A stretch of 64,000 bases of DNA from Candidatus Micrarchaeaceae archaeon (GCA_038877255.1 JAVYWZ010000001.1:1-64000), one strand, 5' to 3'; counted from the first letter of the stretch, positions 1-64,000 are shown. Notes: generated from the sequence alone by a model not told the origin. Numbers and translations: made by a program.

Positions 1-1040
1 TGGCGATAAAAGCAAGAGAGAATGGCGCTGAAGGCATAGGCCTTGCAAGAACAGAGCGCATGTTCAATGCGCCAGATAGGCTTGCAACAGTACAGAGCAT
101 GATACTAGCCGATACACCTGAGGAAAGAGCGCATTACCTTGCAAAACTAAAGCCCATGCAGAAAAGCGATTTCAAGGCGATCTTCAAAGCGATGAAGGGA
201 TTGCCTGTAACAATAAGGCTTCTTGACCTGCCGCTGCACGAATTCCTGCCAAAGCTTGACGAGCTACTGCCAAAAGTTACAGAGCTGAGAATTGCAAACA
301 AGGATAAGCAAACTCTTGAAAAATACGAGCACATACTGAAACGGGCAATGGAGTTGCGAGAGCAAAATCCCATGATGGGCCAGCGCGGCGTAAGGCTCTC
401 GCTTATGTACCCTGAGATTTACATCATGCAGGTAGAAGCAATCTTTGAGGCTGCAGCTGAGCTCAATAAAGAGGAAAATGCGGATATAGAAGTAGAAATA
501 ATGATCTCGCAGGTAGCGAGTGCAAGCGAGCTGGCAAAGGCCAGGGAGATAGTGGAGCAGACTGCGCATAATGAAGCAAAGAAAACAAAGACAAACATAA
601 AATACAAGGTAGGCACCATGATAGAAACGCCAAGGGCAGCGCTAACCGCAACCGAATTGGCAAAAGTCGCAGACTTCTTCTCGTTTGGAACAAACGATCT
701 GACACAGGCTACTTTCGCATTCAGCAGGGACGATGTCGAAGCGAAGTTCATACCGTTCTATATAGACAACAAAATACTGCAAGCAAACCCGTTCGAAACG
801 CTTGATGTCAGCGGAGTAGGCAGGCTTGTAAAGATAGCAGCAGAGGAAGGCAAAGAAGCCAACAAGAGCTTGCGCGTTGGCATCTGCGGCGAGCATGGCG
901 GAGACCCCGATTCCATAATGTTCTTCAACACTACGAAAATTGATTATGTGAGCTGCTCTCCTTACCGCGTGCCAGTAGCAAGGCTCGTAGCTGCGCAGGC
1001 TGAGCTTAAAGGCAAAAGGCAGGCTTCTACGACAGCATGA
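1..1040 (+). CDS. ppdK: Pyruvate, phosphate dikinase, C-terminal part (5'-truncated by window edge)
   Basis: Frame is open from the window start (GAEGIGLARTERMF). Motifs VTIRLLDLPLHEFLP, EQNPMMGQRGVRL, GTMIETPRAA, FSFGTNDLTQ, GICGEHGGDP, YVSCSPYRVP. Confidence 0.96.
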   Translation, partial: AIKARENGAEGIGLARTERMFNAPDRLATVQSMILADTPEERAHYLAKLKPMQKSDFKAIFKAMKGLPVTIRLLDLPLHEFLPKLDELLPKVTELRIANKDKQTLEKYEHILKRAMELREQNPMMGQRGVRLSLMYPEIYIMQVEAIFEAAAELNKEENADIEVEIMISQVASASELAKAREIVEQTAHNEAKKTKTNIKYKVGTMIETPRAALTATELAKVADFFSFGTNDLTQATFAFSRDDVEAKFIPFYIDNKILQANPFETLDVSGVGRLVKIAAEEGKEANKSLRVGICGEHGGDPDSIMFFNTTKIDYVSCSPYRVPVARLVAAQAELKGKRQASTTA

Positions 1041-1061
1041 GCGGCATAGGCGCAAATTAGC

Positions 1062-1796
1062 ATGTGGCTTACAAAAGACGTTGAGATAGTAGACGGACAG
1101 CCTATTCTGTATATAAAATCCCTGAACGCGCTCGTCTGCTCAGACTTACATCTTGGTTACGAAGGTGTCATGGCAGAGCAAGGCGTCTTCTTGCCAAAGG
1201 CTAACCTTGGCAAAATAGAGCAGAGCGTAAGAAAAGCGATTAGAACAACCGGAGCGGTTACGCTGATAGTTGCAGGAGACATCAAAAATGAATTTTCCAA
1301 GGTGCACTTGGAAGAATTTAATGAGTTCAAGGAATTTGTGGCGTTTACAAAGCGGCTTGGCGTAAGCAGGCTTGTTCTAATAAAGGGCAACCACGACAAC
1401 TTTGTCGACAAATATGAAAAACCATTCAAAATAGATATTTACAAGCAAGAAGCGCTTTTCGGCGCTTATTTGATATTTCATGGCGAAGAACTGCCAAAGA
1501 TTAATAAGGGCAATTTTATGATAATGGGGCATGTGCACCCAGCAATAGCAGTATTCAACAAGATAGGCGTGAAGGAAAAGCTGAAGTGCTTCCTTTATGG
1601 CAAGCTTAGAGGCGGCAAACAACTAATAATATTACCAGCAATGAACTTCTACGCTGGGAATGTGGAAGTTAACATAGAAGACATTTCTGAGCTCTCGCCC
1701 GTGTTTGGCACGCTTGTAGATGTAAACACACTTAGGGCGTTCTGCATAGGCGACGATGAAACGCTCGATTTTGGCAGCATAGAAAATTTAAGGTGA
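1062..1796 (+). CDS. Metallophosphoesterase (calcineurin-like, ICC-like/COG1407 type)
   Basis: Motifs SDLHLG, AGDIK, GNHD, FHG, GHVHP, LPA. Confidence 0.88.
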   Translation: MWLTKDVEIVDGQPILYIKSLNALVCSDLHLGYEGVMAEQGVFLPKANLGKIEQSVRKAIRTTGAVTLIVAGDIKNEFSKVHLEEFNEFKEFVAFTKRLGVSRLVLIKGNHDNFVDKYEKPFKIDIYKQEALFGAYLIFHGEELPKINKGNFMIMGHVHPAIAVFNKIGVKEKLKCFLYGKLRGGKQLIILPAMNFYAGNVEVNIEDISELSPVFGTLVDVNTLRAFCIGDDETLDFGSIENLR

Positions 1797-1800
1797 GCAC

Positions 1801-2238
1801 ATGAACCTGCTTATTTATACAGATGGCGCATCGCGCGGCAATCCCGGAATAAGCGCATCAGGTTTTCGCATATATGATGATGCGCATAAGCTGTTGAAGC
1901 AAGGCGTTCTTTACAATGGCATAGCCACTAACAACGAGGCAGAATACAAGGCCATAATAGCTGCGCTGAAGGCTGCGCTCGTGTTCGGCGCAGTTGAGAT
2001 AGCGCTTTACAGCGACAGCAAGCTCGCAATAAACCAGCTCATGGGCAATTTCAAGATAAAATCAGGAAACCTCAAAAAGCTCAACAACGAGACCAAAGAA
2101 CTGTTACACAAATTCAAAAAATACACGCTTGAGAACCCGCGTAGATCAAACGAGTACATAAGCGCAGTTGATAAGGATTTAAACGTTTTTCTTGACTCCG
2201 TTGAGAAAAAAGAGAGAGGCCAAAAAAAGCTGAAATAA
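1801..2238 (+). CDS. rnhA: Ribonuclease HI
   Basis: YTDGASRGNPG, TNNEAEYKA, YSDSKL, PRRSN..VD. Confidence 0.93.
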   Translation: MNLLIYTDGASRGNPGISASGFRIYDDAHKLLKQGVLYNGIATNNEAEYKAIIAALKAALVFGAVEIALYSDSKLAINQLMGNFKIKSGNLKKLNNETKELLHKFKKYTLENPRRSNEYISAVDKDLNVFLDSVEKKERGQKKLK

Positions 2239-2247
2239 AAAGGGGCA

Positions 2248-2318
2248 AGCCAGGAAGGGGAGTCGAACCCCTCTTTGTCGCTCTGCAGGCGACCGCATAG
2301 CCGATCTGCCATCCTGGC
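2248..2318 (-). tRNA. tRNA-Cys(GCA)
   Basis: Reverse complement folds as a cloverleaf: acceptor GCCAGGA/TCCTGGC, anticodon arm GTCGC-CTGCAGA-GCGAC, T-arm AGGGG-TTCGACT-CCCCT, U73 discriminator. Confidence 0.96.
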
Positions 2319-2430
2319 CCAATATTTCTTTAAAGAGCATGTATTTGTATTTTGCGTTTTTGTTTTTAATAAAACAAGCAAGGGCAAGGGCATTTATTTT
2401 TATCAGGTGCATGTTATACGAGGCGAACTT

Positions 2431-3555
2431 ATGCGGTTGGAAATGCAGATTCCGAAAGAGTTTGTGGTAAAGACGGAAGTTCATGATTATAAGGAGAAGC
2501 TGCCAGCGCTCATTAGTAGACTAAAAGCAGCAGGCACAATCGTAGTGCTAAGGCAAGGCGCATATGCTGGCATCGTTGATGACAGGGCGCTTGTTAGCAG
2601 CAACATAGCAAAAATGCAGAATATACAAATAAGCAAGCTAGCAACAAAAGCTCCGCTGCTAAACGAAAAGACAAGCGTTGACGAGGCACTTAAATACTTC
2701 TATGACCTAGATGTAAAAGCACTGCCATATGCTCAAGGCAAGAAAGTGTCTGGCGTTGTAAAGCGTGAAACGCTTCTTGCGATGTTATTATCACTACATG
2801 CGCTGTCAAGCGTAAAGGCCAATGAGATCATGACTTCTCCAGTAATTGGCATAGACTCAAATGCCAGCGTTGCCGAGGCAATAGCGACAATGCAGCAAAA
2901 AAAGATAGGCAGACTACTCATAATTAGCAACGGCAAGCCTTCCGGAATAGTAACCAATAGTGATATAGCATTTGCACTCGCCAGCCCAGCTGAACGCTTG
3001 CCGGAAATGAAGAAAGAAGCACACGCACTTGATGATATAAAAATAGACAGCATAAGCCAGGAGTATCTGCGCACACTCGATTACAACAAAAGCGTTGACG
3101 ACGCAATAAAGCAATTCATCAATAACGGCATTTCATCGCTGGGAGTAATGCGAGAAGGAAAGATAATAGGGATATTAACTGCAAGGGATATTCTCAAAGC
3201 CGCAATTTCATCGATAAACAAACAAGTGCCTATCTATATTTCAGGGCTTGAAGCATACACAAAGGAGAATGAAGACGAAATAAGGAGCGCGCTGGAAAAA
3301 ACAGCAGACAAGATAGACAGATTTGCAAAACTTGATGTAACCGCTGTTTTTGTAACTGTCAAGAGCAAGAAAAGCGTTTATGAGATTAACGCAAGCGTAA
3401 AGTTTGAAAAAGGCATTGAGCTGCGCGCTGAAGCCAGCGGCCAGATGCTTGACGAGACTGTGAACGAATTAACCAAAAAACTTTACAGTATGGCAAGAAA
3501 ATATAAAGAAAAGCTGCAGACTAAAAAGGAAGGAGCGGAGCGACAATATGCCTAA
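2431..3555 (+). CDS. Tandem CBS-domain protein with C-terminal HPF/RaiA-like domain (probable Hib-type ribosome hibernation factor)
   Basis: Four CBS-like units (GIVDDRAL, GVVKRETL, GIVTNSDI, GILTARDI) and a ~100-aa beta-alpha-beta-beta-beta-alpha tail (IYISGL...EINASVKF...AEASG...ETVNELTKKL). Start moved to ATG 2431 because the ORF-track start overlaps tRNA-Cys. Confidence 0.8.
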   Translation: MRLEMQIPKEFVVKTEVHDYKEKLPALISRLKAAGTIVVLRQGAYAGIVDDRALVSSNIAKMQNIQISKLATKAPLLNEKTSVDEALKYFYDLDVKALPYAQGKKVSGVVKRETLLAMLLSLHALSSVKANEIMTSPVIGIDSNASVAEAIATMQQKKIGRLLIISNGKPSGIVTNSDIAFALASPAERLPEMKKEAHALDDIKIDSISQEYLRTLDYNKSVDDAIKQFINNGISSLGVMREGKIIGILTARDILKAAISSINKQVPIYISGLEAYTKENEDEIRSALEKTADKIDRFAKLDVTAVFVTVKSKKSVYEINASVKFEKGIELRAEASGQMLDETVNELTKKLYSMARKYKEKLQTKKEGAERQYA

Positions 3556-4009
3556 GGCGCAATCAAGCTTTGAGTTGCTCATAACGCTGTCGTTCGGACT
3601 AGCGATACTCTTGCCGATTGTGGTAATTGCATTTATACAGCTTGCTAGCGCAAACAGCTCGCTTTCGGCAATAAGCGCGCAAGAAGCAGCTAGCAAGCTA
3701 GTAAGCGTGGCCTCATTAGTAGGCAGTGAAGGAGCGCCTGCAAAGGAGCTTGTCCAGATAGTTGTGCCTGCAAATGTCAGGTTCATATATGTAGGCACTC
3801 CGGTAACTAATGCAGTAGGCCATGAGATAGTTTTTGTAGTTTCGTCGCCCACTGGATTAAGCGACATAACAGCATACTCTCCAGTTAATGTGAGTGGACA
3901 ACTCAGTGGAATTTCTTCTGAAGGCACATACCTCGTAAACGTCTCTGCGCAGGCACACTGCCAGAGTTACTACGCAGTGCCATGCGTTTACATGTCTGAA
4001 GTTTCATGA
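3548..4009 (+). CDS. Class III signal peptide (type IV pilin-like) protein
   Basis: N-terminus MPKA|QSSFELLITL followed by a hydrophobic helix. Confidence 0.8.
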   Translation: MPKAQSSFELLITLSFGLAILLPIVVIAFIQLASANSSLSAISAQEAASKLVSVASLVGSEGAPAKELVQIVVPANVRFIYVGTPVTNAVGHEIVFVVSSPTGLSDITAYSPVNVSGQLSGISSEGTYLVNVSAQAHCQSYYAVPCVYMSEVS

Positions 4010-4052
4010 TGTTTGCGCAAGTTTCTTATTTCTTTCCTGCTTAGTAAGAAAC

Positions 4053-5090
4053 ATGGCGGCTAAAAGAATCGACAAAAAAGGTAGCATGGCAATTAAGAAT
4101 AAGTCAGTAATAGCAAATCCGAAGAGGTTTTACACTTTCTTAATAATTATTGTAATAGTAATAGCTGCAATAGCATACGCACTAATTCCAAGAAGCAGTG
4201 TTCTGTTTGTAAGTTCTGGAAAGAGCGTGCAGCTGAAGCCTGGCGAAGCGATGCTCATGAAGATGCAGAACAGCAGCGTCTTCGCAATGCTTGTATATAA
4301 GTCGAACAGCACAGGCGCTATTGTGTATATATCGCAGCTTCCAATTCCCGCAAGCTATGCGTCAAAGTTCGTTCTGCTCAAAGGCGAAAACGCAGGCGTA
4401 AATGTGAGCGTAAATGCCACTGGAAATGCAGATCTTAACGTTCGCCTCTCAAGCAGCAATGCCACATCTGTCGAGCTGCTGCTTACACCGCTTTCCAGCA
4501 TTTTAGGCATCAAAGTAAGCAAAGAAGTTACGCTAGTAGGTCCTTACGCCATAAGCACTGCAGGCGGTCTAAAGGTAATAACAATATCTACAACAAGCTC
4601 GACATCTACAACCACGTCTACAATAAACCAGACCGCAGCCTTGCTAGAATCCGCGTTGAATTACGCAAACAACAAAACCAACGAAGGCGTTCTAATGAAT
4701 AAATACAAAGCGCTATACAACAAAGACACCGTTTGCAATGAAAGCATTTACAACGCGACGTATGAGCATTACTACTCGACTGAACCTTCAGGCGTCTCGT
4801 CGTTTGACAATATAAGCAAGCTAATTCCAATAAACGTGACAGTGCATGCTGCAATAAAAAGCGGCGCTTTTGTGTTTGTGAATTATACCCCAACATTTCG
4901 CAATGGCAGCAGAGGCGGGCCCATGCTCTCTTTGCTGCTGAATATGTCACCTGGAGCCGTTGCGCATGTAGCAAACGCAACATACGAAGGCATACTTACC
5001 TACGCTACTTATGCAGAGATTAATTCGACATATGCGTTCCAAAGCAGCATAAATAACTATTGCGGTGCGTATATAGTTCCGCCATCGTAA
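4053..5090 (+). CDS. Membrane-anchored extracellular protein of unknown function
   Basis: Basic N-terminus, one TM helix, Ser/Thr linker (TTSSTSTTTST), many N-x-S/T sequons, two C-terminal Cys. Confidence 0.7.
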   Translation: MAAKRIDKKGSMAIKNKSVIANPKRFYTFLIIIVIVIAAIAYALIPRSSVLFVSSGKSVQLKPGEAMLMKMQNSSVFAMLVYKSNSTGAIVYISQLPIPASYASKFVLLKGENAGVNVSVNATGNADLNVRLSSSNATSVELLLTPLSSILGIKVSKEVTLVGPYAISTAGGLKVITISTTSSTSTTTSTINQTAALLESALNYANNKTNEGVLMNKYKALYNKDTVCNESIYNATYEHYYSTEPSGVSSFDNISKLIPINVTVHAAIKSGAFVFVNYTPTFRNGSRGGPMLSLLLNMSPGAVAHVANATYEGILTYATYAEINSTYAFQSSINNYCGAYIVPPS

Positions 5091-5170
5091 CTTGTCTCTT
5101 GCCTCTGGCTTTTGGAGCTTGCAAAACATATATATTACTGAACATGCAAATCTCATTTGCGGTCGGTTGA

Positions 5171-6007
5171 ATGGCGCTCTCTAGTAAAAACCTTTTCTTC
5201 ATGCTTGTGCTGATATCATTTGTGTTCGTTCTGCTCATTTATTTACTTTACCTGCCGACTTATGTAAAAATAATATTTGCAATCATAGCACTTGCAATAG
5301 ACGTAATGGCATTCTCCACTAAATATTATACTTACTTATTTATTCCGTTGTTGCATGCAAAAAACAAGACAGTTGTTTTGAGCCCTGACCCCGCGTTCAG
5401 AATTTCGCCAAACGGCAACGCCATAATAGTAAGATCAGAAGGCCTGTTTTACGTAAGCGCGTTCGTTAAAATACCATTTTACAAATCGGCAACAGAGATG
5501 ACCGAAGACGAGCGCACTGACTTTGCAAGGTCGTTTTCGAAGATGCTCACGATAAGCAAAGAACCCGTAAAATTCACCACGCTGCTATATGTAATAAACA
5601 AAGATGAGTACATAAACGAGATAAGGCAGAAACTTGACCTTGCAGAAGCGGCATATGCTTCACTCAACGCTCAGGCAAACCCGGCACAGACTACACCCCA
5701 GCTTGAAAGGGCAAAAGGCGAAGTCACTATGTGGAGGAATCTGCTTGATTCGATAAGCAGGGTGCGTTCCAATGCGCTAGGCAGTTATGCGATGGTAACC
5801 GCAACAGGAGCAACAGAAGAAGAAGCTACAACAATTGCGATGCAAAAGGCAGATGAACTTGCTGCAGGCATAAGCGCTACGCTGGGTGTTAGCGCTTACA
5901 TAATGGAATCAAAAGAATTCATAGCAATGATAGAGCCTGAAGAAATGATACCGTTCGCAACAATAAGCGAACAGATGCAGGAAAAGACTGCTTCGTTAGG
6001 TGTTTGA
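5171..6007 (+). CDS. 2-TM membrane protein with coiled coil; resembles PrgI/VirB3 plus VirB4 N-terminal region
   Basis: Two N-terminal TM helices, then EMTEDERTDFARSFSKML...PVKF...YINE and a coiled coil. Paralogous to the next gene and upstream of the ATPase. Confidence 0.6.
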   Translation: MALSSKNLFFMLVLISFVFVLLIYLLYLPTYVKIIFAIIALAIDVMAFSTKYYTYLFIPLLHAKNKTVVLSPDPAFRISPNGNAIIVRSEGLFYVSAFVKIPFYKSATEMTEDERTDFARSFSKMLTISKEPVKFTTLLYVINKDEYINEIRQKLDLAEAAYASLNAQANPAQTTPQLERAKGEVTMWRNLLDSISRVRSNALGSYAMVTATGATEEEATTIAMQKADELAAGISATLGVSAYIMESKEFIAMIEPEEMIPFATISEQMQEKTASLGV

Positions 6008-6009
6008 GC

Positions 6010-6834
6010 ATGGATTTCAATACCATACTTTACCTTGCAACATGCTCAATAATTGCAATACTTGTAGGAGCGGCAACTACCACATATGGATCTAGTGCAA
6101 TACCAATTGTTGTGCTTTCTATAATTGCAATACTCTTATTTTTTATAATAAACTATGCCGACTTTTTGCTATTCCCTGTGTTTACCAATATATTCAACAT
6201 AAAGCAGATACCAGCCAAAGACTACTATATACCTAAGAGCAACAACGCAGTGATAAAATATGTGAATGGAATATACTACGCGACAGGCTACCTCACTGCA
6301 AACATATACAATTACGTATTTACAGTTGAGCAAATACAAGAAGGCGAAGAAACATTGCTTGCTGAAGGGCCTAACAACTGGGAACGCATAGTGCAAAACA
6401 TAACATTTCCCTTCAAGTACAACATAGTCTGCTATGCGGAAGACCTGCAAAAATATAGGGACGAGCTAGAAGCCAGAAGAGGCGCTCTCGAATTCCAGCT
6501 TTCGAGGGAAATGAGCTCTACAACACCAAGCCAGCTTACCATAGAGGACCTCCAAAGACGCATAAACATAATACAAACAAGGATAGATAGGCTTTCAAGC
6601 GGCGAAAGGCCCATAAACGCCGCGATGTATCTGGAGAGCACAGCCGTCGGCGTAAGCGAGAAGGAAGCGCTTGATGCCCTTGCAGCCCAGCTTGACCACC
6701 TGCAAACAGTGTTTGGCGGCTTCGACCTCAGCATTACAAGGATAACAGGCAGAGAGTTGTATCTGCTTTTCCAGTTCAACTATGCTGTGCCACAGCAACA
6801 GGCACTGGAGCTCGTATTTACAGTTCAAAGGTAA
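6010..6834 (+). CDS. 2-TM membrane protein, paralog of 5171..6007
   Basis: Same layout. Shared segments NAVIKYVNGIYYATGY vs NAIIVRSEGLFYVSAF, and TAVGVSEKEAL vs TATGATEEEAT. Confidence 0.6.
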   Translation: MDFNTILYLATCSIIAILVGAATTTYGSSAIPIVVLSIIAILLFFIINYADFLLFPVFTNIFNIKQIPAKDYYIPKSNNAVIKYVNGIYYATGYLTANIYNYVFTVEQIQEGEETLLAEGPNNWERIVQNITFPFKYNIVCYAEDLQKYRDELEARRGALEFQLSREMSSTTPSQLTIEDLQRRINIIQTRIDRLSSGERPINAAMYLESTAVGVSEKEALDALAAQLDHLQTVFGGFDLSITRITGRELYLLFQFNYAVPQQQALELVFTVQR

Positions 6835-6885
6835 GGCAATGCTGAAACTAAAACGCTTTAATAATTTTGTGAGAAAAGTGGTATC

Positions 6886-8391
6886 ATGGGCTTGATACGC
6901 CTTCAAAACGTTATGAGTAACGAGCTTGGAAAAAGGACTGTATTAAGCAGGCCACCTGAACCGCCATACGATTATCTGCTTAATGATCCTACAAATTCCA
7001 TATTCATAGGCATAACAAAGCTGTTCAGCGTGCCTTTCACCTGGACTTTTGCAAATCTTACGAACCCGCACGTTGCAGTAGTCGGAATAACAGGAGCAGG
7101 CAAAAGCTTTTTTGTAAAAACTTTTCTCACTAGGGCAAGCTTCGTGTGGAACACTAACGCAATAATAATAGACTGGGCAGGCGAGTACAAAGCATGGGTA
7201 AAGCAGAGCGGCGGCATTATAGTGGCGCTTGGGAAAGGCGATTATTTAAACATAATGGACCTTTCAGGCATGAAGCCGCTTGACAGGACCAAACAGATAA
7301 TCACCTCGTTTGAGATACTTACCGACATAGGAGATTACCCGGAGCAGAAAAGGCTTACGGAAGAGGCGATAGAACAGGCATATGTAAATGCAGGCTTCGC
7401 GCTTGCTGAAATTCCCGAAGCAAAACGGGAAGCGCCAACGCTTAAAGACGCCATCTCGCTGCTTGAAGAGCAGCTGCAGGCAGGAACTTACGAATATCCT
7501 GCAGAGCTTGAGAATGCAGTTTATAGGCTAAGGCAATTTGCAAGAGAAGGCGAAGACTATTTCGCGAAGAAAAGCACCATAGACTTGGGAAAGCTTGCAA
7601 GCTCTGGCTTGGTTGACATAGACCTTTCGAGCCTGCCTGACGAGCGCTTCAGGGCACTTGCCGCATTAGTAATATTGCAAACGCTAAAGGAGAAGATGCG
7701 CATGGAAGGCTGGTCAGCAACCAAAGGCCTCAAGGCGCTTGTTGTTCTTGACGAAGCATGGAAAATAGCGAGCGACGAGCGCAGTGACGCGGTAACTATA
7801 ATAAGGGAAGGCAGGAAATACCAGTTCGGCTTAATCGTAGCGTCACAAAATCCTACTGATATTAACGAGGCAATATTTTCAAATGTTGGAACAAATATCT
7901 TGTTAAGAATAAGATTCGAGCGCTTCCTAGACTATGTGCAGGGCTCGCTCAATTTCTCTGAGTTTATGAGGCGCGAAATTAGCAAGTTTGGCGTAGGCCA
8001 GGCAGCAGTAGATATGTCTTTCCAGACTAATGTAGAATTTCCAGAGATATTCCTAATAGACAGGATAATAGGTGAGGTGCCGCTTGACGTATATACCATA
8101 AATGTTGCTGATATATTGAGCCAGAGCGAACTCAATGATGAAAGCGTGCAAAAAGAGTATTTTCTTGAAAAAGCAGACATAAACGCAAAACTAATAGAGA
8201 ACAACATAGGGTCTGATGTCATAAATGAGGTTTTCAAGCAGCTTGATGCAAAAGGCAGGCTTGTAGACATACGCAGCATAGTGCAAATGCTTCTTGGCTT
8301 GCAGGCAAGCAAGGAAGCAGTAGTGGGCTTTCTGCGCGCAGTGGGCATGCCCGATTCAGTTATAACCCGCGCGTTTGTATATGTTACATAG
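6886..8391 (+). CDS. VirB4/HerA(DUF87)-family P-loop ATPase (CedB/TraE-like)
   Basis: NPHVAVVGITGAGKS (Walker A), IIIDWAGEY, VVLDEAW (Walker B), IIREGRKYQFGLIVASQ. Confidence 0.9.
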   Translation: MGLIRLQNVMSNELGKRTVLSRPPEPPYDYLLNDPTNSIFIGITKLFSVPFTWTFANLTNPHVAVVGITGAGKSFFVKTFLTRASFVWNTNAIIIDWAGEYKAWVKQSGGIIVALGKGDYLNIMDLSGMKPLDRTKQIITSFEILTDIGDYPEQKRLTEEAIEQAYVNAGFALAEIPEAKREAPTLKDAISLLEEQLQAGTYEYPAELENAVYRLRQFAREGEDYFAKKSTIDLGKLASSGLVDIDLSSLPDERFRALAALVILQTLKEKMRMEGWSATKGLKALVVLDEAWKIASDERSDAVTIIREGRKYQFGLIVASQNPTDINEAIFSNVGTNILLRIRFERFLDYVQGSLNFSEFMRREISKFGVGQAAVDMSFQTNVEFPEIFLIDRIIGEVPLDVYTINVADILSQSELNDESVQKEYFLEKADINAKLIENNIGSDVINEVFKQLDAKGRLVDIRSIVQMLLGLQASKEAVVGFLRAVGMPDSVITRAFVYVT

Positions 8392-8399
8392 GCAATTTG

Positions 8400-8699
8400 A
8401 TGGGCGCTACCTTCACCATATCAAGGCAAAAGTTGCAGCGCATGCTAACGATAATTGGTGTAAGCGAAAAAACAATACAGGAGCTGCTTGCAGAGCTTAA
8501 CAAGCAGCATAGGCACGTAAACGCAGTTTCTTTTGCGGGTATGCTCGAAAAATCGGGGCTAAAAGCTGAGCAGGTAGTAAATGTGCTTAGAAGGATAGGC
8601 ATAGACGATGTTACAATAACCAATGTGCTCAATATGCTTGACGAGGAAAAGATAAAAAAAGAGTATGGCAGGCTTGTTTACCTCGAACTGGGACCATAA
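8400..8699 (+). CDS. Small helical protein homologous to the C-terminal tail of the upstream ATPase
   Basis: EQVVNVLRRIGIDDVTIT aligns with the ATPase segment EAVVGFLRAVGMPDSVIT. Confidence 0.65.
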   Translation: MGATFTISRQKLQRMLTIIGVSEKTIQELLAELNKQHRHVNAVSFAGMLEKSGLKAEQVVNVLRRIGIDDVTITNVLNMLDEEKIKKEYGRLVYLELGP

Positions 8700-9049
8700 T
8701 GCAAAAAAGCGTTTGTATAATTTGCGGCAAAGAGAAACCAGGGCTAGAAGTGCAAAACGATTTTATAATAAGCAGCATAAGGTGGTTCAAGAAAAACATA
8801 ACGAAGAATGAACAGAACAACAAACTAGTAGTGTGCAAAGAATGCTACACTGAATATTCAAGCGCGCGAAAAAGATACGAGGGAAGAATGAAGCTTTACT
8901 TAGCGCTTGGAATAATCTTCGCACTTTTTGCAATAATAGTATCCTCAGACAAACTTTACGCGCTGGGCATAGGCGTTCTAGTAGTGGCACTGCTTTACTT
9001 ATTCTCATTGCTAAGCTACACGCCAAAGCTCAAAATTTTGAACAGATAA
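8699..9049 (+). CDS. Zinc-finger (CxxC...CxxC) protein with two C-terminal TM helices
   Basis: CIIC...CKEC and a hydrophobic C-terminus. Start overlaps the previous stop (TAATG). Confidence 0.7.
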   Translation: MQKSVCIICGKEKPGLEVQNDFIISSIRWFKKNITKNEQNNKLVVCKECYTEYSSARKRYEGRMKLYLALGIIFALFAIIVSSDKLYALGIGVLVVALLYLFSLLSYTPKLKILNR

Positions 9050-9181
9050 CTGCTAAGCGCATTATGTAAGTGCCAATAGCATATGCACGTTTGCGAAAAG
9101 GTTTATAAGTGCATAAGCCCTTAATCTCATTAATTGGCAAAGTGCGGAACTTTGTTTATATGTTATTGAGGTGGCTTAGAA

Positions 9182-9904
9182 GTGGTTGAAGAAGAACAGG
9201 AACCCAAGGTTTATGAAATAGAATTCCCTGGCACAGTTTCTAGCAGTATAGATTCAATAAGGACAAAGCTTTCACAGGTGCCTTTTTACGCGATAAACCA
9301 GAATGCTGATGAGCTGGATGTAGTGCATGTAGAGAGCAGGAACATAAGGAAAGAGCCCTTTCTCTTCTACGCAGTGAAAATAAAGAAAGACAGCCTGGTG
9401 CTTACCTATTCGATAGTGCCGAATACAAGCGAAACGCTTAGACGCGCAACTGTAATAAAGAACCTTACGGGCATGCTTGCAATTATCGCTGATGATTTCA
9501 AAATAGACGAGAATAAATTCTTTCAGTATATTGATTCCTCAATTGCGGAGCTGCTTGGAGGCCTTAACGAAAGCTACAGCTCGCTTTTCAACAAATATGA
9601 TGCGCTACTTAGCGAGTACGCTGAACTGAGGAAGCTCGCAAGCGAACTTACGGTTTCAAATCACAATCTTACAGTGCAGGCCGCTCAACTCAGTGAAGAA
9701 AATAAAACGCTGCAAGCGCAGCTAAACGCCCTGCAAACCTATTCTGATGAAGCCATTATGGCGATGGTCCAGGACTGGCTCGAAGTACATGACAGCACAA
9801 TAGACATAGGCGAGTTTTCGAAAACATACAAAATACCAGAGCCCCGCATAGAGCAGATACTCGACAAGATGGTAAGCCTTGGGTATCTGGAATTGAAAGG
9901 GTAA
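9182..9904 (+). CDS. Coiled-coil protein with C-terminal winged-helix-like domain
   Basis: GTG start after GAGGTG. Heptad region around aa 130-185. C-terminus IDIGEFSKTYKIPEPRIEQILDKMVSLGYLE. Confidence 0.65.
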   Translation: MVEEEQEPKVYEIEFPGTVSSSIDSIRTKLSQVPFYAINQNADELDVVHVESRNIRKEPFLFYAVKIKKDSLVLTYSIVPNTSETLRRATVIKNLTGMLAIIADDFKIDENKFFQYIDSSIAELLGGLNESYSSLFNKYDALLSEYAELRKLASELTVSNHNLTVQAAQLSEENKTLQAQLNALQTYSDEAIMAMVQDWLEVHDSTIDIGEFSKTYKIPEPRIEQILDKMVSLGYLELKG

Positions 9905-9913
9905 GGCGAGACT

Positions 9914-10069
9914 ATGATTTACACGGTTAGGATAAACAAAAAATATAACTATATAAAAGTTTACAAAATATTAAAACGAATAGGCGGCAATGAGAATAAA
10001 CTTTCAAAAGCGCTTGCAAACTGGATAGATAAGCTTGCAAGCAAGAAAGAGCAAACTGGTAGTTTGTAG
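9914..10069 (+). CDS. Small basic 51-aa protein (below the ORF-track cutoff)
   Basis: ATG...TAG frame MIYTVRINKKYNYIKVYKILKRIGGNENKLSKALANWIDKLASKKEQTGSL fills the gap, ending 1 nt before the next ATG. Confidence 0.45.
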   Translation: MIYTVRINKKYNYIKVYKILKRIGGNENKLSKALANWIDKLASKKEQTGSL

Positions 10070-10070
10070 T

Positions 10071-12401
10071 ATGCGCGGAAAGAAATTCATAATAACAGGA
10101 ATAGCACTTGTCGCATTTTTTCTAGTTCTTATTTTCGCAATAATTAGCGTTGCTAGGACAGCAATAAGAAGCATTTCAGTTTCACCGGCTCAGCCTGGCG
10201 CGCTGCATGCAACCGCAAGCGTTGTTTCCTCATCTTTTTTCGATTACAACAACAGCGCGCAGATTGCGGAATACGCGCTGATAGATTATTCGTTGCATAA
10301 TGCAAGCAAGGCGAACGCATCTATAAGCGTGTATACACAGAATCCCATCAGGCGCGTCTATCTGGTAAATACAAGCCAGTACTCGATAGATTCTTTTAAT
10401 GAACAGGCACTTTACGAAAATTTGACGAACACACTGAACAGGTTTGGCTTGCTTATTAATCAATCAAGCTTCGCATATGTGCCCATGCAGGACCTTCAGC
10501 AAATAAGCAACTCCATAATAATAATACAGTCGGGGCTCATGCCGCTGCCACTGCTTGAAAACTATTCGATAAGCATTTTCAGAATGCTTGATAAAGGCAA
10601 TACATTAATTTACATAGGCCGCAATTTCAGCAATGAAATAGACAGCTCAGGCATAATCTTCGTTACGCCTTCGAACGTCACCTCAAAGCTTGCTTCATAT
10701 GGCATAAGCACTGTGCCCGCAGTTGTAAATGCGAGCGTGAAATCTACATTTGGATTCAGCAAACCTACATTCTATTTCAGCAATGGCAACAGGCAAGGAA
10801 ACGTTGCATATGTTGGCGTTCACAATGGAACAATAATAGCGTTCTCAAATTATCCTACCGCTTCTTGGCGCAATGCCAGCGCCCTTGCAGAAAGCATAGC
10901 ATCCAGCATAGGCTCTGATTTCTGGATAAATAGAGTGGCATATGGCATGTTTAATATAAGCACGGCAAATGCATCAGGTGAGCTAGGCCTGTTTACCAAG
11001 CAGCAAAGCATAGCAATGCCCAACAACACTGCTGCTTTTGCTGAACTCAACGACACCTATTCGCTTGTGAGGCTTACGGCAAGTAATGCGACAGGCTTTT
11101 TATCAGTAACAGCGCCATTCGTAACTAGGTACTCGCTTTCCGGAACGTTGAGCATGCCTAGCGTTGTCAGCGATACGCAAAACATATCAATAGGAATAAA
11201 CACCACTAGCTCAAGCCAATCTCAGTTTCACATAGATGTTTTAAGCAGCAATATGAGCTATGTCACTTCCATAGGCATACTTCATTCATTTGTAGGACCT
11301 GTGCAGATAGTACTGACACAAAGCTTTTCGATTCCTTCTGGCACTTACATAGCGCTGCTAAGAAACCAAATGAATAAGAATTACACAGCCGCAATTTTCT
11401 CAGTAGCAAACCTGAGCGTAACACCTATTTCGCTGAATTTTAAGAATGGCACTTTTTCTTTCAGCGTTTACAGCGGTACATTTCCGGTAAATTCAAAGGC
11501 ACAGATAAGCTTTGACAATACATACAAGGAGATAGTGCCTGTAAGCGGAGGCGTGCTTGAATACAACTTGCCAAAGGGTACAATAATAAGCTATGGCACG
11601 CAGACGTTTGATATACTGATATTTGGGCAGAGGCTAAACTACACCGCGACTTACGCTAAGGAGATACTGCACATACCCACATTTTACATAGAAATAGGAG
11701 TAGTACTGCTTGCTATACTGTTGCTCAACATTGTACTCAAGCCGCCAAACCGGGATGAGTATTACATAGACGTGCCTACATTCATACCCGAAAAACAAGA
11801 AGTGATGAAAATAAAGCAGGCAGATTTGTTGAGCGTCTTCGAAAAAGTAAATTATTACTACCACTGGTCGTTCATGCCGCTTACCATAGACGAATTCAAG
11901 AATGGCATTTCTAGTTATATACGCTACAACAACATGCCTGTTTCGGTAACTACGCAGAATGCGCAACTTCTTATAGATTTGCTGACAAAATCAGGAAGCG
12001 TCGTTGAGAAATCTGGGTACTATGCGCTCTCCTCTTGGCTTTCAATATCGAAGCACGATATGGAATATCTTGTCACGTTCAGGGCGTTAAGAGATTACTG
12101 CGTAGAGCATGCAATACTTTTCACAGAGCTAAATGCTGATCCAAATGCAGACATGCTAATAACAAAGAAGGGCAGGCAGGCCAAGGTCATGATATACTCT
12201 AGCGAAGGCGGGATACGAAAGTTTGAGATCGACAAAAATGACAGCATTTTTATAGCGTTCGTAAGTAGCGAGGCAAAGGCAGAGTTCAAAAACAGGCTTT
12301 ATGATTCATTTACCAAAACTGCAGAGGTACTTAAAATAGCAATTCAATACGGGCACGTAAAGCTCGTAAGCATAGACGATCTGAGCGGGCTCATGCCGTG
12401 A
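10071..12401 (+). CDS. Large membrane protein: extracellular glycoprotein domain, TM helix, cytoplasmic wHTH-like and alpha/beta domain
   Basis: N-terminal TM, ~500-aa sequon-rich region, second TM (FYIEIGVVLLAILLLNIVL), then PLTIDEF...LLIDLLTKSGSVVEKSGYY. Confidence 0.65.
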   Translation: MRGKKFIITGIALVAFFLVLIFAIISVARTAIRSISVSPAQPGALHATASVVSSSFFDYNNSAQIAEYALIDYSLHNASKANASISVYTQNPIRRVYLVNTSQYSIDSFNEQALYENLTNTLNRFGLLINQSSFAYVPMQDLQQISNSIIIIQSGLMPLPLLENYSISIFRMLDKGNTLIYIGRNFSNEIDSSGIIFVTPSNVTSKLASYGISTVPAVVNASVKSTFGFSKPTFYFSNGNRQGNVAYVGVHNGTIIAFSNYPTASWRNASALAESIASSIGSDFWINRVAYGMFNISTANASGELGLFTKQQSIAMPNNTAAFAELNDTYSLVRLTASNATGFLSVTAPFVTRYSLSGTLSMPSVVSDTQNISIGINTTSSSQSQFHIDVLSSNMSYVTSIGILHSFVGPVQIVLTQSFSIPSGTYIALLRNQMNKNYTAAIFSVANLSVTPISLNFKNGTFSFSVYSGTFPVNSKAQISFDNTYKEIVPVSGGVLEYNLPKGTIISYGTQTFDILIFGQRLNYTATYAKEILHIPTFYIEIGVVLLAILLLNIVLKPPNRDEYYIDVPTFIPEKQEVMKIKQADLLSVFEKVNYYYHWSFMPLTIDEFKNGISSYIRYNNMPVSVTTQNAQLLIDLLTKSGSVVEKSGYYALSSWLSISKHDMEYLVTFRALRDYCVEHAILFTELNADPNADMLITKKGRQAKVMIYSSEGGIRKFEIDKNDSIFIAFVSSEAKAEFKNRLYDSFTKTAEVLKIAIQYGHVKLVSIDDLSGLMP

Positions 12402-12424
12402 CTTTGTAGCGCAAAACTAGCGCA

Positions 12425-12940
12425 TTACCACGGCACTTTTTTTATTTTAAGTCTGTATGCTGCCTTATTTGTCATTATGTGGAGAAGACCTGTTAGCGCA
12501 ATAAGGAACAAAATGCCTATGACATCAGGCAGATGCCTCGCAGGAAAGGCAAACGCTAGCGCGAAAACAAAGAATAAATATTGATCTAGAATCGGCATGC
12601 TTGCGCCTTCCGCAATACCCGTTTGCCTCTTCGCAAAGCTACCCAATAAATCGCCTGCGTGTGCGCCAAGCGTAAGCAATACTCCAGTCAAAAGCAGGTA
12701 TGGCAGAAAAAGTGATTCTAAGAACGCTATGAAAAATCCGCTTAGGAGACCAGCTACAAGTCCTCGCACAGTTTTATGATCGCCGAAGATGCGCTTGCCA
12801 AAAATTTTCCTTTTGAAATCTAATGGCATGCCGCCTCCAAACAAGACCGGTGCGCCATTGGCAACGTATGCTGGCAGAATAAACAATATAGGATATGCAA
12901 TATAAGAATAAAGCGCATTATAAAGCATACATCGCACCAA
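12425..12940 (-). CDS. carS: CDP-archaeol synthase
   Basis: LPAYVANGAPVLFGGGMPLD, RIFGDHKTVRG, GDLLGSFAKRQ, PILDQ, IKKVPW. Confidence 0.93.
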   Translation of the reverse strand: MVRCMLYNALYSYIAYPILFILPAYVANGAPVLFGGGMPLDFKRKIFGKRIFGDHKTVRGLVAGLLSGFFIAFLESLFLPYLLLTGVLLTLGAHAGDLLGSFAKRQTGIAEGASMPILDQYLFFVFALAFAFPARHLPDVIGILFLIALTGLLHIMTNKAAYRLKIKKVPW

Positions 12941-12947
12941 AACAAAA

Positions 12948-15611
12948 CTAGCTTATCTTTCCTTCGGCAAACTTTTCGTTGCCGCCCCCTTTGAAATTTG
13001 CGAATTTACTCTTGACGAATTCAAGCGCACTCTTGTTTGAACCGCTGCCTGCTATGCATACTACATTGCCATCATTATTTTTAAGCAGCACGATAGCGTT
13101 GTCTCTGCGCGACATCTCGTCTGCAATTTTTACAAGAAGCTTTGCCGGCAAATCAAGCTCCAGCATTATTTCTTTCTTTCCGGCGTATGCCTCTGCAATA
13201 GCCTTGGCAAGTACTGAGCTGCTGGCCTCTTGCTGCTTCAGCACCCGTGAATTGGCCAAAAGAAGCTCGTTAAGCTTCTTCTCTGCATTTTCCACATCAG
13301 CATTCAAAGTGCCTGCAATATGCGATAATACAGAATGCTCCTTTTGAAAATACTCAACGGCAGATTTGCCTGCAACAAATTCTATCCTATCAACACCGTC
13401 ATGTATTCGGTAGCTATTTATTATTTTTATCGAACCGATCAAGAACTCCCTATTTACGGCGTGAAGCCCGCCACACGCCTCTGCATCGATAAGCTCGCCG
13501 CTGAGCGACCGTATCGTTATTATGCGCATCTCTTTTGCCGGCACGCCATGCCCTTGGTATATGGAAAAGCCGTACTTGCTTTCGGCATCGCCCCTGCTCA
13601 TCACATTCGCCTCTACCTTTATTCCTGAAAGCAGCCAGGCATTTGCTTGCTGTTCTATCTTCTTAAGCTCATCTTCGCTGAGCCTTTCGTAGTGCGCTAT
13701 ATCTATATGCGCCTTTTCAGGCTCTTTTTTGGCTCCTTCCTGCCAAGCGTGATTACCAAGAATTTTCCTTGCTGCTGCGCTTATCAAGTGCGTTGCGGTA
13801 TGATGCGCTATGAGCCTGTTGCGCCTATCCGCATCAACAACAGCATTTACAGAAGCGCCGATTTCAAAGCGCTTTTCAGCTCCAAGTACATGAACTATCA
13901 CGTCGCCTATTTTCTGCACATCTACTACTTTTGCACCATCTATTGTGCCTGTATCAGCAACCTGACCGCCTCCTTCGGGATAGAATGGAGTCTGGTCCAA
14001 CACTACAAACCTGCCTTTTGAATAAAGCACTTTTGCTTTTGATGAAATGGCAAACTCGTAATAAAGCTGCTTAGTGGCATGCAGTTTTGAAATATCGTTG
14101 ATTATAGAATCTAACGCAGCCTTTGAAGCCTTTTCTTTCTTGACTATGTCTCCAATAAGTATATCGGCATATGCGCTTTCAGGGATTTTTATGTTAACCT
14201 TTTTCTCTGCAGCAACCTGCTCAAGCAACTCCGGGGTTACGCCATTGCTTTCATAAAGTCGTTTTATCTCTTTCTTACCAATCTCTTGCTCTTTGGCAAG
14301 CGTGGCTTCTGCAATCTTGCGCGCCTCGGCAATGGTCTTTTCGTAGCGTTTGCTTTCAACCTCTATTACTTTCCTGAAAGTGTCGATACTTTCATTAAGC
14401 TCCGGGTATATACCATTAAGCTCTTTTGCAAGCAATTCTGCAATTTCATCTAGCTCCATCTTTATTCCATACGCTTTCTTGAAATCTAATGCCCTTCGCA
14501 ATATTACGCGAAGATTGTAGCCGCCGCCAATATTAGAGGGCAACGCGCCGTCTGTTATCGCAAATAGCAGCGTTTTGACATGATCTATTATTGCGTATAC
14601 GCCCTGGGCAGGCTTTATCTCGCGTTCGTACTGCTCTTTTGTTACGCCAGCATTATTGAGCATGCTGCTTATTTTATCTTTTATGTCCTGCGTCTCGGTA
14701 AAGTCTATGGATCCGAAAAGCCCAGCAACCCTCTTGTAAAGCTTTGTATTTATTTCTATATTGCTCGCACTTGCAACACGCGCTACTGTGTTGTGAAATG
14801 CTGCTTCGTAAGCGGTATCATAACCTGTGTAGAACCATAAAGCCCTTTCAAAGCCCCACCCAACATCTATTGCCTTGCTCTTCAACTCCCTTGTTTGATT
14901 ATCAACATACTCAAATTCTGTAAATACACTATTTACTATTTCAAGCCCCTTTGCAAACGTTTCAAGACTAGGCCCAAACTCTGAAAAGTCAGGCATCGCC
15001 CACACGTCCTCATTATAAATTATGTCTTCTTTTTTCACACCAAGAACATTTGTCATAAGCCCGAAGTTTAGCTCAATCGTTCTGTCTTTCCAATAGCCTT
15101 CCTTGGGCCAGTTGAACGCGGTCTGGTTGGCCATCATAAACGAGGTGAAATGCCTGCCTGTAACGCCCACGTTCTCTATATCATTGAAGCGAAGGCACAT
15201 CTGAGGAACAAGTAAAGGATTTGCAGGGTATTCAAAGCCCATGACGCCATTTTCTATGCGCTGGAAATCTTGTATGCCTGCTATAGTAAAGTAAAGGTCC
15301 TGACGCCAGCGGCTTACCACAGGATACCTGTTTATTATAGCATGGCCGTTAGATTCAAAGAATCTGCTAAATTTTTTCCAAAAATCAACATAAGAGATTG
15401 CTTCAGGCTTTTCCTTGAAGAAACCATACGGCGTGTGCGAAGAATCGCTGCATGTTTCTCTGTTCGGGTCTGCAGTCCAGAAATATCTGCCACAGAGTTT
15501 GCATCTTTTTCTTTCGAAGCCTTGCTCATCAAACAATTTTACTTTATAATATTTTTCATAATTCTTGCTAAAGTCGTCCTTGAGCAGATTCTTACTCATT
15601 TCAACCGGCAT
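12948..15611 (-). CDS. alaS: Alanine--tRNA ligase (archaeal type)
   Basis: CKLCGRYFWT, RWRQDLYFTIAGIQDFQ, TGRHFTSF, DVGWGFER, editing HHTATH and ACGGLH, GGG tail. Confidence 0.97.
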   Translation of the reverse strand: MPVEMSKNLLKDDFSKNYEKYYKVKLFDEQGFERKRCKLCGRYFWTADPNRETCSDSSHTPYGFFKEKPEAISYVDFWKKFSRFFESNGHAIINRYPVVSRWRQDLYFTIAGIQDFQRIENGVMGFEYPANPLLVPQMCLRFNDIENVGVTGRHFTSFMMANQTAFNWPKEGYWKDRTIELNFGLMTNVLGVKKEDIIYNEDVWAMPDFSEFGPSLETFAKGLEIVNSVFTEFEYVDNQTRELKSKAIDVGWGFERALWFYTGYDTAYEAAFHNTVARVASASNIEINTKLYKRVAGLFGSIDFTETQDIKDKISSMLNNAGVTKEQYEREIKPAQGVYAIIDHVKTLLFAITDGALPSNIGGGYNLRVILRRALDFKKAYGIKMELDEIAELLAKELNGIYPELNESIDTFRKVIEVESKRYEKTIAEARKIAEATLAKEQEIGKKEIKRLYESNGVTPELLEQVAAEKKVNIKIPESAYADILIGDIVKKEKASKAALDSIINDISKLHATKQLYYEFAISSKAKVLYSKGRFVVLDQTPFYPEGGGQVADTGTIDGAKVVDVQKIGDVIVHVLGAEKRFEIGASVNAVVDADRRNRLIAHHTATHLISAAARKILGNHAWQEGAKKEPEKAHIDIAHYERLSEDELKKIEQQANAWLLSGIKVEANVMSRGDAESKYGFSIYQGHGVPAKEMRIITIRSLSGELIDAEACGGLHAVNREFLIGSIKIINSYRIHDGVDRIEFVAGKSAVEYFQKEHSVLSHIAGTLNADVENAEKKLNELLLANSRVLKQQEASSSVLAKAIAEAYAGKKEIMLELDLPAKLLVKIADEMSRRDNAIVLLKNNDGNVVCIAGSGSNKSALEFVKSKFANFKGGGNEKFAEGKIS

Positions 15612-15625
15612 TCAAACACCAAATA

Positions 15626-16504
15626 TTATTTATTTTTCCACCACACTGTGCATTCCTTGCCAAAAAACTTGCAAAGATTGCATTTCCAAGCTTCGTCCTT
15701 GTTTACTGGCAGAGCAGGGCGAGCCCCATTCCAGTACTGCAAGGCAAAAGCTATGTCATTGTTTATTTTTTTCTCATCGTAATTTATTATTATGCTACCT
15801 GCCTTGTTGCCTGTGAACCTGTCCAAATATACGATTTCGAGCACTCTGCTTATCTCTGGCAGCGAATGCAATTCATAGAAAAGCAGCTCGTAGATTTTTC
15901 CTATGTCAGCAAACTCCTCTTTGACGCCAATTGCGTGCAAACCCCTCAAAAAAGCATTAGAGAGATGCATTGTGTTTGCTTTATACGCATATGTGAAATT
16001 ATAAAGAGTGTAGATTCCTTTCCTCAAATCATCAAGCAGCCTCTTATATAGCATTATTTGCACAATATGCGGTCTAGCAGAAACAGAATCAATTTTTAGT
16101 GCAATGCCATTCTGCTGAACAGTTTTAAGCTCTATTATGCGAACTTCGCCTTTTTCAATCTTTAGCTCGTCTATCTGCCCTGCGATCTTGTAGCCATTAA
16201 GCGAGCCGTAGATGTGCAGTTCTCTGCAAACGCCTTTCTGCTTAAGCGTTTTAAGCGCCATGTAATTCTCATAGCCAGTCTTGTAGATAAAGTCAGCATA
16301 TGTAACTGGCTCTACATTAAGAGGCACAAAAACTTCTGCCTGAAGGTCTGCATGCAGCTGCTTGCCCCTGCGCATTGCCTCGGTGTATTTTTTACCGAAC
16401 AGGTAATTAAGCTCCATTTGTTTTTCACACCAAAACTGGCTCGCTATATCTGTTACTGAAATGCTTGATTTGCCTAGCCTTTTCAGCGCACTTTTTTCTT
16501 CCAT
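15626..16504 (-). CDS. Exonuclease V (Exo5)/Cas4-like PD-(D/E)xK nuclease with 4Fe-4S staple
   Basis: SVTDIASQFWCEKQ, G..LH, GQIDEL, IIELKT, QIMLY, C-terminal KCNLCKFFGKEC. Confidence 0.85.
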   Translation of the reverse strand: MEEKSALKRLGKSSISVTDIASQFWCEKQMELNYLFGKKYTEAMRRGKQLHADLQAEVFVPLNVEPVTYADFIYKTGYENYMALKTLKQKGVCRELHIYGSLNGYKIAGQIDELKIEKGEVRIIELKTVQQNGIALKIDSVSARPHIVQIMLYKRLLDDLRKGIYTLYNFTYAYKANTMHLSNAFLRGLHAIGVKEEFADIGKIYELLFYELHSLPEISRVLEIVYLDRFTGNKAGSIIINYDEKKINNDIAFALQYWNGARPALPVNKDEAWKCNLCKFFGKECTVWWKNK

Positions 16505-16505
16505 A

Positions 16506-17615
16506 TCATATCGCTCTCAAAAGCCCCGATGATTTGGTAGCACCGCCTATAAATTCTGAAATTATCATTATACTCTCATATACTATTGCTATAATCAGCG
16601 CAGGATAGAAAAGTATACTCATCCAATAGGCGCCCATGCCCTGCTGTATGTTCTTTATGGCTAGAACAAGCGGGCTTGATGGGCTTATCGCGTTAGATAT
16701 ACTTGAACTTCCCTGGCCGTTTGCCGCAATAGCCTGTGCGCCCGAATACAGCACGGCCAACGAACTCGAGCTTGTGAAGTAAAAAGCAACGGCAAAAAGC
16801 ACAGGCATCAGGAAGTAGAATCCTATTGCTATCGCCATCATCATGCCGCCAATGCTCCTTGTAGGAAATATTGCACGCAGGATTATTCCCGGTATGAGGA
16901 ATACAGGTATGCTCGCATACATGAAGAACAGTATCATGTAAAATTCGCTATAAAGCAAAAGCAACGCCTCGAGCACTATTGAGGAGATTGCGGCTACAGG
17001 AAGAAGGTAATAAACGGTTATAGGCAATGACCATAGCATAGAAATAGGAATCACGAAAGTTCCAACAGTTATCTTCAAGGTCAGGCTAGCGTAGAAGCTG
17101 CCTATCATATATGAATTGAACATTATTTTCTGTAGGTATATTGTCTGGTTTATATTTTTGCCTATATATGTAAGCGCAGTCGTATATGGATTTATGTTAC
17201 CTGTAGTTATTGCAGGCAGTATCCCGAACATAGTTGCAGAAATGAATAGGAACATGGCAACAATTATCATTGTTGCAACTGACTCGTATATTTCGCCTAT
17301 GCCAAATTCTTTTATTTTGCTGTTCTTGGATGCAACCCCTATTGTGAATATTATAACTGCAAGCATGAACGATGCCAACACTACTAATATTGCAATAGGC
17401 TCCCACTTGGCCCATATTGCCGCAGCAGCTTGGTTTATTTGGTTACAGTACCATGGTGCGACTGCCTGAGCAATCTCAGGGCACGAAGACACAGTAGGCG
17501 AAACCCCGGCTGCGCTGCCCCCATTGGAATTGATAATTGGGCGTGCATAAACAATGCCGGCGCCAATAATGAATAATATAAGTACGAAGACAGCAACATG
17601 TTTTGCTTTTATCAT
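16506..17615 (-). CDS. CedA/TedA/VirB6-like polytopic membrane protein (paralog 6)
   Basis: KIKEFGIGEIYESVATMII; PGIILRAIFPTRSIGGMMMAIAIGFYFLMP; C-terminal ISEFIGG. Confidence 0.65.
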   Translation of the reverse strand: MIKAKHVAVFVLILFIIGAGIVYARPIINSNGGSAAGVSPTVSSCPEIAQAVAPWYCNQINQAAAAIWAKWEPIAILVVLASFMLAVIIFTIGVASKNSKIKEFGIGEIYESVATMIIVAMFLFISATMFGILPAITTGNINPYTTALTYIGKNINQTIYLQKIMFNSYMIGSFYASLTLKITVGTFVIPISMLWSLPITVYYLLPVAAISSIVLEALLLLYSEFYMILFFMYASIPVFLIPGIILRAIFPTRSIGGMMMAIAIGFYFLMPVLFAVAFYFTSSSSLAVLYSGAQAIAANGQGSSSISNAISPSSPLVLAIKNIQQGMGAYWMSILFYPALIIAIVYESIMIISEFIGGATKSSGLLRAI

Positions 17616-17622
17616 AATATCA

Positions 17623-18612
17623 CTATATCAATCTTGTCAAAATGCTCATGAAATCCATTCTTTCGCCTATCGCCTGCGAAAAGTCGCGTATGAACACATC
17701 TAAAATAGTTAATATGAACATAGGCATAAAAACAAAGCCTGCAATCACGTACCCGACAAATTCTATAACAAGATAAATTCCAGTAATAGCTGGTAAAACC
17801 CCTGTGATTGGGTACATAATAAAACCAAGCACCAAAGTTATAGGGTTTGAAGACTCTATGAAAGAAAGCATTGCAGCAGCCGCTTTGCTTGAAATGGTGG
17901 CTCCTATAAAGCCATAACCTATCGAAACCAGCAGCGGAAACAATATTCCTATTCCTATGCCAAATGCTATCATGGCTCCGCCAAATGTCCTTGTAATAAC
18001 AAACATGCGCGAAATCAACCCGATAGCCATAAATACTGCAAAAAGCAGCAAAGAAACGGAAAGCAACAAAAGAAGAACGTCGCTGAGCATATAGAAAACG
18101 AAAATCAGACTCAGCTCTGTAAAGTCTATTCCGAAACTTGTTGCAAGACCTTCTATCACAGTAGAAAAGCTAACATAATATAAGTTTGCGCTAATTGGAA
18201 CAGAGAATATTGACGGTATAAGAAGTATATACGCCAAGTAGTTCAAATCAGAGAGATAGCCATTAAACGTATTAAGATCGCACATTGCAAGCGAATAGAT
18301 GTCAAAGTTATTAGTGCACGAATAAGGCGAGACGCTATGAAGCAGGCTGCCAAAATTTATGCTAGTAAACAGCGCCATGAATGCAAAGAAAATAAAGACA
18401 AGAGCGATTGAAAACATTACTTCATAAATCTTTATTTTCGCCCATGCGCGCAGATCAGTTCTGCCAAGCATTGGGCTTAATGCATAAATAACAGAGAGTA
18501 TGCTGATTACTGCAAGCGCTCCGACAAGAGCCACAGGGAACCACACATATGCTGGCGAAGTTATTGTGCCGTAAATATTAAACAAGAGCGATGGGATTGC
18601 AAACATAATCAT
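17623..18612 (-). CDS. CedA/TedA/VirB6-like polytopic membrane protein (paralog 5)
   Basis: DLRAWAKIKIYEVMFS; GLISRMFVITRTFGGAMIAFGIGIGILFP; FSQAIGE. Confidence 0.65.
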   Translation of the reverse strand: MIMFAIPSLLFNIYGTITSPAYVWFPVALVGALAVISILSVIYALSPMLGRTDLRAWAKIKIYEVMFSIALVFIFFAFMALFTSINFGSLLHSVSPYSCTNNFDIYSLAMCDLNTFNGYLSDLNYLAYILLIPSIFSVPISANLYYVSFSTVIEGLATSFGIDFTELSLIFVFYMLSDVLLLLLSVSLLLFAVFMAIGLISRMFVITRTFGGAMIAFGIGIGILFPLLVSIGYGFIGATISSKAAAAMLSFIESSNPITLVLGFIMYPITGVLPAITGIYLVIEFVGYVIAGFVFMPMFILTILDVFIRDFSQAIGERMDFMSILTRLI

Positions 18613-19766
18613 ATCACCTTCTTAAGAAGCCCCTTGCTTTCTAGAGATGGAGCGCCAAGTAGGTCACCAAGGCCTTCAAGCAGATCGAACGAAATCAAGA
18701 ATGCAATCACAAGCCCAAGCAACTGCAATGCGCCGTATGCGAAAAAGTTAGCAAAGTCTGCTATTTCGGTCATTATTGAGGTTATGTTCACTCCTGCAAA
18801 TATGCTTTCTAATACAGAAACGATATTTGTGGATACACTGGATAAACTCAAAGTCGGAACAATGCTCTGTAAGGTACTAATTGTATTTGTTTGGAGTATG
18901 GAAAATGCATAAAGTATGCTCGGAAAAACTATGAAAAACGAGATAAACAGAGCCACCAAAGAGCCCCCTGCCGCACGTGTCCATGGAAAAGAACGTAACA
19001 ATATTCCTACATATAATAATAGAGGGAATATGCTATAAATTATTCCTAGCAAGAAGCTCATGCCAATGTATATTGCCAGCAATGCGTACACAACGGCGTT
19101 CTCCGTGCCTATTATTTTTGCATATGGGTATATGCCTGCAAAAGGCGAGTAGCTGTATTCAACACCGGTAATGCCGAACAAACCAGAGTTGCCTATCGCT
19201 ACTTGGAAATTTTGAAGAATAGAAAGGTCTATGATATTTGGTGCCAGCAGGTAAAATATGTTTGATAAGCCGCGATTTATGCCGTTAGTCAAATATGTTG
19301 TGCAGAGGGTGCTGTATAGACCGCGAGTGCTGCTTATACTAGCAGCAGTGGTTGAGCCGGGAGATACAGAAACTATGGCAAGGTTGCTTAGAAATGAAAC
19401 CGACCCGTCTATGACCCCTATGCCGCCCACTATAATGACAATAAGCAAGATATTGAAGATGCTTTCGATATATTCCTTCTTAACAAACTCCATTAATGTA
19501 GGTATTCCAAAAGCCCTGCCTATGGCATAGATAATGCCAAGCACCACTAGAACCAATAGCACAATAAGCAGCGAAATGCCCAATAGCGCAGAATAGCTGC
19601 TGCCTAAGTTAGGCGCACTGCTTAACATGTCGTTACAAAGCGGGCTTACTACTCCGTTTTCTAAATCTTGTATGAAGTTTCCTAAACTTTGTGCTTTGGA
19701 AACACCTGAAAGAAGCAGAAACAGCGTAATTCCAAGGAACACAAACATAAAATGTTGCATGCGCAC
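18609..19766 (-). CDS. CedA/TedA/VirB6-like polytopic membrane protein (paralog 4)
   Basis: LMEFVKKEYIESIFN; GILLRSFPWTRAAGGSLVALFISFFIVFP; LGDLLGA. Confidence 0.65.
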   Translation of the reverse strand: MRMQHFMFVFLGITLFLLLSGVSKAQSLGNFIQDLENGVVSPLCNDMLSSAPNLGSSYSALLGISLLIVLLVLVVLGIIYAIGRAFGIPTLMEFVKKEYIESIFNILLIVIIVGGIGVIDGSVSFLSNLAIVSVSPGSTTAASISSTRGLYSTLCTTYLTNGINRGLSNIFYLLAPNIIDLSILQNFQVAIGNSGLFGITGVEYSYSPFAGIYPYAKIIGTENAVVYALLAIYIGMSFLLGIIYSIFPLLLYVGILLRSFPWTRAAGGSLVALFISFFIVFPSILYAFSILQTNTISTLQSIVPTLSLSSVSTNIVSVLESIFAGVNITSIMTEIADFANFFAYGALQLLGLVIAFLISFDLLEGLGDLLGAPSLESKGLLKKVI

Positions 19767-19777
19767 TTTGTCACCTG

Positions 19778-21484
19778 TTATATGAACCTGCTCAGACCTA
19801 ATATGTCTGATTCTCCTCCTAATATTTTTGAAAGGCCGATTGCCGCACCGTACACTATTAAGATATTAAGCAGAGGCAGTATGAATGCGGTTATGCCAGT
19901 AATGCCATATATATTTGTAAACGCAATGCCAGCGCTAAATGCTTTTTCAGGAGTGCATGATATTGTTGGCGGGTAGCCAGGTATTGCGCTTGGGAAATAA
20001 CCTGTTATTGCAGACAGCGAAGTAAATGTAGCTAATCCCAGACCGTAGAAAGGTATAAGATAAAAAGCGTCTGTTGCAAGTTCAAATGTTAGCAGATTCC
20101 CTGTTAAAGGCCAGCATGAGTAGTATTTTACTGTTTGCGTTGCATTTGGCAGTTGGAACAGCGCTATGCCTGAATTATGCGGAGTTGGGCTCGCAGGGCA
20201 CATAGGTATGTATTCTGAAAGCTCGCTTCCACTGTAACATGCTCCAGAAGGCGCTGAGGAATTTGGATCGCCGCAGACGCTTTCATATACATATGGTTTA
20301 GAAGAACTTGGGCAAAGTGTGTTATCAGTGGTGTAGCCGTTTTGGCACAGTTGAAACTGAGAAATCTGGCCTTCAGCTTTGCAATCCGGAGGCGAGCTTA
20401 CTGTGCTTATATTGCCGCATGTGCCTTCATATACGTAATCGCCTGCTGGGCAGCCAACACTGCTTGCCGAAGCATTGGTCAAAAGCTCAAACCCCGAAGT
20501 TGCGCCATAAACAAGGACGTTGCCGTTAGGCGCAAGCTCATATATTGGCGTGTAAGGTATAACGTTGCTGCCTATTGGAAAAGAGGATTCTGTAGTGCCC
20601 AAGGAAGCATATTCAAACAAGAATATCAGAGGCCATATAATCAACAAGGCAATAACTATTCCGATGAGCAGGCCGCCAAGTCTACGTGTATACGGGGTTG
20701 CTCTGAATATTATTCCTGCTGCAAGAATATAAGGCCAAGTAACAAGAAGCATCAAAATTACAAGCAACTGCACGATAAAAGAGTCTATTGAGAGTGCGCT
20801 GACTATGCCTACTGCAAGGCTCATTTTAGAAAGGAAGGAGTAGCCTGCCAAAGGGGTATAATCAAAGTAAATAGCAGTTCCTCCTGCTGTGCCAAAGCCG
20901 CTCACTGACGTAAGCGCTCTAAGGAAGCTTATTGTGCCATCGTATACGTAAAATGCGTTTAGATTGTTTATCGCTTGGTTTGTTACGTTGGCAATCACTA
21001 TGTAAGTAGCGGCAACTCCATAGTCTATTGAGCGCGTAAGTGAAGAGCTGCCGGAGCCTGAAGCCAGCGGCGAGATAATAGTGTTGCATATTGTGTTAGT
21101 GGGCGAAATTTCATTGCTATTTAGAAAGCGTATCTGCGAGTTTGACAGGCTGTTGCATATGCTGCTGACGTGCTGCGCAGAAACTACTGAAATCGGGGAA
21201 AACATGGTAGTGCCAATAACGCTAAGCAGCCAAACTATTATCACTACAAGAATGCCTGTGCCTATTGCTTGAATAAATTCAGCTATCGCCCTGGACTTTA
21301 CCTTTTTGTTATTAAGCAGATAACCGAATATGTAGTAAACAGAAGCTATTACCAAGCTTAGCAATATTGCTACAAAAACTACTGGAAGCCAGTTGCTAAA
21401 CGCAGAATAACTAGGTATTGTTATGGTTTGGGCTCCTGCGAGTGGCAAAACAGACAATAGAGCAAGCAATGCAAATGCTTTCAT
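19778..21484 (-). CDS. CedA/TedA/VirB6-like polytopic membrane protein with Cys-rich insertion (paralog 3)
   Basis: Signal peptide; KVKSRAIAEFIQAIGT; GIIFRATPYTRRLGGLLIGIVIALLIIWP; Cys-rich loop; LSKILGGE. Confidence 0.65.
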   Translation of the reverse strand: MKAFALLALLSVLPLAGAQTITIPSYSAFSNWLPVVFVAILLSLVIASVYYIFGYLLNNKKVKSRAIAEFIQAIGTGILVVIIVWLLSVIGTTMFSPISVVSAQHVSSICNSLSNSQIRFLNSNEISPTNTICNTIISPLASGSGSSSLTRSIDYGVAATYIVIANVTNQAINNLNAFYVYDGTISFLRALTSVSGFGTAGGTAIYFDYTPLAGYSFLSKMSLAVGIVSALSIDSFIVQLLVILMLLVTWPYILAAGIIFRATPYTRRLGGLLIGIVIALLIIWPLIFLFEYASLGTTESSFPIGSNVIPYTPIYELAPNGNVLVYGATSGFELLTNASASSVGCPAGDYVYEGTCGNISTVSSPPDCKAEGQISQFQLCQNGYTTDNTLCPSSSKPYVYESVCGDPNSSAPSGACYSGSELSEYIPMCPASPTPHNSGIALFQLPNATQTVKYYSCWPLTGNLLTFELATDAFYLIPFYGLGLATFTSLSAITGYFPSAIPGYPPTISCTPEKAFSAGIAFTNIYGITGITAFILPLLNILIVYGAAIGLSKILGGESDILGLSRFI

Positions 21485-21557
21485 ATAAACACGCAGTCAA
21501 ACAATTGCCGCACAACGCAATGCCATGCACAACAACCAAACTTATTAAACATGTATT

Positions 21558-22760
21558 TCACCAAAAAGGTCCGCTGCTTACTATGCCTGATAGGGCATTA
21601 AGCCCTTTCGCAATGCCCGCAATAAAGCCAACAGTTATAAGCAAATCAAGCGCGATAAGCACAACGCCTTCGAACGCATATTCAGAAATTATATTAGTAT
21701 AATTGAATGCCACTGTAGGTGCGTCTATTAGAAGAGATAATATGCCTGACAAGCCAGGAGCGGCGCCTGCTGAATTAATGGCGCTGAAGAAATTTAATGA
21801 GACGCTTGCACCGTTTATTGGCACATTCGCGCTTGTAAACAGCGAAGAGGCAGAGACCGGCGGCGGGGTTACAGTAAGGTATTTTGTGTTCAACCAAGTG
21901 CATGAAGAAGATGGTGCGGTAGTGCCGCTTATAGAAATGCAGTTAGTGATGTAGCTGTTGAATGCTATTGTGAGCGGGAACACGAAGAAAAGCCCTATTG
22001 CCAATGCCAGAAACGTATTGGAAACTTCCCTGAGTTTTGGCCCGGTAAACGCAAGCGTGCGCATGAATATTGCGACAGGCAATATTACGGTAAGCGCTGC
22101 TGCCTGTATTATAGGCAGCGCAAGAAACAATATAAAAAGCACGCTAAATACAGCAAGCGTTACTGCGGTAAACGTACCTGAAAATACTGAAGAATATATG
22201 CTGAATATAGACATAAGCTCGCCCGCATCGATGCTTGGATATATTAGTATAGGGTTAGAGCTTTTGAGCATCGCAGAGTAAAAGCTAGTGACTTGAGAAG
22301 ACACATAAGCGGCAGTCTGTTCCGCTATCGCATATTCTATTGCGGTAGTGTAAATTTGCGACGCAAGGACTGTTCCTCTGTTGAATACTAAGTTGCCAAT
22401 ATAAAGTTCGTCGCTGTAAAATACGCCTGGGTACGTGTTTGTTTGCGAATTGGCTTGTGCCAGGCTTGCGCCTGAGTAACATGCAAAGTTGGAGATCAGC
22501 ATAATGACAAATATTATGATAACGCTGAGAAACGCTTCAAAAAGCTCGTAGCGCACTACGCCTCTGAGCTTCTCGCGGTGCTGCACAGGCATTATGCCGC
22601 TTATTGCGTACATAAGGCTCGAAACCATCACTATCAGCATTACAAGCATTACGTTTATCTGGAGCCAATCAGAAGCAAGTGTGCCTCCATAGCCTATGCT
22701 CACCCCGCTTGAGATAAAGCCGCACGCAGGTGCCGAAGCGCTCAATAACAGGTTAAACAT
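21558..22760 (-). CDS. CedA/TedA/VirB6-like polytopic membrane protein (paralog 2)
   Basis: KLRGVVRYELFEAFLS; AIFMRTLAFTGPKLREVSNTFLALAIGLFFVFP; IAKGL. Confidence 0.62.
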   Translation of the reverse strand: MFNLLLSASAPACGFISSGVSIGYGGTLASDWLQINVMLVMLIVMVSSLMYAISGIMPVQHREKLRGVVRYELFEAFLSVIIIFVIMLISNFACYSGASLAQANSQTNTYPGVFYSDELYIGNLVFNRGTVLASQIYTTAIEYAIAEQTAAYVSSQVTSFYSAMLKSSNPILIYPSIDAGELMSIFSIYSSVFSGTFTAVTLAVFSVLFILFLALPIIQAAALTVILPVAIFMRTLAFTGPKLREVSNTFLALAIGLFFVFPLTIAFNSYITNCISISGTTAPSSSCTWLNTKYLTVTPPPVSASSLFTSANVPINGASVSLNFFSAINSAGAAPGLSGILSLLIDAPTVAFNYTNIISEYAFEGVVLIALDLLITVGFIAGIAKGLNALSGIVSSGPFW

Positions 22761-22768
22761 CTAAACGC

Positions 22769-23908
22769 CTATGCAATCTTAAGCTTTTCACCAAGGCTGA
22801 GCCTGAATGTGCCGCCAAGCAGTTTTGCTATATTGTCACCAAGCGCATACACTATAACCAAATCCAATATAAACAGCAAGAGCTGCAGCACGAAATACAT
22901 GCTAAATTGTATGTATATGCTTATGAAAGAATAAATTTGATATATATAATTAGAATAAGCCAGTGGCAGAACGCTGCTGAGAATGCCTAGGAAGCCAAGT
23001 GCGCCTGAACTGCTTCCAGTAACCTGAGGCAGCTGGGAAGGCATTACAAACGTAAAAGCGTTTGATACAGGAATGTTGAGCAGCACGAGCGTAGCAGGGT
23101 AAATGACTGCTAGCGCGATGCCGATGCCGATGAGCGTGCCGCCTATGTTTCGTATGAACGGAAATGCCCTGAATACTAGGCCAAGCGGAATAAGAAAGCC
23201 AAGCGCAACAATTATTATGTAAGGAAGGCCTACCTGCTGCACCACTATCATAAATGCGAGCGGCGTGATTATAAGACCAAACAAGTCATTTATCATTGAC
23301 TCGTATGTGCCGGTTGTCGGGCCTTGCTCAAGAAGCTGGTTTGCATAAATTCTTGAACTGAATCCAAACTGAAGTATAAATGTGGTAATGGTTATTGGAT
23401 AAGCGATCGTTAGCGTTATGCTTCTAAGAGCTCCGAGCGACACTGAAAGCGTGTAAAAATTCTGAATGCCGATGCTGACATCGTTTTTAGTATTATTCAA
23501 ATAGCAATTTGCAACTGTTTCGAGCGAGCTTATGTCGGCAGAATAGGTACCAAAAGAGGCGGTGCTGCAAGGCGCAGAAGCGCCTAACCCCGAGCTGTAG
23601 CTGTTGTAGACAAGCAGGCTAACACTACCGACAAAGGCGAGTATTGCGTATATGCCTATAATTATCATTGCGCTCTTTGCTATCTCCCAGTATTCGTTGT
23701 CAAGCCAGCTCCTTATGCCAGTTCCTGGAACAAGCCTCGCAATAATATAGCCTATTGCAACAACGTCTATCGAGATAGTGAGAGCGAGCATCGATATGCC
23801 AATGAACGTTACAGGAAGCGCGTATGTTGTTGGTGTTGTTGGAGCAGCACTGGAAATGCCAAGCTCCGCAAAAAATGAAAACATAAAAAGTAGCAACACC
23901 TTGCGCAT
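22769..23908 (-). CDS. CedA/TedA/VirB6-like polytopic membrane protein (paralog 1)
   Basis: Signal peptide; GIRSWLDNEYWEIAKS; GLVFRAFPFIRNIGGTLIGIGIALAVIYP; IAKLLGG. Confidence 0.65.
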   Translation of the reverse strand: MRKVLLLFMFSFFAELGISSAAPTTPTTYALPVTFIGISMLALTISIDVVAIGYIIARLVPGTGIRSWLDNEYWEIAKSAMIIIGIYAILAFVGSVSLLVYNSYSSGLGASAPCSTASFGTYSADISSLETVANCYLNNTKNDVSIGIQNFYTLSVSLGALRSITLTIAYPITITTFILQFGFSSRIYANQLLEQGPTTGTYESMINDLFGLIITPLAFMIVVQQVGLPYIIIVALGFLIPLGLVFRAFPFIRNIGGTLIGIGIALAVIYPATLVLLNIPVSNAFTFVMPSQLPQVTGSSSGALGFLGILSSVLPLAYSNYIYQIYSFISIYIQFSMYFVLQLLLFILDLVIVYALGDNIAKLLGGTFRLSLGEKLKIA

Positions 23909-23953
23909 GCTCTCAATAGCTTTATTGCAACAAATAATTAAAACTGATGCCCT

Positions 23954-24685
23954 TCAGCGCCTTAGCATAGGAAACTTCTTCATATAAGCGTGTGCCTGAT
24001 ATATCACAAAATAAGGCACTACAAAGAGCGAATTAATAATGAGAAGCGCATATGCGGAGTAGACGTTGCCAAGCGCATGTATCAGCAGGAAATCAAGCAC
24101 AGAAACTACGAGCACTATGAGAACAAGCCACAGCAGGAAATACTGTGGCATCGAAAATGAAAGCTTCGCGCTGTCCCTTAGCGCAACGCCTATGCGCTTG
24201 TTATCTATTACTATCGCTGTTGGCGCAAAGAAGAGCGCCATGAAAGCGAAAAAGCCAACGAGCGCAGTAAGAGCTCCGGCTATGCCAAGATAATACCCAA
24301 TGGCGTCGGCAAGCACCAAAAGAAATAGATAGAAAAGAAGCACAACAAAAACCTTGCCTGTGTATTTCTCGCTGTTCATTATAACTGCCTTTGTTATTGC
24401 TGTGTGCGTTTTCGCCGATTTTACTATTAGGCTTATCGCAACGAATGAAAAGCTTAGGAAAAGAAGCGCAAAGAACAAAGCAATTATTATTATTGCAAGT
24501 GTTATCGGATTAGCGTTTACGAAAATGCCTGAAGTCCTTAGAAATATGGCACCTGAAGCAACGTATGAAGGCAATGGAGCTATTACTGGTATTATGAACG
24601 AAATAAGGAAGGGAATTGAGAATAGGAGCACTAGCTTTATATGCTTTAAGTACGTTTCCAAAGAGTCTGAGAGCACATTCGACAT
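23954..24685 (-). CDS. Polytopic membrane protein (~6 TM) of unknown function
   Basis: Hydrophobic ORF with FFAPTAIVIDNKRIGVALRDS pattern. Start placed at MSNVLS (24685). Confidence 0.65.
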   Translation of the reverse strand: MSNVLSDSLETYLKHIKLVLLFSIPFLISFIIPVIAPLPSYVASGAIFLRTSGIFVNANPITLAIIIIALFFALLFLSFSFVAISLIVKSAKTHTAITKAVIMNSEKYTGKVFVVLLFYLFLLVLADAIGYYLGIAGALTALVGFFAFMALFFAPTAIVIDNKRIGVALRDSAKLSFSMPQYFLLWLVLIVLVVSVLDFLLIHALGNVYSAYALLIINSLFVVPYFVIYQAHAYMKKFPMLRR

Positions 24686-24740
24686 GCTTATGCATAAGCA
24701 ATAAAAGTTAAAAAAGCAACAGCATTGGCTAGCGCTAATC

Positions 24741-24766
24741 AAAACAAAAGAATAAGAAAAAGAAAA
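24741..24766 (-). terminator. U-rich terminator-like tract after the 23S trailer
   Basis: A-rich run on + (aaaacaaaagaataagaaaaagaaaa) reads as oligo-T on the transcribed strand. Confidence 0.5.
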
Positions 24767-27620
24767 GGAGCAAACAAAGGCATAAGTTAGGTTTTAGTAG
24801 CGGTCTGCTTACCGGTCGCTTGCGCTCCCGGCTTACACAGCCACCCTATCTAGTCATGTAATACGACCACCCTAAATGTCTCGTTTCGGATTGGACTTCG
24901 CCCTTAGATGCTTTCAGGGCTTATTCCTTAGCGCGCAGCTACGCGGCGATGCAAACACAACCGCTAAACCGGAGGCGCCGGTACCCCATTCCTCTCGTAC
25001 TAGGGGTGCCTTATCCTCTGACATTAACACCCTCAGTAGATACTACCGTCCTGCCTCGCGGCGGACTTAACTCAGCTCATGTAGGTCTTTGACAGGCGAG
25101 CAGCCTGGCCCTTGGTGGCTTGTGCACCACCGGGATGACCTAAGCCCATATCGGTGTATCAAACGGCTGGGTCGATGTGAACTCTCACCAGCCACGAACC
25201 GGTTACCTCTAGAGTAACTTTTCTGACAGGTTGGAGCCCCGCTAAAAGAGCTGCCAACGCTCGGTAAGCCCCTCTTTCGAGTCTGCACCCCCTGCTTTCC
25301 AGAGTACAGTCAACCCTGCATTTGCCTTTTAGCTTTACGGTGGGTTTCCAACCCACTTAAGCAGAGCATTGGTCACTTTCGTTTCCTTATCGAAAGCAAC
25401 CGCCCAATCTAACTACCCATCTGCCGCTGTTCCTTTTCGGTAAGTCGTGCCGCAAGAATAGAGTGGTGTTACATTGCCGCTCCGCATGCCCCGAAGAGCA
25501 TGCATCGACGCTCCCACTTACGCTATGCAGTTCTAACAACACAACAACAACAGACTGTAGTCAAGTTTCATAGAGACTTCGTTTCCCACTGAGGGTACGT
25601 GGCATGTACACCACGCAGTGAGTTCACCGGGCACCAGGTTGGGACATTGGGGGAGTCGTTACGCCCTTCATGCAGGTCGCCTATCAAGCGACGAGGTATT
25701 ACGCTACCTTAAGAGGGTCAGAGTTACCCCCGCTCTTTGCTAGCGTTTATCCCTTTTCAGGGGTTTGCGTACTAGCGGTGAGCAGGCGTCACCCACTGTA
25801 CAAAGCATTACTACTTAACAGTGAGTTGTGTTTTAAAGAAACAGTCGCTTCCCCTTTGTTATTGCAATCTGCGCTTACTGAGCGCAGACATGGCTTATAG
25901 TTACCATATGCCACTAACTTGCCGAGTTCCCTAACCTGATTTATTCCCGACACGCCTTGGCTTTCTCAGCCAGCAGCACCTGTACTGGTTCTAGGTACGT
26001 TCAGCTACGATCGTTGCAGATTCTCTTTTCACGGGCTCAGGAATTCAGCCGATGTTCATTTAGCTGCTTCTCCTCATAATGAGACTCCGCAGCCATTTGC
26101 ACTTTGCAAGCGGCATATCCCCAAGCGTCAAGAATCTGCCTTGTGTTGCCACGCCTACGTAGCTGGCGCATGAATATTAACATGCTACCCTTTTGCAGAG
26201 TAGTTATTGGCTCTCTGCTTAGGAACGGCTAACTCCCCGTCAACGATTGTCGCGAGGAAACCCGTGTGCTTCAGGCGTAAAGGATTCTTACCTTTATTTG
26301 ATGTTACTAACACCAGGATTTTCTCTACTGCATTGTCCATACCTCCTCACGGAAGTACTTCTTGCAATGCAGCATGCCCTCCTACTCGTCCTTGCGGACG
26401 CAAGGGTATCGGTACCTAGTTTAGCCCCGTCCATCTTCAGAAGGCAACATCTCAATCGGTACGCTGTTACGCGTTTTTTGAAGGATGGCTGCTTCTGAGC
26501 CTACCTCCCGACTGTCTACGATGCTGCTTTCCTCCAACACACTTAACTAGGATTTGGGGACCTTAACCCCTGTTACTGTCATTCCAGTCTCGTGGCGCTA
26601 GCTTACCCAACGCCGCCGACTCCCCATCTAAGCAGCGCATGCATTCGGAGTTTGACTAAGAAGCGGAAACTTTCGCTTCCGGCAACCTAATCGGTGGCTC
26701 TACCGCATGCGCAAGCTAAATGGAGGCTATCCTAAAGATACTTCGAAGGGGACCCGTTATTGCCATGTTCGAACGGTCTATCGCCCCTACCCGCGACTCA
26801 CCCAACAGGACACGCCATGACAGGTTGCGGGCCTCCATCAAGTATCAGCTTGACTTCGCCCTGGTCGCGCGTAGTTCACAATGGCTTCGGGTCATAAAAG
26901 AGTGACTCGGGCGCTTTCGCACCCACCCTTAACGGGTTTCGCTTTCGCTGCGCTATACGCTCGCCACTCCTATAAACTCCCTGGCTCTTGCTTCGAGAAG
27001 AATGATGGAACGCTACTCTGCGCGCTGCGCTCGCATATTACTATGCTTTGCTTCTGCGCGCTTCAATGCTCACGCTCTCACCTTCTTGTAACCACCTAGT
27101 TTCAGATCTTTTCACTCCCACACGTGTGGGTTCTTTTCAGCTTTCCCTCGCGGTACTTGTTCCCTATCGGTCTCTAGTCAATATTTAGGGTTGGAGTTTA
27201 ACGCCCCATCTTCACATAGCATACTCGAGCTATGCTACTCTTTATGCAGCTATTGCGCGCGTGCTTCGCTTACGAGGCTGTCACTCTCTTTGGCGACCTT
27301 TTCCAAGGCCTTCAGCTCGCACACACGTAACTACTGCGCAACATCTCCATGCACTTGCGCACATGGATTCTGCACGCCCTACAGCGCTTTCACTCGCCGT
27401 TACTTGCGCTATCCCATTGGTTTCTTTTCCTGCGGGTACTAAGATGTTTCAATTCCCCGCGTCTGCATGCACCATTATACATAGTGCAATTCGGCAATCT
27501 CGGGTTCAAAGCCTGACCTGCGGCTACCCCGAGCTTTTCGCAGCTTGCCACGGCCTTAGCAGCTACTAGAGCCAAGCCATCCACTAAGTGGTTTAAAATG
27601 TTAATGTCTTTGTTCGCTCC
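24767..27620 (-). other. Pre-23S processing stem (24767-24783 pairs with 27604-27620)
   Basis: Leader GGAGCGAACAAAGACAU pairs with trailer AUGCCUUUGUUUGCUCC: 16 of 17 pairs including one G-U. Confidence 0.8.
24785..27603 (-). rRNA. rrl: 23S rRNA (ends approximate)
   Basis: Reverse complement contains GTGGATGGCTTGGCTC near the 5' end, GAATTGAAACATCTTAGTACC, GGTAACTCTGACCCTCTTAAGGTAGCG, peptidyl-transferase-region sequences and the sarcin-ricin loop AGTACGAGAGGAAT. Confidence 0.98.
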
Positions 27621-27880
27621 CAATCAAATCAATTGCTTTCGCAATCTCATAAGCAAGAAAGGTCGGCTATGCTAAGCCCCTTATTTTCACAAAGCAAACA
27701 GAGCCTGCTCTCAAATAAGTTCCTTTACAAGCTCGGTGCGTGCATAAAAGCACCAAACAATATTTTGCTAAGCAATATTTAAATAGGTTACTATGAAGCA
27801 GCAAGCAAACGCATGTGTTGTAAACCAAAAGAATTTAAGAACTCAATGCCATACAATAAGAGTCAGTGCAGAGAGATTCA

Positions 27881-28945
27881 ATGGGACACAGAATAAGGGT
27901 ATCTTTAGTAGGAGAATTTAGGCTTTCAGCTGGCGGCGTAGGCAGGTACTCGATTGAATTGGGCAAGCAGCTGGAAAAAAGAGCAGACGTATGTTACATA
28001 GGCAGAAAAGAAACTCTGAATAAAGCCAAGTTGAAGCTTTTTGGTCTTAAGCTAAACAATTGCGATCTGGTTCACGCAACGTTCCCAAGCGTCGCAAAAA
28101 TAAATACATGCAGGCCACTCATCGTCACATACCATGACAGCATGTTCATCACAAGATACGCAAAGACAACAGTGCTGCAGCCAAAAAATTATATACACAA
28201 GATTTTAGAGAGAAGCTCAGCACGATACAATTTTGCAAATGCAGACGCAATAATAAGCGTGAGCTCTATAGCACAGAAAGAGATGCTTGCTCTTATGAAG
28301 AGCTTCAAAATAAACATGGAAGACAAGACCTACGAGGTCATTAACAATGGCCTTTCAGACATTTTCATAAAGGCAAAGCCCGGCGCGCGCAGAAAAGATT
28401 TTATCTACATAGGAACAGTGCATTTGCCGCATAAGAACTTTGGCATGCTTCTTGAAGTCTTCTCAAAAATCGCTGATTCAGATCCAAATGCAAAACTGCA
28501 CATTTTCACCCCTACAAAAAGAGAGATTGCAGAAAAGATCATTGAAGATAAAATGATAGGAAATGAAGAAGCAAAGGCTAGGGTAATAATTCATCAAAAC
28601 GAGCCTGACGAAAAGCTTGTTGAGCAACTCAGGCACAGCGTTGCTCTACTGCATTTAAGCAAGGAGGAAGGATTTGGAATAACAATACTTGAAGCAATGG
28701 CTGTTGGAACGCCGGTATTGACGTTAAAAGACGCACTTATTCCAGAAGAAGTCAGGAAGTTCGCTTTCAAGGGCAGCGTAGATGAGATCGAAAGCCAGGC
28801 TCTGCGGCTGCTCGCCAATCCGCAAAGCACAAGCAAGAACGCAATAAATTATGCGAAAAGCTTTACTTGGGGCAATGCTGCTGAAAAGGCACTGAATCTT
28901 TATAAAAAAATATTAAAGAAGCACAATGTAAAATGTAAAATGTAA
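27881..28945 (+). CDS. Glycosyltransferase family 4 (GT-B)
   Basis: GGVGRY, VTYHD, ADAIISVS, INNG, HKNF, EGFGITILEAMAVGTPV. Confidence 0.92.
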   Translation: MGHRIRVSLVGEFRLSAGGVGRYSIELGKQLEKRADVCYIGRKETLNKAKLKLFGLKLNNCDLVHATFPSVAKINTCRPLIVTYHDSMFITRYAKTTVLQPKNYIHKILERSSARYNFANADAIISVSSIAQKEMLALMKSFKINMEDKTYEVINNGLSDIFIKAKPGARRKDFIYIGTVHLPHKNFGMLLEVFSKIADSDPNAKLHIFTPTKREIAEKIIEDKMIGNEEAKARVIIHQNEPDEKLVEQLRHSVALLHLSKEEGFGITILEAMAVGTPVLTLKDALIPEEVRKFAFKGSVDEIESQALRLLANPQSTSKNAINYAKSFTWGNAAEKALNLYKKILKKHNVKCKM

Positions 28946-28953
28946 ATAAGCAA

Positions 28954-29014
28954 GTAACATTAGCGCCCAACTTAAGTTTGGGAGCTTCAAGGGCTTGATT
29001 GGTCGTCATGATGC
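28954..29014 (-). mobile_element. IS200/IS605-type right-end remnant (copy 1)
   Basis: Reverse complement GAAGCTCCCAAACTTAAGTTGGGCGCTAATGTTAC: subterminal hairpin ending in TTAC. Near-copy at 50698-50757. Confidence 0.55.
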
Positions 29015-29249
29015 CACACGTAGGTAACTCTTGCGAGTATTCAATGTTCAAGTATATTCATTGATGGTTTTACATCTTCAGTTGCTCTTGCAACCACTTA
29101 TTTACCCATGTTTCTTGTACAAAATAATATAACCCATACTACCGATGATAAATAGAGACTTTTTTAGTTTACTTATTTCTTAAATGAACAAGAGTTAAGG
29201 TTAAAATATATTAATATAGATAGATATTGCAAGTATAGAGTAAGATTAA

Positions 29250-29945
29250 ATGCCGATTCCGTATGTTATAGGCTTAATACCAGACGGCAACAGACGCTGG
29301 GCCCGCAAGCATGCGCTTGACCTTGCAGAAGCATATGGCGTTGGCGTTAAAAAGTTTATAAGCTTTGCTGAATGGTGCAAAGATTACGGCATCAAGAACA
29401 TAGTGGTATGGGCATTTTCCACGGAAAACTTCAAAAGAACCGTGTTTGAGAAACATATGCTGTTTTCGCTCTACCAGCGCGTTTTCTCCGACAGGGCGAT
29501 AATAAATCGCTTGCACAAAAACAAGACACGGTTCAGGGCTATAGGCGAGCTATGGCGCCTGCCTAAAAGCCTTCAACAAACCTTGAACGGCGTTGAAAAA
29601 GAGACAAGCAATTACAAGGAAAGAATTATCAATATGCTTATAGCTTATGGAGGGAGAGATGACATACTCCACGCAGCAAAATCAATAGCAGAAAGGTACG
29701 CGGCACGAAGGCCTAGCGGGCTCAACCAAAACTCGCTGAGAAGGTTCATGCTTTCTTCAAACGTTCCTGACCTGGATCTTATAATAAGGACATCGGGCGA
29801 GGAGCGCCTTTCTGGATTCATGCCTTGGCAATCAGCATACTCAGAACTTTACTTCTCAAGGAAGTTGTGGCCCGAATTCACAAAACACGACCTTTCGAAC
29901 GCAATCTCAGAGTATAACAGAAGGCAAAGAAGATTCGGCAAATAA
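29250..29945 (+). CDS. uppS: cis-prenyltransferase (undecaprenyl/polyprenyl diphosphate synthase)
   Basis: IPDGNRRWA, WAFSTENFKR, AYGGRDDI, DLIIRTSGEERLSGFMPWQSAYSELYF, RRFG. Confidence 0.96.
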   Translation: MPIPYVIGLIPDGNRRWARKHALDLAEAYGVGVKKFISFAEWCKDYGIKNIVVWAFSTENFKRTVFEKHMLFSLYQRVFSDRAIINRLHKNKTRFRAIGELWRLPKSLQQTLNGVEKETSNYKERIINMLIAYGGRDDILHAAKSIAERYAARRPSGLNQNSLRRFMLSSNVPDLDLIIRTSGEERLSGFMPWQSAYSELYFSRKLWPEFTKHDLSNAISEYNRRQRRFGK

Positions 29946-29965
29946 TTGGTTTATTTGGTAAAGAA

Positions 29966-31831
29966 ATGCCAGGAACAGACACCGTAACGCACTATTCCAA
30001 GTATTTTAAGTTAAATGCACCCAACAGCGCAACAGAAGCATCATTGATGCTTGCAATAGGCCTCGTTGCCGGTGCACTGGCAATGTTTATAGCACATTAC
30101 AGCGCAAGCATAGACTCTAGGCTGCTTGTTATAGGTGCGAGCATAGGCATAATGATAATAAGCATACCTGCGCTGCTTACTGTGCTTTTTATAAAAGCGA
30201 TAAATTGGCACATGCACCTAAAGCATGCACTCTTCTCGACAAACATAATCGTGCTATTCTATAGCGCGTTTTTCATAATAGCTGCTGTGTTGTTTAAAAT
30301 AGCGAATACTAACGGAGTGGTGATAGCTTACGCTGTGCTGCTGCTTGCAAACGCAGGCATATACGGCTACTGGTTCGTAATGGGCAATGTAGTAATAGGG
30401 CTGAGAAAGAGAAATGCAGTATTGTCATCTGCTATACAGCCTGTGCTCAACGTGCTTTTCTTCATGCCGTTTTCCGTATACGTATTCGGAGTCAACTTTC
30501 CGCTTAATATAACGCTTGTAAAGCTTGTTGCAGGCATGTTTATCTTCTTAGTAGCAAGCTACGCGTTTTTGTATGCAGTAGACAGGCCGCCTAAAAGGCT
30601 TCTTGGCGAGAGCGGGGTGAAAATGATGAGCTCCATGCTCAGCTACTGGCTTTACAATCTCTCTGGGGATACGCGGCTCATAGGGGAGAATGCTGCAGCG
30701 CACAGAATTGCAGATATAGACATAATAACAATAACAACAAGGCAGGGAAAAAATATAGGCAAAAGCGGTTACGCAGCGGTGCTTGTCAATCCAGATATAC
30801 ACTTTGGTCCGTTCGCAAACGCCGGAGGCAGCGTAGCTACCGCATACATAGGCAACAAGATTGAAAAGGCGTATGGCGCAGCGCCATTTGTTTTGCACAG
30901 CACAGTTGACCTTCGCGACAATCCGGTAAGTGCCTCACAAGTCTTCAGAATGTCAAATGAGATAATTTCAAAAATAAACGAAAGAAAAGGCATGCGCCAA
31001 GCTGTCGGTTCTGTCTCTTTTGGCGCATACCGCATGTGCAAAGCGATAGACATAAAGCTTGACAATACAAGGCTTTTCATACTTACAAAGGCGCCTTATG
31101 TAACTGAAGACATTGCAAAGTCAGTAGGCAGCGAGCTCAAAACGTTTGCAAAGGAAAAGTCAAAGAGCGAAAACGTTGTGCTAATCGATGCCCACAACTC
31201 GCGCTTCGAATCTGCTCAAAAGGACGAGCTGAGAGGGGTGTACGAGGGCAGCGCCTATGCGGAATATTACAAGAAGGCAATTGCAGCTGCTATAGAAAAG
31301 GAGCAAAATTATAAAATGGGAATGGGCTTCGCGCATAGAAGGCTTAGCGAACTCATAGGCAAACGCAAGGATATTGGCGAAGGCTACACGAGCGTGTGTG
31401 TTATAGAATATGGCAAAAAGCGCTTCTGCGTTGTTTACTTTGATGCAAATAATGCGCTCCCAAGTTTCAGGAAAGAAGTAATAAAGCACATTCGCGAAAA
31501 ATTCAAAATGAACGCCGAGATCTGCACTACTGATACGCATTCTATAAACATGCTCTCCGAAGACGCAGGCACCGCGCTTGGTAGATACACAAAGCCGAGC
31601 GACGTCATTCCTGCATTGGACCTGCTCATAGGTTATGCCATAGGCAGCGTTGGCAATGCTTACTTTGCATACAGCGACTTGCACTTAGAAAATTTCATGG
31701 TCTGGGGCCCTAATGCTTACAAACTAATAGAAGAAACCGGCACTGAAATAAGAAGAACGATTAAGCGTGTAACACCTTTCATAATATTGACAGCATTCAT
31801 AATTGCAGCTTGGATTATTTCATTTGTCTAG
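29966..31831 (+). CDS. DUF2070-family membrane protein
   Basis: N-terminal TM bundle, then PDIHFGPF..GGS, IDAHNS, FDANN, TTDTH. Confidence 0.8.
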   Translation: MPGTDTVTHYSKYFKLNAPNSATEASLMLAIGLVAGALAMFIAHYSASIDSRLLVIGASIGIMIISIPALLTVLFIKAINWHMHLKHALFSTNIIVLFYSAFFIIAAVLFKIANTNGVVIAYAVLLLANAGIYGYWFVMGNVVIGLRKRNAVLSSAIQPVLNVLFFMPFSVYVFGVNFPLNITLVKLVAGMFIFLVASYAFLYAVDRPPKRLLGESGVKMMSSMLSYWLYNLSGDTRLIGENAAAHRIADIDIITITTRQGKNIGKSGYAAVLVNPDIHFGPFANAGGSVATAYIGNKIEKAYGAAPFVLHSTVDLRDNPVSASQVFRMSNEIISKINERKGMRQAVGSVSFGAYRMCKAIDIKLDNTRLFILTKAPYVTEDIAKSVGSELKTFAKEKSKSENVVLIDAHNSRFESAQKDELRGVYEGSAYAEYYKKAIAAAIEKEQNYKMGMGFAHRRLSELIGKRKDIGEGYTSVCVIEYGKKRFCVVYFDANNALPSFRKEVIKHIREKFKMNAEICTTDTHSINMLSEDAGTALGRYTKPSDVIPALDLLIGYAIGSVGNAYFAYSDLHLENFMVWGPNAYKLIEETGTEIRRTIKRVTPFIILTAFIIAAWIISFV

Positions 31832-31845
31832 CATAAGGTCTTTGC

Positions 31846-32760
31846 TTGCAATACATATTCGCAATCGACTATCTAATGGCATTGGCGCTTGTTTTTTATG
31901 CAGCGTTTGCAGGCAGAAGAAAGTTCCTTGTAATGCTCTTTATCAGCGTGCTGTTAGCATTTGCAACTGCAAACATAGAGCACGCGAGCACACCTTTGCT
32001 TATTTCAGGTACGATCATAATGGCATTTTTCATAAAAACTACAGGAGGCAGGTTCAATTTCATTATGCTGCCGCCGGCGTTATTTTATTTCTTCTCTGTA
32101 ATACCGTCAATTGCCCTTGAAGCGCAGGCGCTTCTTTTTGGCATGCTGTCTGGTGTCGCATACGTGCCCATTCAAAAAGCGGCAAAGAAGGAAAAAAGAG
32201 TAGAGATCAGTAGAGATATTGCACAAATAATCATAGGCATAGCCGCAATAGCGCTTTTTGCTGCAATGGGCATTGCTGCAGACCAGACAATAGTGCTGCT
32301 CATTCTTCTGCTCACATGCGTAGGCAGCTATGCGATGTTAAGACCCCGCTCTGCCATGTCAAAGTATATAGCTGCACTTGAACGAGAGGGGGTTGCGCTT
32401 GGCGTAGGCGCATTTTGGCTAGCATTTGGCGCAGTGCTCGCAATTTCATTCATAACAAATGAGGCATATTTAATAACAGTACTCATTGCGCTCTTCTTTG
32501 GTGACAGCCTTGCTACTATATTGGGCATTAATTTTGGCAGGCACACACTCTTTTATAATAAGAACAAAAGTGCAGAAGGCACTTTGGCATTTTTTGTCAT
32601 AGTATCCATTCTTGCATATCCGTTAATAGGAATTGCCTCTCTGCTCTTTGCTGCTGTTGCAGCAATTACCGAAACTGCAAAAATTGGAATCGATGACAAT
32701 ATTTCAATCTCCCTTGTTCTAGTCTTATTGTACTATGTTTTGTACGTGTTGCATGTTTGA
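31846..32760 (+). CDS. Dolichol/phytol kinase-like (CTP_transf_1) membrane protein
   Basis: GDSLATILG..FG, NKSAEGT, IDDNI. Confidence 0.8.
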   Translation: MQYIFAIDYLMALALVFYAAFAGRRKFLVMLFISVLLAFATANIEHASTPLLISGTIIMAFFIKTTGGRFNFIMLPPALFYFFSVIPSIALEAQALLFGMLSGVAYVPIQKAAKKEKRVEISRDIAQIIIGIAAIALFAAMGIAADQTIVLLILLLTCVGSYAMLRPRSAMSKYIAALEREGVALGVGAFWLAFGAVLAISFITNEAYLITVLIALFFGDSLATILGINFGRHTLFYNKNKSAEGTLAFFVIVSILAYPLIGIASLLFAAVAAITETAKIGIDDNISISLVLVLLYYVLYVLHV

Positions 32761-32853
32761 GCTATTGGTTCAATGCTGAATCTGTTTTATAGTTTACAGC
32801 AATTCAACTAAATATTAATATTTTGTTTGCATATATATTAAGGGAGTGATCGC

Positions 32854-33924
32854 TTGATAAAAAATGTTGCTAATTTTGAAATAAAGTATATGCAGATTTT
32901 AAGCGAAGATGGCACTGTTGATAAATCACTTCTTCCTGGCGACCTGAACAATGAGAAAATAATCAGCATGTACAAATACATGAATTTTGCGCGTGCGCTT
33001 GACACAAAAACACTTAGTTTGCAGAGGCAGGGGCGCGCAGTAACATATGCTCCGTTAGTGGGCGAGGAGGCAACGCAAGTTGGAAGCGCAATGGCTATGC
33101 GTGCGAATGATATTTTTGTACCCAACTTTAGGCAGCATGCGGTATATTTGATAAGAGGCTTGCCTCTTGAGCTCTATTTCATATACTGGAGGGGGTTTGA
33201 AGAAGGAGGCGCAATACCAAAAAACGTTAACGGCTTGCCAGTAATAGTGCCTGTCGCATCGCAAGTGCCTCATGCAGTAGGCTTTGCTTTTGCACAAAAA
33301 TACAAAAGCACAGGTAATGCAGTAATTACCTATGTCGGAGACGGCGGCACATCTGAAGGAGATTTCTACGAGGCGATAAACTTTGCCGGCGTATTCAAGC
33401 TGCCTCTGGTTATAATAATAGAGAATAACCAATGGGCAATTTCAGTTCCAAGAAGAAAGCAAACTGCAGCGGAAACGCTTGCACAAAAAGGCATCGCAGC
33501 AGGCATAGATTCAGTTCAGGTAGATGGCAATGATGTGTTTGCAGTTTACAAAGCAACAAAAGATGCCATTGAAGCTTCTAAGGAAAAGCCGACAATAATA
33601 GAATGCATTACATACAGAATGAGTATGCACACTACAGCTGACGACCCGACAAAGTACAGGACAGATGAGGAAGTAGAGGAGTGGCGCAAAAAAGACCCCA
33701 TAGACAGGCTTAAAAAGTATATTTACGCAAATGGCCTTTGGAATGATGAAAAGGAAAATGCCATGAGGGAAGAGCAGGCAAACGCGATAGACGCTGCTGT
33801 TGAAAAGGCTGAACAATTCAAGCCCGATCCGAAGAGCATGTTTGAAAATGTTTATAGCTTCATGCCGGACGTTCTGAAAGAAGAATACGATGAAAGTGTA
33901 AAAGAAAACTTCTGGCAGGAGTAG
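32854..33924 (+). CDS. pdhA: Pyruvate/2-oxoacid dehydrogenase E1 alpha
   Basis: LQRQGR, GDGGTSEGDFYEAINFA...NNQWAIS, YRMSMHTTADDP. TTG start after GGAGTGAT. Confidence 0.93.
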   Translation: MIKNVANFEIKYMQILSEDGTVDKSLLPGDLNNEKIISMYKYMNFARALDTKTLSLQRQGRAVTYAPLVGEEATQVGSAMAMRANDIFVPNFRQHAVYLIRGLPLELYFIYWRGFEEGGAIPKNVNGLPVIVPVASQVPHAVGFAFAQKYKSTGNAVITYVGDGGTSEGDFYEAINFAGVFKLPLVIIIENNQWAISVPRRKQTAAETLAQKGIAAGIDSVQVDGNDVFAVYKATKDAIEASKEKPTIIECITYRMSMHTTADDPTKYRTDEEVEEWRKKDPIDRLKKYIYANGLWNDEKENAMREEQANAIDAAVEKAEQFKPDPKSMFENVYSFMPDVLKEEYDESVKENFWQE

Positions 33925-34899
33925 GTGACAGAAATGCAGATGAATATGGTAAATGCAATCAACAATGCGCTCGCGCAGATAATGGAAGAGAACGAGAATG
34001 TTGTTTTGCTGGGCGAAGACATAGGTAAGGATGGCGGCGTATTCAGAGTAACGGAAGGCCTGCTTGACAAATTTGGAGAGAATAGGGTCATTGATACGCC
34101 TCTGGCAGAATCTGCAATAATCGGCACTTCTATAGGTATGGCCCTTGCAGGCCTGCACCCAATACCAGAAATACAGTTCGCTGGCTTCATGTACGAGAGC
34201 TTTGAGCAGTTTGTAAGTCATGCGGCACGATACAGAAGCAGGACTAGGTCAACATTTACAGTACCTATGACCGTAAGGGTTCCTGTCAGCGGCGGCGTAA
34301 AAACCCTTGAGCATCATTCTGAGAGTCCTGAAGCATTCTATTCGCACATAGGAGGGCTTATCGTTGTAGAGCCATCAAATCCATATGACGCTAAAGGACT
34401 TCTGATAAAAGCAGCGCACATGAATGATCCTACGCTATTTTTAGAGCCGACCAAACTATACAGGCTCTTCAAGCAAGACGTGCCTGAAGACCCATATGAG
34501 GTAGAAATAGGCAAAGCAAACAAATTAAGCGAAGGCAATGACTTGACAATAGTAACATACGGAACCATGGTAAAGGTTGTAGAAGAGGCGGTTGCAAAAA
34601 AGAATGTAGATGCTGAAATAATAGACCTGAGAACAATAAACCCGCTTGACGAATCTACAATAATAAGCAGCGTGAAAAAGACTGGCAAGTTGATAATAGT
34701 ACATGAAGCAGAACTTAGTTTCGGCGTAGGTGCCGAAATTGCAGCAAGAGTTGCGGAAAAAGCGATATACGACCTTGATGCACCAATACTTAGGGTTGCA
34801 TCAAACAGCTTCCCATACCCGTTCCCTGGCTACGAACAATATTACATACCTAATGAAGTCAAGGTTGGAAAAGCAATAGATGAAATAATGTCGCAGTGA
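33925..34899 (+). CDS. pdhB: Pyruvate/2-oxoacid dehydrogenase E1 beta
   Basis: GEDIG..GGVFRVT, DTPLAES, EIQF, HHSES, PYDAKGLL, IDLRTI.PLD. Confidence 0.94.
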   Translation: MTEMQMNMVNAINNALAQIMEENENVVLLGEDIGKDGGVFRVTEGLLDKFGENRVIDTPLAESAIIGTSIGMALAGLHPIPEIQFAGFMYESFEQFVSHAARYRSRTRSTFTVPMTVRVPVSGGVKTLEHHSESPEAFYSHIGGLIVVEPSNPYDAKGLLIKAAHMNDPTLFLEPTKLYRLFKQDVPEDPYEVEIGKANKLSEGNDLTIVTYGTMVKVVEEAVAKKNVDAEIIDLRTINPLDESTIISSVKKTGKLIIVHEAELSFGVGAEIAARVAEKAIYDLDAPILRVASNSFPYPFPGYEQYYIPNEVKVGKAIDEIMSQ

Positions 34900-34900
34900 T

Positions 34901-36175
34901 TTGGTGAAAGAACTAAAGTTTGTAGATGTTGGCGAAGGCATAACAGAAGGCCATTTGCAGAAGTGGCTTGTCAAAGACGGCGACGAGGTAAAGGAAGACC
35001 AGCCCATAGCTATGATTGAAACAGACAAAGCAGTTGTAAGCGTGCCGGCACCGACCAATGGAAAGGTAAAGATAGTAGCTAAAGAGAACACAGACGTGCA
35101 CATAGGAGATACGCTTGCGCTCATAGGCGAAGAAAACGAACTAAAAAATGCGGTTCCTTCTACTGGCGCATATGGCGAATCAGCTCAGCGGCAGCAGCAA
35201 ACGCAGCAGGCTCCATCAAGCACTGCTGCAGAAGTGCCTAAGGCAAAGGCAGAAGCACAGGCAACTCAGCCACAAGTTCAAAAGGCTGAAATATTAGCCA
35301 CGCCATCAGTAAGGAAGCTTGCAGAGCAGCTTAATGTGGACCTTTCATTAGTAACAGGCACCGGACCGCACGGAAGAATCCTTGAGAATGACGTAAGGAG
35401 CTTCGCAGGCAAATCGCAGGCAAAGGCAACAATTCCAAAATTCTCCGAAGTCCTCGAGGGCCAGCACGAAGAAGAAATAGAGCGAGTGCCGCTGTCGCAA
35501 ACAAGAAAGGCGATAGCAAGGAACATGGAGCTATCATGGACAATACCCAGGGCAACGCACATGGACCTGATTGACGCTACTGCGCTGTACGATGTGCTAA
35601 CCAAGGAGAAGCCAAAGGCGCAAGAGGATTTTGGCGTTAAGCTCACATATACGCCGTTTATAGTAAAGGCTGCAATAGAGGCACTCAAAGAAAACCCAAA
35701 TTTCAACGCAAGCTACGACCACGAAAAGCTTGAGATTATTGTAAAGAAATATTTCAACATAGGCCTTGCAGCAGAAGCGCCTGATGGCCTTAAAGTGGTA
35801 GTAGTCAAGAACGCAGATAAGAAAAGCATAATAGAGTTGGCAACAGAGATTGAGGTGCTTGCAAAGAAAGTCAAGGACCAGACGATAACTCTCGACGAGA
35901 TGCGCGACAGCAGCTTCACAATAACTAATATAGGCAGCCTCGGCGGCGGTTTTCTTTCTGTGCCAATGATAAATTATCCTGATGTTGCAATACTTGGCAT
36001 ACACGCTGTGCGCGACTTCCCAGTTGTAGAAAACGGCATGGTCAAGATAGGCAAAATACTGCCTTTCTCGCTGGTGTTCGACCACAGAGTAGTAGACGGT
36101 GCAGAGGCAGTAAAGTTTGGCAACGCGCTCAAAAAGTACTTGGAAGATCCAGATTTTCTTGAGATGCTTAGCTAG
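34901..36175 (+). CDS. pdhC: Dihydrolipoamide acyltransferase E2
   Basis: Lipoyl domain ETDKA, E3-binding ATPSVRKLA...GTGPHGRI, catalytic FDHRVVDGA. Confidence 0.95.
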   Translation: MVKELKFVDVGEGITEGHLQKWLVKDGDEVKEDQPIAMIETDKAVVSVPAPTNGKVKIVAKENTDVHIGDTLALIGEENELKNAVPSTGAYGESAQRQQQTQQAPSSTAAEVPKAKAEAQATQPQVQKAEILATPSVRKLAEQLNVDLSLVTGTGPHGRILENDVRSFAGKSQAKATIPKFSEVLEGQHEEEIERVPLSQTRKAIARNMELSWTIPRATHMDLIDATALYDVLTKEKPKAQEDFGVKLTYTPFIVKAAIEALKENPNFNASYDHEKLEIIVKKYFNIGLAAEAPDGLKVVVVKNADKKSIIELATEIEVLAKKVKDQTITLDEMRDSSFTITNIGSLGGGFLSVPMINYPDVAILGIHAVRDFPVVENGMVKIGKILPFSLVFDHRVVDGAEAVKFGNALKKYLEDPDFLEMLS

Positions 36176-36193
36176 CAGAAGCGGAGGAGTTAC

Positions 36194-37579
36194 ATGGTAA
36201 TGGGATCGATACCTGAAGACGTTGATTTGGCAGTAATAGGCGCCGGCGTAGGCGGCTATGTCGCTGCGATAAGAGCAGCAGAGCTTGGCATGAACGTTGC
36301 TCTAGTAGAGAAGGAAAAGCTTGGCGGCCACTGCCTAAACTATGCATGCATACCTTCTAAGACACTGATAAACATTGCGGATACCTTCTACGCTTCAGCG
36401 CATTCCCAGAAATTTGGCATAAATGTAGAAAAGGCAAGCATTGACGCAAAGAAAATGTACGAATGGCGCATGTCTGTTTCTAAAAAGCTTGAAGATGGAG
36501 TTGCTACGCTATGCAAATTGAACGGCATCGAAGCGATAAAAGCAGAAGCCACATTTATATCGCCAAATACGCTTCAACTGACAAACGGCACATCATTGCA
36601 ATTCAAGAATGCAGTAATAGCTACAGGCTCTGACCCTGCTGTTCTGCCAGGCTTTGAATTTAACAATGACAATATAATAGACTATAAGAAGGCGCTGATG
36701 CTGGACTATGTGCCTGAAAGCATGGCCATAATCGGCGCTGGCTACGTCGCAGTTGAAATCGGAACTCTATACGCAAAGCTTGGCACAAAGGTAGCAATAA
36801 TAGCAAGGTCTGACGTTCTTTCAAAATTTGACAGGGATGCTGTGGCGATAATAAAAAAGAGGATGCAAGAACTGGGAATAAGCATCTATACTGGTTCTAC
36901 TCCTTCTTCATTCGACGGCAAAATACTAAAGCTCAGCGATGGAAGCAAAATAGATGCGCATCTTCTAGTTGTTTCTGTTGGGCTAACGCCATACACGAAA
37001 GGTTTAGGGTTAGAAAACACAAAAGTAACGCTTAATGAGAAGGGCTTCGTAAAAGTTGATTCTTCGTTAAGAACTACAGACAATAATATTTTTGCAGTAG
37101 GCGATGTGATAGGCGAGCCAATGCTGGCGCATAAAGCAATAAGGCAGGGAGTTGTAGTAGCGGAAATAATAAAAGGCATTAGAAAGAGCTATGACAATTT
37201 AGTTGTACCATCTGTGATATTTTCAGACCCGGAAATAGCAATAGCAGGCAGCGTCGAAGAAAGAGAAGGAATAAAGGTAACAAAGTTCCCGCTCACTGCG
37301 CTTGGCAGGAGCATAGCGCTTGATACAACAAACGGCTTTGTCAAAATAGCCAACGATGAAAATGGAATAGTAAAAGGCGTAGAGATCGTTTCGCAGGATG
37401 CAAACGCAATGATCACAGAGGCGGCGCTCGCAATAGAGATGGGTGCTACTGTTGATGATATAGCCTCTACGATACATCCGCATCCAACGTATAGCGAGGC
37501 TGTACAAGAAGCCGCAGAGGCTGCCTTAGGAAACCCAATACACTATTTCTACGGAAAGAGCCTAAAAGTAGGCGAATAA
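36194..37579 (+). CDS. lpdA: Dihydrolipoyl dehydrogenase E3
   Basis: GAGVGGY, GGHCLNYACIPSK, HPHPTYSE. Confidence 0.96.
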   Translation: MVMGSIPEDVDLAVIGAGVGGYVAAIRAAELGMNVALVEKEKLGGHCLNYACIPSKTLINIADTFYASAHSQKFGINVEKASIDAKKMYEWRMSVSKKLEDGVATLCKLNGIEAIKAEATFISPNTLQLTNGTSLQFKNAVIATGSDPAVLPGFEFNNDNIIDYKKALMLDYVPESMAIIGAGYVAVEIGTLYAKLGTKVAIIARSDVLSKFDRDAVAIIKKRMQELGISIYTGSTPSSFDGKILKLSDGSKIDAHLLVVSVGLTPYTKGLGLENTKVTLNEKGFVKVDSSLRTTDNNIFAVGDVIGEPMLAHKAIRQGVVVAEIIKGIRKSYDNLVVPSVIFSDPEIAIAGSVEEREGIKVTKFPLTALGRSIALDTTNGFVKIANDENGIVKGVEIVSQDANAMITEAALAIEMGATVDDIASTIHPHPTYSEAVQEAAEAALGNPIHYFYGKSLKVGE

Positions 37580-38317
37580 ATGCGCTATGAAGATTTTTCT
37601 GAAGAAGAGTATAAGACAAGTTATGGAAACATTTTTTATAGGCACAATAACGCAAGCGGAAGGTGCCTTGTGCTGCTTCACGGCCTAGGTGCAGATTCTA
37701 GAGTGTGGAAAAGATTTATTGAATACTTGCCAGAAAATATGCATGTTTTCGCGTTGGACCTGCTAGGCCATGGCAACTCTGAAAAGCCAAGAATAAACTA
37801 CACGGTTGAAATGCAAGCAAATGCGATACGAGAATTTGTAAAAGCAAATTGCGATCATGCTGTGGTTTTTGGCCATTCATACGGCGGTTGGATAGCAGCA
37901 TATTATGCCTATAAAGGATTTGAATGTGAAGGAATAGTGTTAGAAGACGCCGCTGGATTAGAGAGCAATTTTTACGACCTAAAGACCTCTAACAGATATG
38001 AAAATTACAAAGCAAGCCTGCTGAAGGCTGTGCTAATGCAGAACAACAATGAGAGATATGTTATTGAGAGCATAATAGACAATAGCGGAAAATGTGTTTT
38101 AACGCGGCAAATGCTTGATTCGATAAATAAGCCAGTGCTGATAATCTGGGGCACCAACGACAATGTTATAGATGTAAAATACGCATACGAATTCAACAAG
38201 TTCGTAAGGAATTCAAAACTGATTTTAGTAAATGGCGCAAAGCACGACGCGCATTATACTAATGCAGAAGAGGTTGCAAATGCATTGATAGACTTTGGAA
38301 AAAGATTGCAGGCATAG
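37580..38317 (+). CDS. Alpha/beta hydrolase
   Basis: LLHGLG, DLLGHG.S, GHSYGG nucleophile elbow, WGTND, late His (GAKH). Confidence 0.9.
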   Translation: MRYEDFSEEEYKTSYGNIFYRHNNASGRCLVLLHGLGADSRVWKRFIEYLPENMHVFALDLLGHGNSEKPRINYTVEMQANAIREFVKANCDHAVVFGHSYGGWIAAYYAYKGFECEGIVLEDAAGLESNFYDLKTSNRYENYKASLLKAVLMQNNNERYVIESIIDNSGKCVLTRQMLDSINKPVLIIWGTNDNVIDVKYAYEFNKFVRNSKLILVNGAKHDAHYTNAEEVANALIDFGKRLQA

Positions 38318-38369
38318 ACCAATAGTTACAATTTTAAACACAGGGATTCTAAATCATTTTGGTGAGAGA

Positions 38370-39308
38370 TTGTTTGATTATGAATACTGGGGAATAAACA
38401 CACTTTCTATAAAAGAAAACATGGCGCTGGAGGAATACATGCTGAACCGTTCGGAGCAGAACAAGGTTGCAACTGTCAGATTCTGGAATGTTAAAAAAGA
38501 TTCAGTAGTGCTAAGTTATGGAGAAGACAAGAACAGCAACATAAAAAGGATAGATAGCACGTTCGACTTGACTAGGCGCATAACAGGCGGCTCGCACGTG
38601 GAATTTGATAAAAATTGCATGGCTTATACCTTTACAACGCCAAGAGATGGCAGTTTCAAACATTTTGATGAAATGAGAAAGTACTATGCAGAAAGGCTAG
38701 TTTCTGCGCTTTCTGATCTCGGTATTGATAATATATATGCGGATAACAAGGCCTCCACAATAAACGTAAATGACAAAGTAATAGCAAGCCATGCTATGTT
38801 CTGGGGCGTTAAGAGTGCGCTCATGCATGGTCTAATACTAATAGATCACTATGATGTAGACAGAATATATGCCAGAATGAGACTTAACGAAAGAAAAATA
38901 GGAAAGCACATTTACAGGGAATACGACGCGCTGAAAGAGGCGCCAGTAGCTAAAGAGATAATCAAATTAGATGGCACTTATAGAAGCGAAAACGAGAAGC
39001 TTACATATATAAAGAATAAGATAGCAGACGCCATTCTTGCGACAGTAACAGAAGGCAGGCATTCGCAAAAGCAAATAACCGATTCAATAGTGAAAGAAGC
39101 AAAATCGCTTGTAGAAAAAACACACGCGGGCCCTCTGTGGCTTGATGAAAGAGAACCGACATACACAGAAGAAAAGGTTGAGGCAATACCTGGTGAAGAA
39201 CTCGCGGGCCCTTTGAAGAGAGAGTTAGGTTACTGCATGTATATAGCAGTAGACAATAAAGTATTCAAAAAGATGGCGTTACCTGCTGACGAAAAAAATC
39301 AGGTTTAA
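38370..39308 (+). CDS. lplA: Lipoate-protein ligase A (catalytic domain)
   Basis: ENMALEEYML, VRFW, RRITGGSHV, KVIASH, HG.I. TTG start after GGTGAG. Confidence 0.82.
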   Translation: MFDYEYWGINTLSIKENMALEEYMLNRSEQNKVATVRFWNVKKDSVVLSYGEDKNSNIKRIDSTFDLTRRITGGSHVEFDKNCMAYTFTTPRDGSFKHFDEMRKYYAERLVSALSDLGIDNIYADNKASTINVNDKVIASHAMFWGVKSALMHGLILIDHYDVDRIYARMRLNERKIGKHIYREYDALKEAPVAKEIIKLDGTYRSENEKLTYIKNKIADAILATVTEGRHSQKQITDSIVKEAKSLVEKTHAGPLWLDEREPTYTEEKVEAIPGEELAGPLKRELGYCMYIAVDNKVFKKMALPADEKNQV

Positions 39309-39336
39309 AAGCAGAAGCAGAAGGCAATAGCTGCTT

Positions 39337-39837
39337 TTATACGCGCCTGCCCCTTCTGCCACCCGGCCTTCTCGTGGTGTCAGTAGGTATAGGTGTTACA
39401 TCTTCTATACTGCCTATCTTGAAACCGCTCCTTGCCAATGCCCTCACTACCGCCTGCGCACCGGGCCCTGGCGTTTTTGCTCCGTGACCGCCAGGAGCGC
39501 GTATCTTTATGTTTATATGAGTTATGCCTTTTTCTATCGCTTCTGCAGCTACCTTGTATGCTGCTTGCATAGCAGCGTATGGCGATCCTTCTTCGCGGTC
39601 AGCGTTTACTATCATGCCACCACTGCCTACGGCAATGGTCTCTGCGCCTGTAAGATCAGTAAGCGTTATTATCGTGTCATTCTTAGAAGAATATATGTGA
39701 GCGACGCCCCAGCGAACACCTTTGGGCTTGTATTTTTCAGTTGCCTCTGCGACCTTTTCTTCAAATGAAACGATTTCGCCTTTTGCCTCTGCCTGCGGCT
39801 GCTTTGGTTCCTTTGGCTTTTTTCTTTTCTCGGCCAT
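39337..39837 (-). CDS. rps11: 30S ribosomal protein uS11
   Basis: [44 protein letters not shown]. Confidence 0.97.
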
Positions 39838-40439
39838 TAGCTCGCCTCTCCTGCAACTGCGCTATCTTGCACTTCGCCTTGTTCATGCTGCTGTTGCTGC
39901 TGTGCCGCTGTCGTTTCTGGCGCTTCTGGCGCTTCTTGCGTATTTGTTCCTTTTACTCCTGCGTTGATATCTATCGGCTTGTAATAGCTTATTGCGCTCT
40001 CCTCGCTCGTCTTTACCAGGTAGCCAGGTACAGTGACCTTCCTGCCGTTTATAGATATGAAGCCATGGGTTATCAACTGTCTGGCCTGTCTGAGCGTGCG
40101 CGCCATGCCTTTCTTCACAATCACGCTCTGAAGCCTTCTTGAAAGAAGTGAATCGACGTTTATGCTTAAAAGTTCGTCTAAAGTTGCGCTGCTACTAACA
40201 ATGCCATAACTGGCAAGCCTTCTTATTATCTGCTTACCTGTTTCTTCGCTCTGCCTGCCTGCGAGTATCTCGCGAACATTCTTTCTTATGCGCCTTAACT
40301 CGCTCTCAGCAAGCCATTCCTCATGCATAGTCTTCAAGCCGTATTTCGCTTTTATATCGTGCTCTTGTGTTATTCTTGCATTGTTCCACATTATAGATGG
40401 CGCTTCGTATTTTTTCCTAAGCCGTCTAGGACTACCCAT
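39837..40439 (-). CDS. rps4: 30S ribosomal protein uS4
   Basis: [30 protein letters not shown]. Confidence 0.96.
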
Positions 40440-40443
40440 TTGA

Positions 40444-41046
40444 TCACTTTGCTTGCTGTTCTGAAGCGGCAGTTGCTTTCGAAGCAGGCGCAGCGGCCTT
40501 CTTCTCGGCCTGCGCCGCTGTCTTCAGCGCTTCCTGGATCTTCTTCTTTGTAACGCCGACGGTTTCACCAGTTCTTCCTGTTGAGCGCGTGCGCTGTCCA
40601 CGGACCTTCTGCCCGAATTGGTGCCTGTAACCGCGCCAGGTCATTGCCTTTATTTCTCTATCGATATCTTGTTTAATCCTTATTATCAGATCAGTTCCTA
40701 TAAAATTCAGATCTTTGCCAGTATCAGGATCTTTCCTGTGATTGACCATAAAACCAGGTATGCCAAAGCTTACAGGGTCCTTAAGAAGCTCCTCTAGCTT
40801 GTGTAACTGCTCTTCGCTTAGGCTGCCTATGCTCACGTGCCTGTCTATGCTTAATTTTTCATTTGCCACTTTTGCAATTGCATTTGACAGGTTGTAGCCC
40901 ATGCCTTTAATTGCGTCGATCGCACGAGGAATGTTATAGCTTGCGTCTATGTCTTTGCCTGCGATTCTCACTATATTTATCGCTTGCGCTCCCTGTTGTT
41001 TCTGCGGCTTCTGCCTTTGCTCACGTTCTGACTTTTCGTCTACCAT
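40444..41046 (-). CDS. rps13: 30S ribosomal protein uS13
   Basis: IVRIAGKDI, IKGMG, WRGYRH..GQKVRGQRTRSTGR. Confidence 0.96.
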   Translation of the reverse strand: MVDEKSEREQRQKPQKQQGAQAINIVRIAGKDIDASYNIPRAIDAIKGMGYNLSNAIAKVANEKLSIDRHVSIGSLSEEQLHKLEELLKDPVSFGIPGFMVNHRKDPDTGKDLNFIGTDLIIRIKQDIDREIKAMTWRGYRHQFGQKVRGQRTRSTGRTGETVGVTKKKIQEALKTAAQAEKKAAAPASKATAASEQQAK

Positions 41047-41154
41047 TAAAACACTGAAATAGAATTCATAAAGTATTTAAGCAGTTTATATTTATATGAC
41101 ACTGGTTTTTATACCTTTTCTAGGAACTTGCCCGCACCTCGTTATTGAGTCGAC

Positions 41155-41184
41155 CGTGTTGGCTTCCTTGCTGAGAATGGGTGA
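41155..41184 (-). mobile_element. Degenerate IS200/IS605-type left-end remnant
   Basis: gtgttggcttccttgctgagaatgggtga matches 61853-61881 (24 of 29 nt) with the same spacing to the terminal GTGA. Confidence 0.5.
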
Positions 41185-41280
41185 TGTTGATAATGTTGAG
41201 GTTCAAGCTCAGAAATCGCGCTAACGGCACATATATTTCTTATAAAGATACAGCATTCCTCTATATGACATAGATAAGCA

Positions 41281-41355
41281 TGGGCCCGGAGCGATTCGGA
41301 CGCTCGACCTACGGCTTATAAGACCGCCGCTCTAACCATACTGAGCTACGAGCCC
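41281..41355 (-). tRNA. tRNA-Ile(UAU)
   Basis: Acceptor GGGCTCG/CGGGCCC, A73; anticodon arm GCGGT-CTTATAA-GCCGT; T-arm GAGCG-TCCGAAT-CGCTC. Confidence 0.93.
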
Positions 41356-41402
41356 AAACAAAGCATTATTATTTGAAAAGTATATATATAAATTTGATTT
41401 GC

Positions 41403-42704
41403 ATGGATTTAGGCGAAGGATTAAGGCACGCAATTGCGAAGATAACCGGAGCTACGCTCATCGATGCAAAGACAATGAAAGAATTTAGCAAGGAGCTACA
41501 GAAAACGCTAATAAGTGCGGATGTAGACTTGGATCTTGTTCTTGAGCTTACAAAGAAGCTTGAAGACGCAGCGCTTAAGGAACGTTTGCCAAGCGGTGTG
41601 AGTGCAAAGGAATATGTAATAGACATGCTCTACAAAGAGCTCGTCAACATGCTTGGCGGCTCTGCGTATGCGCCTGAGCTTGCACCAAAGAAAATACTGC
41701 TTGTCGGTTTATATGGTTCAGGCAAAACTACAACAGCCGCAAAGCTCGCAAAGTATTACCAAGACCGCGGGCTCGGGAGCGCGCTCATAGCATGCGATGT
41801 CTCAAGACCTGCTGCTTACGAACAGCTTGAAACGCTTGCAAAGCAAGCAGGCGTTGGCTTTTTTGGAATAAGAGACGAAACCAATGTCAAAAAGATACTC
41901 AATAGCGCTGCAAAGGAGCTTAAGGGCAAGAAAGTAATTATCTGCGACACAAGTGGCAGAAATGCTCTTGACAGCAAATTGCTAGACGAACTAAAAGCGA
42001 TAAATGCAGAGTTCAAGCCTGACGAGCGCTTGCTGGTTATAAACGCGGACACGGGCCAAATAGCTGGCAAGCAGGCAAGCGAATTTGATAAAGCAATAAG
42101 ATTAACAGGTGTGATTGTCACAAAACTAGACGGCTCAGGAAAGGGTGGAGGTGCGTTGAGCGCTGTGCATGCATCTAATGCGCGAATAACATTCATAGGA
42201 ACAGGGGAGAAGCTGGATGCACTTGAGCCATATAGCGCGGAGAAATTCGTCGGCAGGCTTCTTGGCATCCCTGATATTTCATCGCTAGTTGAAAAGGTAA
42301 ACAATGCGATAAAGGAAGCCAACATAAAGCCCGAAGAGGTTGACACCGAAGAGCTTAACTTCAACACGTTTTATGTACAACTAAAGACAATGGGCAAGAT
42401 GGGCCCGCTTAAAAGCATAGCAAGCAGCCTGGGCCTTGTCGACGTTCCGAAAGACGTTATGGACCAGAGCGAAGAGAAGTTAAAGAAGTACAAAGCCATC
42501 ATAGATTCGATGACGCCTGAAGAGCGCGACGATGAAAAGCTAATTGGCAATGCAAGCAGAATAAAACGCATAGCAAAGGGCAGCGGGGTAACAGAACAAG
42601 ACGTTCGCAGGCTTCTCAGTGATTTCAACAAGATGAAAAAGCTATTCAATACTTTCAAGAAAGATAGGACAGTGCGCAAGAAGTTTTCCGGAATGCTTTC
42701 GTGA
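41403..42704 (+). CDS. srp54: Signal recognition particle protein SRP54
   Basis: LISADV, GLYGSGKTTT, DTSGR, TKLDGSGKGGGALS, M-domain IIDSMTPEER..SRIKRIAKGSG. Confidence 0.97.
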   Translation: MDLGEGLRHAIAKITGATLIDAKTMKEFSKELQKTLISADVDLDLVLELTKKLEDAALKERLPSGVSAKEYVIDMLYKELVNMLGGSAYAPELAPKKILLVGLYGSGKTTTAAKLAKYYQDRGLGSALIACDVSRPAAYEQLETLAKQAGVGFFGIRDETNVKKILNSAAKELKGKKVIICDTSGRNALDSKLLDELKAINAEFKPDERLLVINADTGQIAGKQASEFDKAIRLTGVIVTKLDGSGKGGGALSAVHASNARITFIGTGEKLDALEPYSAEKFVGRLLGIPDISSLVEKVNNAIKEANIKPEEVDTEELNFNTFYVQLKTMGKMGPLKSIASSLGLVDVPKDVMDQSEEKLKKYKAIIDSMTPEERDDEKLIGNASRIKRIAKGSGVTEQDVRRLLSDFNKMKKLFNTFKKDRTVRKKFSGMLS

Positions 42705-42862
42705 TTTTGTGAGGTACACAATAAAAAACAAAGCAAATATTAATATTAATATTAAAATTAAAAGCGACCAAATCAATCAGCATAAGCTTGTAGTTAAATC
42801 ACGTCAAAATATCAATCACTATTAAATAATTATTCGTGCATTTGTAAAACCATAGTGAGAAA

Positions 42863-42901
42863 ATGGCAAAGAAGAAGGGAGCGAAGAAGAAGAAGAAATA
42901 G
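42863..42901 (+). CDS. Putative 12-aa Lys-rich micropeptide MAKKKGAKKKKK
   Basis: ATG...TAG frame preceded by AGTGAG and an AT-rich upstream region, followed by long T-tracts. Confidence 0.4.
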   Translation: MAKKKGAKKKKK

Positions 42902-43004
42902 ATAAAAGAATTTTTGGATTGTTTTGTTTCTTTTTTCTTCGCTTCCTGTCCTGTTTCTTTTTATTATCGCTGTGTGCTTAGCTTTTTAGCATATACTTTT
43001 TACG

Positions 43005-43089
43005 TGGACTCCGCGGGATTTTCATTTGCATTTTGAACCCGCAACCTCCTGCATGCCATGCAGGCGCGCTACCGTTGCGCTAGGAGCCC
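43005..43089 (-). tRNA. tRNA-Ala(GGC) with a 13-nt intron in the T-loop (43019-43031, position 59/60)
   Basis: Acceptor GGGCTCC/GGAGTCC with G3-U70. Anticodon arm CCTGC-ATGGCAT-GCAGG. T-loop expanded to 20 nt (TTCAAAATGCAAATGAAAAT), forming TTCA/TGAA with 3-nt bulges. Confidence 0.92.
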
Positions 43090-43110
43090 ACTCTCAAGAA
43101 TATTGTTTAA

Positions 43111-43338
43111 TCATGAAGACGGGGCAAGGAAAAAGATGTTGCCGCCCCTCAGCAGTATGGTGCCGAGCTTTGCCTTAGCTGTGCCGTTAGCATCTAGCTC
43201 TTCAGAGTTCTCTATCACCATGTTCATATGCATGTCAAAAGAGACAAGCTTGCCCCTTATGCTCACGCCATTCTTCAGCCTGACAAGTATACTTTGACCG
43301 ACAGACTTATTCAATAAATCAAAAGGTCTTTCTTGCAT
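43111..43338 (-). CDS. Sm-like (Lsm/SmAP) RNA-binding protein
   Basis: RPFDLL, VRLKNG..IRGKLVSFDMHMNMV, LLRGGNI. Confidence 0.94.
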   Translation of the reverse strand: MQERPFDLLNKSVGQSILVRLKNGVSIRGKLVSFDMHMNMVIENSEELDANGTAKAKLGTILLRGGNIFFLAPSS

Positions 43339-43407
43339 CAAACCACTGCAAACAGCAGAATATACGCAAAACATTTAAAAAAGGTTACTACCGCCGCACA
43401 GCGTTGC

Positions 43408-44460
43408 TTATTTCTCTTTTGCACTCTTTTCACTCTTGCGAGCCTTTAGTACTAATTTTACCATACCTGTGCCTACTGGCACTTGCTTGCCAAGCAGTAT
43501 GTTTTCTGAAACGTCGTGCATGTTGTCCTGTTTGCCGAATGCAGCGGCATTTACAAGGTGCTTTACGGTTTCTTCGAATGCTGCCTTCGCGAATACTGAT
43601 TCTTTTGCGCCGATTATGCCGTGCCTGCCTATGCTCTTTATTTCACCTGTCACTGTCATAGCATCTGCTATAAGCTCCAAATGCCTATTGTCAACTGAAA
43701 GGCCCTGCTCGCGCATCAACTTCTCTAGTTCGATTACTATCGCATTTCTTGCTGCTTCAATTCCGAAAACCCTATAAATTTCAAAAATGTCGTTTGTATA
43801 AATTTTTTCTGGAACAACGCCTTCTAGTTTCATTATATCCTCTATATTGTTGCCTGTGGTAGTTATGTAAAACTTGTTCTCTTTGTCCTGAAGTGCAATG
43901 GCCTTGCCTGCGCCTTCTATACCTCTAAGCAAAGAGTGCATCAGTTTTGTACTTGCATACCTTATCTCACTGAGCTTCTTTGCATGTATTGTTATTTCTA
44001 GATTGTTATTCTTTGTTGGCTTTGCTCCGTAGCCGTACTTCTGCTTTATTATAGAAGCGATCTGTGATGCAGTCAAGTCGTATTCTTTCAGAGCCTGTTT
44101 GTTTAGCACAAAAAGCACTTTCCCTTTCGAAAAGTTTTCTACAGCTCTGTTTGCAACATCGCTCATCCTTATTTCTGTAATTTCGTTTGATACCTTCATC
44201 GCTTTCTCAAAGTTTTTTGCATAATCGTCACGCAGATAAACAGTAATCTGCGGGGTGGTGGGTATGTGCCTTGCATCAAGCAATTCTATGAGCCTTGGCA
44301 GGCCAGTAGTAGTTATGGCTGCTGCCATTCCTGCAAAGTGGAATGTTCTGAGTATCATTTGGGTTCCTGGCTCTCCCACTGATTCTGCTGCGACCATGCC
44401 GACCGGCTCACCAGGGTTTACATGCAGCTCTTTAGCTTCTTTGTTGTTTTCGTCTTTCAT
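43408..44460 (-). CDS. rpoA2: RNA polymerase subunit A'' (Rpo1C)
   Basis: PGEPVGMVAAESVGEPGTQMILRTFHFAG, GIEAARN, RHLELIADAMT, AAFEET. Confidence 0.97.
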   Translation of the reverse strand: MKDENNKEAKELHVNPGEPVGMVAAESVGEPGTQMILRTFHFAGMAAAITTTGLPRLIELLDARHIPTTPQITVYLRDDYAKNFEKAMKVSNEITEIRMSDVANRAVENFSKGKVLFVLNKQALKEYDLTASQIASIIKQKYGYGAKPTKNNNLEITIHAKKLSEIRYASTKLMHSLLRGIEGAGKAIALQDKENKFYITTTGNNIEDIMKLEGVVPEKIYTNDIFEIYRVFGIEAARNAIVIELEKLMREQGLSVDNRHLELIADAMTVTGEIKSIGRHGIIGAKESVFAKAAFEETVKHLVNAAAFGKQDNMHDVSENILLGKQVPVGTGMVKLVLKARKSEKSAKEK

Positions 44461-44469
44461 CCAAAAACC

Positions 44470-46989
44470 TCACTGTTCCACAAATAAGACCTTAGTAGGG
44501 TCTATGCCATCTCCGCCATAAATCGTTTCGACAATGTTGTTACTCGGATCCCTTACGCTCAGGTCATAATAAACATAGTAGTCTTGCATTGCGTTTGAAA
44601 GCCTACGATAAAGATAGCCGCTCCTTCCAGTAAGCAGACCTTTGTGTATCAATGTTGCTCTTGCTCCGTTTGCATGCATGAGAAGCTGTGACGGAGTAAT
44701 GCCATGCAGGAAATTGCTCGCTATGAAGCCGTGGTCGTCTGGTGCTAGTGATCCTTCTTGCATGATTGGCAGAAGCCTTCTTGTCATGTAGCCGCGGTAG
44801 ATTCTGCCTCCTGAGATTGGCGCCTGCTGGCCCATGAACATGCTTATCCACGCTATATTGATTGTGCTTCCTCTTGCTCCTGAGTTTGCAAGAACCATGG
44901 CAAAGTTGTCGCTTGGCACGCGCTTGCTAATAATCTCGTCTGCCGCGCTCCTCGCAAGATTTAGCTCGACCATTATGAGCTGTTCGAGCGACTCCCTTGG
45001 CGTCAGGCCGAGCAGAGGCTCGAGCTTGCCAGACTTGTACTGCTCTATCAGTTTGTTTACAGAATCATACATCTTGCTTAATATTTTCTGCCCTTCCTCC
45101 TCTATGCTTTTATCCAATACATATTCGCGTATGCCTATCGTAACGCCAGCAAGTGTTGCAAAGGCGTAGCCCATGCGCGCTGAGTTTGTTATGAATTTCT
45201 TAAGCACGGTTTCGTCGTATCGCTTGCCAATGGCAACAAGCAGGTTACTGCCCTCGCCGAGTGTTGATTTTGTAATCACGCCAGTTTCAAGTATGCCTTT
45301 TGAGATTTTGAAGATACTGCTGCCCTTTTTCTCTGAGTAATCAAAATCTTTTGGCAGAAGCATTGAAAATATACTTTTGCCGCTGTAAAGCCCTTTCTTT
45401 GCTTCCTTTGGTAACTCCGTTATTCCAACAAGGCTCAGCAGATGAGAAGCTTCAGTAATGTCTAAATAGGTATTGTCATTAGTAAGAAGGTAAAGGCCGA
45501 CAATCGCATCTTGCTCGCCTGTGATTATTGCCCTGCCGTCTCTTGGCGAGAACACTTGCTTTTGCACCGCGAGCAGATGCTTCGCCTCTGCTTGGGCTTC
45601 TAGCGACTGCGGCACGTGCAAATTCATCTCATCGCCATCATAGTCTGCATTGTAAGGCGCTGCCGCACAGTCGTTAAGCCTAAAGGTCTTGCCTGAAACG
45701 ACTTTTACCCTGTGCGCCATTATGCTCATTCTGTGCAGCGATGGCTGCCTATTGAAAAGTACAAAATCGCCGTCTTGCAACTGCCTTTCTATTATCTGGC
45801 CGGGCATTAGCGCCTTTAGCAGGTCTTCACGGTTCGCATCGAGCACGCGTTTACGTTTGCCATCAGGAAGTATTACATTGATAGCCATAGGATACTCTGT
45901 CTTTTTAAGAAGCTCCTTTGCTTTGTCGAGGTTCCATTCGGTTACGTAGAAAGGCATTGTAAGCTCTTCTGCTATTGCCTGAGGCACGCCGAGCTGGTCT
46001 ATGTCTATGAAGCCATCGGGGCTTATCACTGTTCTTGCAGAGAAGTTAACACGCTTACCGCTGAGATTGTATCTGAATCTGCCTTCCTTGCCTTTTAGCC
46101 TTTGCGCAAGCGTCTTCAGCGCGCGCCCGCTTCTGTGCCTTGCCGGAGGTATGCCGCTAGTTTCGTTGTTGAAATAAGTGGTAACATGATACTGAAGCAG
46201 CTCCCATAAGTCATCTATTATTATTTGTGGTGCGCCTGCATTTATGTTCTGCTCAAGCCTCTGGTTTATGCGTATAATATCGACAAGCTTGTGTGTAAGG
46301 TCGTCTTCGCTGCGCTCTCCGGATTCTAATGTTATTGAAGGCCTCACGTTAACAGGTGGCACAAGCAACGCCTCGAGAATCAGCCATTCTGGCCTGGAAA
46401 CAGAGCTGTCTATTCCGAGAAGCTTCAGATCTTCATTGGGTATTTTTGCAAGCATATCGCGCATTTCGTCAGGCTTAAGCCTTCGATCGCCGATATTGAA
46501 ATAGGTAGGCACCGAGAACGAGAGCTTCTTCTGCTCTGCGCCGCAGTGAGGGCACTTCCTTATGTTCTTTAGCCCTTTTATTGCGTTGTCGAAACTTACA
46601 GTTTCTTCGTCGCTCTCTTTGTTTAGCTCGCGCGATATTACAACCTTAAACTGCTCTATCTGCTCATCGTCAAGAAGTATGCGATGGCACTTCTGGCATG
46701 TCGACCTGAGAAGCATATATATTATCTTTGCGAATTCAGCGTGTATAACAGGCCTTACAAGATCTATGTGACCAAAGTGGCCTGGGCATTCCTTAGCACG
46801 GCCTCCGCAGGTCTTGCAGACCAGGCCTGGTTCTATGACGCCGAGCCTTTGATCAAGCAGGCCGTTATCTATGGGATAGCCATCTTCGTTGTATGTATCA
46901 GGCACTGTAAGCTTCGCAACGCTCATTTTCCTTATCTGCTCTGGTGAAAAAACGCCGAACTTTATTGCTTTTACTGCTTCGGGTTTCAT
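44470..46989 (-). CDS. rpoA1: RNA polymerase subunit A' (Rpo1N)
   Basis: CPGHFGH, GKEGRFRYNLSGKRVNFSAR, NRQPSLH, catalytic YNADYDGDEMN. Confidence 0.98.
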   Translation of the reverse strand: MKPEAVKAIKFGVFSPEQIRKMSVAKLTVPDTYNEDGYPIDNGLLDQRLGVIEPGLVCKTCGGRAKECPGHFGHIDLVRPVIHAEFAKIIYMLLRSTCQKCHRILLDDEQIEQFKVVISRELNKESDEETVSFDNAIKGLKNIRKCPHCGAEQKKLSFSVPTYFNIGDRRLKPDEMRDMLAKIPNEDLKLLGIDSSVSRPEWLILEALLVPPVNVRPSITLESGERSEDDLTHKLVDIIRINQRLEQNINAGAPQIIIDDLWELLQYHVTTYFNNETSGIPPARHRSGRALKTLAQRLKGKEGRFRYNLSGKRVNFSARTVISPDGFIDIDQLGVPQAIAEELTMPFYVTEWNLDKAKELLKKTEYPMAINVILPDGKRKRVLDANREDLLKALMPGQIIERQLQDGDFVLFNRQPSLHRMSIMAHRVKVVSGKTFRLNDCAAAPYNADYDGDEMNLHVPQSLEAQAEAKHLLAVQKQVFSPRDGRAIITGEQDAIVGLYLLTNDNTYLDITEASHLLSLVGITELPKEAKKGLYSGKSIFSMLLPKDFDYSEKKGSSIFKISKGILETGVITKSTLGEGSNLLVAIGKRYDETVLKKFITNSARMGYAFATLAGVTIGIREYVLDKSIEEEGQKILSKMYDSVNKLIEQYKSGKLEPLLGLTPRESLEQLIMVELNLARSAADEIISKRVPSDNFAMVLANSGARGSTINIAWISMFMGQQAPISGGRIYRGYMTRRLLPIMQEGSLAPDDHGFIASNFLHGITPSQLLMHANGARATLIHKGLLTGRSGYLYRRLSNAMQDYYVYYDLSVRDPSNNIVETIYGGDGIDPTKVLFVEQ

Positions 46990-48828
46990 CTAAACACCTT
47001 CGCCAAGCTTTATGCTTGGGTTTATGTGCATTGCCTTAAGCTCATCGAGCAGGAGCTTGAAGGCATAGCTTATCTCGACCTTGCTGAGATTATTGCTTCC
47101 GCAGACAGGGCATATCGGCATGCGTTTTGCATAGTCGTAATAGCCTACTGAACCGCACTCGTTGCAAATCCATATCTCAGCCTTGTCGCTCTGGTCCAAA
47201 AGCCTATCCTTCAACAACAGGCTCGCGCCGTGGCCTACGAGAACATCCTTTTCCATCTCTCCAAATCTGAGACCGCCATGCCTTGCCTTGCCTTCAGTAG
47301 GCTGGTGCGTAAGTATCTGTACAGTGCCTCTGCTTCTCACCTGCAGTTTGTTTGCGACCATATGGTAAAGTCTGTTGTAATAAACAACGCCTGTGAAGAT
47401 AGAAGCTCTGAACGGCTCTCCTGTTATGCCGTTGTACAGCGTTTCATTGCCGTAGTGATCAAAGCCGTGGGCTTCAAGCACCTTGGCACTCTCCTCGATC
47501 ACCTGCTGGCCATCTTTGCTGAACGCTGTGCCGTCCGCAAGCTTGCCGGTTATTGAGCTTGCCTTTCCAGTAATCATCTCAAGCAAGTGACCAAAGGTCA
47601 TTCTCTGCGGTATGCCGCTTGGATTAAGCAACAAATCAGGCACAATGCCACTGCTGCTGAATGGCATGTCTTCCTGAGGCACTATGCTCCCTATGACGCC
47701 TTTTTGCCCGTGCCTGCTGCCAAACTTGTCTCCAACTTCAGGTATGCGCAGGCTTCTTATGCGCACCTTAACGAGCCTAGTGGCGCCGAGCGTCTCTGCA
47801 AGGACAACGCTGTCTACTGAACCGTCCTCCCCACGCTTCAACACAGTTGAGCTGTCTCTTGTCTTCTCCTCAAGGCTGCCAACGCCTATACTCTCCTCAA
47901 GGAACCTAGGTGGCGAAACTTTGCCTATAAGCACATCACCTTCGCTAACGTCTATGCCTGACTCTATCAGGCCATCTTCGCCTAGCTTAGCATACGCATG
48001 CTCGCCAAGATAATCCTCGGTTGTTGCGGGAGGTATTTTAAATGAGTCGCGCTGGCCGCCAGGATATCTCCTTTCTTCATCGCTATATGTTTTGTAAAAG
48101 ACGCTGCGGCCAAGCCCTCTGTCGATTGCGGCCTTGTTTATCACTACCGCATCTGCTATGTTATAACCATAATACGTTGCCACTGCAACAACGAAATTCT
48201 GACCGCTTGCGCGCTTCTCTAGGTGCAGATCGTCATAGACTTTTGTAGAAACTATTGGCCTCTGCGGGTAGAAAAGCAGGTACGCTCTTGAGTCGAAGCG
48301 AAGGTTGAAATTTGAGGCAAATAGGCCCTGGGCCTGCTTTATGTAGCTTGCAAACATCAGGTGCCTTGCAACGTTGTTGTGCTCGGGGTAAGGAGCAGTG
48401 CTTACAGTAAGTCCAAAGATAGAAACAGGGGTAAGCTCAAGGTGCGTCGTTTTATCGTTTATTTCTTTCTCGTTAGTTGCTACGAAGGCATTTTCCTCCT
48501 CTTCAGCGTCGAGATATTCTATTATGCCATTCCTAACAAGGTAGTTGAAGTCTATCTCTTTCCTTTCAATCTTTTCTGCAAGCTCGTCTGTGAATTTTGA
48601 CTTGCCTGATTCAACTATTATGTATGGCTTCCTTATTCTGCCTTTGTCTGTGTTTATATGTACTTCGTTTATACTTTTGAGATACGCTATGTTAAGCTCG
48701 CCAGAGACACGGCCCTGTCTTCTTGCAATTCTTACCGAATTTGCGAATGCAACCGGGTCTTTGACTGTGCCTATAGAAACGCCGTTGAGGTATACGTAGC
48801 ATTTTTCTGGTTTTGGTTCGTCTTTCAT
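46990..48828 (-). CDS. rpoB1: RNA polymerase subunit B' (Rpo2C)
   Basis: GDKFGSRHGQKG, PDLLLNP, GGLRFGEME, C-terminal Zn finger. Confidence 0.97.
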   Translation of the reverse strand: MKDEPKPEKCYVYLNGVSIGTVKDPVAFANSVRIARRQGRVSGELNIAYLKSINEVHINTDKGRIRKPYIIVESGKSKFTDELAEKIERKEIDFNYLVRNGIIEYLDAEEEENAFVATNEKEINDKTTHLELTPVSIFGLTVSTAPYPEHNNVARHLMFASYIKQAQGLFASNFNLRFDSRAYLLFYPQRPIVSTKVYDDLHLEKRASGQNFVVAVATYYGYNIADAVVINKAAIDRGLGRSVFYKTYSDEERRYPGGQRDSFKIPPATTEDYLGEHAYAKLGEDGLIESGIDVSEGDVLIGKVSPPRFLEESIGVGSLEEKTRDSSTVLKRGEDGSVDSVVLAETLGATRLVKVRIRSLRIPEVGDKFGSRHGQKGVIGSIVPQEDMPFSSSGIVPDLLLNPSGIPQRMTFGHLLEMITGKASSITGKLADGTAFSKDGQQVIEESAKVLEAHGFDHYGNETLYNGITGEPFRASIFTGVVYYNRLYHMVANKLQVRSRGTVQILTHQPTEGKARHGGLRFGEMEKDVLVGHGASLLLKDRLLDQSDKAEIWICNECGSVGYYDYAKRMPICPVCGSNNLSKVEISYAFKLLLDELKAMHINPSIKLGEGV

Positions 48829-48839
48829 TCAAACGCCTG

Positions 48840-50315
48840 TTATTCTTTTCCAAGACCTATGCCTTTTATCTGCTCCTTTATTACATCTTCGTCAGCGCCG
48901 TTGCTGACTTTTGCAGTAATTGCAAGGTATTTTGTCAAGCCGACTTCAAGGCCTTCCGGAGTCTCAGAAATGCAGATCTTGCCTGACTGAGTGCCATGTA
49001 CTTCTCTCGGTGCGAAGTGAGGATGCTTCTTTGCGAGAGGCGACTTGACGCGCCTTATGTGCGCTAACATTGATATCATATTAGTTCTATCAAGAACCTG
49101 GGAAACACCAGTTTGGCCTGCGGTCCACGTGCCTGTGCCCATTGCATACGCTATTTTTTCAGTAAGAGTGTCAGAACTTATTATGTTGCTTACGTTTAGC
49201 TTTCTTCCGCGCGCGCTGGATCTCTCAATCTGGTACTTGACGTCTTTTATGAAGAACTTTAATGCATATACAAAGAGCTCTTCCATCAAAGGCCCTGCAA
49301 ACTTCACGCGCCTATTTGCGTAATGGTCTTTGTCATCTTGCCTTGCAAGCTTGTTTGCAACCTTGCAGGCTTTCCTTGCCATCTGAATAAGGTATATGCC
49401 TTTTAATTCCCTGCTTTCGCTTGTTGTGCCTATGTGTGGGAGCAGGTATGTATCGATTTGTGTTTCTGCACGCCTTAGCTGATATTCCTTTGCCTGTCCG
49501 GGAGCGGCGCCTGCTCCGAGCTCCAAGAGAGCGTCGCTTGGGCCCATATTTCCTGCGCTGCTGAGTTCTCTGTTTAATAGCATGTCGTTCATGAACACAG
49601 TCAAATCGCTTGCTTGGTTCATAATGCGCTCATGCGTAAGACCAAGCGCACGGAGAAGAGTGTAAAGTTCTACTCCGCCTTTCTTTGAAGTAGGAAATTC
49701 AACAGAAAAAACACCATGCATATTCCTTGTGACTACTGTCCTTGCCCTGAAACCAGGTGCAGTTGAGAATACCTTTGAAGTTACAGAGCCGTCTTTCTCT
49801 TTTGTCACTATCACACGGTTTGGAGCCAGGTCTTCCAAGCCAATAAGAACACGTTCTGTGCCTTTAATAAGGAAGTAGCCGCCTTTGTCTTCAGGGTCTT
49901 CGCCCTGTTCAACAAGCTGGGTACTTGTCATGTTCTTTGTGTGGCAGAGGTTGCTGCCTACCATAACAGGCAGCTCTCCTATGAATACCTCATTGGCATC
50001 GTTCCTTTTCTCTATGCCCCTTATTATTGGCATTATTTCAAGGAACATCGGTGCTGCATATGTCAGATTTCGCAGCCTTGCCTCATTTGGCATGAGCACG
50101 CGCCTTGAGCTATCTGCTTCTATTACTGATGGCTTTTCAAGCCTCAGCCTGCCAAGCCTAAGGCCAAATCCTTCGACATTGGGCATTATTACATTGTTTG
50201 CGTCGATTATCCTCTGAATTTCTATCTCAACAAATCTGTTGTAACTTTCAAGCTGGTGCTGCACTATAGAAGTAGATTGAAGAAGCGAATCTAGCAACAA
50301 ATCGGAGTGGTCCAT
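48840..50315 (-). CDS. rpoB2: RNA polymerase subunit B'' (Rpo2N)
   Basis: PNEARLRNLTY, GGYFLIKGTERV, DKDHYANRR, ETPEG..VGL. Confidence 0.97.
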   Translation of the reverse strand: MDHSDLLLDSLLQSTSIVQHQLESYNRFVEIEIQRIIDANNVIMPNVEGFGLRLGRLRLEKPSVIEADSSRRVLMPNEARLRNLTYAAPMFLEIMPIIRGIEKRNDANEVFIGELPVMVGSNLCHTKNMTSTQLVEQGEDPEDKGGYFLIKGTERVLIGLEDLAPNRVIVTKEKDGSVTSKVFSTAPGFRARTVVTRNMHGVFSVEFPTSKKGGVELYTLLRALGLTHERIMNQASDLTVFMNDMLLNRELSSAGNMGPSDALLELGAGAAPGQAKEYQLRRAETQIDTYLLPHIGTTSESRELKGIYLIQMARKACKVANKLARQDDKDHYANRRVKFAGPLMEELFVYALKFFIKDVKYQIERSSARGRKLNVSNIISSDTLTEKIAYAMGTGTWTAGQTGVSQVLDRTNMISMLAHIRRVKSPLAKKHPHFAPREVHGTQSGKICISETPEGLEVGLTKYLAITAKVSNGADEDVIKEQIKGIGLGKE

Positions 50316-50339
50316 CGAAACATCTAATTGCTTAATAAG

Positions 50340-50555
50340 TTACTGTCTGGGAACTACTAGCCTGTAGTACTTTGATTTGCCGCGACTTATTTCTATTACT
50401 TGACCTATTTTTGCTCCTAGCAGCTTTGCTTGCGGATCGTCTACAAAGATTTTTGGTAGGTTTGCAAGGCTAAGGCTTAGCTTTTTAAGCACGCTCTCGG
50501 CTTCGCTCTGGCTAAGGACTTTATGTGGCGGTACAAGGTAGTGATCGCTATTCAA
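50340..50555 (-). CDS. rpoH: RNA polymerase subunit H (Rpo5)
   Basis: HYLVPPHKVL, LPKI..DDP, YYRLV. TTG start after AGGTG. Confidence 0.93.
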   Translation of the reverse strand: MNSDHYLVPPHKVLSQSEAESVLKKLSLSLANLPKIFVDDPQAKLLGAKIGQVIEISRGKSKYYRLVVPRQ

Positions 50556-50697
50556 TTCTACACCTAAAAAAAGCTACAGGCTACTGGCTACCAATATTTA
50601 TGCAAGAAAAGTCTTTTATAGCTTTCGCTGTTTGCAGAGCGGCTTCATACTATGCAGAAGCGCTGATTTTATGTACTGACTTTCGGAGTTTCTAAAA

Positions 50698-50757
50698 GCA
50701 ATATTTCTCCTAATTTAAGTTTAGGAGCTTCAAGGGCTTGATTGATTGTCATTATGC
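50698..50757 (-). mobile_element. IS200/IS605-type right-end remnant (copy 2)
   Basis: Near-copy of 28954-29014, with hairpin CTCCTAA-tttaagt-TTAGGAG. Confidence 0.5.
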
Positions 50758-50860
50758 AATAAGCATATTTCCTGCTTCGCAGGCAATTGCTTCTTATTTG
50801 GCAAGCTACTGCTAGGCAAAGAGATAAAAACCTTAAGTAAAATATTATTTGTGTGATTTT

Positions 50861-51277
50861 ATGATAACAGGACTAACTGTAAGCAGCGTATCTGCGAATA
50901 GGCCCACTAACGAGAGCATAACGAACATGAAGTTTAACATAAACTTTGATGATGTAAAAGTAGATAACGGCAATGTGGAGGTCTTGTATACGTTCACTGC
51001 TGATTACCAAGGAGGCGAGAATAACAGCAAGAGCGTCGGCGATCTTAAGATAGCAGGCAAAATAAGTGCAAAGGAAGACAAGAAAAAGTCAGACGAAATA
51101 AGCAAGACGTGGCTTGACAAGAAAACACTGCCCATAGATTTTGCTGAAGATCTTATCAATCTGCTCAACTTCGAGTGCGGATCAAGGGGCACATTGCTTG
51201 CATGGAGCATTGGCTTGATAGCGCCGCTGCCTCTTTCAAGGGCAAAGTTGCAGGAGCAGCAAAAGCCTGCAACATAA
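50861..51277 (+). CDS. Conserved archaeal protein, probable SecB-like fold
   Basis: Four beta-strand-like segments, then helices ending in GLIAPLPL, resembling the SecB C-terminal G.PP..LP pattern. Confidence 0.55.
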   Translation: MITGLTVSSVSANRPTNESITNMKFNINFDDVKVDNGNVEVLYTFTADYQGGENNSKSVGDLKIAGKISAKEDKKKSDEISKTWLDKKTLPIDFAEDLINLLNFECGSRGTLLAWSIGLIAPLPLSRAKLQEQQKPAT

Positions 51278-51322
51278 AGCAGCAAGCACAACAATTATTA
51301 GAATTGACACAAAACAAATATT

Positions 51323-53743
51323 ATGCAATTACATGGCATAGTGCTTGACGTAGATACCATTTCTGAAGGCAGCAGAAGCATAATAAGGCTGGCAGTAAAA
51401 ACGCAGCAAGGCTTCATAGCAATTTATGATTACAACTTCATGCCGTATCTTTACCTGCACCCTAGAAACGAGAGACTGAGCGCTGACGCGATAGCCAGCA
51501 TAAAGGTGCCAAACGGCAATTCTTACGCTACGATAAAAAAGATTGAGAAAAAGGAAATGAGCCTGTTTGGCAGGCAAATAAACGTGTTCAAAATCTATAC
51601 AGAGGACGCAAAGAATATACCGCAGCTTAAGTCCTATTTAGAAGAGTTCGGCACCTGCTACGAGTACGACATTCCTTTCTGGAAACGCTACCTAATAGAC
51701 AAAGATATTTCTCCGCTCAGTGGCATAAGCGCAGAAGTGCATGAGGAATCCGAAAAATTGAGCATAGACAAGATAGAAAATTCAGATGAAAGCGGAATAG
51801 AGCTATCGCATTTGTGTTTTGACATAGAGACGTATAATCCAAAGGCCGAGCCGAGAATGAATATAGACCCGATAATCATGATAAGCTTTGCGAATGAAAA
51901 GGTAAAGCACATAATTTCTACAAAACGCGTTAACAGGGATTTTGCAATAAAGGCAAAAGATGAGAAGGAAATGCTTGAACTGTTCGCAAAGGAAATAAGA
52001 GAAGGGGATTATGACATAATCGCAGGCTACAATTCCTCTAATTTTGACATACCTTATTTGCTAACGCGCGCCAAGAAGCTCAACGCGGAATTTGATATAT
52101 GTAGATTTGAAAATGAAACGCCATACACTATGCACCACGGCCTACTGAACCTTGTCAAGATACCAGGAAGGATAAACATCGATGTTTACAATACCGCCAG
52201 GTTCGTCGCAGTAGTCGGCACTGCAGAATACCTTATAAAAGTCAACAGGTTTACGCTCGGCGAGGTCTACAAGGCGCTAACGGGCAATGTGAAGAAAACA
52301 GTTAACAAGCCAGGCATATACAAAATGTATGACTCTGAAGGCGACGAACTAGACAAGCTTGCAGATTATTCGCTTGACGACTCTGTTTCACTTGAAGAGC
52401 TCTATCGATTCTTCATGCCCCTTGAAATAGAGATTTCTAAACTTGCAGGCACTACTCTAGCAGAAACTGCAATATCGACTACAGGCCAGCTTGTCGAATA
52501 TTTGCTCATGCGCTATGCACACAGAAACAACCAGCTGATACCAAACAAACCAGAGGGCGAAGAGATAAACGACAGGCTCTCAAACTCTTTTGAAGGAGCA
52601 TATGTAAAAACGCCGAGCGCAGGAATATACAACAATCTTGCCGTGCTTGACTTCCGCGGGCTATATCCTTCAATAATAATAGCGCACAACATAGACCCTT
52701 CTACATTGCTCAACGCGCAGGAAGGTGCAGGCATCGACTGCTATGAATCACCAACAGGGGCAAGATTCAGGAAAGAGCCTAAGGGAATAATACCTACGGT
52801 GCTAAAGCTTTTGATAAACGAGAGGGAAGGCGTTAAGAAAGCATATAAGCAGAACCCAGACAACAAGGCGCTTGGCGCAAGGTCTCAGGCGCTTAAGATA
52901 ATAGCAAATTCATTCTATGGCTATTTGGGCTATGCAAGGTCGCGTTGGTACTCGCGCGCCTGCGGGGCAAGCGTAACCGCATATGGAAGGGATTACATAA
53001 AAGAAACAATAGAAAAGAGCGAACGCGCAGGCTTCCAGGTGCTTTACTCAGATACCGATAGCGTGGTCTTGCTTCTTGGAAACAAGACAAAACAAAATGT
53101 TCTTGACTTTCTGAAGCAGGTAAATAGCGAATTGCCAGAGTCGATGGATCTTGAGCTGGAAGACTTTTATGTCAGAGGCGTCTTTGTAGGCAAGAAAGGC
53201 GGTGGTGATATCGGTGCTAAGAAGAAGTATGCACTTCTTTCAGAATCAGGAAGGATAAAAATAAGGGGCTTCGAGCTAGTGCGCAGGGACTGGTCAAGTA
53301 TAGCAAGGGAAACCCAGAAAAAAGTTCTTGAGGAGATTTTGAAAGAAGGCAGCAAGGAGCGCGCTGTTGCAATAGTAAAAGAGGTCATAAAGAAGCTGCA
53401 AACAGGCAATGTGGAGCTGAAAGACCTAGTAATCTACACGCAGCTGAGAAAGAGCATAAATACATATGATGCCACTTCACCCGAGCTCAAGGCCGCACAG
53501 AAAGCGATAAAGAAGGGCAAGCTGCTTGCAGAAATGGAGAATGCAACAATAGGCTACATAATAACAAAACATGGCAGCAGCATATCAGACAAGGCAGAGC
53601 TCGAAGAATACGCGCAAGACTACGACGCTGATTACTACATAAACCATCAGGTAATACCAGCTACGCTGAAGATACTCAAGGAGCTTGGCGTGAGCGAGGA
53701 GGAGCTGAAGGGCGAAGGCATGCAAAGAAGGCTAGGTAGTTAG
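51323..53743 (+). CDS. polB: Family B DNA polymerase
   Basis: Exo I FDIETY, Exo II GYNSSNFDIPYL, DFRGLYPSII, KIIANSFYGY, YSDTDS, KKKYA. No intein visible. Confidence 0.97.
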   Translation: MQLHGIVLDVDTISEGSRSIIRLAVKTQQGFIAIYDYNFMPYLYLHPRNERLSADAIASIKVPNGNSYATIKKIEKKEMSLFGRQINVFKIYTEDAKNIPQLKSYLEEFGTCYEYDIPFWKRYLIDKDISPLSGISAEVHEESEKLSIDKIENSDESGIELSHLCFDIETYNPKAEPRMNIDPIIMISFANEKVKHIISTKRVNRDFAIKAKDEKEMLELFAKEIREGDYDIIAGYNSSNFDIPYLLTRAKKLNAEFDICRFENETPYTMHHGLLNLVKIPGRINIDVYNTARFVAVVGTAEYLIKVNRFTLGEVYKALTGNVKKTVNKPGIYKMYDSEGDELDKLADYSLDDSVSLEELYRFFMPLEIEISKLAGTTLAETAISTTGQLVEYLLMRYAHRNNQLIPNKPEGEEINDRLSNSFEGAYVKTPSAGIYNNLAVLDFRGLYPSIIIAHNIDPSTLLNAQEGAGIDCYESPTGARFRKEPKGIIPTVLKLLINEREGVKKAYKQNPDNKALGARSQALKIIANSFYGYLGYARSRWYSRACGASVTAYGRDYIKETIEKSERAGFQVLYSDTDSVVLLLGNKTKQNVLDFLKQVNSELPESMDLELEDFYVRGVFVGKKGGGDIGAKKKYALLSESGRIKIRGFELVRRDWSSIARETQKKVLEEILKEGSKERAVAIVKEVIKKLQTGNVELKDLVIYTQLRKSINTYDATSPELKAAQKAIKKGKLLAEMENATIGYIITKHGSSISDKAELEEYAQDYDADYYINHQVIPATLKILKELGVSEEELKGEGMQRRLGS

Positions 53744-53768
53744 AGTTTAATGCCCGCGATGTGATTTA

Positions 53769-54749
53769 ATGAATGACATAAACACAAACACAAACGCAAA
53801 TATAAATACAAATACAAATACAACCGACATAAAAAGGAAAGAAAAGGAAGATGCAAAATACAGTTATAACTATGCAGAGTGGCGAGAAGCAGGCGCACTG
53901 TCATACAAGGCAATAAACTATGCCAAAACGCTGATAAAGCCTGGCGCCAAGATTCTCGATGTTGCAAACGCAGTAGAGGCGTACGTACTTGAAAATGGGC
54001 AAAGGCCAGCGTTTCCCATAAACCTTTCAATAAACGAAGCCGCAGCGCACTACACGCCTGGGGCAAGCGACACTGCTGTTTTTACTGAAAAAGATCTAAT
54101 AAAGGTTGATTTCGGCTCAAAGAAAGGCACAGGCGCAGGTGATTGCGCACTGACCATTGACTTGTCTGACAAATATGCTAAGCTTGTAGAGGCAAGCGAG
54201 AAGGCTCTGCAAGAAGCAATAAGCATAGTAAAGGCGGGAAGGCGCGTCGATGAGATAGGAAAAGCAATAGAAGCTGTGGCAAAGTCATATGGCTTCTCGC
54301 CGATACGCAACCTTGGAGGCCATGGCATAACAGAAACAGATCTGCATGCATATATGTTCATTCCGAACTATGACAACGGCGATGCCACAGAGCTCGAAGA
54401 GGGCCAGGTAGTTGCAATAGAGCCTTTCATGACCACAGGTGAAGGCTATGTGGTTGAGGGCACAACCATAGAGATATTGGCTAAAACAGCAGATACAAAT
54501 CCGCGCTCACAAGCTGCAAGAAGGGCGCAGACCTTCATAAATGACAATTATGGCACGTATCCATTTGCAATACGATGGCTCACAAAAGAGCTCGGCGAAT
54601 TTGAAGCCAGAAGAGCGATAGCAGAGCTTTCAGCGCTTGGCGTTATAGAAGCGTATCCAGTACTGATTGAGCGCAGCAAGGGCATGGTAGCACAGTCAGA
54701 AGCAAGCCTAATAGTAACGACAGATTCGTGCGAAATAATTACGAAATAG
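53769..54749 (+). CDS. map: Methionine aminopeptidase type II
   Basis: AFPINLSINEAAAHYTP, KVDFG, DCALT, NLGGHG, AIEPF, AQSE. Confidence 0.95.
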   Translation: MNDINTNTNANINTNTNTTDIKRKEKEDAKYSYNYAEWREAGALSYKAINYAKTLIKPGAKILDVANAVEAYVLENGQRPAFPINLSINEAAAHYTPGASDTAVFTEKDLIKVDFGSKKGTGAGDCALTIDLSDKYAKLVEASEKALQEAISIVKAGRRVDEIGKAIEAVAKSYGFSPIRNLGGHGITETDLHAYMFIPNYDNGDATELEEGQVVAIEPFMTTGEGYVVEGTTIEILAKTADTNPRSQAARRAQTFINDNYGTYPFAIRWLTKELGEFEARRAIAELSALGVIEAYPVLIERSKGMVAQSEASLIVTTDSCEIITK

Positions 54750-54772
54750 AACAAATTGATGCGCTCTGCAGG

Positions 54773-54880
54773 CTCAGCGTCGGTGAAGCGAGAAATGTAA
54801 GGCTTGCAATAGCATACAGCACAACGCAGCGAACCAATCACGTGCTTTTGCTCTGCATTACGCATGCAGAGTCAATGTGA
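54773..54880 (+). pseudogene. Degenerate duplicate of the argS 3' end
   Basis: Translates LSVGEARNVRLAIAYSTTQRTNHVLLLCITHAESM*, against ArgS C-terminus LGGGEARNARLAIVYITMQTIANGMLLLGITPAESM*. Confidence 0.9.
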
Positions 54881-54972
54881 AACATAAAACAAAAAAACAA
54901 TTCATTAAACGCTTACAAAAGCAGCATTACTGATATATAAGAATGTGCAGTCTGCACATCACGACACGCTGC
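54773..54972 (+). repeat. Left arm of ~200-bp imperfect inverted repeat (partner 62858-63064)
   Basis: For example cttacaaaagcagcattactgatatataagaatgt is present here and as its reverse complement near 62882-62916. Confidence 0.92.
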
Positions 54973-57900
54973 CGAAGCTGACGCTTGGCATTACGCCATT
55001 TGGCGGGTAGGCACGGGTGCGGAGCCAATAAATATATTGTAACGATGAAGTACGAAGGTAATATTCATATGTTGCAAAATTGAAACATGAAAGGGTCTCT
55101 GTTGTAGCTGTTGTTGTAGAATAGATACTTGTATAATTTATTAGCATACTTAATGAAGTACCTGAAGCCATAGACATAGTGTATATTTTAGTGCCGTTTG
55201 TATCGTGATAACCTGTAGAAGCACTAAATTCCACACCATTATTGCCTAAATATATTAAATTAGATGTTGTGTTACCTTCCGAAAACGAATATCCTGAAAA
55301 GTTGCTTGGCAATCCTTCAGAAGTTCCTATGTAGCTACCATTTAATTTAATTGCATCATACATATTACCATATACATCCCATACTGTTGTAGTGCTTTTT
55401 AATGATGCTGGAAGCGTGCAAAGTAATAGCCCATCCCAGCCCGATGAATTTGATGCTATTTCTGTATATGTTGATGCAAATGTTACAGCTGTATTACCCA
55501 TCCTGCTCCAGTTTGAAGGAAGCCCATGTCCATTTAATCCTCCCCATCTTTGATAATATGTGAACACGCTTGCCCCATCATCGTATTGGGCGTAGGTGCT
55601 TGAGAGCTGCGGGGCTTCCCCTATGCCAGTTGTGCCTGAGCTTGATAAGAGGTTTGTGGTCTTTGAGGCAAAGCCGAGATAGAAGCTTGTAGTTGTGTTC
55701 TTAATCTTTACCCATGTGATAAGCTTGCCTGAGCTGTTGCTTTCAATCCAAGCAGGTATTATCGTGCCATTCGCATAAAAGTATTCAAAGTTTGCGAAAT
55801 TGTTGTTATACGCAATATATGAAGAATATGTGCTTTCTGTAATATTAACCATTTGCTGAACGTATGCGCCGTGTCCAACATTCCATGAGGTTGAAAGGCT
55901 CAATTGCGTATATGTGGTTATACCTGAAGGTAAAGGTAAAGATCTTACAGTTAAACTTTGTGGTGTGCTGTTTTTGCCTGCTGTTATATCATTAGCGTAA
56001 TAGCTGCTGTATGTGCCTGCTGCTAAAGCTCCTGCTGAATATGTATAGGTTGCGCTTCCTGTGCCTGTGGCTATGGCTGTGCCTAAGCTTGGGTAGTCTA
56101 TTGCGCAGCTATCTGTGCTTGGGGTGCAGGTGGCTGTAATGGTTATGGCTGAGCCATAAGCAGCCGGGTTAGGGGAAATGGTGAGCGTAGGAATACCTTG
56201 CATACCACCGAAGCTGACGCTTGGCATTACGCCATTTGGCGGGTAGGCACGGACACGAACCCAATATACATTTATAGGATAAGTTGTTGAAACTAAAGAT
56301 TGAGCTGGGCTAAGCCAATTTGAAATTGTAATATATAAAGGAGTAGTAGGCACATATGTGGTAGTTGAAGCATAAGATGTAGTTTCACTGTTATACGCTA
56401 CATAGAATTCAGAAGAGGTATACCAAACACCAAATATGTTATAATTTGAATTTGGCGAAATATAATTACTTTTGACAAAACCATTATAATTTGATGCTGT
56501 TGTAGTTTCGGCATCTACTCCGTTAACCTGAAATGCATCTCCTACCCATCCACCACCTATTTCATTCTCTGAATTATCTGCATGCCAAGCTTCTGAATTA
56601 GATGCTGTTACACTTAATGGAACAATTCTAAAATTGGTAGTATAAAATGAATTTAAATTTGCATAGCTTTCTATTATCTGATTTCCTGTTATTTCAAAAG
56701 AATTACTTGATATGTATGTGTAAGAGCCAGTAGCGGCGCTATATGGTATTGTTTCCGTTAAACCATTATTAATTGAAATTGTTCCTCCCGAGCTCCCACT
56801 ATTCCATTTGGTTGTATTCAATGTCGTTCCAGCAAAGTTATCGTAGAAGTTGAACACGCTTGCCCCGTTATCGTATTCTGCGTAGGTGCTTGAGAGCTGT
56901 GGCGCTTCTCCAGTGGGTCCAGACGCTGACATGACATTGCTTGGCATGAAGTCCATGTAAATAGTGATGCTGCTGCTGGCGCCTATGCCGTTAGGCAGGT
57001 TTATCCATACGATAGTATGCGTTGCCGTATTGCTGGCATTTGATTCTACCCATGCCTGCAGCGCTGTACCTGTGCCGTCGCTTCCTGTCGTAAATTCCAC
57101 ATTGCTCCACTGAGAATTAATGTAAGAGGAATAGGTACTGCTATTTACAACAACCATCTGCTGGAACGGCGCTGGCGTTGCTGTGCTCTGCGAATTCGTA
57201 AGTGTTATTGGCACGTAGTAGATGGTTGTGGTTGAGGTAGTGGATGTTGTCGAGGTCGATGTCGTTGACGTTGTTGAAGTCGTTGAAGTCGATGTCGTCG
57301 ATGTCGTTGAGGTAGAGGACGTTGTCGAAGTTGATGATGTTGAGGTAGAGGATGTTGAAGATGTTGAAGATGTTGACGTTGTTGAAGTGATAGTGACAAA
57401 CACTGCCATTATTGACCCGTTTCCAGACGATGAAAACGCAGTGCTCTGCGAAGACGTACTTTCGATTGAAACATTATGCGATACGCTCCAAGAGCCAAAG
57501 TCATATGTGCTGTTTGGCTGCGCAAAAATGGAATAGCTTACAGTATATAGCGTAATTACATTGGCCCCGTTTCCATATGGCGTGCCATCCAACTTGATCT
57601 TGCCGATATTGCTCGGGCTCGTTTCAAGTGTTATGCGGTCGAAAACAGGTCTTTGCGGCGAAACCGTAGCGGTAGCAGCGCCGCTAAAATTGTAAGGCGT
57701 GCACTTTCCATCTGTACAAAGTTCATACGTTGCTGCAAAATTTACGTTTGATTGGGTGCCTATGCTTCTAAAAAGACCAGTTGCTGTGGCGTTGCAAACA
57801 ATTAGAGAATAGGGCTTTGCAACATAAGGAGTGCATGTTCCTGTAAAGCCAGTCGTATTGTAATAGGGGAATAAGCTGAAGGAGTTTGCTGTAAAGCTTA

Positions 57901-58132
57901 TATTTACGTTCATATAGTTGCTAAAAACAACAACGCCTTTAAGCCCTGATGCGTTTTCCATAAGCAAGAAATCCTCGCACGGGAATGTTGGCGAAATGTA
58001 ACATGAAGCAGGCGCATACGCGCTTATTCCCTTTGAAGAAACAAGAATCAAAATCACGCTTACAAATATTGCTATTATTATAAACGACCAGCCATATGTC
58101 GTAAGAAATTCAATTGCAGACTGTTCCCGCAT
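54959..58132 (-). CDS. Large surface protein: class III signal peptide, pilin-like domain, Ser/Thr linker, two DUF2341-like/lectin-like modules
   Basis: MRE|QSAIEFLTTYGW N-terminus (start moved to 58132). Poly-S/T linker. Two GEAPQLSSTYA.YD.GASVF...RAYPPNGVMPSVSFG modules. Confidence 0.85.
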   Translation of the reverse strand: MREQSAIEFLTTYGWSFIIIAIFVSVILILVSSKGISAYAPASCYISPTFPCEDFLLMENASGLKGVVVFSNYMNVNISFTANSFSLFPYYNTTGFTGTCTPYVAKPYSLIVCNATATGLFRSIGTQSNVNFAATYELCTDGKCTPYNFSGAATATVSPQRPVFDRITLETSPSNIGKIKLDGTPYGNGANVITLYTVSYSIFAQPNSTYDFGSWSVSHNVSIESTSSQSTAFSSSGNGSIMAVFVTITSTTSTSSTSSTSSTSTSSTSTTSSTSTTSTTSTSTTSTTSTTSTSTTSTTSTTTIYYVPITLTNSQSTATPAPFQQMVVVNSSTYSSYINSQWSNVEFTTGSDGTGTALQAWVESNASNTATHTIVWINLPNGIGASSSITIYMDFMPSNVMSASGPTGEAPQLSSTYAEYDNGASVFNFYDNFAGTTLNTTKWNSGSSGGTISINNGLTETIPYSAATGSYTYISSNSFEITGNQIIESYANLNSFYTTNFRIVPLSVTASNSEAWHADNSENEIGGGWVGDAFQVNGVDAETTTASNYNGFVKSNYISPNSNYNIFGVWYTSSEFYVAYNSETTSYASTTTYVPTTPLYITISNWLSPAQSLVSTTYPINVYWVRVRAYPPNGVMPSVSFGGMQGIPTLTISPNPAAYGSAITITATCTPSTDSCAIDYPSLGTAIATGTGSATYTYSAGALAAGTYSSYYANDITAGKNSTPQSLTVRSLPLPSGITTYTQLSLSTSWNVGHGAYVQQMVNITESTYSSYIAYNNNFANFEYFYANGTIIPAWIESNSSGKLITWVKIKNTTTSFYLGFASKTTNLLSSSGTTGIGEAPQLSSTYAQYDDGASVFTYYQRWGGLNGHGLPSNWSRMGNTAVTFASTYTEIASNSSGWDGLLLCTLPASLKSTTTVWDVYGNMYDAIKLNGSYIGTSEGLPSNFSGYSFSEGNTTSNLIYLGNNGVEFSASTGYHDTNGTKIYTMSMASGTSLSMLINYTSIYSTTTATTETLSCFNFATYEYYLRTSSLQYIYWLRTRAYPPNGVMPSVSFGSVS
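54972..56252. repeat. Identical 45-bp direct repeat (54972-55016 and 56208-56252)
   Basis: ccgaagctgacgcttggcattacgccatttggcgggtaggcacgg occurs twice with no mismatch. Confidence 0.95.
55561..56910. repeat. 60-bp imperfect direct repeat (55561-55620 and 56851-56910)
   Basis: 53 of 60 identical by manual comparison; encodes EAPQLSSTYA.YD.GASVF. Confidence 0.92.
57222..57395 (-). repeat. Low-complexity Ser/Thr linker coding repeat
   Basis: TSTTSTSSTSSTSSTSTSSTSTTSS... encoded by degenerate ACA/TCA/ACG/TCG repeats. Confidence 0.85.
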
Positions 58133-58145
58133 TGTCTCTATGTAC

Positions 58146-59207
58146 TTATGTAGCAACAATTTTAAGTTTGTTGCCATTCTTGTGAGCACCCATGCTTCTT
58201 TTGCCTATTATTTCAAAGTCTACTACTATCTCTACTTCACTGGGCGAATACGGCCTTACTGTCCTCGAGAACAAGAACCTCGGCTCTGCGCCGTGCGAAT
58301 TTAAAAACGCCTTTATGGCCTTCTTGCTCTCTTCAAGCGCGCTCTCCTTTTTGCCAAATGTGTAATAGTGCACAATGCATCTATTCTTTGCAGTTTCTAA
58401 TGCCTGTTCTAAGAAGTCGTAGCTGCTCTTGGGCAGAGGCATCACTATCCTGTCAGCCCAGCCGGCAAAGCGCCTTGCCACTTTCTTAACATCGCCGTGC
58501 ACCGCTGTTATTTTTGTTTTGTTTAGCCTTGCGTTTTCAAGCATGCTCGTGTAGGCGTACTTGTTTAGCTCTATTGCTGCTACCTCTGCTCTTTTGTGCT
58601 TTGCAATCTCTATTGCAAAAGGCCCAACACCTGCAAACATTACAAGCACATGCTCCTGTTCTTTAACCTGCTCAGTTATTCTCTTTCGCTCGTACGCTAG
58701 CCTGGATGAGAAGAATGCTTTTCTTATGTCAAACACGAACGTGCAGCCATTTTCCTTGTAAGTTGCTATGTAATTTTTCTTTCCAAGCACATATGCATAA
58801 TGTCTTTTTCTGTACTTGCCTTTTACCGCGCCTTTCTTCATAACTACTGTTTTTATGTTTTGGTTCGCCTTCATAACTGCTTTTGCAAGCTCCTTTGCGT
58901 GCTCGCTTTCGTTTATTATCGCTATATTGCCAAGCACATCATATGCCAGTGCTTCTTTTTCCTCTGTGCTGATTAAATCTTTCAGCCTTTTTCCCATTTT
59001 TCTTTTCTGCATGGCAAATTTTCCAATTACAGGCTTAGCAGCAAATTTATTCAGCATTTTTGCTGCTGCGGAGTCTAGGCGGAAGACAGGAATATATATA
59101 AATCTGCCTTTGCCAAATATTTTGTAATTTAGGTTAAGCAAGTTTCTTTGCCTCAAATATCTTTTTGCCTTTTCAGCGTTTTCCTTTCTGACTTTTATGC
59201 CTAACAT
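58146..59207 (-). CDS. trm5: tRNA m1G37 methyltransferase Trm5/TYW2 family
   Basis: YDVLGNIAII, YKENGC.F..D, FFSSRL..ER, MFAGVGPFAI, ELN, DRIVMPLP. Confidence 0.88.
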   Translation of the reverse strand: MLGIKVRKENAEKAKRYLRQRNLLNLNYKIFGKGRFIYIPVFRLDSAAAKMLNKFAAKPVIGKFAMQKRKMGKRLKDLISTEEKEALAYDVLGNIAIINESEHAKELAKAVMKANQNIKTVVMKKGAVKGKYRKRHYAYVLGKKNYIATYKENGCTFVFDIRKAFFSSRLAYERKRITEQVKEQEHVLVMFAGVGPFAIEIAKHKRAEVAAIELNKYAYTSMLENARLNKTKITAVHGDVKKVARRFAGWADRIVMPLPKSSYDFLEQALETAKNRCIVHYYTFGKKESALEESKKAIKAFLNSHGAEPRFLFSRTVRPYSPSEVEIVVDFEIIGKRSMGAHKNGNKLKIVAT

Positions 59208-59314
59208 GCAACCATATTTAAATAATGAACATGATAAAATAAAATGAATAGCATATGCTGAATAGAGCATTGAAATATATTATGTGTTGTGAAGTGTTGT
59301 GAATATGCTGTGAA

Positions 59315-59779
59315 TTGAGCGGTTTTATGTACTTTGTTGTAAGGGTAACTTCAAGCCAGGAGCGCATCTCGGCAGATATACTGCAGAACAAGGTAGAGAA
59401 GACAAACCTGCCTGTGTATGCTATTGTAGTTTCAGAAGGGATGCGCGGCTATCTCATTGTTGAAGCACAGGACCTTAATACCATAAAGGACCTAGTCCAA
59501 GACGAACCACATATGAAAGGCGTGCTTTCAACCCCGCTGAGCAAAGAAGAGCTGGACAAGATGATAGCTATAAAGAACGTAATACAGGAAATAGCAAGCG
59601 GCGACATAGTAGAATTCGTGTCTGGGCCATTCAAGGGCTACAAGGCAAAGGTAATTAAATCAGAAAAAGGCAAAGAGGAGATAACAGTAGAGCTTATGGA
59701 TGTTGCAGTGCCAATACCTGTAACAACTAAAGCCGGCGCTGCAAAGATAATAGAAAAAGCCGAGAAAGCAGGCAGTTGA
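59315..59779 (+). CDS. spt5: Transcription elongation factor Spt5/NusG
   Basis: VRVTSSQE, RGYLIVEA, KOW motif GDIVEFVSGPFKG, VPIPVT. Confidence 0.95.
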   Translation: MSGFMYFVVRVTSSQERISADILQNKVEKTNLPVYAIVVSEGMRGYLIVEAQDLNTIKDLVQDEPHMKGVLSTPLSKEELDKMIAIKNVIQEIASGDIVEFVSGPFKGYKAKVIKSEKGKEEITVELMDVAVPIPVTTKAGAAKIIEKAEKAGS

Positions 59780-59780
59780 C

Positions 59781-60248
59781 ATGGCAGAAACAATAATAAA
59801 CGGTTTGATAGAAGGAGGCAAAGCCACTACAGGGCCGCCATTCGGACCAGCGCTCGGTCCCCTTGGGGTAAACATAGGCAAGATAGTCGCTGAGATAAAT
59901 GAAAAGACAAAGGAATTTGCAGGCATAAAGGTTCCTGTAAAAGTGTTTGTAAACTCCGACAATAAAGAATACCGCATAGAAGTGGGCATGCCTCCTACAA
60001 GTGCGCTCATACTTAAAGAAATTGGCGCACAGAAAGGCGCAAAGTCGAAGGACGAAGCAATAGGCAATCTCACTATTGAGCAGCTAAAGAGAGTCCTTGC
60101 AATCAAGTCTGACATGCTTTATGGAAAGTCAGACAAAGAAAAGCTCAAGCAGATAATAGGCACGTGCAAGAGCATGAACGTTACTGTTGAAGGCAGTGAC
60201 GCAAAGATAGCGCTCAAGAAAATAAGCTCTGGCGAGCTTAAATTGTGA
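59781..60248 (+). CDS. rpl11: 50S ribosomal protein uL11
   Basis: GGKATTGPPFGPALGPLGVN, PPTSALI, GTCKSM. Confidence 0.96.
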   Translation: MAETIINGLIEGGKATTGPPFGPALGPLGVNIGKIVAEINEKTKEFAGIKVPVKVFVNSDNKEYRIEVGMPPTSALILKEIGAQKGAKSKDEAIGNLTIEQLKRVLAIKSDMLYGKSDKEKLKQIIGTCKSMNVTVEGSDAKIALKKISSGELKL

Positions 60249-60283
60249 TAGATACTGCGCAGATATTGCGCTTTTGAACACAG

Positions 60284-60946
60284 GTGCTTTTCATAGAGCT
60301 CACAGGCAATAACCTGCTAATGGTTTATTCTTTGCTCCGTGCTCATTTTGGTTTTCTGAACTGGTGGCCCGCAAGCACAGAGGACGAGATGCTGATAGGT
60401 GCAATCCTTGCGCAAAATACCAGCTGGAGGAATGTAGAGAAGGCAATAGCCGAGCTGAAGCGTAGGCGCCTGTTGCGCCTAAATGCAATATCAAAGGCAA
60501 ACACGCGATCATTGGCAAATGCAATACGCTCTAGTGGCTTTTACAAACAAAAAGCAAAAAGGCTTAATTTATTTGCAAAATTCGTAATGCGCCAAGGCTC
60601 GTTCAAGGGGTTCTTAGCGCGCAATAGCGACGCAAGGCAGACGCTGCTTAGCATAAGCGGAATAGGAAGAGAAACAGCAGATTCTATGCTGCTTTATGCA
60701 GGCAACATGCCGTTTTTCGTTATAGATGCGTATACAAAACGCATAATGAACAGGGTATTTGGCACTGAAATTCTAGACTATGATTCGCTCCAAGAGCAGA
60801 TTTCTAGCCTCATTCCAAAAGATGTTGAGCTTTACAAGGATTTTCACGCGCAGTTCGTAGAGCTTGCAAAGAATTTCTGCAGGAAAAAGCCCATGTGTGA
60901 TAAATGCCCTTTGCGCAACGTCTGCAAGTTCAACACACATTTATAA
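60284..60946 (+). CDS. Endonuclease III-related HhH-GPD glycosylase (COG2231 type) with 4Fe-4S motif
   Basis: WWP, GAILAQNTSW.NV, SGFYKQKA, ISGIGRETADS, VIDAYT.R, CRKKPMCDKCPL..C. Confidence 0.88.
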   Translation: MLFIELTGNNLLMVYSLLRAHFGFLNWWPASTEDEMLIGAILAQNTSWRNVEKAIAELKRRRLLRLNAISKANTRSLANAIRSSGFYKQKAKRLNLFAKFVMRQGSFKGFLARNSDARQTLLSISGIGRETADSMLLYAGNMPFFVIDAYTKRIMNRVFGTEILDYDSLQEQISSLIPKDVELYKDFHAQFVELAKNFCRKKPMCDKCPLRNVCKFNTHL

Positions 60947-60974
60947 GTCTTCTTTCTGTATCTGTTTCGTTTGC

Positions 60975-61604
60975 ATGCAGTTCCTAAAAGGATTTTTTCA
61001 GGGTGGCGAGGAAAGCATATTGCGCAGGTACAATACAATAATAGACTTGGCGCTTAAAGCAAACAAGGAAGTCGCGCTTGTGCAACGCACAAAAGACATT
61101 TCAAAAGTGCGCGCAATAGAAAAGAATTCTGACGAAGTAGTTTTTACAATATCCAGCATGATAACTACAGGCGGCATAGCGCCTAACCTTATCGATAATT
61201 TGCTCCAATTGGCAGATCTGGAAGACAGCATAGTCGATTCAATATACAACCTTGCAAGAGAGCTTATAAGGTATTCTATAAAGGAAACAAGGGCGCGCAG
61301 TGTGCTTGAGGAATCATTTTCAAAAATGAATGGCTTTGCAGCCCAAGCACTCACACTTCTTCATAAGATGCAGGAGAGCGACAGCATTGGCGATATAAAA
61401 GAAATACGCCATTCAATAGAGCACATAGAAGAGGCAGGCGATGAGATAAAAGATTCGCTTTTCGATTTCGCATACGGCTCCAAAATAAACTTCAAGACCT
61501 TTTATCACATTTTTGAGGTTGCACACCTGCTTGACGATGTGCTCGACAACTGCGAGGACTCGTCAGACATGTATCTTACGATTATCACTTCTGTTTTGAC
61601 GTAA
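60975..61604 (+). CDS. DUF47/PhoU-like phosphate transport regulator
   Basis: Two helical repeats IEKNSDE and IEEAGDEIK, plus DSIVD and DDVLDNCED. Upstream of a PiT transporter. Confidence 0.85.
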   Translation: MQFLKGFFQGGEESILRRYNTIIDLALKANKEVALVQRTKDISKVRAIEKNSDEVVFTISSMITTGGIAPNLIDNLLQLADLEDSIVDSIYNLARELIRYSIKETRARSVLEESFSKMNGFAAQALTLLHKMQESDSIGDIKEIRHSIEHIEEAGDEIKDSLFDFAYGSKINFKTFYHIFEVAHLLDDVLDNCEDSSDMYLTIITSVLT

Positions 61605-61877
61605 ACTGCCTATCCATGAATGGTGTGGGCTTTCCATAAGTTGATGAAACATGTTGCACAGCAACACTCTTTTCAACAACCACATCTGGAAGCAAATGGT
61701 CGTTTACAAGACCACTCCTATTGGAAATCTGGAAGGTTTTATGGTTAGTAATATCCTTCCGCTCCAAGAGGGATTTCACTTTATCAACTACACATATATA
61801 TTTACAAAGATTTATAGTACTCTCGCTCGACAATTCATCACACCGCTAAAGCGTGTGGGCTTCCTTGTCGAGAATAC
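61601..61877 (-). mobile_element. 277-bp non-autonomous IS200/IS605-type element
   Basis: On the minus strand: TCAC target, left end CAAGGAAGCCCACACGCTTTAGCGGTGTGATGAATTG (hairpin), right end GGAAAGCCCACACCATTCATGGATAGGCAGTTTAC. No target duplication. Confidence 0.72.
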
Positions 61878-61885
61878 GTGATCGC

Positions 61886-62800
61886 TTGTTGCTGTTTTTG
61901 CTCTTGGCACTTGCCTTTGCGCTTATCGCCCTTGTATCGGGAAATAACCTTTCCGCTTGTACTGGTGCGGTAATTGCCAGTGGAATAACAAGCAAGCGCA
62001 CAGGAATAAGCATAGCAATACTAGGTTTTATAGCAGGGCTTGTCCTTCAAGGGTCGCTGCTCAAGAAGGGCATAGAGGCGATTATGCCAGTATATTCAAG
62101 CATGCTTCTCGTGGAGATTTTCGCAATAGCAATAATAATATTCTTGATTGCTGATAGGTTCAGGGTGCCTCTGTCGCTTACCATAATTTTTACAAGCATG
62201 CTCGCAGGCATAGGCTTCGGGCTTAATATGCACGTCAATCTTGAATTCCTGTTTCTAATAGGTGCGTTCTGGGTTGCTGTGCCGCTTGCTTCGGTTCTAC
62301 TTATGCCACTTCTGCTTCATTGGCTCACGCGCAGGCTCAACAAAGGCCGCGTGTGGAGCAAGGTTCATGCCATAAAGGTTTCCCTTATTGTTGTTTCATT
62401 TCTTACCTCATTCACGCTTGGCGCCAACACAATAGGCCTTCTCTACTCTTCTCTGCCAGTTGCTGCTACATATAAACTTGCAGTTTCTGTTCTTGCGATA
62501 ATCATTGGCAGCATTTTCATAAGCCATGGCGAAATAAAGAGGCTTGGCGAAGAGATAGTGCCGCTTAGATATGTCAACGCTGTAATTTCTCAACTTGTCT
62601 CTGCTGTTGAGGTGGAGATTGCAACGCTGTTTGGCGTGCCTTTATCAAACACGCAGACGTTCACTGCAAGCCTTTATGGGGCAGGCTATGGCTACAAGGC
62701 AAGGCTCATGCGCAAAAAGCCAGCATATGTAATATTGTCTATCTGGTTTGCAAGCGCCGCATTGAGCTTTATGCTCGCATTCGCACTAACAAAGATATAA
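61886..62800 (+). CDS. Inorganic phosphate transporter (PiT/PHO4 family)
   Basis: SGNNLSA, VPLSLT, GANTIG, GVPLSNTQ. TTG start placed after GTGATCGC, the same context as the pdhA start. Confidence 0.88.
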   Translation: MLLFLLLALAFALIALVSGNNLSACTGAVIASGITSKRTGISIAILGFIAGLVLQGSLLKKGIEAIMPVYSSMLLVEIFAIAIIIFLIADRFRVPLSLTIIFTSMLAGIGFGLNMHVNLEFLFLIGAFWVAVPLASVLLMPLLLHWLTRRLNKGRVWSKVHAIKVSLIVVSFLTSFTLGANTIGLLYSSLPVAATYKLAVSVLAIIIGSIFISHGEIKRLGEEIVPLRYVNAVISQLVSAVEVEIATLFGVPLSNTQTFTASLYGAGYGYKARLMRKKPAYVILSIWFASAALSFMLAFALTKI

Positions 62801-62805
62801 TTTAT

Positions 62806-62857
62806 AAAAGTGAGCGGAAAACCCCCTATCCTTCAGATATGGGATGAGAGCGAATCC
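62806..62857 (+). mobile_element. IS200/IS605-type left-end remnant
   Basis: TTAT followed by AAAAGTGAGCGGAAAACCCCCTATCCTTCAGATATGGGATGAGAGCG, an imperfect CCC...CTTCAG...GGG hairpin typical of these ends. Confidence 0.55.
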
Positions 62858-63064
62858 GCAGCGTGTCGTGATGCGCAACTGACATTCTTATATATCAGTA
62901 ATGCTGCTTTTGTAAGTGTTTAATGGATTGTTTTTTGTTTTATGTTTTGTGTTTCACATTGACTCTGCAGGGGTAATGCCGAGCAAAAGCATGCCATTGG
63001 CGATTGTTTGCATTGTGATGTATACTATCGCAAGCCTTGCATTTCTTGCTTCTCCGCCGCCGAG
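62858..63064 (-). repeat. Right arm of ~200-bp inverted repeat (partner 54773-54972)
   Basis: Contains the last 14 nt of the surface gene (gcagcgtgtcgtga), the spacer and the argS 3' end. Confidence 0.92.
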
Positions 63065-64000
63065 CACAGGCTCTTTTTCGTAGAACCCACTGAATAATGC
63101 AGAAAGCCTAAGCAAATACTCTGCCACTGTATTGGGTCTATATGAAATCGCCGCGCTAGTAAAAACATCTTGCGCATTCCCTATAATTTTTATAAGCTCG
63201 AATCCTGGTCCGCGACCTATTTCCTTGTAATCCTTTTCAGTAAGCTGTGCCTTTTTGTACTCTCCTTTTTCAAGTATTCTGCGTGCTCTCGCATACATGT
63301 ACATTACGTACGGGCCGCTGTTTGCTTGAAGGTTTAGCGCATTTTCCCAAGAAAAGACAATGCCTTTCTCAGGAGATACTCTTAAGTATTCAAACTTTAT
63401 GGCTGAAAGCGCTATGCGCTTAGCAGTTTCTTCTGCAGCTTCCTTTGCAACCTTTTTGCTTTCTTTTGTTTTTTCCAAAACCTTTTTTATAGCTTCTTTA
63501 AGCAGATCATCTGCGGTGTAATTGCGTTCTTCACCAAGCCAGCCGCCTTTGCGCCCGCTCAACGTGCCTTTTTCAAGTTCAACTTTGCCATAAGCTACAT
63601 GCACAAGCTCTCTGCTTAAACCTTGCGCTGTTAGTTCAAGCAGTGCCTTTACCACATCTTGCTCTGCGCTTTGGCCCATGTCTATTATGTTGACTACTTT
63701 TTTTGCGTTGCCGAAAGCCATGTCTTTTCCAGATTCACTGCTCGTATACAGCGGTTTTCTGTTAGGCTGTTCCTCTATGAAACGCGAGAACCTGAAATTG
63801 CCCATGAGCAAGCCGAATTTCCACAAGTGGAAAGCAAAATCCTTCATTGCATATGTGGCTACGCCATTGCTCCTTATGAGAACCTTGTACTTTTCCTTAG
63901 GATTTTCAAACTCCTTTGCCTGCGCCTTTGCCTTTTCCAAGTCGAGCACAAGGCAATCTTTGTAATCGCCTTCGCTGACCTTTTCCAATATTCCTTTTCT
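62954..64000 (-). CDS. argS: Arginine--tRNA ligase, C-terminal part (5'-truncated by window edge)
   Basis: VLIRSNG..TYAMKD.A.H..K, LSGRKG, AIKFEYL, NSGPYVMYMYARA, DALR-type C-terminus ending GITPAESM. Confidence 0.96.
   Translation of the reverse strand, partial: RKGILEKVSEGDYKDCLVLDLEKAKAQAKEFENPKEKYKVLIRSNGVATYAMKDFAFHLWKFGLLMGNFRFSRFIEEQPNRKPLYTSSESGKDMAFGNAKKVVNIIDMGQSAEQDVVKALLELTAQGLSRELVHVAYGKVELEKGTLSGRKGGWLGEERNYTADDLLKEAIKKVLEKTKESKKVAKEAAEETAKRIALSAIKFEYLRVSPEKGIVFSWENALNLQANSGPYVMYMYARARRILEKGEYKKAQLTEKDYKEIGRGPGFELIKIIGNAQDVFTSAAISYRPNTVAEYLLRLSALFSGFYEKEPVLGGGEARNARLAIVYITMQTIANGMLLLGITPAESM

Follow-up and report, generated by a model that had tools for sequence, protein, structure and literature searches.

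In the Ced system of Sulfolobales, CedB and CedD reportedly each have an N-terminal domain that can be superposed on part of the VirB4 N-terminal domain (PMC11868833). VirB3, the partner of VirB4, is described as a protein with two transmembrane (TM) helices that binds VirB4 and is in some cases fused to it (PMC12624023). A further point of reference is the chromosomal T4SS of Patescibacteria (CPR), reported to be conjugation-derived, fixed on the chromosome of ultra-small, host-dependent cells, mostly devoid of a relaxase, widely conserved and, in one strain, essential for epibiotic growth (PMC12102498).

We analysed 64,000 nucleotides of DNA (the window) from a Candidatus Micrarchaeaceae archaeon and compared a gene cluster encoding two paralogous membrane proteins, M1 and M2, and an ATPase with these systems. 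Like Ced, the locus is chromosomal, lacks a relaxase, and combines an FtsK-HerA-class motor with two paralogous N-domain-bearing units; the module of TM hairpin and N-domain is common to CedB and the M proteins. Unlike in CedB and CedD, which each carry a motor of their own, N-module and motor are made as separate chains, and there is a single motor for two N-modules. In addition, M1 and M2 both fall on one VirB4 subdomain; for CedB and CedD, different parts are reported (PMC11868833).

The comparison with VirB4 and VirB3 (TrwK and TrwM of R388; PDB 7o41, 7o42 and 8rtd) gives a similar picture. In their soluble domains, M1 and M2 share the fold of a TrwK segment, VirB4 profiles are matched by the motor over their C-terminal half, and the two-TM anchor of the M proteins recalls VirB3 as described (PMC12624023). 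In contrast to VirB4, the N-domain is provided in trans, as two copies, its first half has no counterpart, and sequence similarity lies far under the family thresholds. A further comparison is with fused TM-N-domain-ATPase proteins of Thaumarchaeota/Nitrosopumilales (689–913 aa; family P0253). As in the cluster studied here, a polytopic protein (290 aa, 6–8 TM segments) is encoded directly upstream, but the fused proteins are single polypeptides and carry an extra C-terminal extension of ~250 residues. They are found at only two loci (L076 and L077) in a species-representative genome collection and are thus rare, not lineage-wide. The Patescibacteria systems differ in being bacterial and of MPF-FATA type, in which VirB4 is full-length and VirB3/PrgI is a protein of its own; the likeness is an analogy of lifestyle.

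Gene content of the locus

Seven co-directional open reading frames, spaced by −4 to 80 bp, occupy positions 3548–9049, as the first-pass annotation had described, and the conserved unit extends beyond that region to position 12401 (Table 1). Both flanks are of housekeeping character, also as claimed: a PEP-utilising enzyme, a metallophosphatase, RNase H and CBS/S30AE are encoded upstream, and CDP-archaeol synthase, AlaRS and Exo5 downstream. Pfam searches of the cluster and flank proteins gave no match to integrase, relaxase or replication families.

Table 1. Positions of the cluster genes and of related features in the window
Feature	Position	Strand	Description
g01, 153 aa, type IV pilin-like	3548..4009	+	Class III signal-like N-terminus; neighbour, not a conserved cluster member
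g02, 345 aa, surface-like	4053..5090	+	Anchored at the N-terminus, with many Ser/Thr residues and N-x-S/T sites; genus-specific neighbour
M1, 278 aa	5171..6007	+	TM hairpin and CedB/VirB4-N-like alpha/beta domain with helical hairpin
M2, 274 aa from conserved start	6010..6834 (ORF from 6004)	+	M1 paralogue, same architecture
ATPase, 501 aa, motor-only, FtsK-HerA/VirB4 class	6886..8391	+	Conserved N-terminal tail of ~50 residues; C-terminal helical tail of ~100 residues
g06, 100 aa, soluble	8397..8699	+	Conserved cluster member
g07, 116 aa	8699..9049	+	CxxC...CxxC zinc ribbon and C-terminal membrane segment; conserved cluster member
g08, 240 aa, coiled-coil	9182..9904	+	Conserved cluster member
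g09, 788 aa, membrane protein	10035..12401	+	Final gene of the conserved cluster
Array of six polytopic membrane paralogues, 369, 329, 385, 568, 400 and 379 aa	16506..23908	−	Candidate VirB6/CedA-like channel half
g19, 262 aa, polytopic membrane protein	23954..24742	−	First gene of the ancestral cluster

The ATPase is present in 41/41 relatives at 61–93% identity (counts over relatives take in the unpublished genome G038), and the M2 profile finds a match in 133 of the 151 genomes of a phylum-wide sample, which bears out a chromosomal location with wide retention. This wide vertical conservation and the absence of mobile-element genes suggest that the system is domesticated. We also considered whether the genes are the remnant of an integrated conjugative element and not a host system. 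A tblastn search of plasmids matched 2827 records, 2498 of them typed as conjugative (TraC, VirB4-like and DUF87 genes), the fused thaumarchaeal relatives sit in regions with wHTH-type genes, and conjugative elements of Thaumarchaeota are reported (PMC6563490). Such an origin nevertheless appears extremely improbable to us given the presence in all 41 relatives at high identity, the conserved gene order, the housekeeping flanks, the lack of an integrase and the unremarkable GC content (0.41–0.45 across 2–12 kb).

The N-terminus of g01, MPKAQSSFELL followed by a hydrophobic helix, resembles an archaeal class III (prepilin) signal, and similar N-termini are seen in pilin-like reading frames of genome G022; g01 has no Pfam match at E ≤ 0.1. 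The gene is matched in 39/41 relatives (42–93% identity), but outside genus g1 it lies 5–100 kb from the ATPase gene or on other contigs, and it gave no match in the cluster loci examined (sets of 14 and 12). The surface-like g02 has no Pfam or NCBIfam match, and its sole tblastn match among the fetched loci is in the same-genus genome G005, where it immediately precedes M1 and shows 45% identity. Thus g01 and g02 adjoin M1-M2-ATPase only in this genus and are not conserved cluster members: the N-terminus of g01 looks pilin-like, but neither gene retains the place in the system that it had been given.

The genes downstream of the ATPase behave differently. g06 follows it in 14/14 loci examined and has only sub-threshold matches in Pfam and NCBIfam. 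g07 is the zinc-finger membrane protein noted at the outset, with CxxC...CxxC followed by hydrophobic segments; it matches the putative zinc finger family TIGR04104 at E 9.8e-4, under the cut-off, and is syntenic in 14/14 loci. g08, with weak Pfam matches to coiled-coil families only, is syntenic in 14/14 loci of other genera. g09 is likewise syntenic in 14/14 loci; it is anchored at the N-terminus, and its large outer part, rich in N-x-S/T sites, is followed by another TM segment and a cytoplasmic tail. It has no match in Pfam or NCBIfam. In G005, g08 and g09 are inverted together.

M1, M2 and M3 as relatives of the CedB and VirB4 N-terminal modules

M1 and M2 are full-length paralogues, as had been proposed for the two 2-TM proteins: BLASTP aligns them with E 2e-6, and profile-profile alignment (hhalign) gives 95.9% and E 5e-9 over 249 columns. 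The AlphaFold models (pLDDT 80.9 for M1 and 79.6 for M2) each combine a TM hairpin with an alpha/beta domain and a long hairpin of helices. VirB4/TrwK chains head the Foldseek lists, taking the top seven rows for M1 and the top eight for M2. The best match of M1 is TrwK/VirB4 7o42_E (E 3.9e-3, prob 1.00), although E-values for the two proteins reach only 4e-3 to 3e-2 and TM-scores 0.3–0.37.

Superposition with VIA places M2 residues 70–271 on TrwK 221–384 of chain 8rtd_g with Z 11.2 and an rmsd of 3.1 Å over 151 aligned residues, and four further VirB4 chains give Z 8.2–8.9. For M1, residues 76–260 align with TrwK 223–378 of the same chain with Z 9.9 over 141 residues, the rmsd of 7.8 Å indicating a poor fit. 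Both proteins therefore fall on one stretch of the VirB4 N-domain, TrwK ~219–384, which is its second half only. This stretch precedes the ATPase part of the VirB4 profile, since the ATPase matches from ~423 of 792 positions. M1 and M2 are thus two copies of one VirB4 N subdomain plus a TM hairpin, and not two pieces of an N-domain. The first-pass annotation had postulated two membrane-anchored VirB4 N-domain subunits; the fold is found, but the two are not complementary halves.

A third copy, M3, is located elsewhere in the genome, and its profile (27 orthologues) aligns with M1 at 98.6% and with M2 at 98.9%. M3 links the family to CedB: residues 20–250 align with CedB 6–223 at 95.0% (E 3.7e-8, 205 columns) when compared with seven genuine CedB sequences, namely those passing the NF041017 cut-off. 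The N-terminal 250 residues of the fused thaumarchaeal proteins are homologous to both M3 (95.5%) and M1 (96.4%, E 1.3e-9, using the N-terminal 300 aa of seven fused CedB-like proteins), and the fused N-termini in turn match CedB at 99.2% (E 7.6e-20). Direct comparison of M1 and M2 with CedB is weak (19% and 15%; 13.2 bits for M2 against NF041017, cut-off 700), and the link runs through M3 and the fused proteins. For the CedD N-domain, no homology to M3 was detected (6.6%). M1, M2 and M3 are stand-alone homologues of the CedB N-terminal module, each consisting of a two-helix membrane hairpin and a VirB4-N-type domain.

The motor ATPase and its complex with M1 and M2

The 501-aa ATPase represents only the RecA-like motor domain, and its Walker motifs are intact. 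Walker A (G67–S74) and Walker B (D289–E290) are invariant in 23 aligned sequences, and Walker A at residue 67 leaves no space for a ~400-residue N-domain in the same chain, in agreement with the free motor described at the outset. The protein matches DUF87, AAA_10 and the TraG P-loop in Pfam. Ties to NCBIfam models are weak (CD1110-VirB4, CedD, CedB and HerA, 55–67 bits), and the protein stays under every family threshold (41–67 bits against cut-offs of 325–700). The VirB4 model TIGR00929 (CagE_TrbE_VirB) is matched at profile positions 423–712 of 792 with 41.5 bits (cut-off 643.1), and the solved VirB4 4ag5 aligns with ATPase residues 57–334.

In a phylogenetic tree, a clade of 41 rows unites the main ATPases, the ATPases of a second module (see below) and the fused CedB-like proteins (SH-aLRT 93), and adjoins CedB plus VirB4 (84). 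The seven CedB sequences form a clade of their own (99) and group with VirB4-type rows (83), with the Micrarchaeota ATPases in the neighbouring clade, outside CedB; the ATPase scores 64.7 bits against the CedB model NF041017, whose cut-off is 700. The tree comes from a quick search, and SH-aLRT is its sole measure of support; the key deep branches carry 83–93, and several branches are long. By profile comparison, the closest family is CedB and the CedB-like archaeal proteins rather than bacterial VirB4. Of the "split VirB4" first proposed, the separate motor and N-modules therefore stand, with CedB-like proteins and not bacterial VirB4 as the nearest family.

A repair- or defence-type HerA helicase that merely lies beside unrelated membrane proteins would also carry such a motor. 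HerA structures are in fact the best solved-structure sequence matches (8wiv, E 7.7e-11; 4d2i, E 5e-9), slightly better than solved VirB4, and the HerA NCBIfam models score 51–55 bits. However, repair HerA (NF040937 and NF040819) was rejected as the group of the ATPase: an approximately unbiased (AU) test rejects a single clade of 11 main ATPases and five HerA sequences with a log-likelihood difference of 64 (p 0.0019). Moreover, the match to the HerA profile begins no earlier than position 140, leaving the N-terminal barrel region uncovered, no NurA, Mre11 or Rad50 is found among the Pfam and NCBIfam matches of 22 flanking and cluster proteins, and no SIR2 or nuclease partner is recognised in the cluster by the same libraries. 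Together with the conserved synteny with M1/M2 and the membrane-protein array, and with the complex model described below, these results make a HerA helicase highly improbable.

To evaluate the proposed interaction, we modelled the ATPase with M1 and M2. In the model, the conserved N-terminal tail of the ATPase (residues 1–50) contacts both membrane proteins, and strands ~5–8 and ~47–50 of the tail are predicted to extend the beta-sheets of M2 and M1, respectively. R17, P26 and P50 of the tail are invariant and P23, P24 and E25 nearly invariant in the 23 aligned sequences. The complex reaches an ipSAE of 0.80 against 0.38 for the best control, the mark being reached by 116/157 solved complexes and 2/215 mismatched pairs in a calibration that did not include three chains with custom alignments. 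The runs share at least 94% of contacts, and partner pLDDT is at least 82. The model thus predicts a membrane-tethered 1:1:1 unit of M1, M2 and ATPase with the motor docked on both membrane proteins, complex modelling being one of the checks that the first-pass annotation had suggested; the high score may reflect solved VirB4 structures memorised by the model, a common effect with halves of a split protein.

The conserved cluster and the proposed machine

In 12/14 loci, the genes occur as g13-M1-M2-ATPase-g06-g09, with the last of the array of polytopic paralogues directly upstream of M1 and co-directional; four further genes follow M1-M2-ATPase in the cluster of relatives. The 8-kb separation of the array and the motor genes in this genome is a local rearrangement. 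The first-pass annotation had assigned the motor and a CedA-like array ~8 kb away to one system, and the shared cluster of most relatives supports this, the gap being peculiar to this genome. Thus, none of the three observations it had named as counting against itself, namely a HerA grouping, membrane proteins lacking a VirB4-N fold or independent distribution of the motor and array clusters, is seen.

The six array proteins have no Pfam match. One Atlas match points to a cluster that has a CedA1 domain in 23% of its members (score 0.89), which we treat as a lead only. g19 lies upstream of the six paralogues and co-directional with them in 9/12 genomes viewed over 40 kb, and likewise upstream of the array at a separate array locus of G022. 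g13 also has a tblastn match (E 3.6e-9) to the polytopic protein encoded in the second module, where polytopic protein, M and ATPase follow one another as in the main cluster. The second module opens with a 123-aa protein that has a sub-threshold match to TrbC/VirB2 (E 0.0022, 18.6 bits, cut-off 27.9). In the main cluster, no VirB2/CedA1/TedC-like pilin and no VirB8, VirB10, VirB11 or VirD4 was recognised.

Taken together, these data argue that the segment 5171–12401 is probably the motor/adaptor half of a Ced/Ted-type (T4SS-derived) chromosomal transport machine conserved across Micrarchaeota, which would act as hexamers under a channel and transport a polymer. The M hairpins would stand in for VirB3 and the M domains for the VirB4 N-domain. 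The M1-M2-ATPase unit would hexamerise beneath a channel formed by the polytopic paralogues, and ATP hydrolysis would push a polymer, most likely DNA, through the envelope, with transfer probably running between symbiont and host. We regard as speculative, and on balance unlikely, a more specific version in which the three polypeptides re-create the two-N-domain protomer of a VirB4 'hexamer of dimers', with one motor each, and in which the 14-gene machine is an essential conduit drawing nucleic acids or other polymers from host archaea.

The same architecture might instead do another job and move proteins, lipids or host-derived material, or build a pilus or intercellular bridge for attachment. 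VirB4 is reported to drive pilus biogenesis in bacterial systems (PMC12624023), and the Patescibacteria T4SS, mostly devoid of a relaxase, is described as essential for epibiotic growth, with unknown cargo (PMC12102498). Additionally, the main cluster shows no relaxase, coupling protein or coupling ATPase, or clear DNA-binding family in Pfam and NCBIfam searches, and the presence of six channel paralogues and of a large surface protein, g09, points to a complex structure in the envelope. On the other hand, DNA import is what is reported for CedB and the Ced system, the closest relatives that have been characterised (PMC11868833, PMC9905601), and no effector or pilin gene is recognised in the main cluster; we give such a job a modest chance.

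A DNA pump with a housekeeping role in chromosome segregation or cell division, analogous to FtsK/SpoIIIE and anchored by M1 and M2, would likewise explain a chromosomal FtsK-HerA-superfamily motor conserved like a housekeeping gene in all relatives, and the ATPase has a weak Pfam match to FtsK_SpoIIIE. This match spans the P-loop only (residues 59–82), however, and the M domains match the N-domains of CedB and VirB4, not the FtsK linker. A division pump needs neither six polytopic paralogues nor a surface protein, and M2 was not found in 18/151 sampled genomes, whole families among them, so that we consider this function very unlikely.

What distinguishes the proposed transport machine is a motor made of two membrane-anchored adaptor copies and a free ATPase, and not of one fused protein. 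The machine is kept in most sampled relatives and is therefore probably central to their host-dependent life. If the more specific version, with its essential conduit, is correct, the machine would be the archaeal equivalent of the T4SS of Patescibacteria, and the dependence of DPANN archaea on other cells might have its molecular basis here.

Composition and conservation of the cluster

The window contig (C1) belongs to a 713-kb genome (G000) that is 92% complete, and homologues of the window proteins bear the NCBI names of Candidatus Micrarchaeota and Micrarchaeia. All seven co-directional ORFs described in the first-pass annotation are present with tight spacing, and the Walker A motif that it placed at about residue 67 of the ATPase occupies residues 67–74. 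Family searches agree with its description of the flanks as housekeeping genes; integrase, relaxase and replication families are absent from the family matches of the run and its flanks. The two adjacent membrane proteins, M1 and M2, are indeed paralogues (BLASTP E 2e-6; hhalign 95.9%, E 5e-9 over 249 columns, the whole length). The 501-residue P-loop ATPase matches the DUF87, AAA_10 and TraG P-loop families in Pfam; its NCBIfam matches are weak, near-equal ties between VirB4-like proteins (67 bits), the Ced DNA-import ATPases CedD (67 bits) and CedB (65 bits), and HerA (51–55 bits), all far under the cut-offs.

For 14 relatives, drawn from two families of the order, we compared the 20 kb surrounding the orthologue of the ATPase. 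Twelve of them have, in this order and on a single strand, the polytopic genes g15–g14–g13, M1, M2, the ATPase and g06, g07, g08 and g09. Viewed over 40 kb, 10 of 12 genomes carry the cluster without interruption, with the first polytopic genes at one end and g09 at the other, and nine of the 10 also have the polytopic gene g19 at its head. The remaining two (G022 and G039) have the split between M2 and the ATPase; at the second locus of G022, M1–M2 are still joined to the whole array of polytopic paralogues, and at that of G039, M1–M2 alone were detected with the queries used. In the window's genus, the split lies between g13 and M1, and Exo5–AlaRS–CarS adjoin the array, separating it from the motor genes; in G005 of the same genus (locus L068), an inversion relative to G000 takes in g08–g09. 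The ancestral state is a contiguous cluster of about 14 genes, which some lineages have split, at differing points and with every part kept. The distance of about 8 kb between motor genes and array, to which the first-pass annotation drew attention, is real in this genus but represents a local rearrangement, since the cluster is contiguous in most relatives and differently broken in others.

The two leading genes of the run, which had been counted with it, do not belong to the cluster: surface-like g02 is seen there in the same genus only, and outside the genus g01 lies elsewhere in the genome. The N-terminus of g01, MPKAQSSFELL followed by a hydrophobic helix, resembles a prepilin signal, and the protein is matched by no Pfam model. 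It has a single strong match (42–93% identity) in each of 39 of the 41 relatives. In this lineage g01 may serve as the major type IV pilin. The presence of g01 had prompted a reading of the cluster as a type IV pilus or archaellum, which was rejected: the ATPase is of the FtsK–HerA type, not the PilB/FlaI type, and g01 has no synteny with it outside the genus.

The ATPase occurs in 41/41 relatives (61–93% identity). Of 151 genomes sampled throughout the phylum, 133 are matched by the M2 profile; for the high-quality genomes the figure is 119/133 (unpublished genome G038 is included in the ATPase and M2 counts). Outside the order, this match is often a tandem pair. The 18 genomes that have none include families f10 (0/5 have it), f11 (1/8) and f15 (0/2). 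Screened against sequencing runs, the window gave no RNA run and one DNA run, which contained 0.49 of the sampled words.

A smaller, paralogous second module on contig C7 carries M3, a third M copy, which has a match in 38 of the 41 relatives. Between g08 and a 233-aa protein at the corresponding second-module position we find E 0.033 over 45 residues, and we do not claim homology. Two M3 orthologues each contain one in-frame TAG, which could be explained by pseudogene formation, misassembly or read-through. At a distance of about 8 kb from its second module, G022 has three pilin-like ORFs in tandem, whose N-termini take the form KAQSAMEYLMTYGW.

Coordinates of the cluster, the second module and related loci
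Feature	Location	Strand	Description
g01	window 3548–4009		153 aa, pilin-like
g02	window 4053–5090		345 aa, surface-like
M1	window 5171–6007		2-TM protein
M2	window 6010–6834		2-TM protein, paralogue of M1
ATPase	window 6886–8391	+	501 aa
g06, g07, g08, g09	downstream of ATPase, to 12401		100, 116, 240 and 788 aa
Exo5–AlaRS–CarS	window 12425–16504		between motor genes and array
Array	window 16506–23908	-	six polytopic membrane paralogues, including g13–g15
g19	window 23954–24742	-	262 aa, polytopic
Second module	G000 contig C7, about 28947–36047 (locus L067 10948–18048)		seven genes and a last gene, in the order below
Second module gene 1			123 aa; sub-threshold TrbC/VirB2 pilin match, E 0.0022
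Second module gene 2			329 aa, 7-TM; matched by g13 (tblastn E 3.6e-9), related to array paralogues
Second module gene 3			M3, 237 aa
Second module gene 4			344-aa motor-only ATPase
Second module genes 5–7			three small proteins
Second module last gene			721-aa DUF87 ATPase
M3 orthologues with TAG	G002:C7:3749–4450; G006:C17:8879–9571
Tandem pilin-like ORFs	G022 locus L071 17031–19990		three ORFs
Fused proteins	L076 8884–11469; L077 9001–11742		TM–N-domain–ATPase, 861–913 aa; Nitrosopumilales/Thaumarchaeota MAG contigs

Relationship of M1, M2 and M3 to VirB4 and CedB

AlphaFold models of M1 (from 57 homologues; mean pLDDT 80.9) and M2 (from 60; 79.6) are alike: besides a helical hairpin at the N-terminus, each has a mixed alpha/beta domain and a long hairpin of helices. 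In independent Foldseek searches of the PDB, chains of TrwK, the VirB4 of R388, fill the top seven rows for M1 (best E 3.9e-3, prob 1.00) and the top eight for M2 (best E 2.6e-2, prob 0.99), with low TM-scores of 0.3–0.37. Re-alignment with VIA places M2 residues 70–271 on TrwK 221–384 (Z 11.2, rmsd 3.1 Å, 151 residues), and four further VirB4 chains align with Z 8.2–8.9 over 159–163 residues; unrelated rows in this alignment cover a 54-residue hairpin alone. M1 aligns to TrwK 223–378 with Z 9.9 and an rmsd of 7.8 Å. When the M1 model was searched with VIA independently of Foldseek, all matches were to the 60-residue helical hairpin and VirB4 was absent from the list, which made this search uninformative. 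The sequence profiles of M1 and M2 gave nothing meaningful against solved structures (best E 0.3 and 1.6).

The VirB4 profile has 792 positions, and the window ATPase starts matching it near position 423; the TrwK stretch matched by M1 and M2 therefore precedes the ATPase part of VirB4. As modelled, M1 and M2 both correspond to one stretch of the VirB4 N-domain, its second half. The earlier proposal of two VirB4 N-domain subunits thus holds for the fold, which is found in both, but they represent one half twice and not two different halves.

An exhaustive search with the ATPase yielded 1968 proteins at E ≤ 1e-3. Among the 150 matches listed are seven proteins of 689–913 aa, from a Thaumarchaeota MAG and a Nitrosopumilales MAG, whose ATPase domain begins at about residue 283. 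The M1 HMM, searched against this set, matches their first 250 residues with E-values from 2.6e-6 to 0.1. The CedB model covers these fused proteins near end-to-end at 94–144 bits (cut-off 700). In each of the two MAGs, a polytopic protein of 290 aa with 6–8 TM segments is encoded directly upstream, and a search of the species-representative genome collection gave only two such loci. The fused proteins at L076 and L077 are extended at the C-terminus by about 250 further conserved residues.

For comparison, we collected references from Thermoproteota genomes: nine CedB above the cut-off (251 genomes), five CedD and five HerA. In hhalign comparisons, the N-terminal 300 residues of the fused proteins match M1 at 96.4% (E 1.3e-9), M2 at just 17.8% and CedB at 99.2% (E 7.6e-20). 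Direct comparison with CedB is weak for M1 (19%) and M2 (15%), and null with CedD for both. An M3 alignment of 27 ORFs from 30 loci matches M1 at 98.6%, M2 at 98.9%, the fused N-termini at 95.5% and seven genuine CedB at 95.0% (E 3.7e-8, 205 columns, M3 20–250 on CedB 6–223); CedD is null (6.6%). Since M3 bridges M1, M2, the fused N-termini and CedB, these profiles identify the M family as the CedB N-terminal module (TM hairpin and N-domain) encoded as a separate gene. This identity fits PMC11868833, in which the N-domains of CedB and CedD are reported to be structurally homologous to portions of the VirB4 N-domain.

Phylogeny and predicted docking of the ATPase

In plain sequence, solved HerA chains match the ATPase slightly better than solved VirB4. 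We inferred a phylogeny for the core of the ATPase (residues 45–400 of the window protein; 349 columns kept). Its 73 rows are the window protein itself, 10 of the 30 main orthologues retrieved, 10 of 30 second-module loci, seven of nine CedB, five CedD, five HerA, one CedB-like, two archaeal VirB4-like, three plasmid TraC/VirB4-like and 29 of 150 representatives picked by length; one partial ORF (L120) was omitted. A tblastn search against plasmids matched 2827 records, 2498 typed conjugative, at genes for TraC, VirB4-like and DUF87 proteins. The VirB4 profile TIGR00929 gave two weak matches and none above the cut-off in 251 Thermoproteota genomes, so TedB-type references are absent from the tree and bacterial plasmid TraC/VirB4-like genes take their place.

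In this quick IQ-TREE search, with SH-aLRT as sole support, HerA and CedD form one clade (99), and CedB (99) joins the VirB4-type rows (83). Adjoining CedB and VirB4 (84) is a 41-row clade (93) that unites the main ATPases of Micrarchaeota (100) with those of the second module and with the thaumarchaeal fusions. Constraining the 11 main ATPases and five HerA to a single clade lowers the log-likelihood by 64 units, and the AU test rejects it (p-AU 0.0019); a grouping with repair HerA is thus rejected for this set of sequences. The same tree bears on the Ced system (loci L121–L131): with CedD beside repair HerA and CedB beside VirB4-type proteins, the two Ced motors may be of different origin.

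To model the complex, we combined M1 62–278, M2 62–274 and ATPase 1–445, each with its own alignment and the ATPase as partner. The ATPase is predicted to dock on both membrane proteins, with ipSAE 0.80 (0.79–0.81 in three runs) against 0.38 for the best control. That mark is reached by 116/157 solved complexes and 2/215 mismatched pairs in the calibration of the tool, but the figure is a model confidence, three chains with custom alignments fall outside the calibration, and the two parts of a split protein can score well through their resemblance to VirB4 structures already solved. Contacts agree by at least 94% between runs, and partner pLDDT is at least 82. The modelled ATPase tail (residues 1–50) spans both M domains, with confident contacts between ATPase 47–50 and M1 199–202 and between ATPase 5–8 and M2 202–205. 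The tail is conserved across 23 sequences (down to 35% identity): R17, P26 and P50 never vary, and P23, P24, E25, L31, P35 and G42 are almost invariant. The model predicts 1:1:1 docking via this tail. By eye, the C-terminal tail (401–501) and g06 seem to have an 'LRxxG..D..I' motif in common, but BLASTP gives no alignment between them.

A possible envelope machine and its meaning

We read the cluster as encoding a probable variant of the Ced/Ted/T4SS-type machines. By analogy with known systems, the M domains would take the role of the VirB4/CedB N-domain and the TM hairpins that of VirB3, for which sections of PMC12624023 and PMC12102498 describe two TM helices, VirB4 binding and, at times, fusion to VirB4. 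The unit would be hexameric and sit under a channel of polytopic paralogues, and ATP hydrolysis would push a polymer across the envelope. Our best guess for the cargo is DNA, because the nearest characterised relative, the Ced system, imports DNA (as stated in parts of PMC11868833 and PMC9905601). A parallel in lifestyle to the T4SS of Patescibacteria, which passages of PMC12102498 describe as chromosomal, mostly relaxase-free and, in one strain, essential for epibiotic growth, is suggestive only.

We found no description of the cluster in Micrarchaeota or DPANN in the full-text literature, a coverage outside which subscription journals fall; 'DPANN' does not occur in the December 2025 review of T4SS nomenclature (PMC12857230), and the sole paper found with both 'Micrarchaeota' and 'VirB4' (PMC10354927) uses them, in the contexts retrieved, in unrelated ways. 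The present analysis identifies M1, M2 and M3 as CedB/VirB4 N-modules encoded in trans, recognises the ATPase as motor-only and places it in a tree, and predicts that it docks through its tail; the fused thaumarchaeal relatives and the second module, with a pilin candidate, are also new.

If the models hold, the VirB4 N-domain can act as a subunit of its own, duplicated and anchored in the membrane, which captures its motor via a short N-terminal tail, and this natural 'split' system is a test case for the role of the VirB4/CedB N-domain. Alongside the CedB/CedD pair and the thaumarchaeal fusions, the split form provides a series for the evolution of motor assembly. The question at stake is how DPANN archaea get what they cannot make. 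Sequence data indicate a specific, widely kept envelope machine, kin to DNA-import and conjugation systems, and the named parts now suffice for tagging, depletion and imaging in existing Micrarchaeon–host co-cultures.
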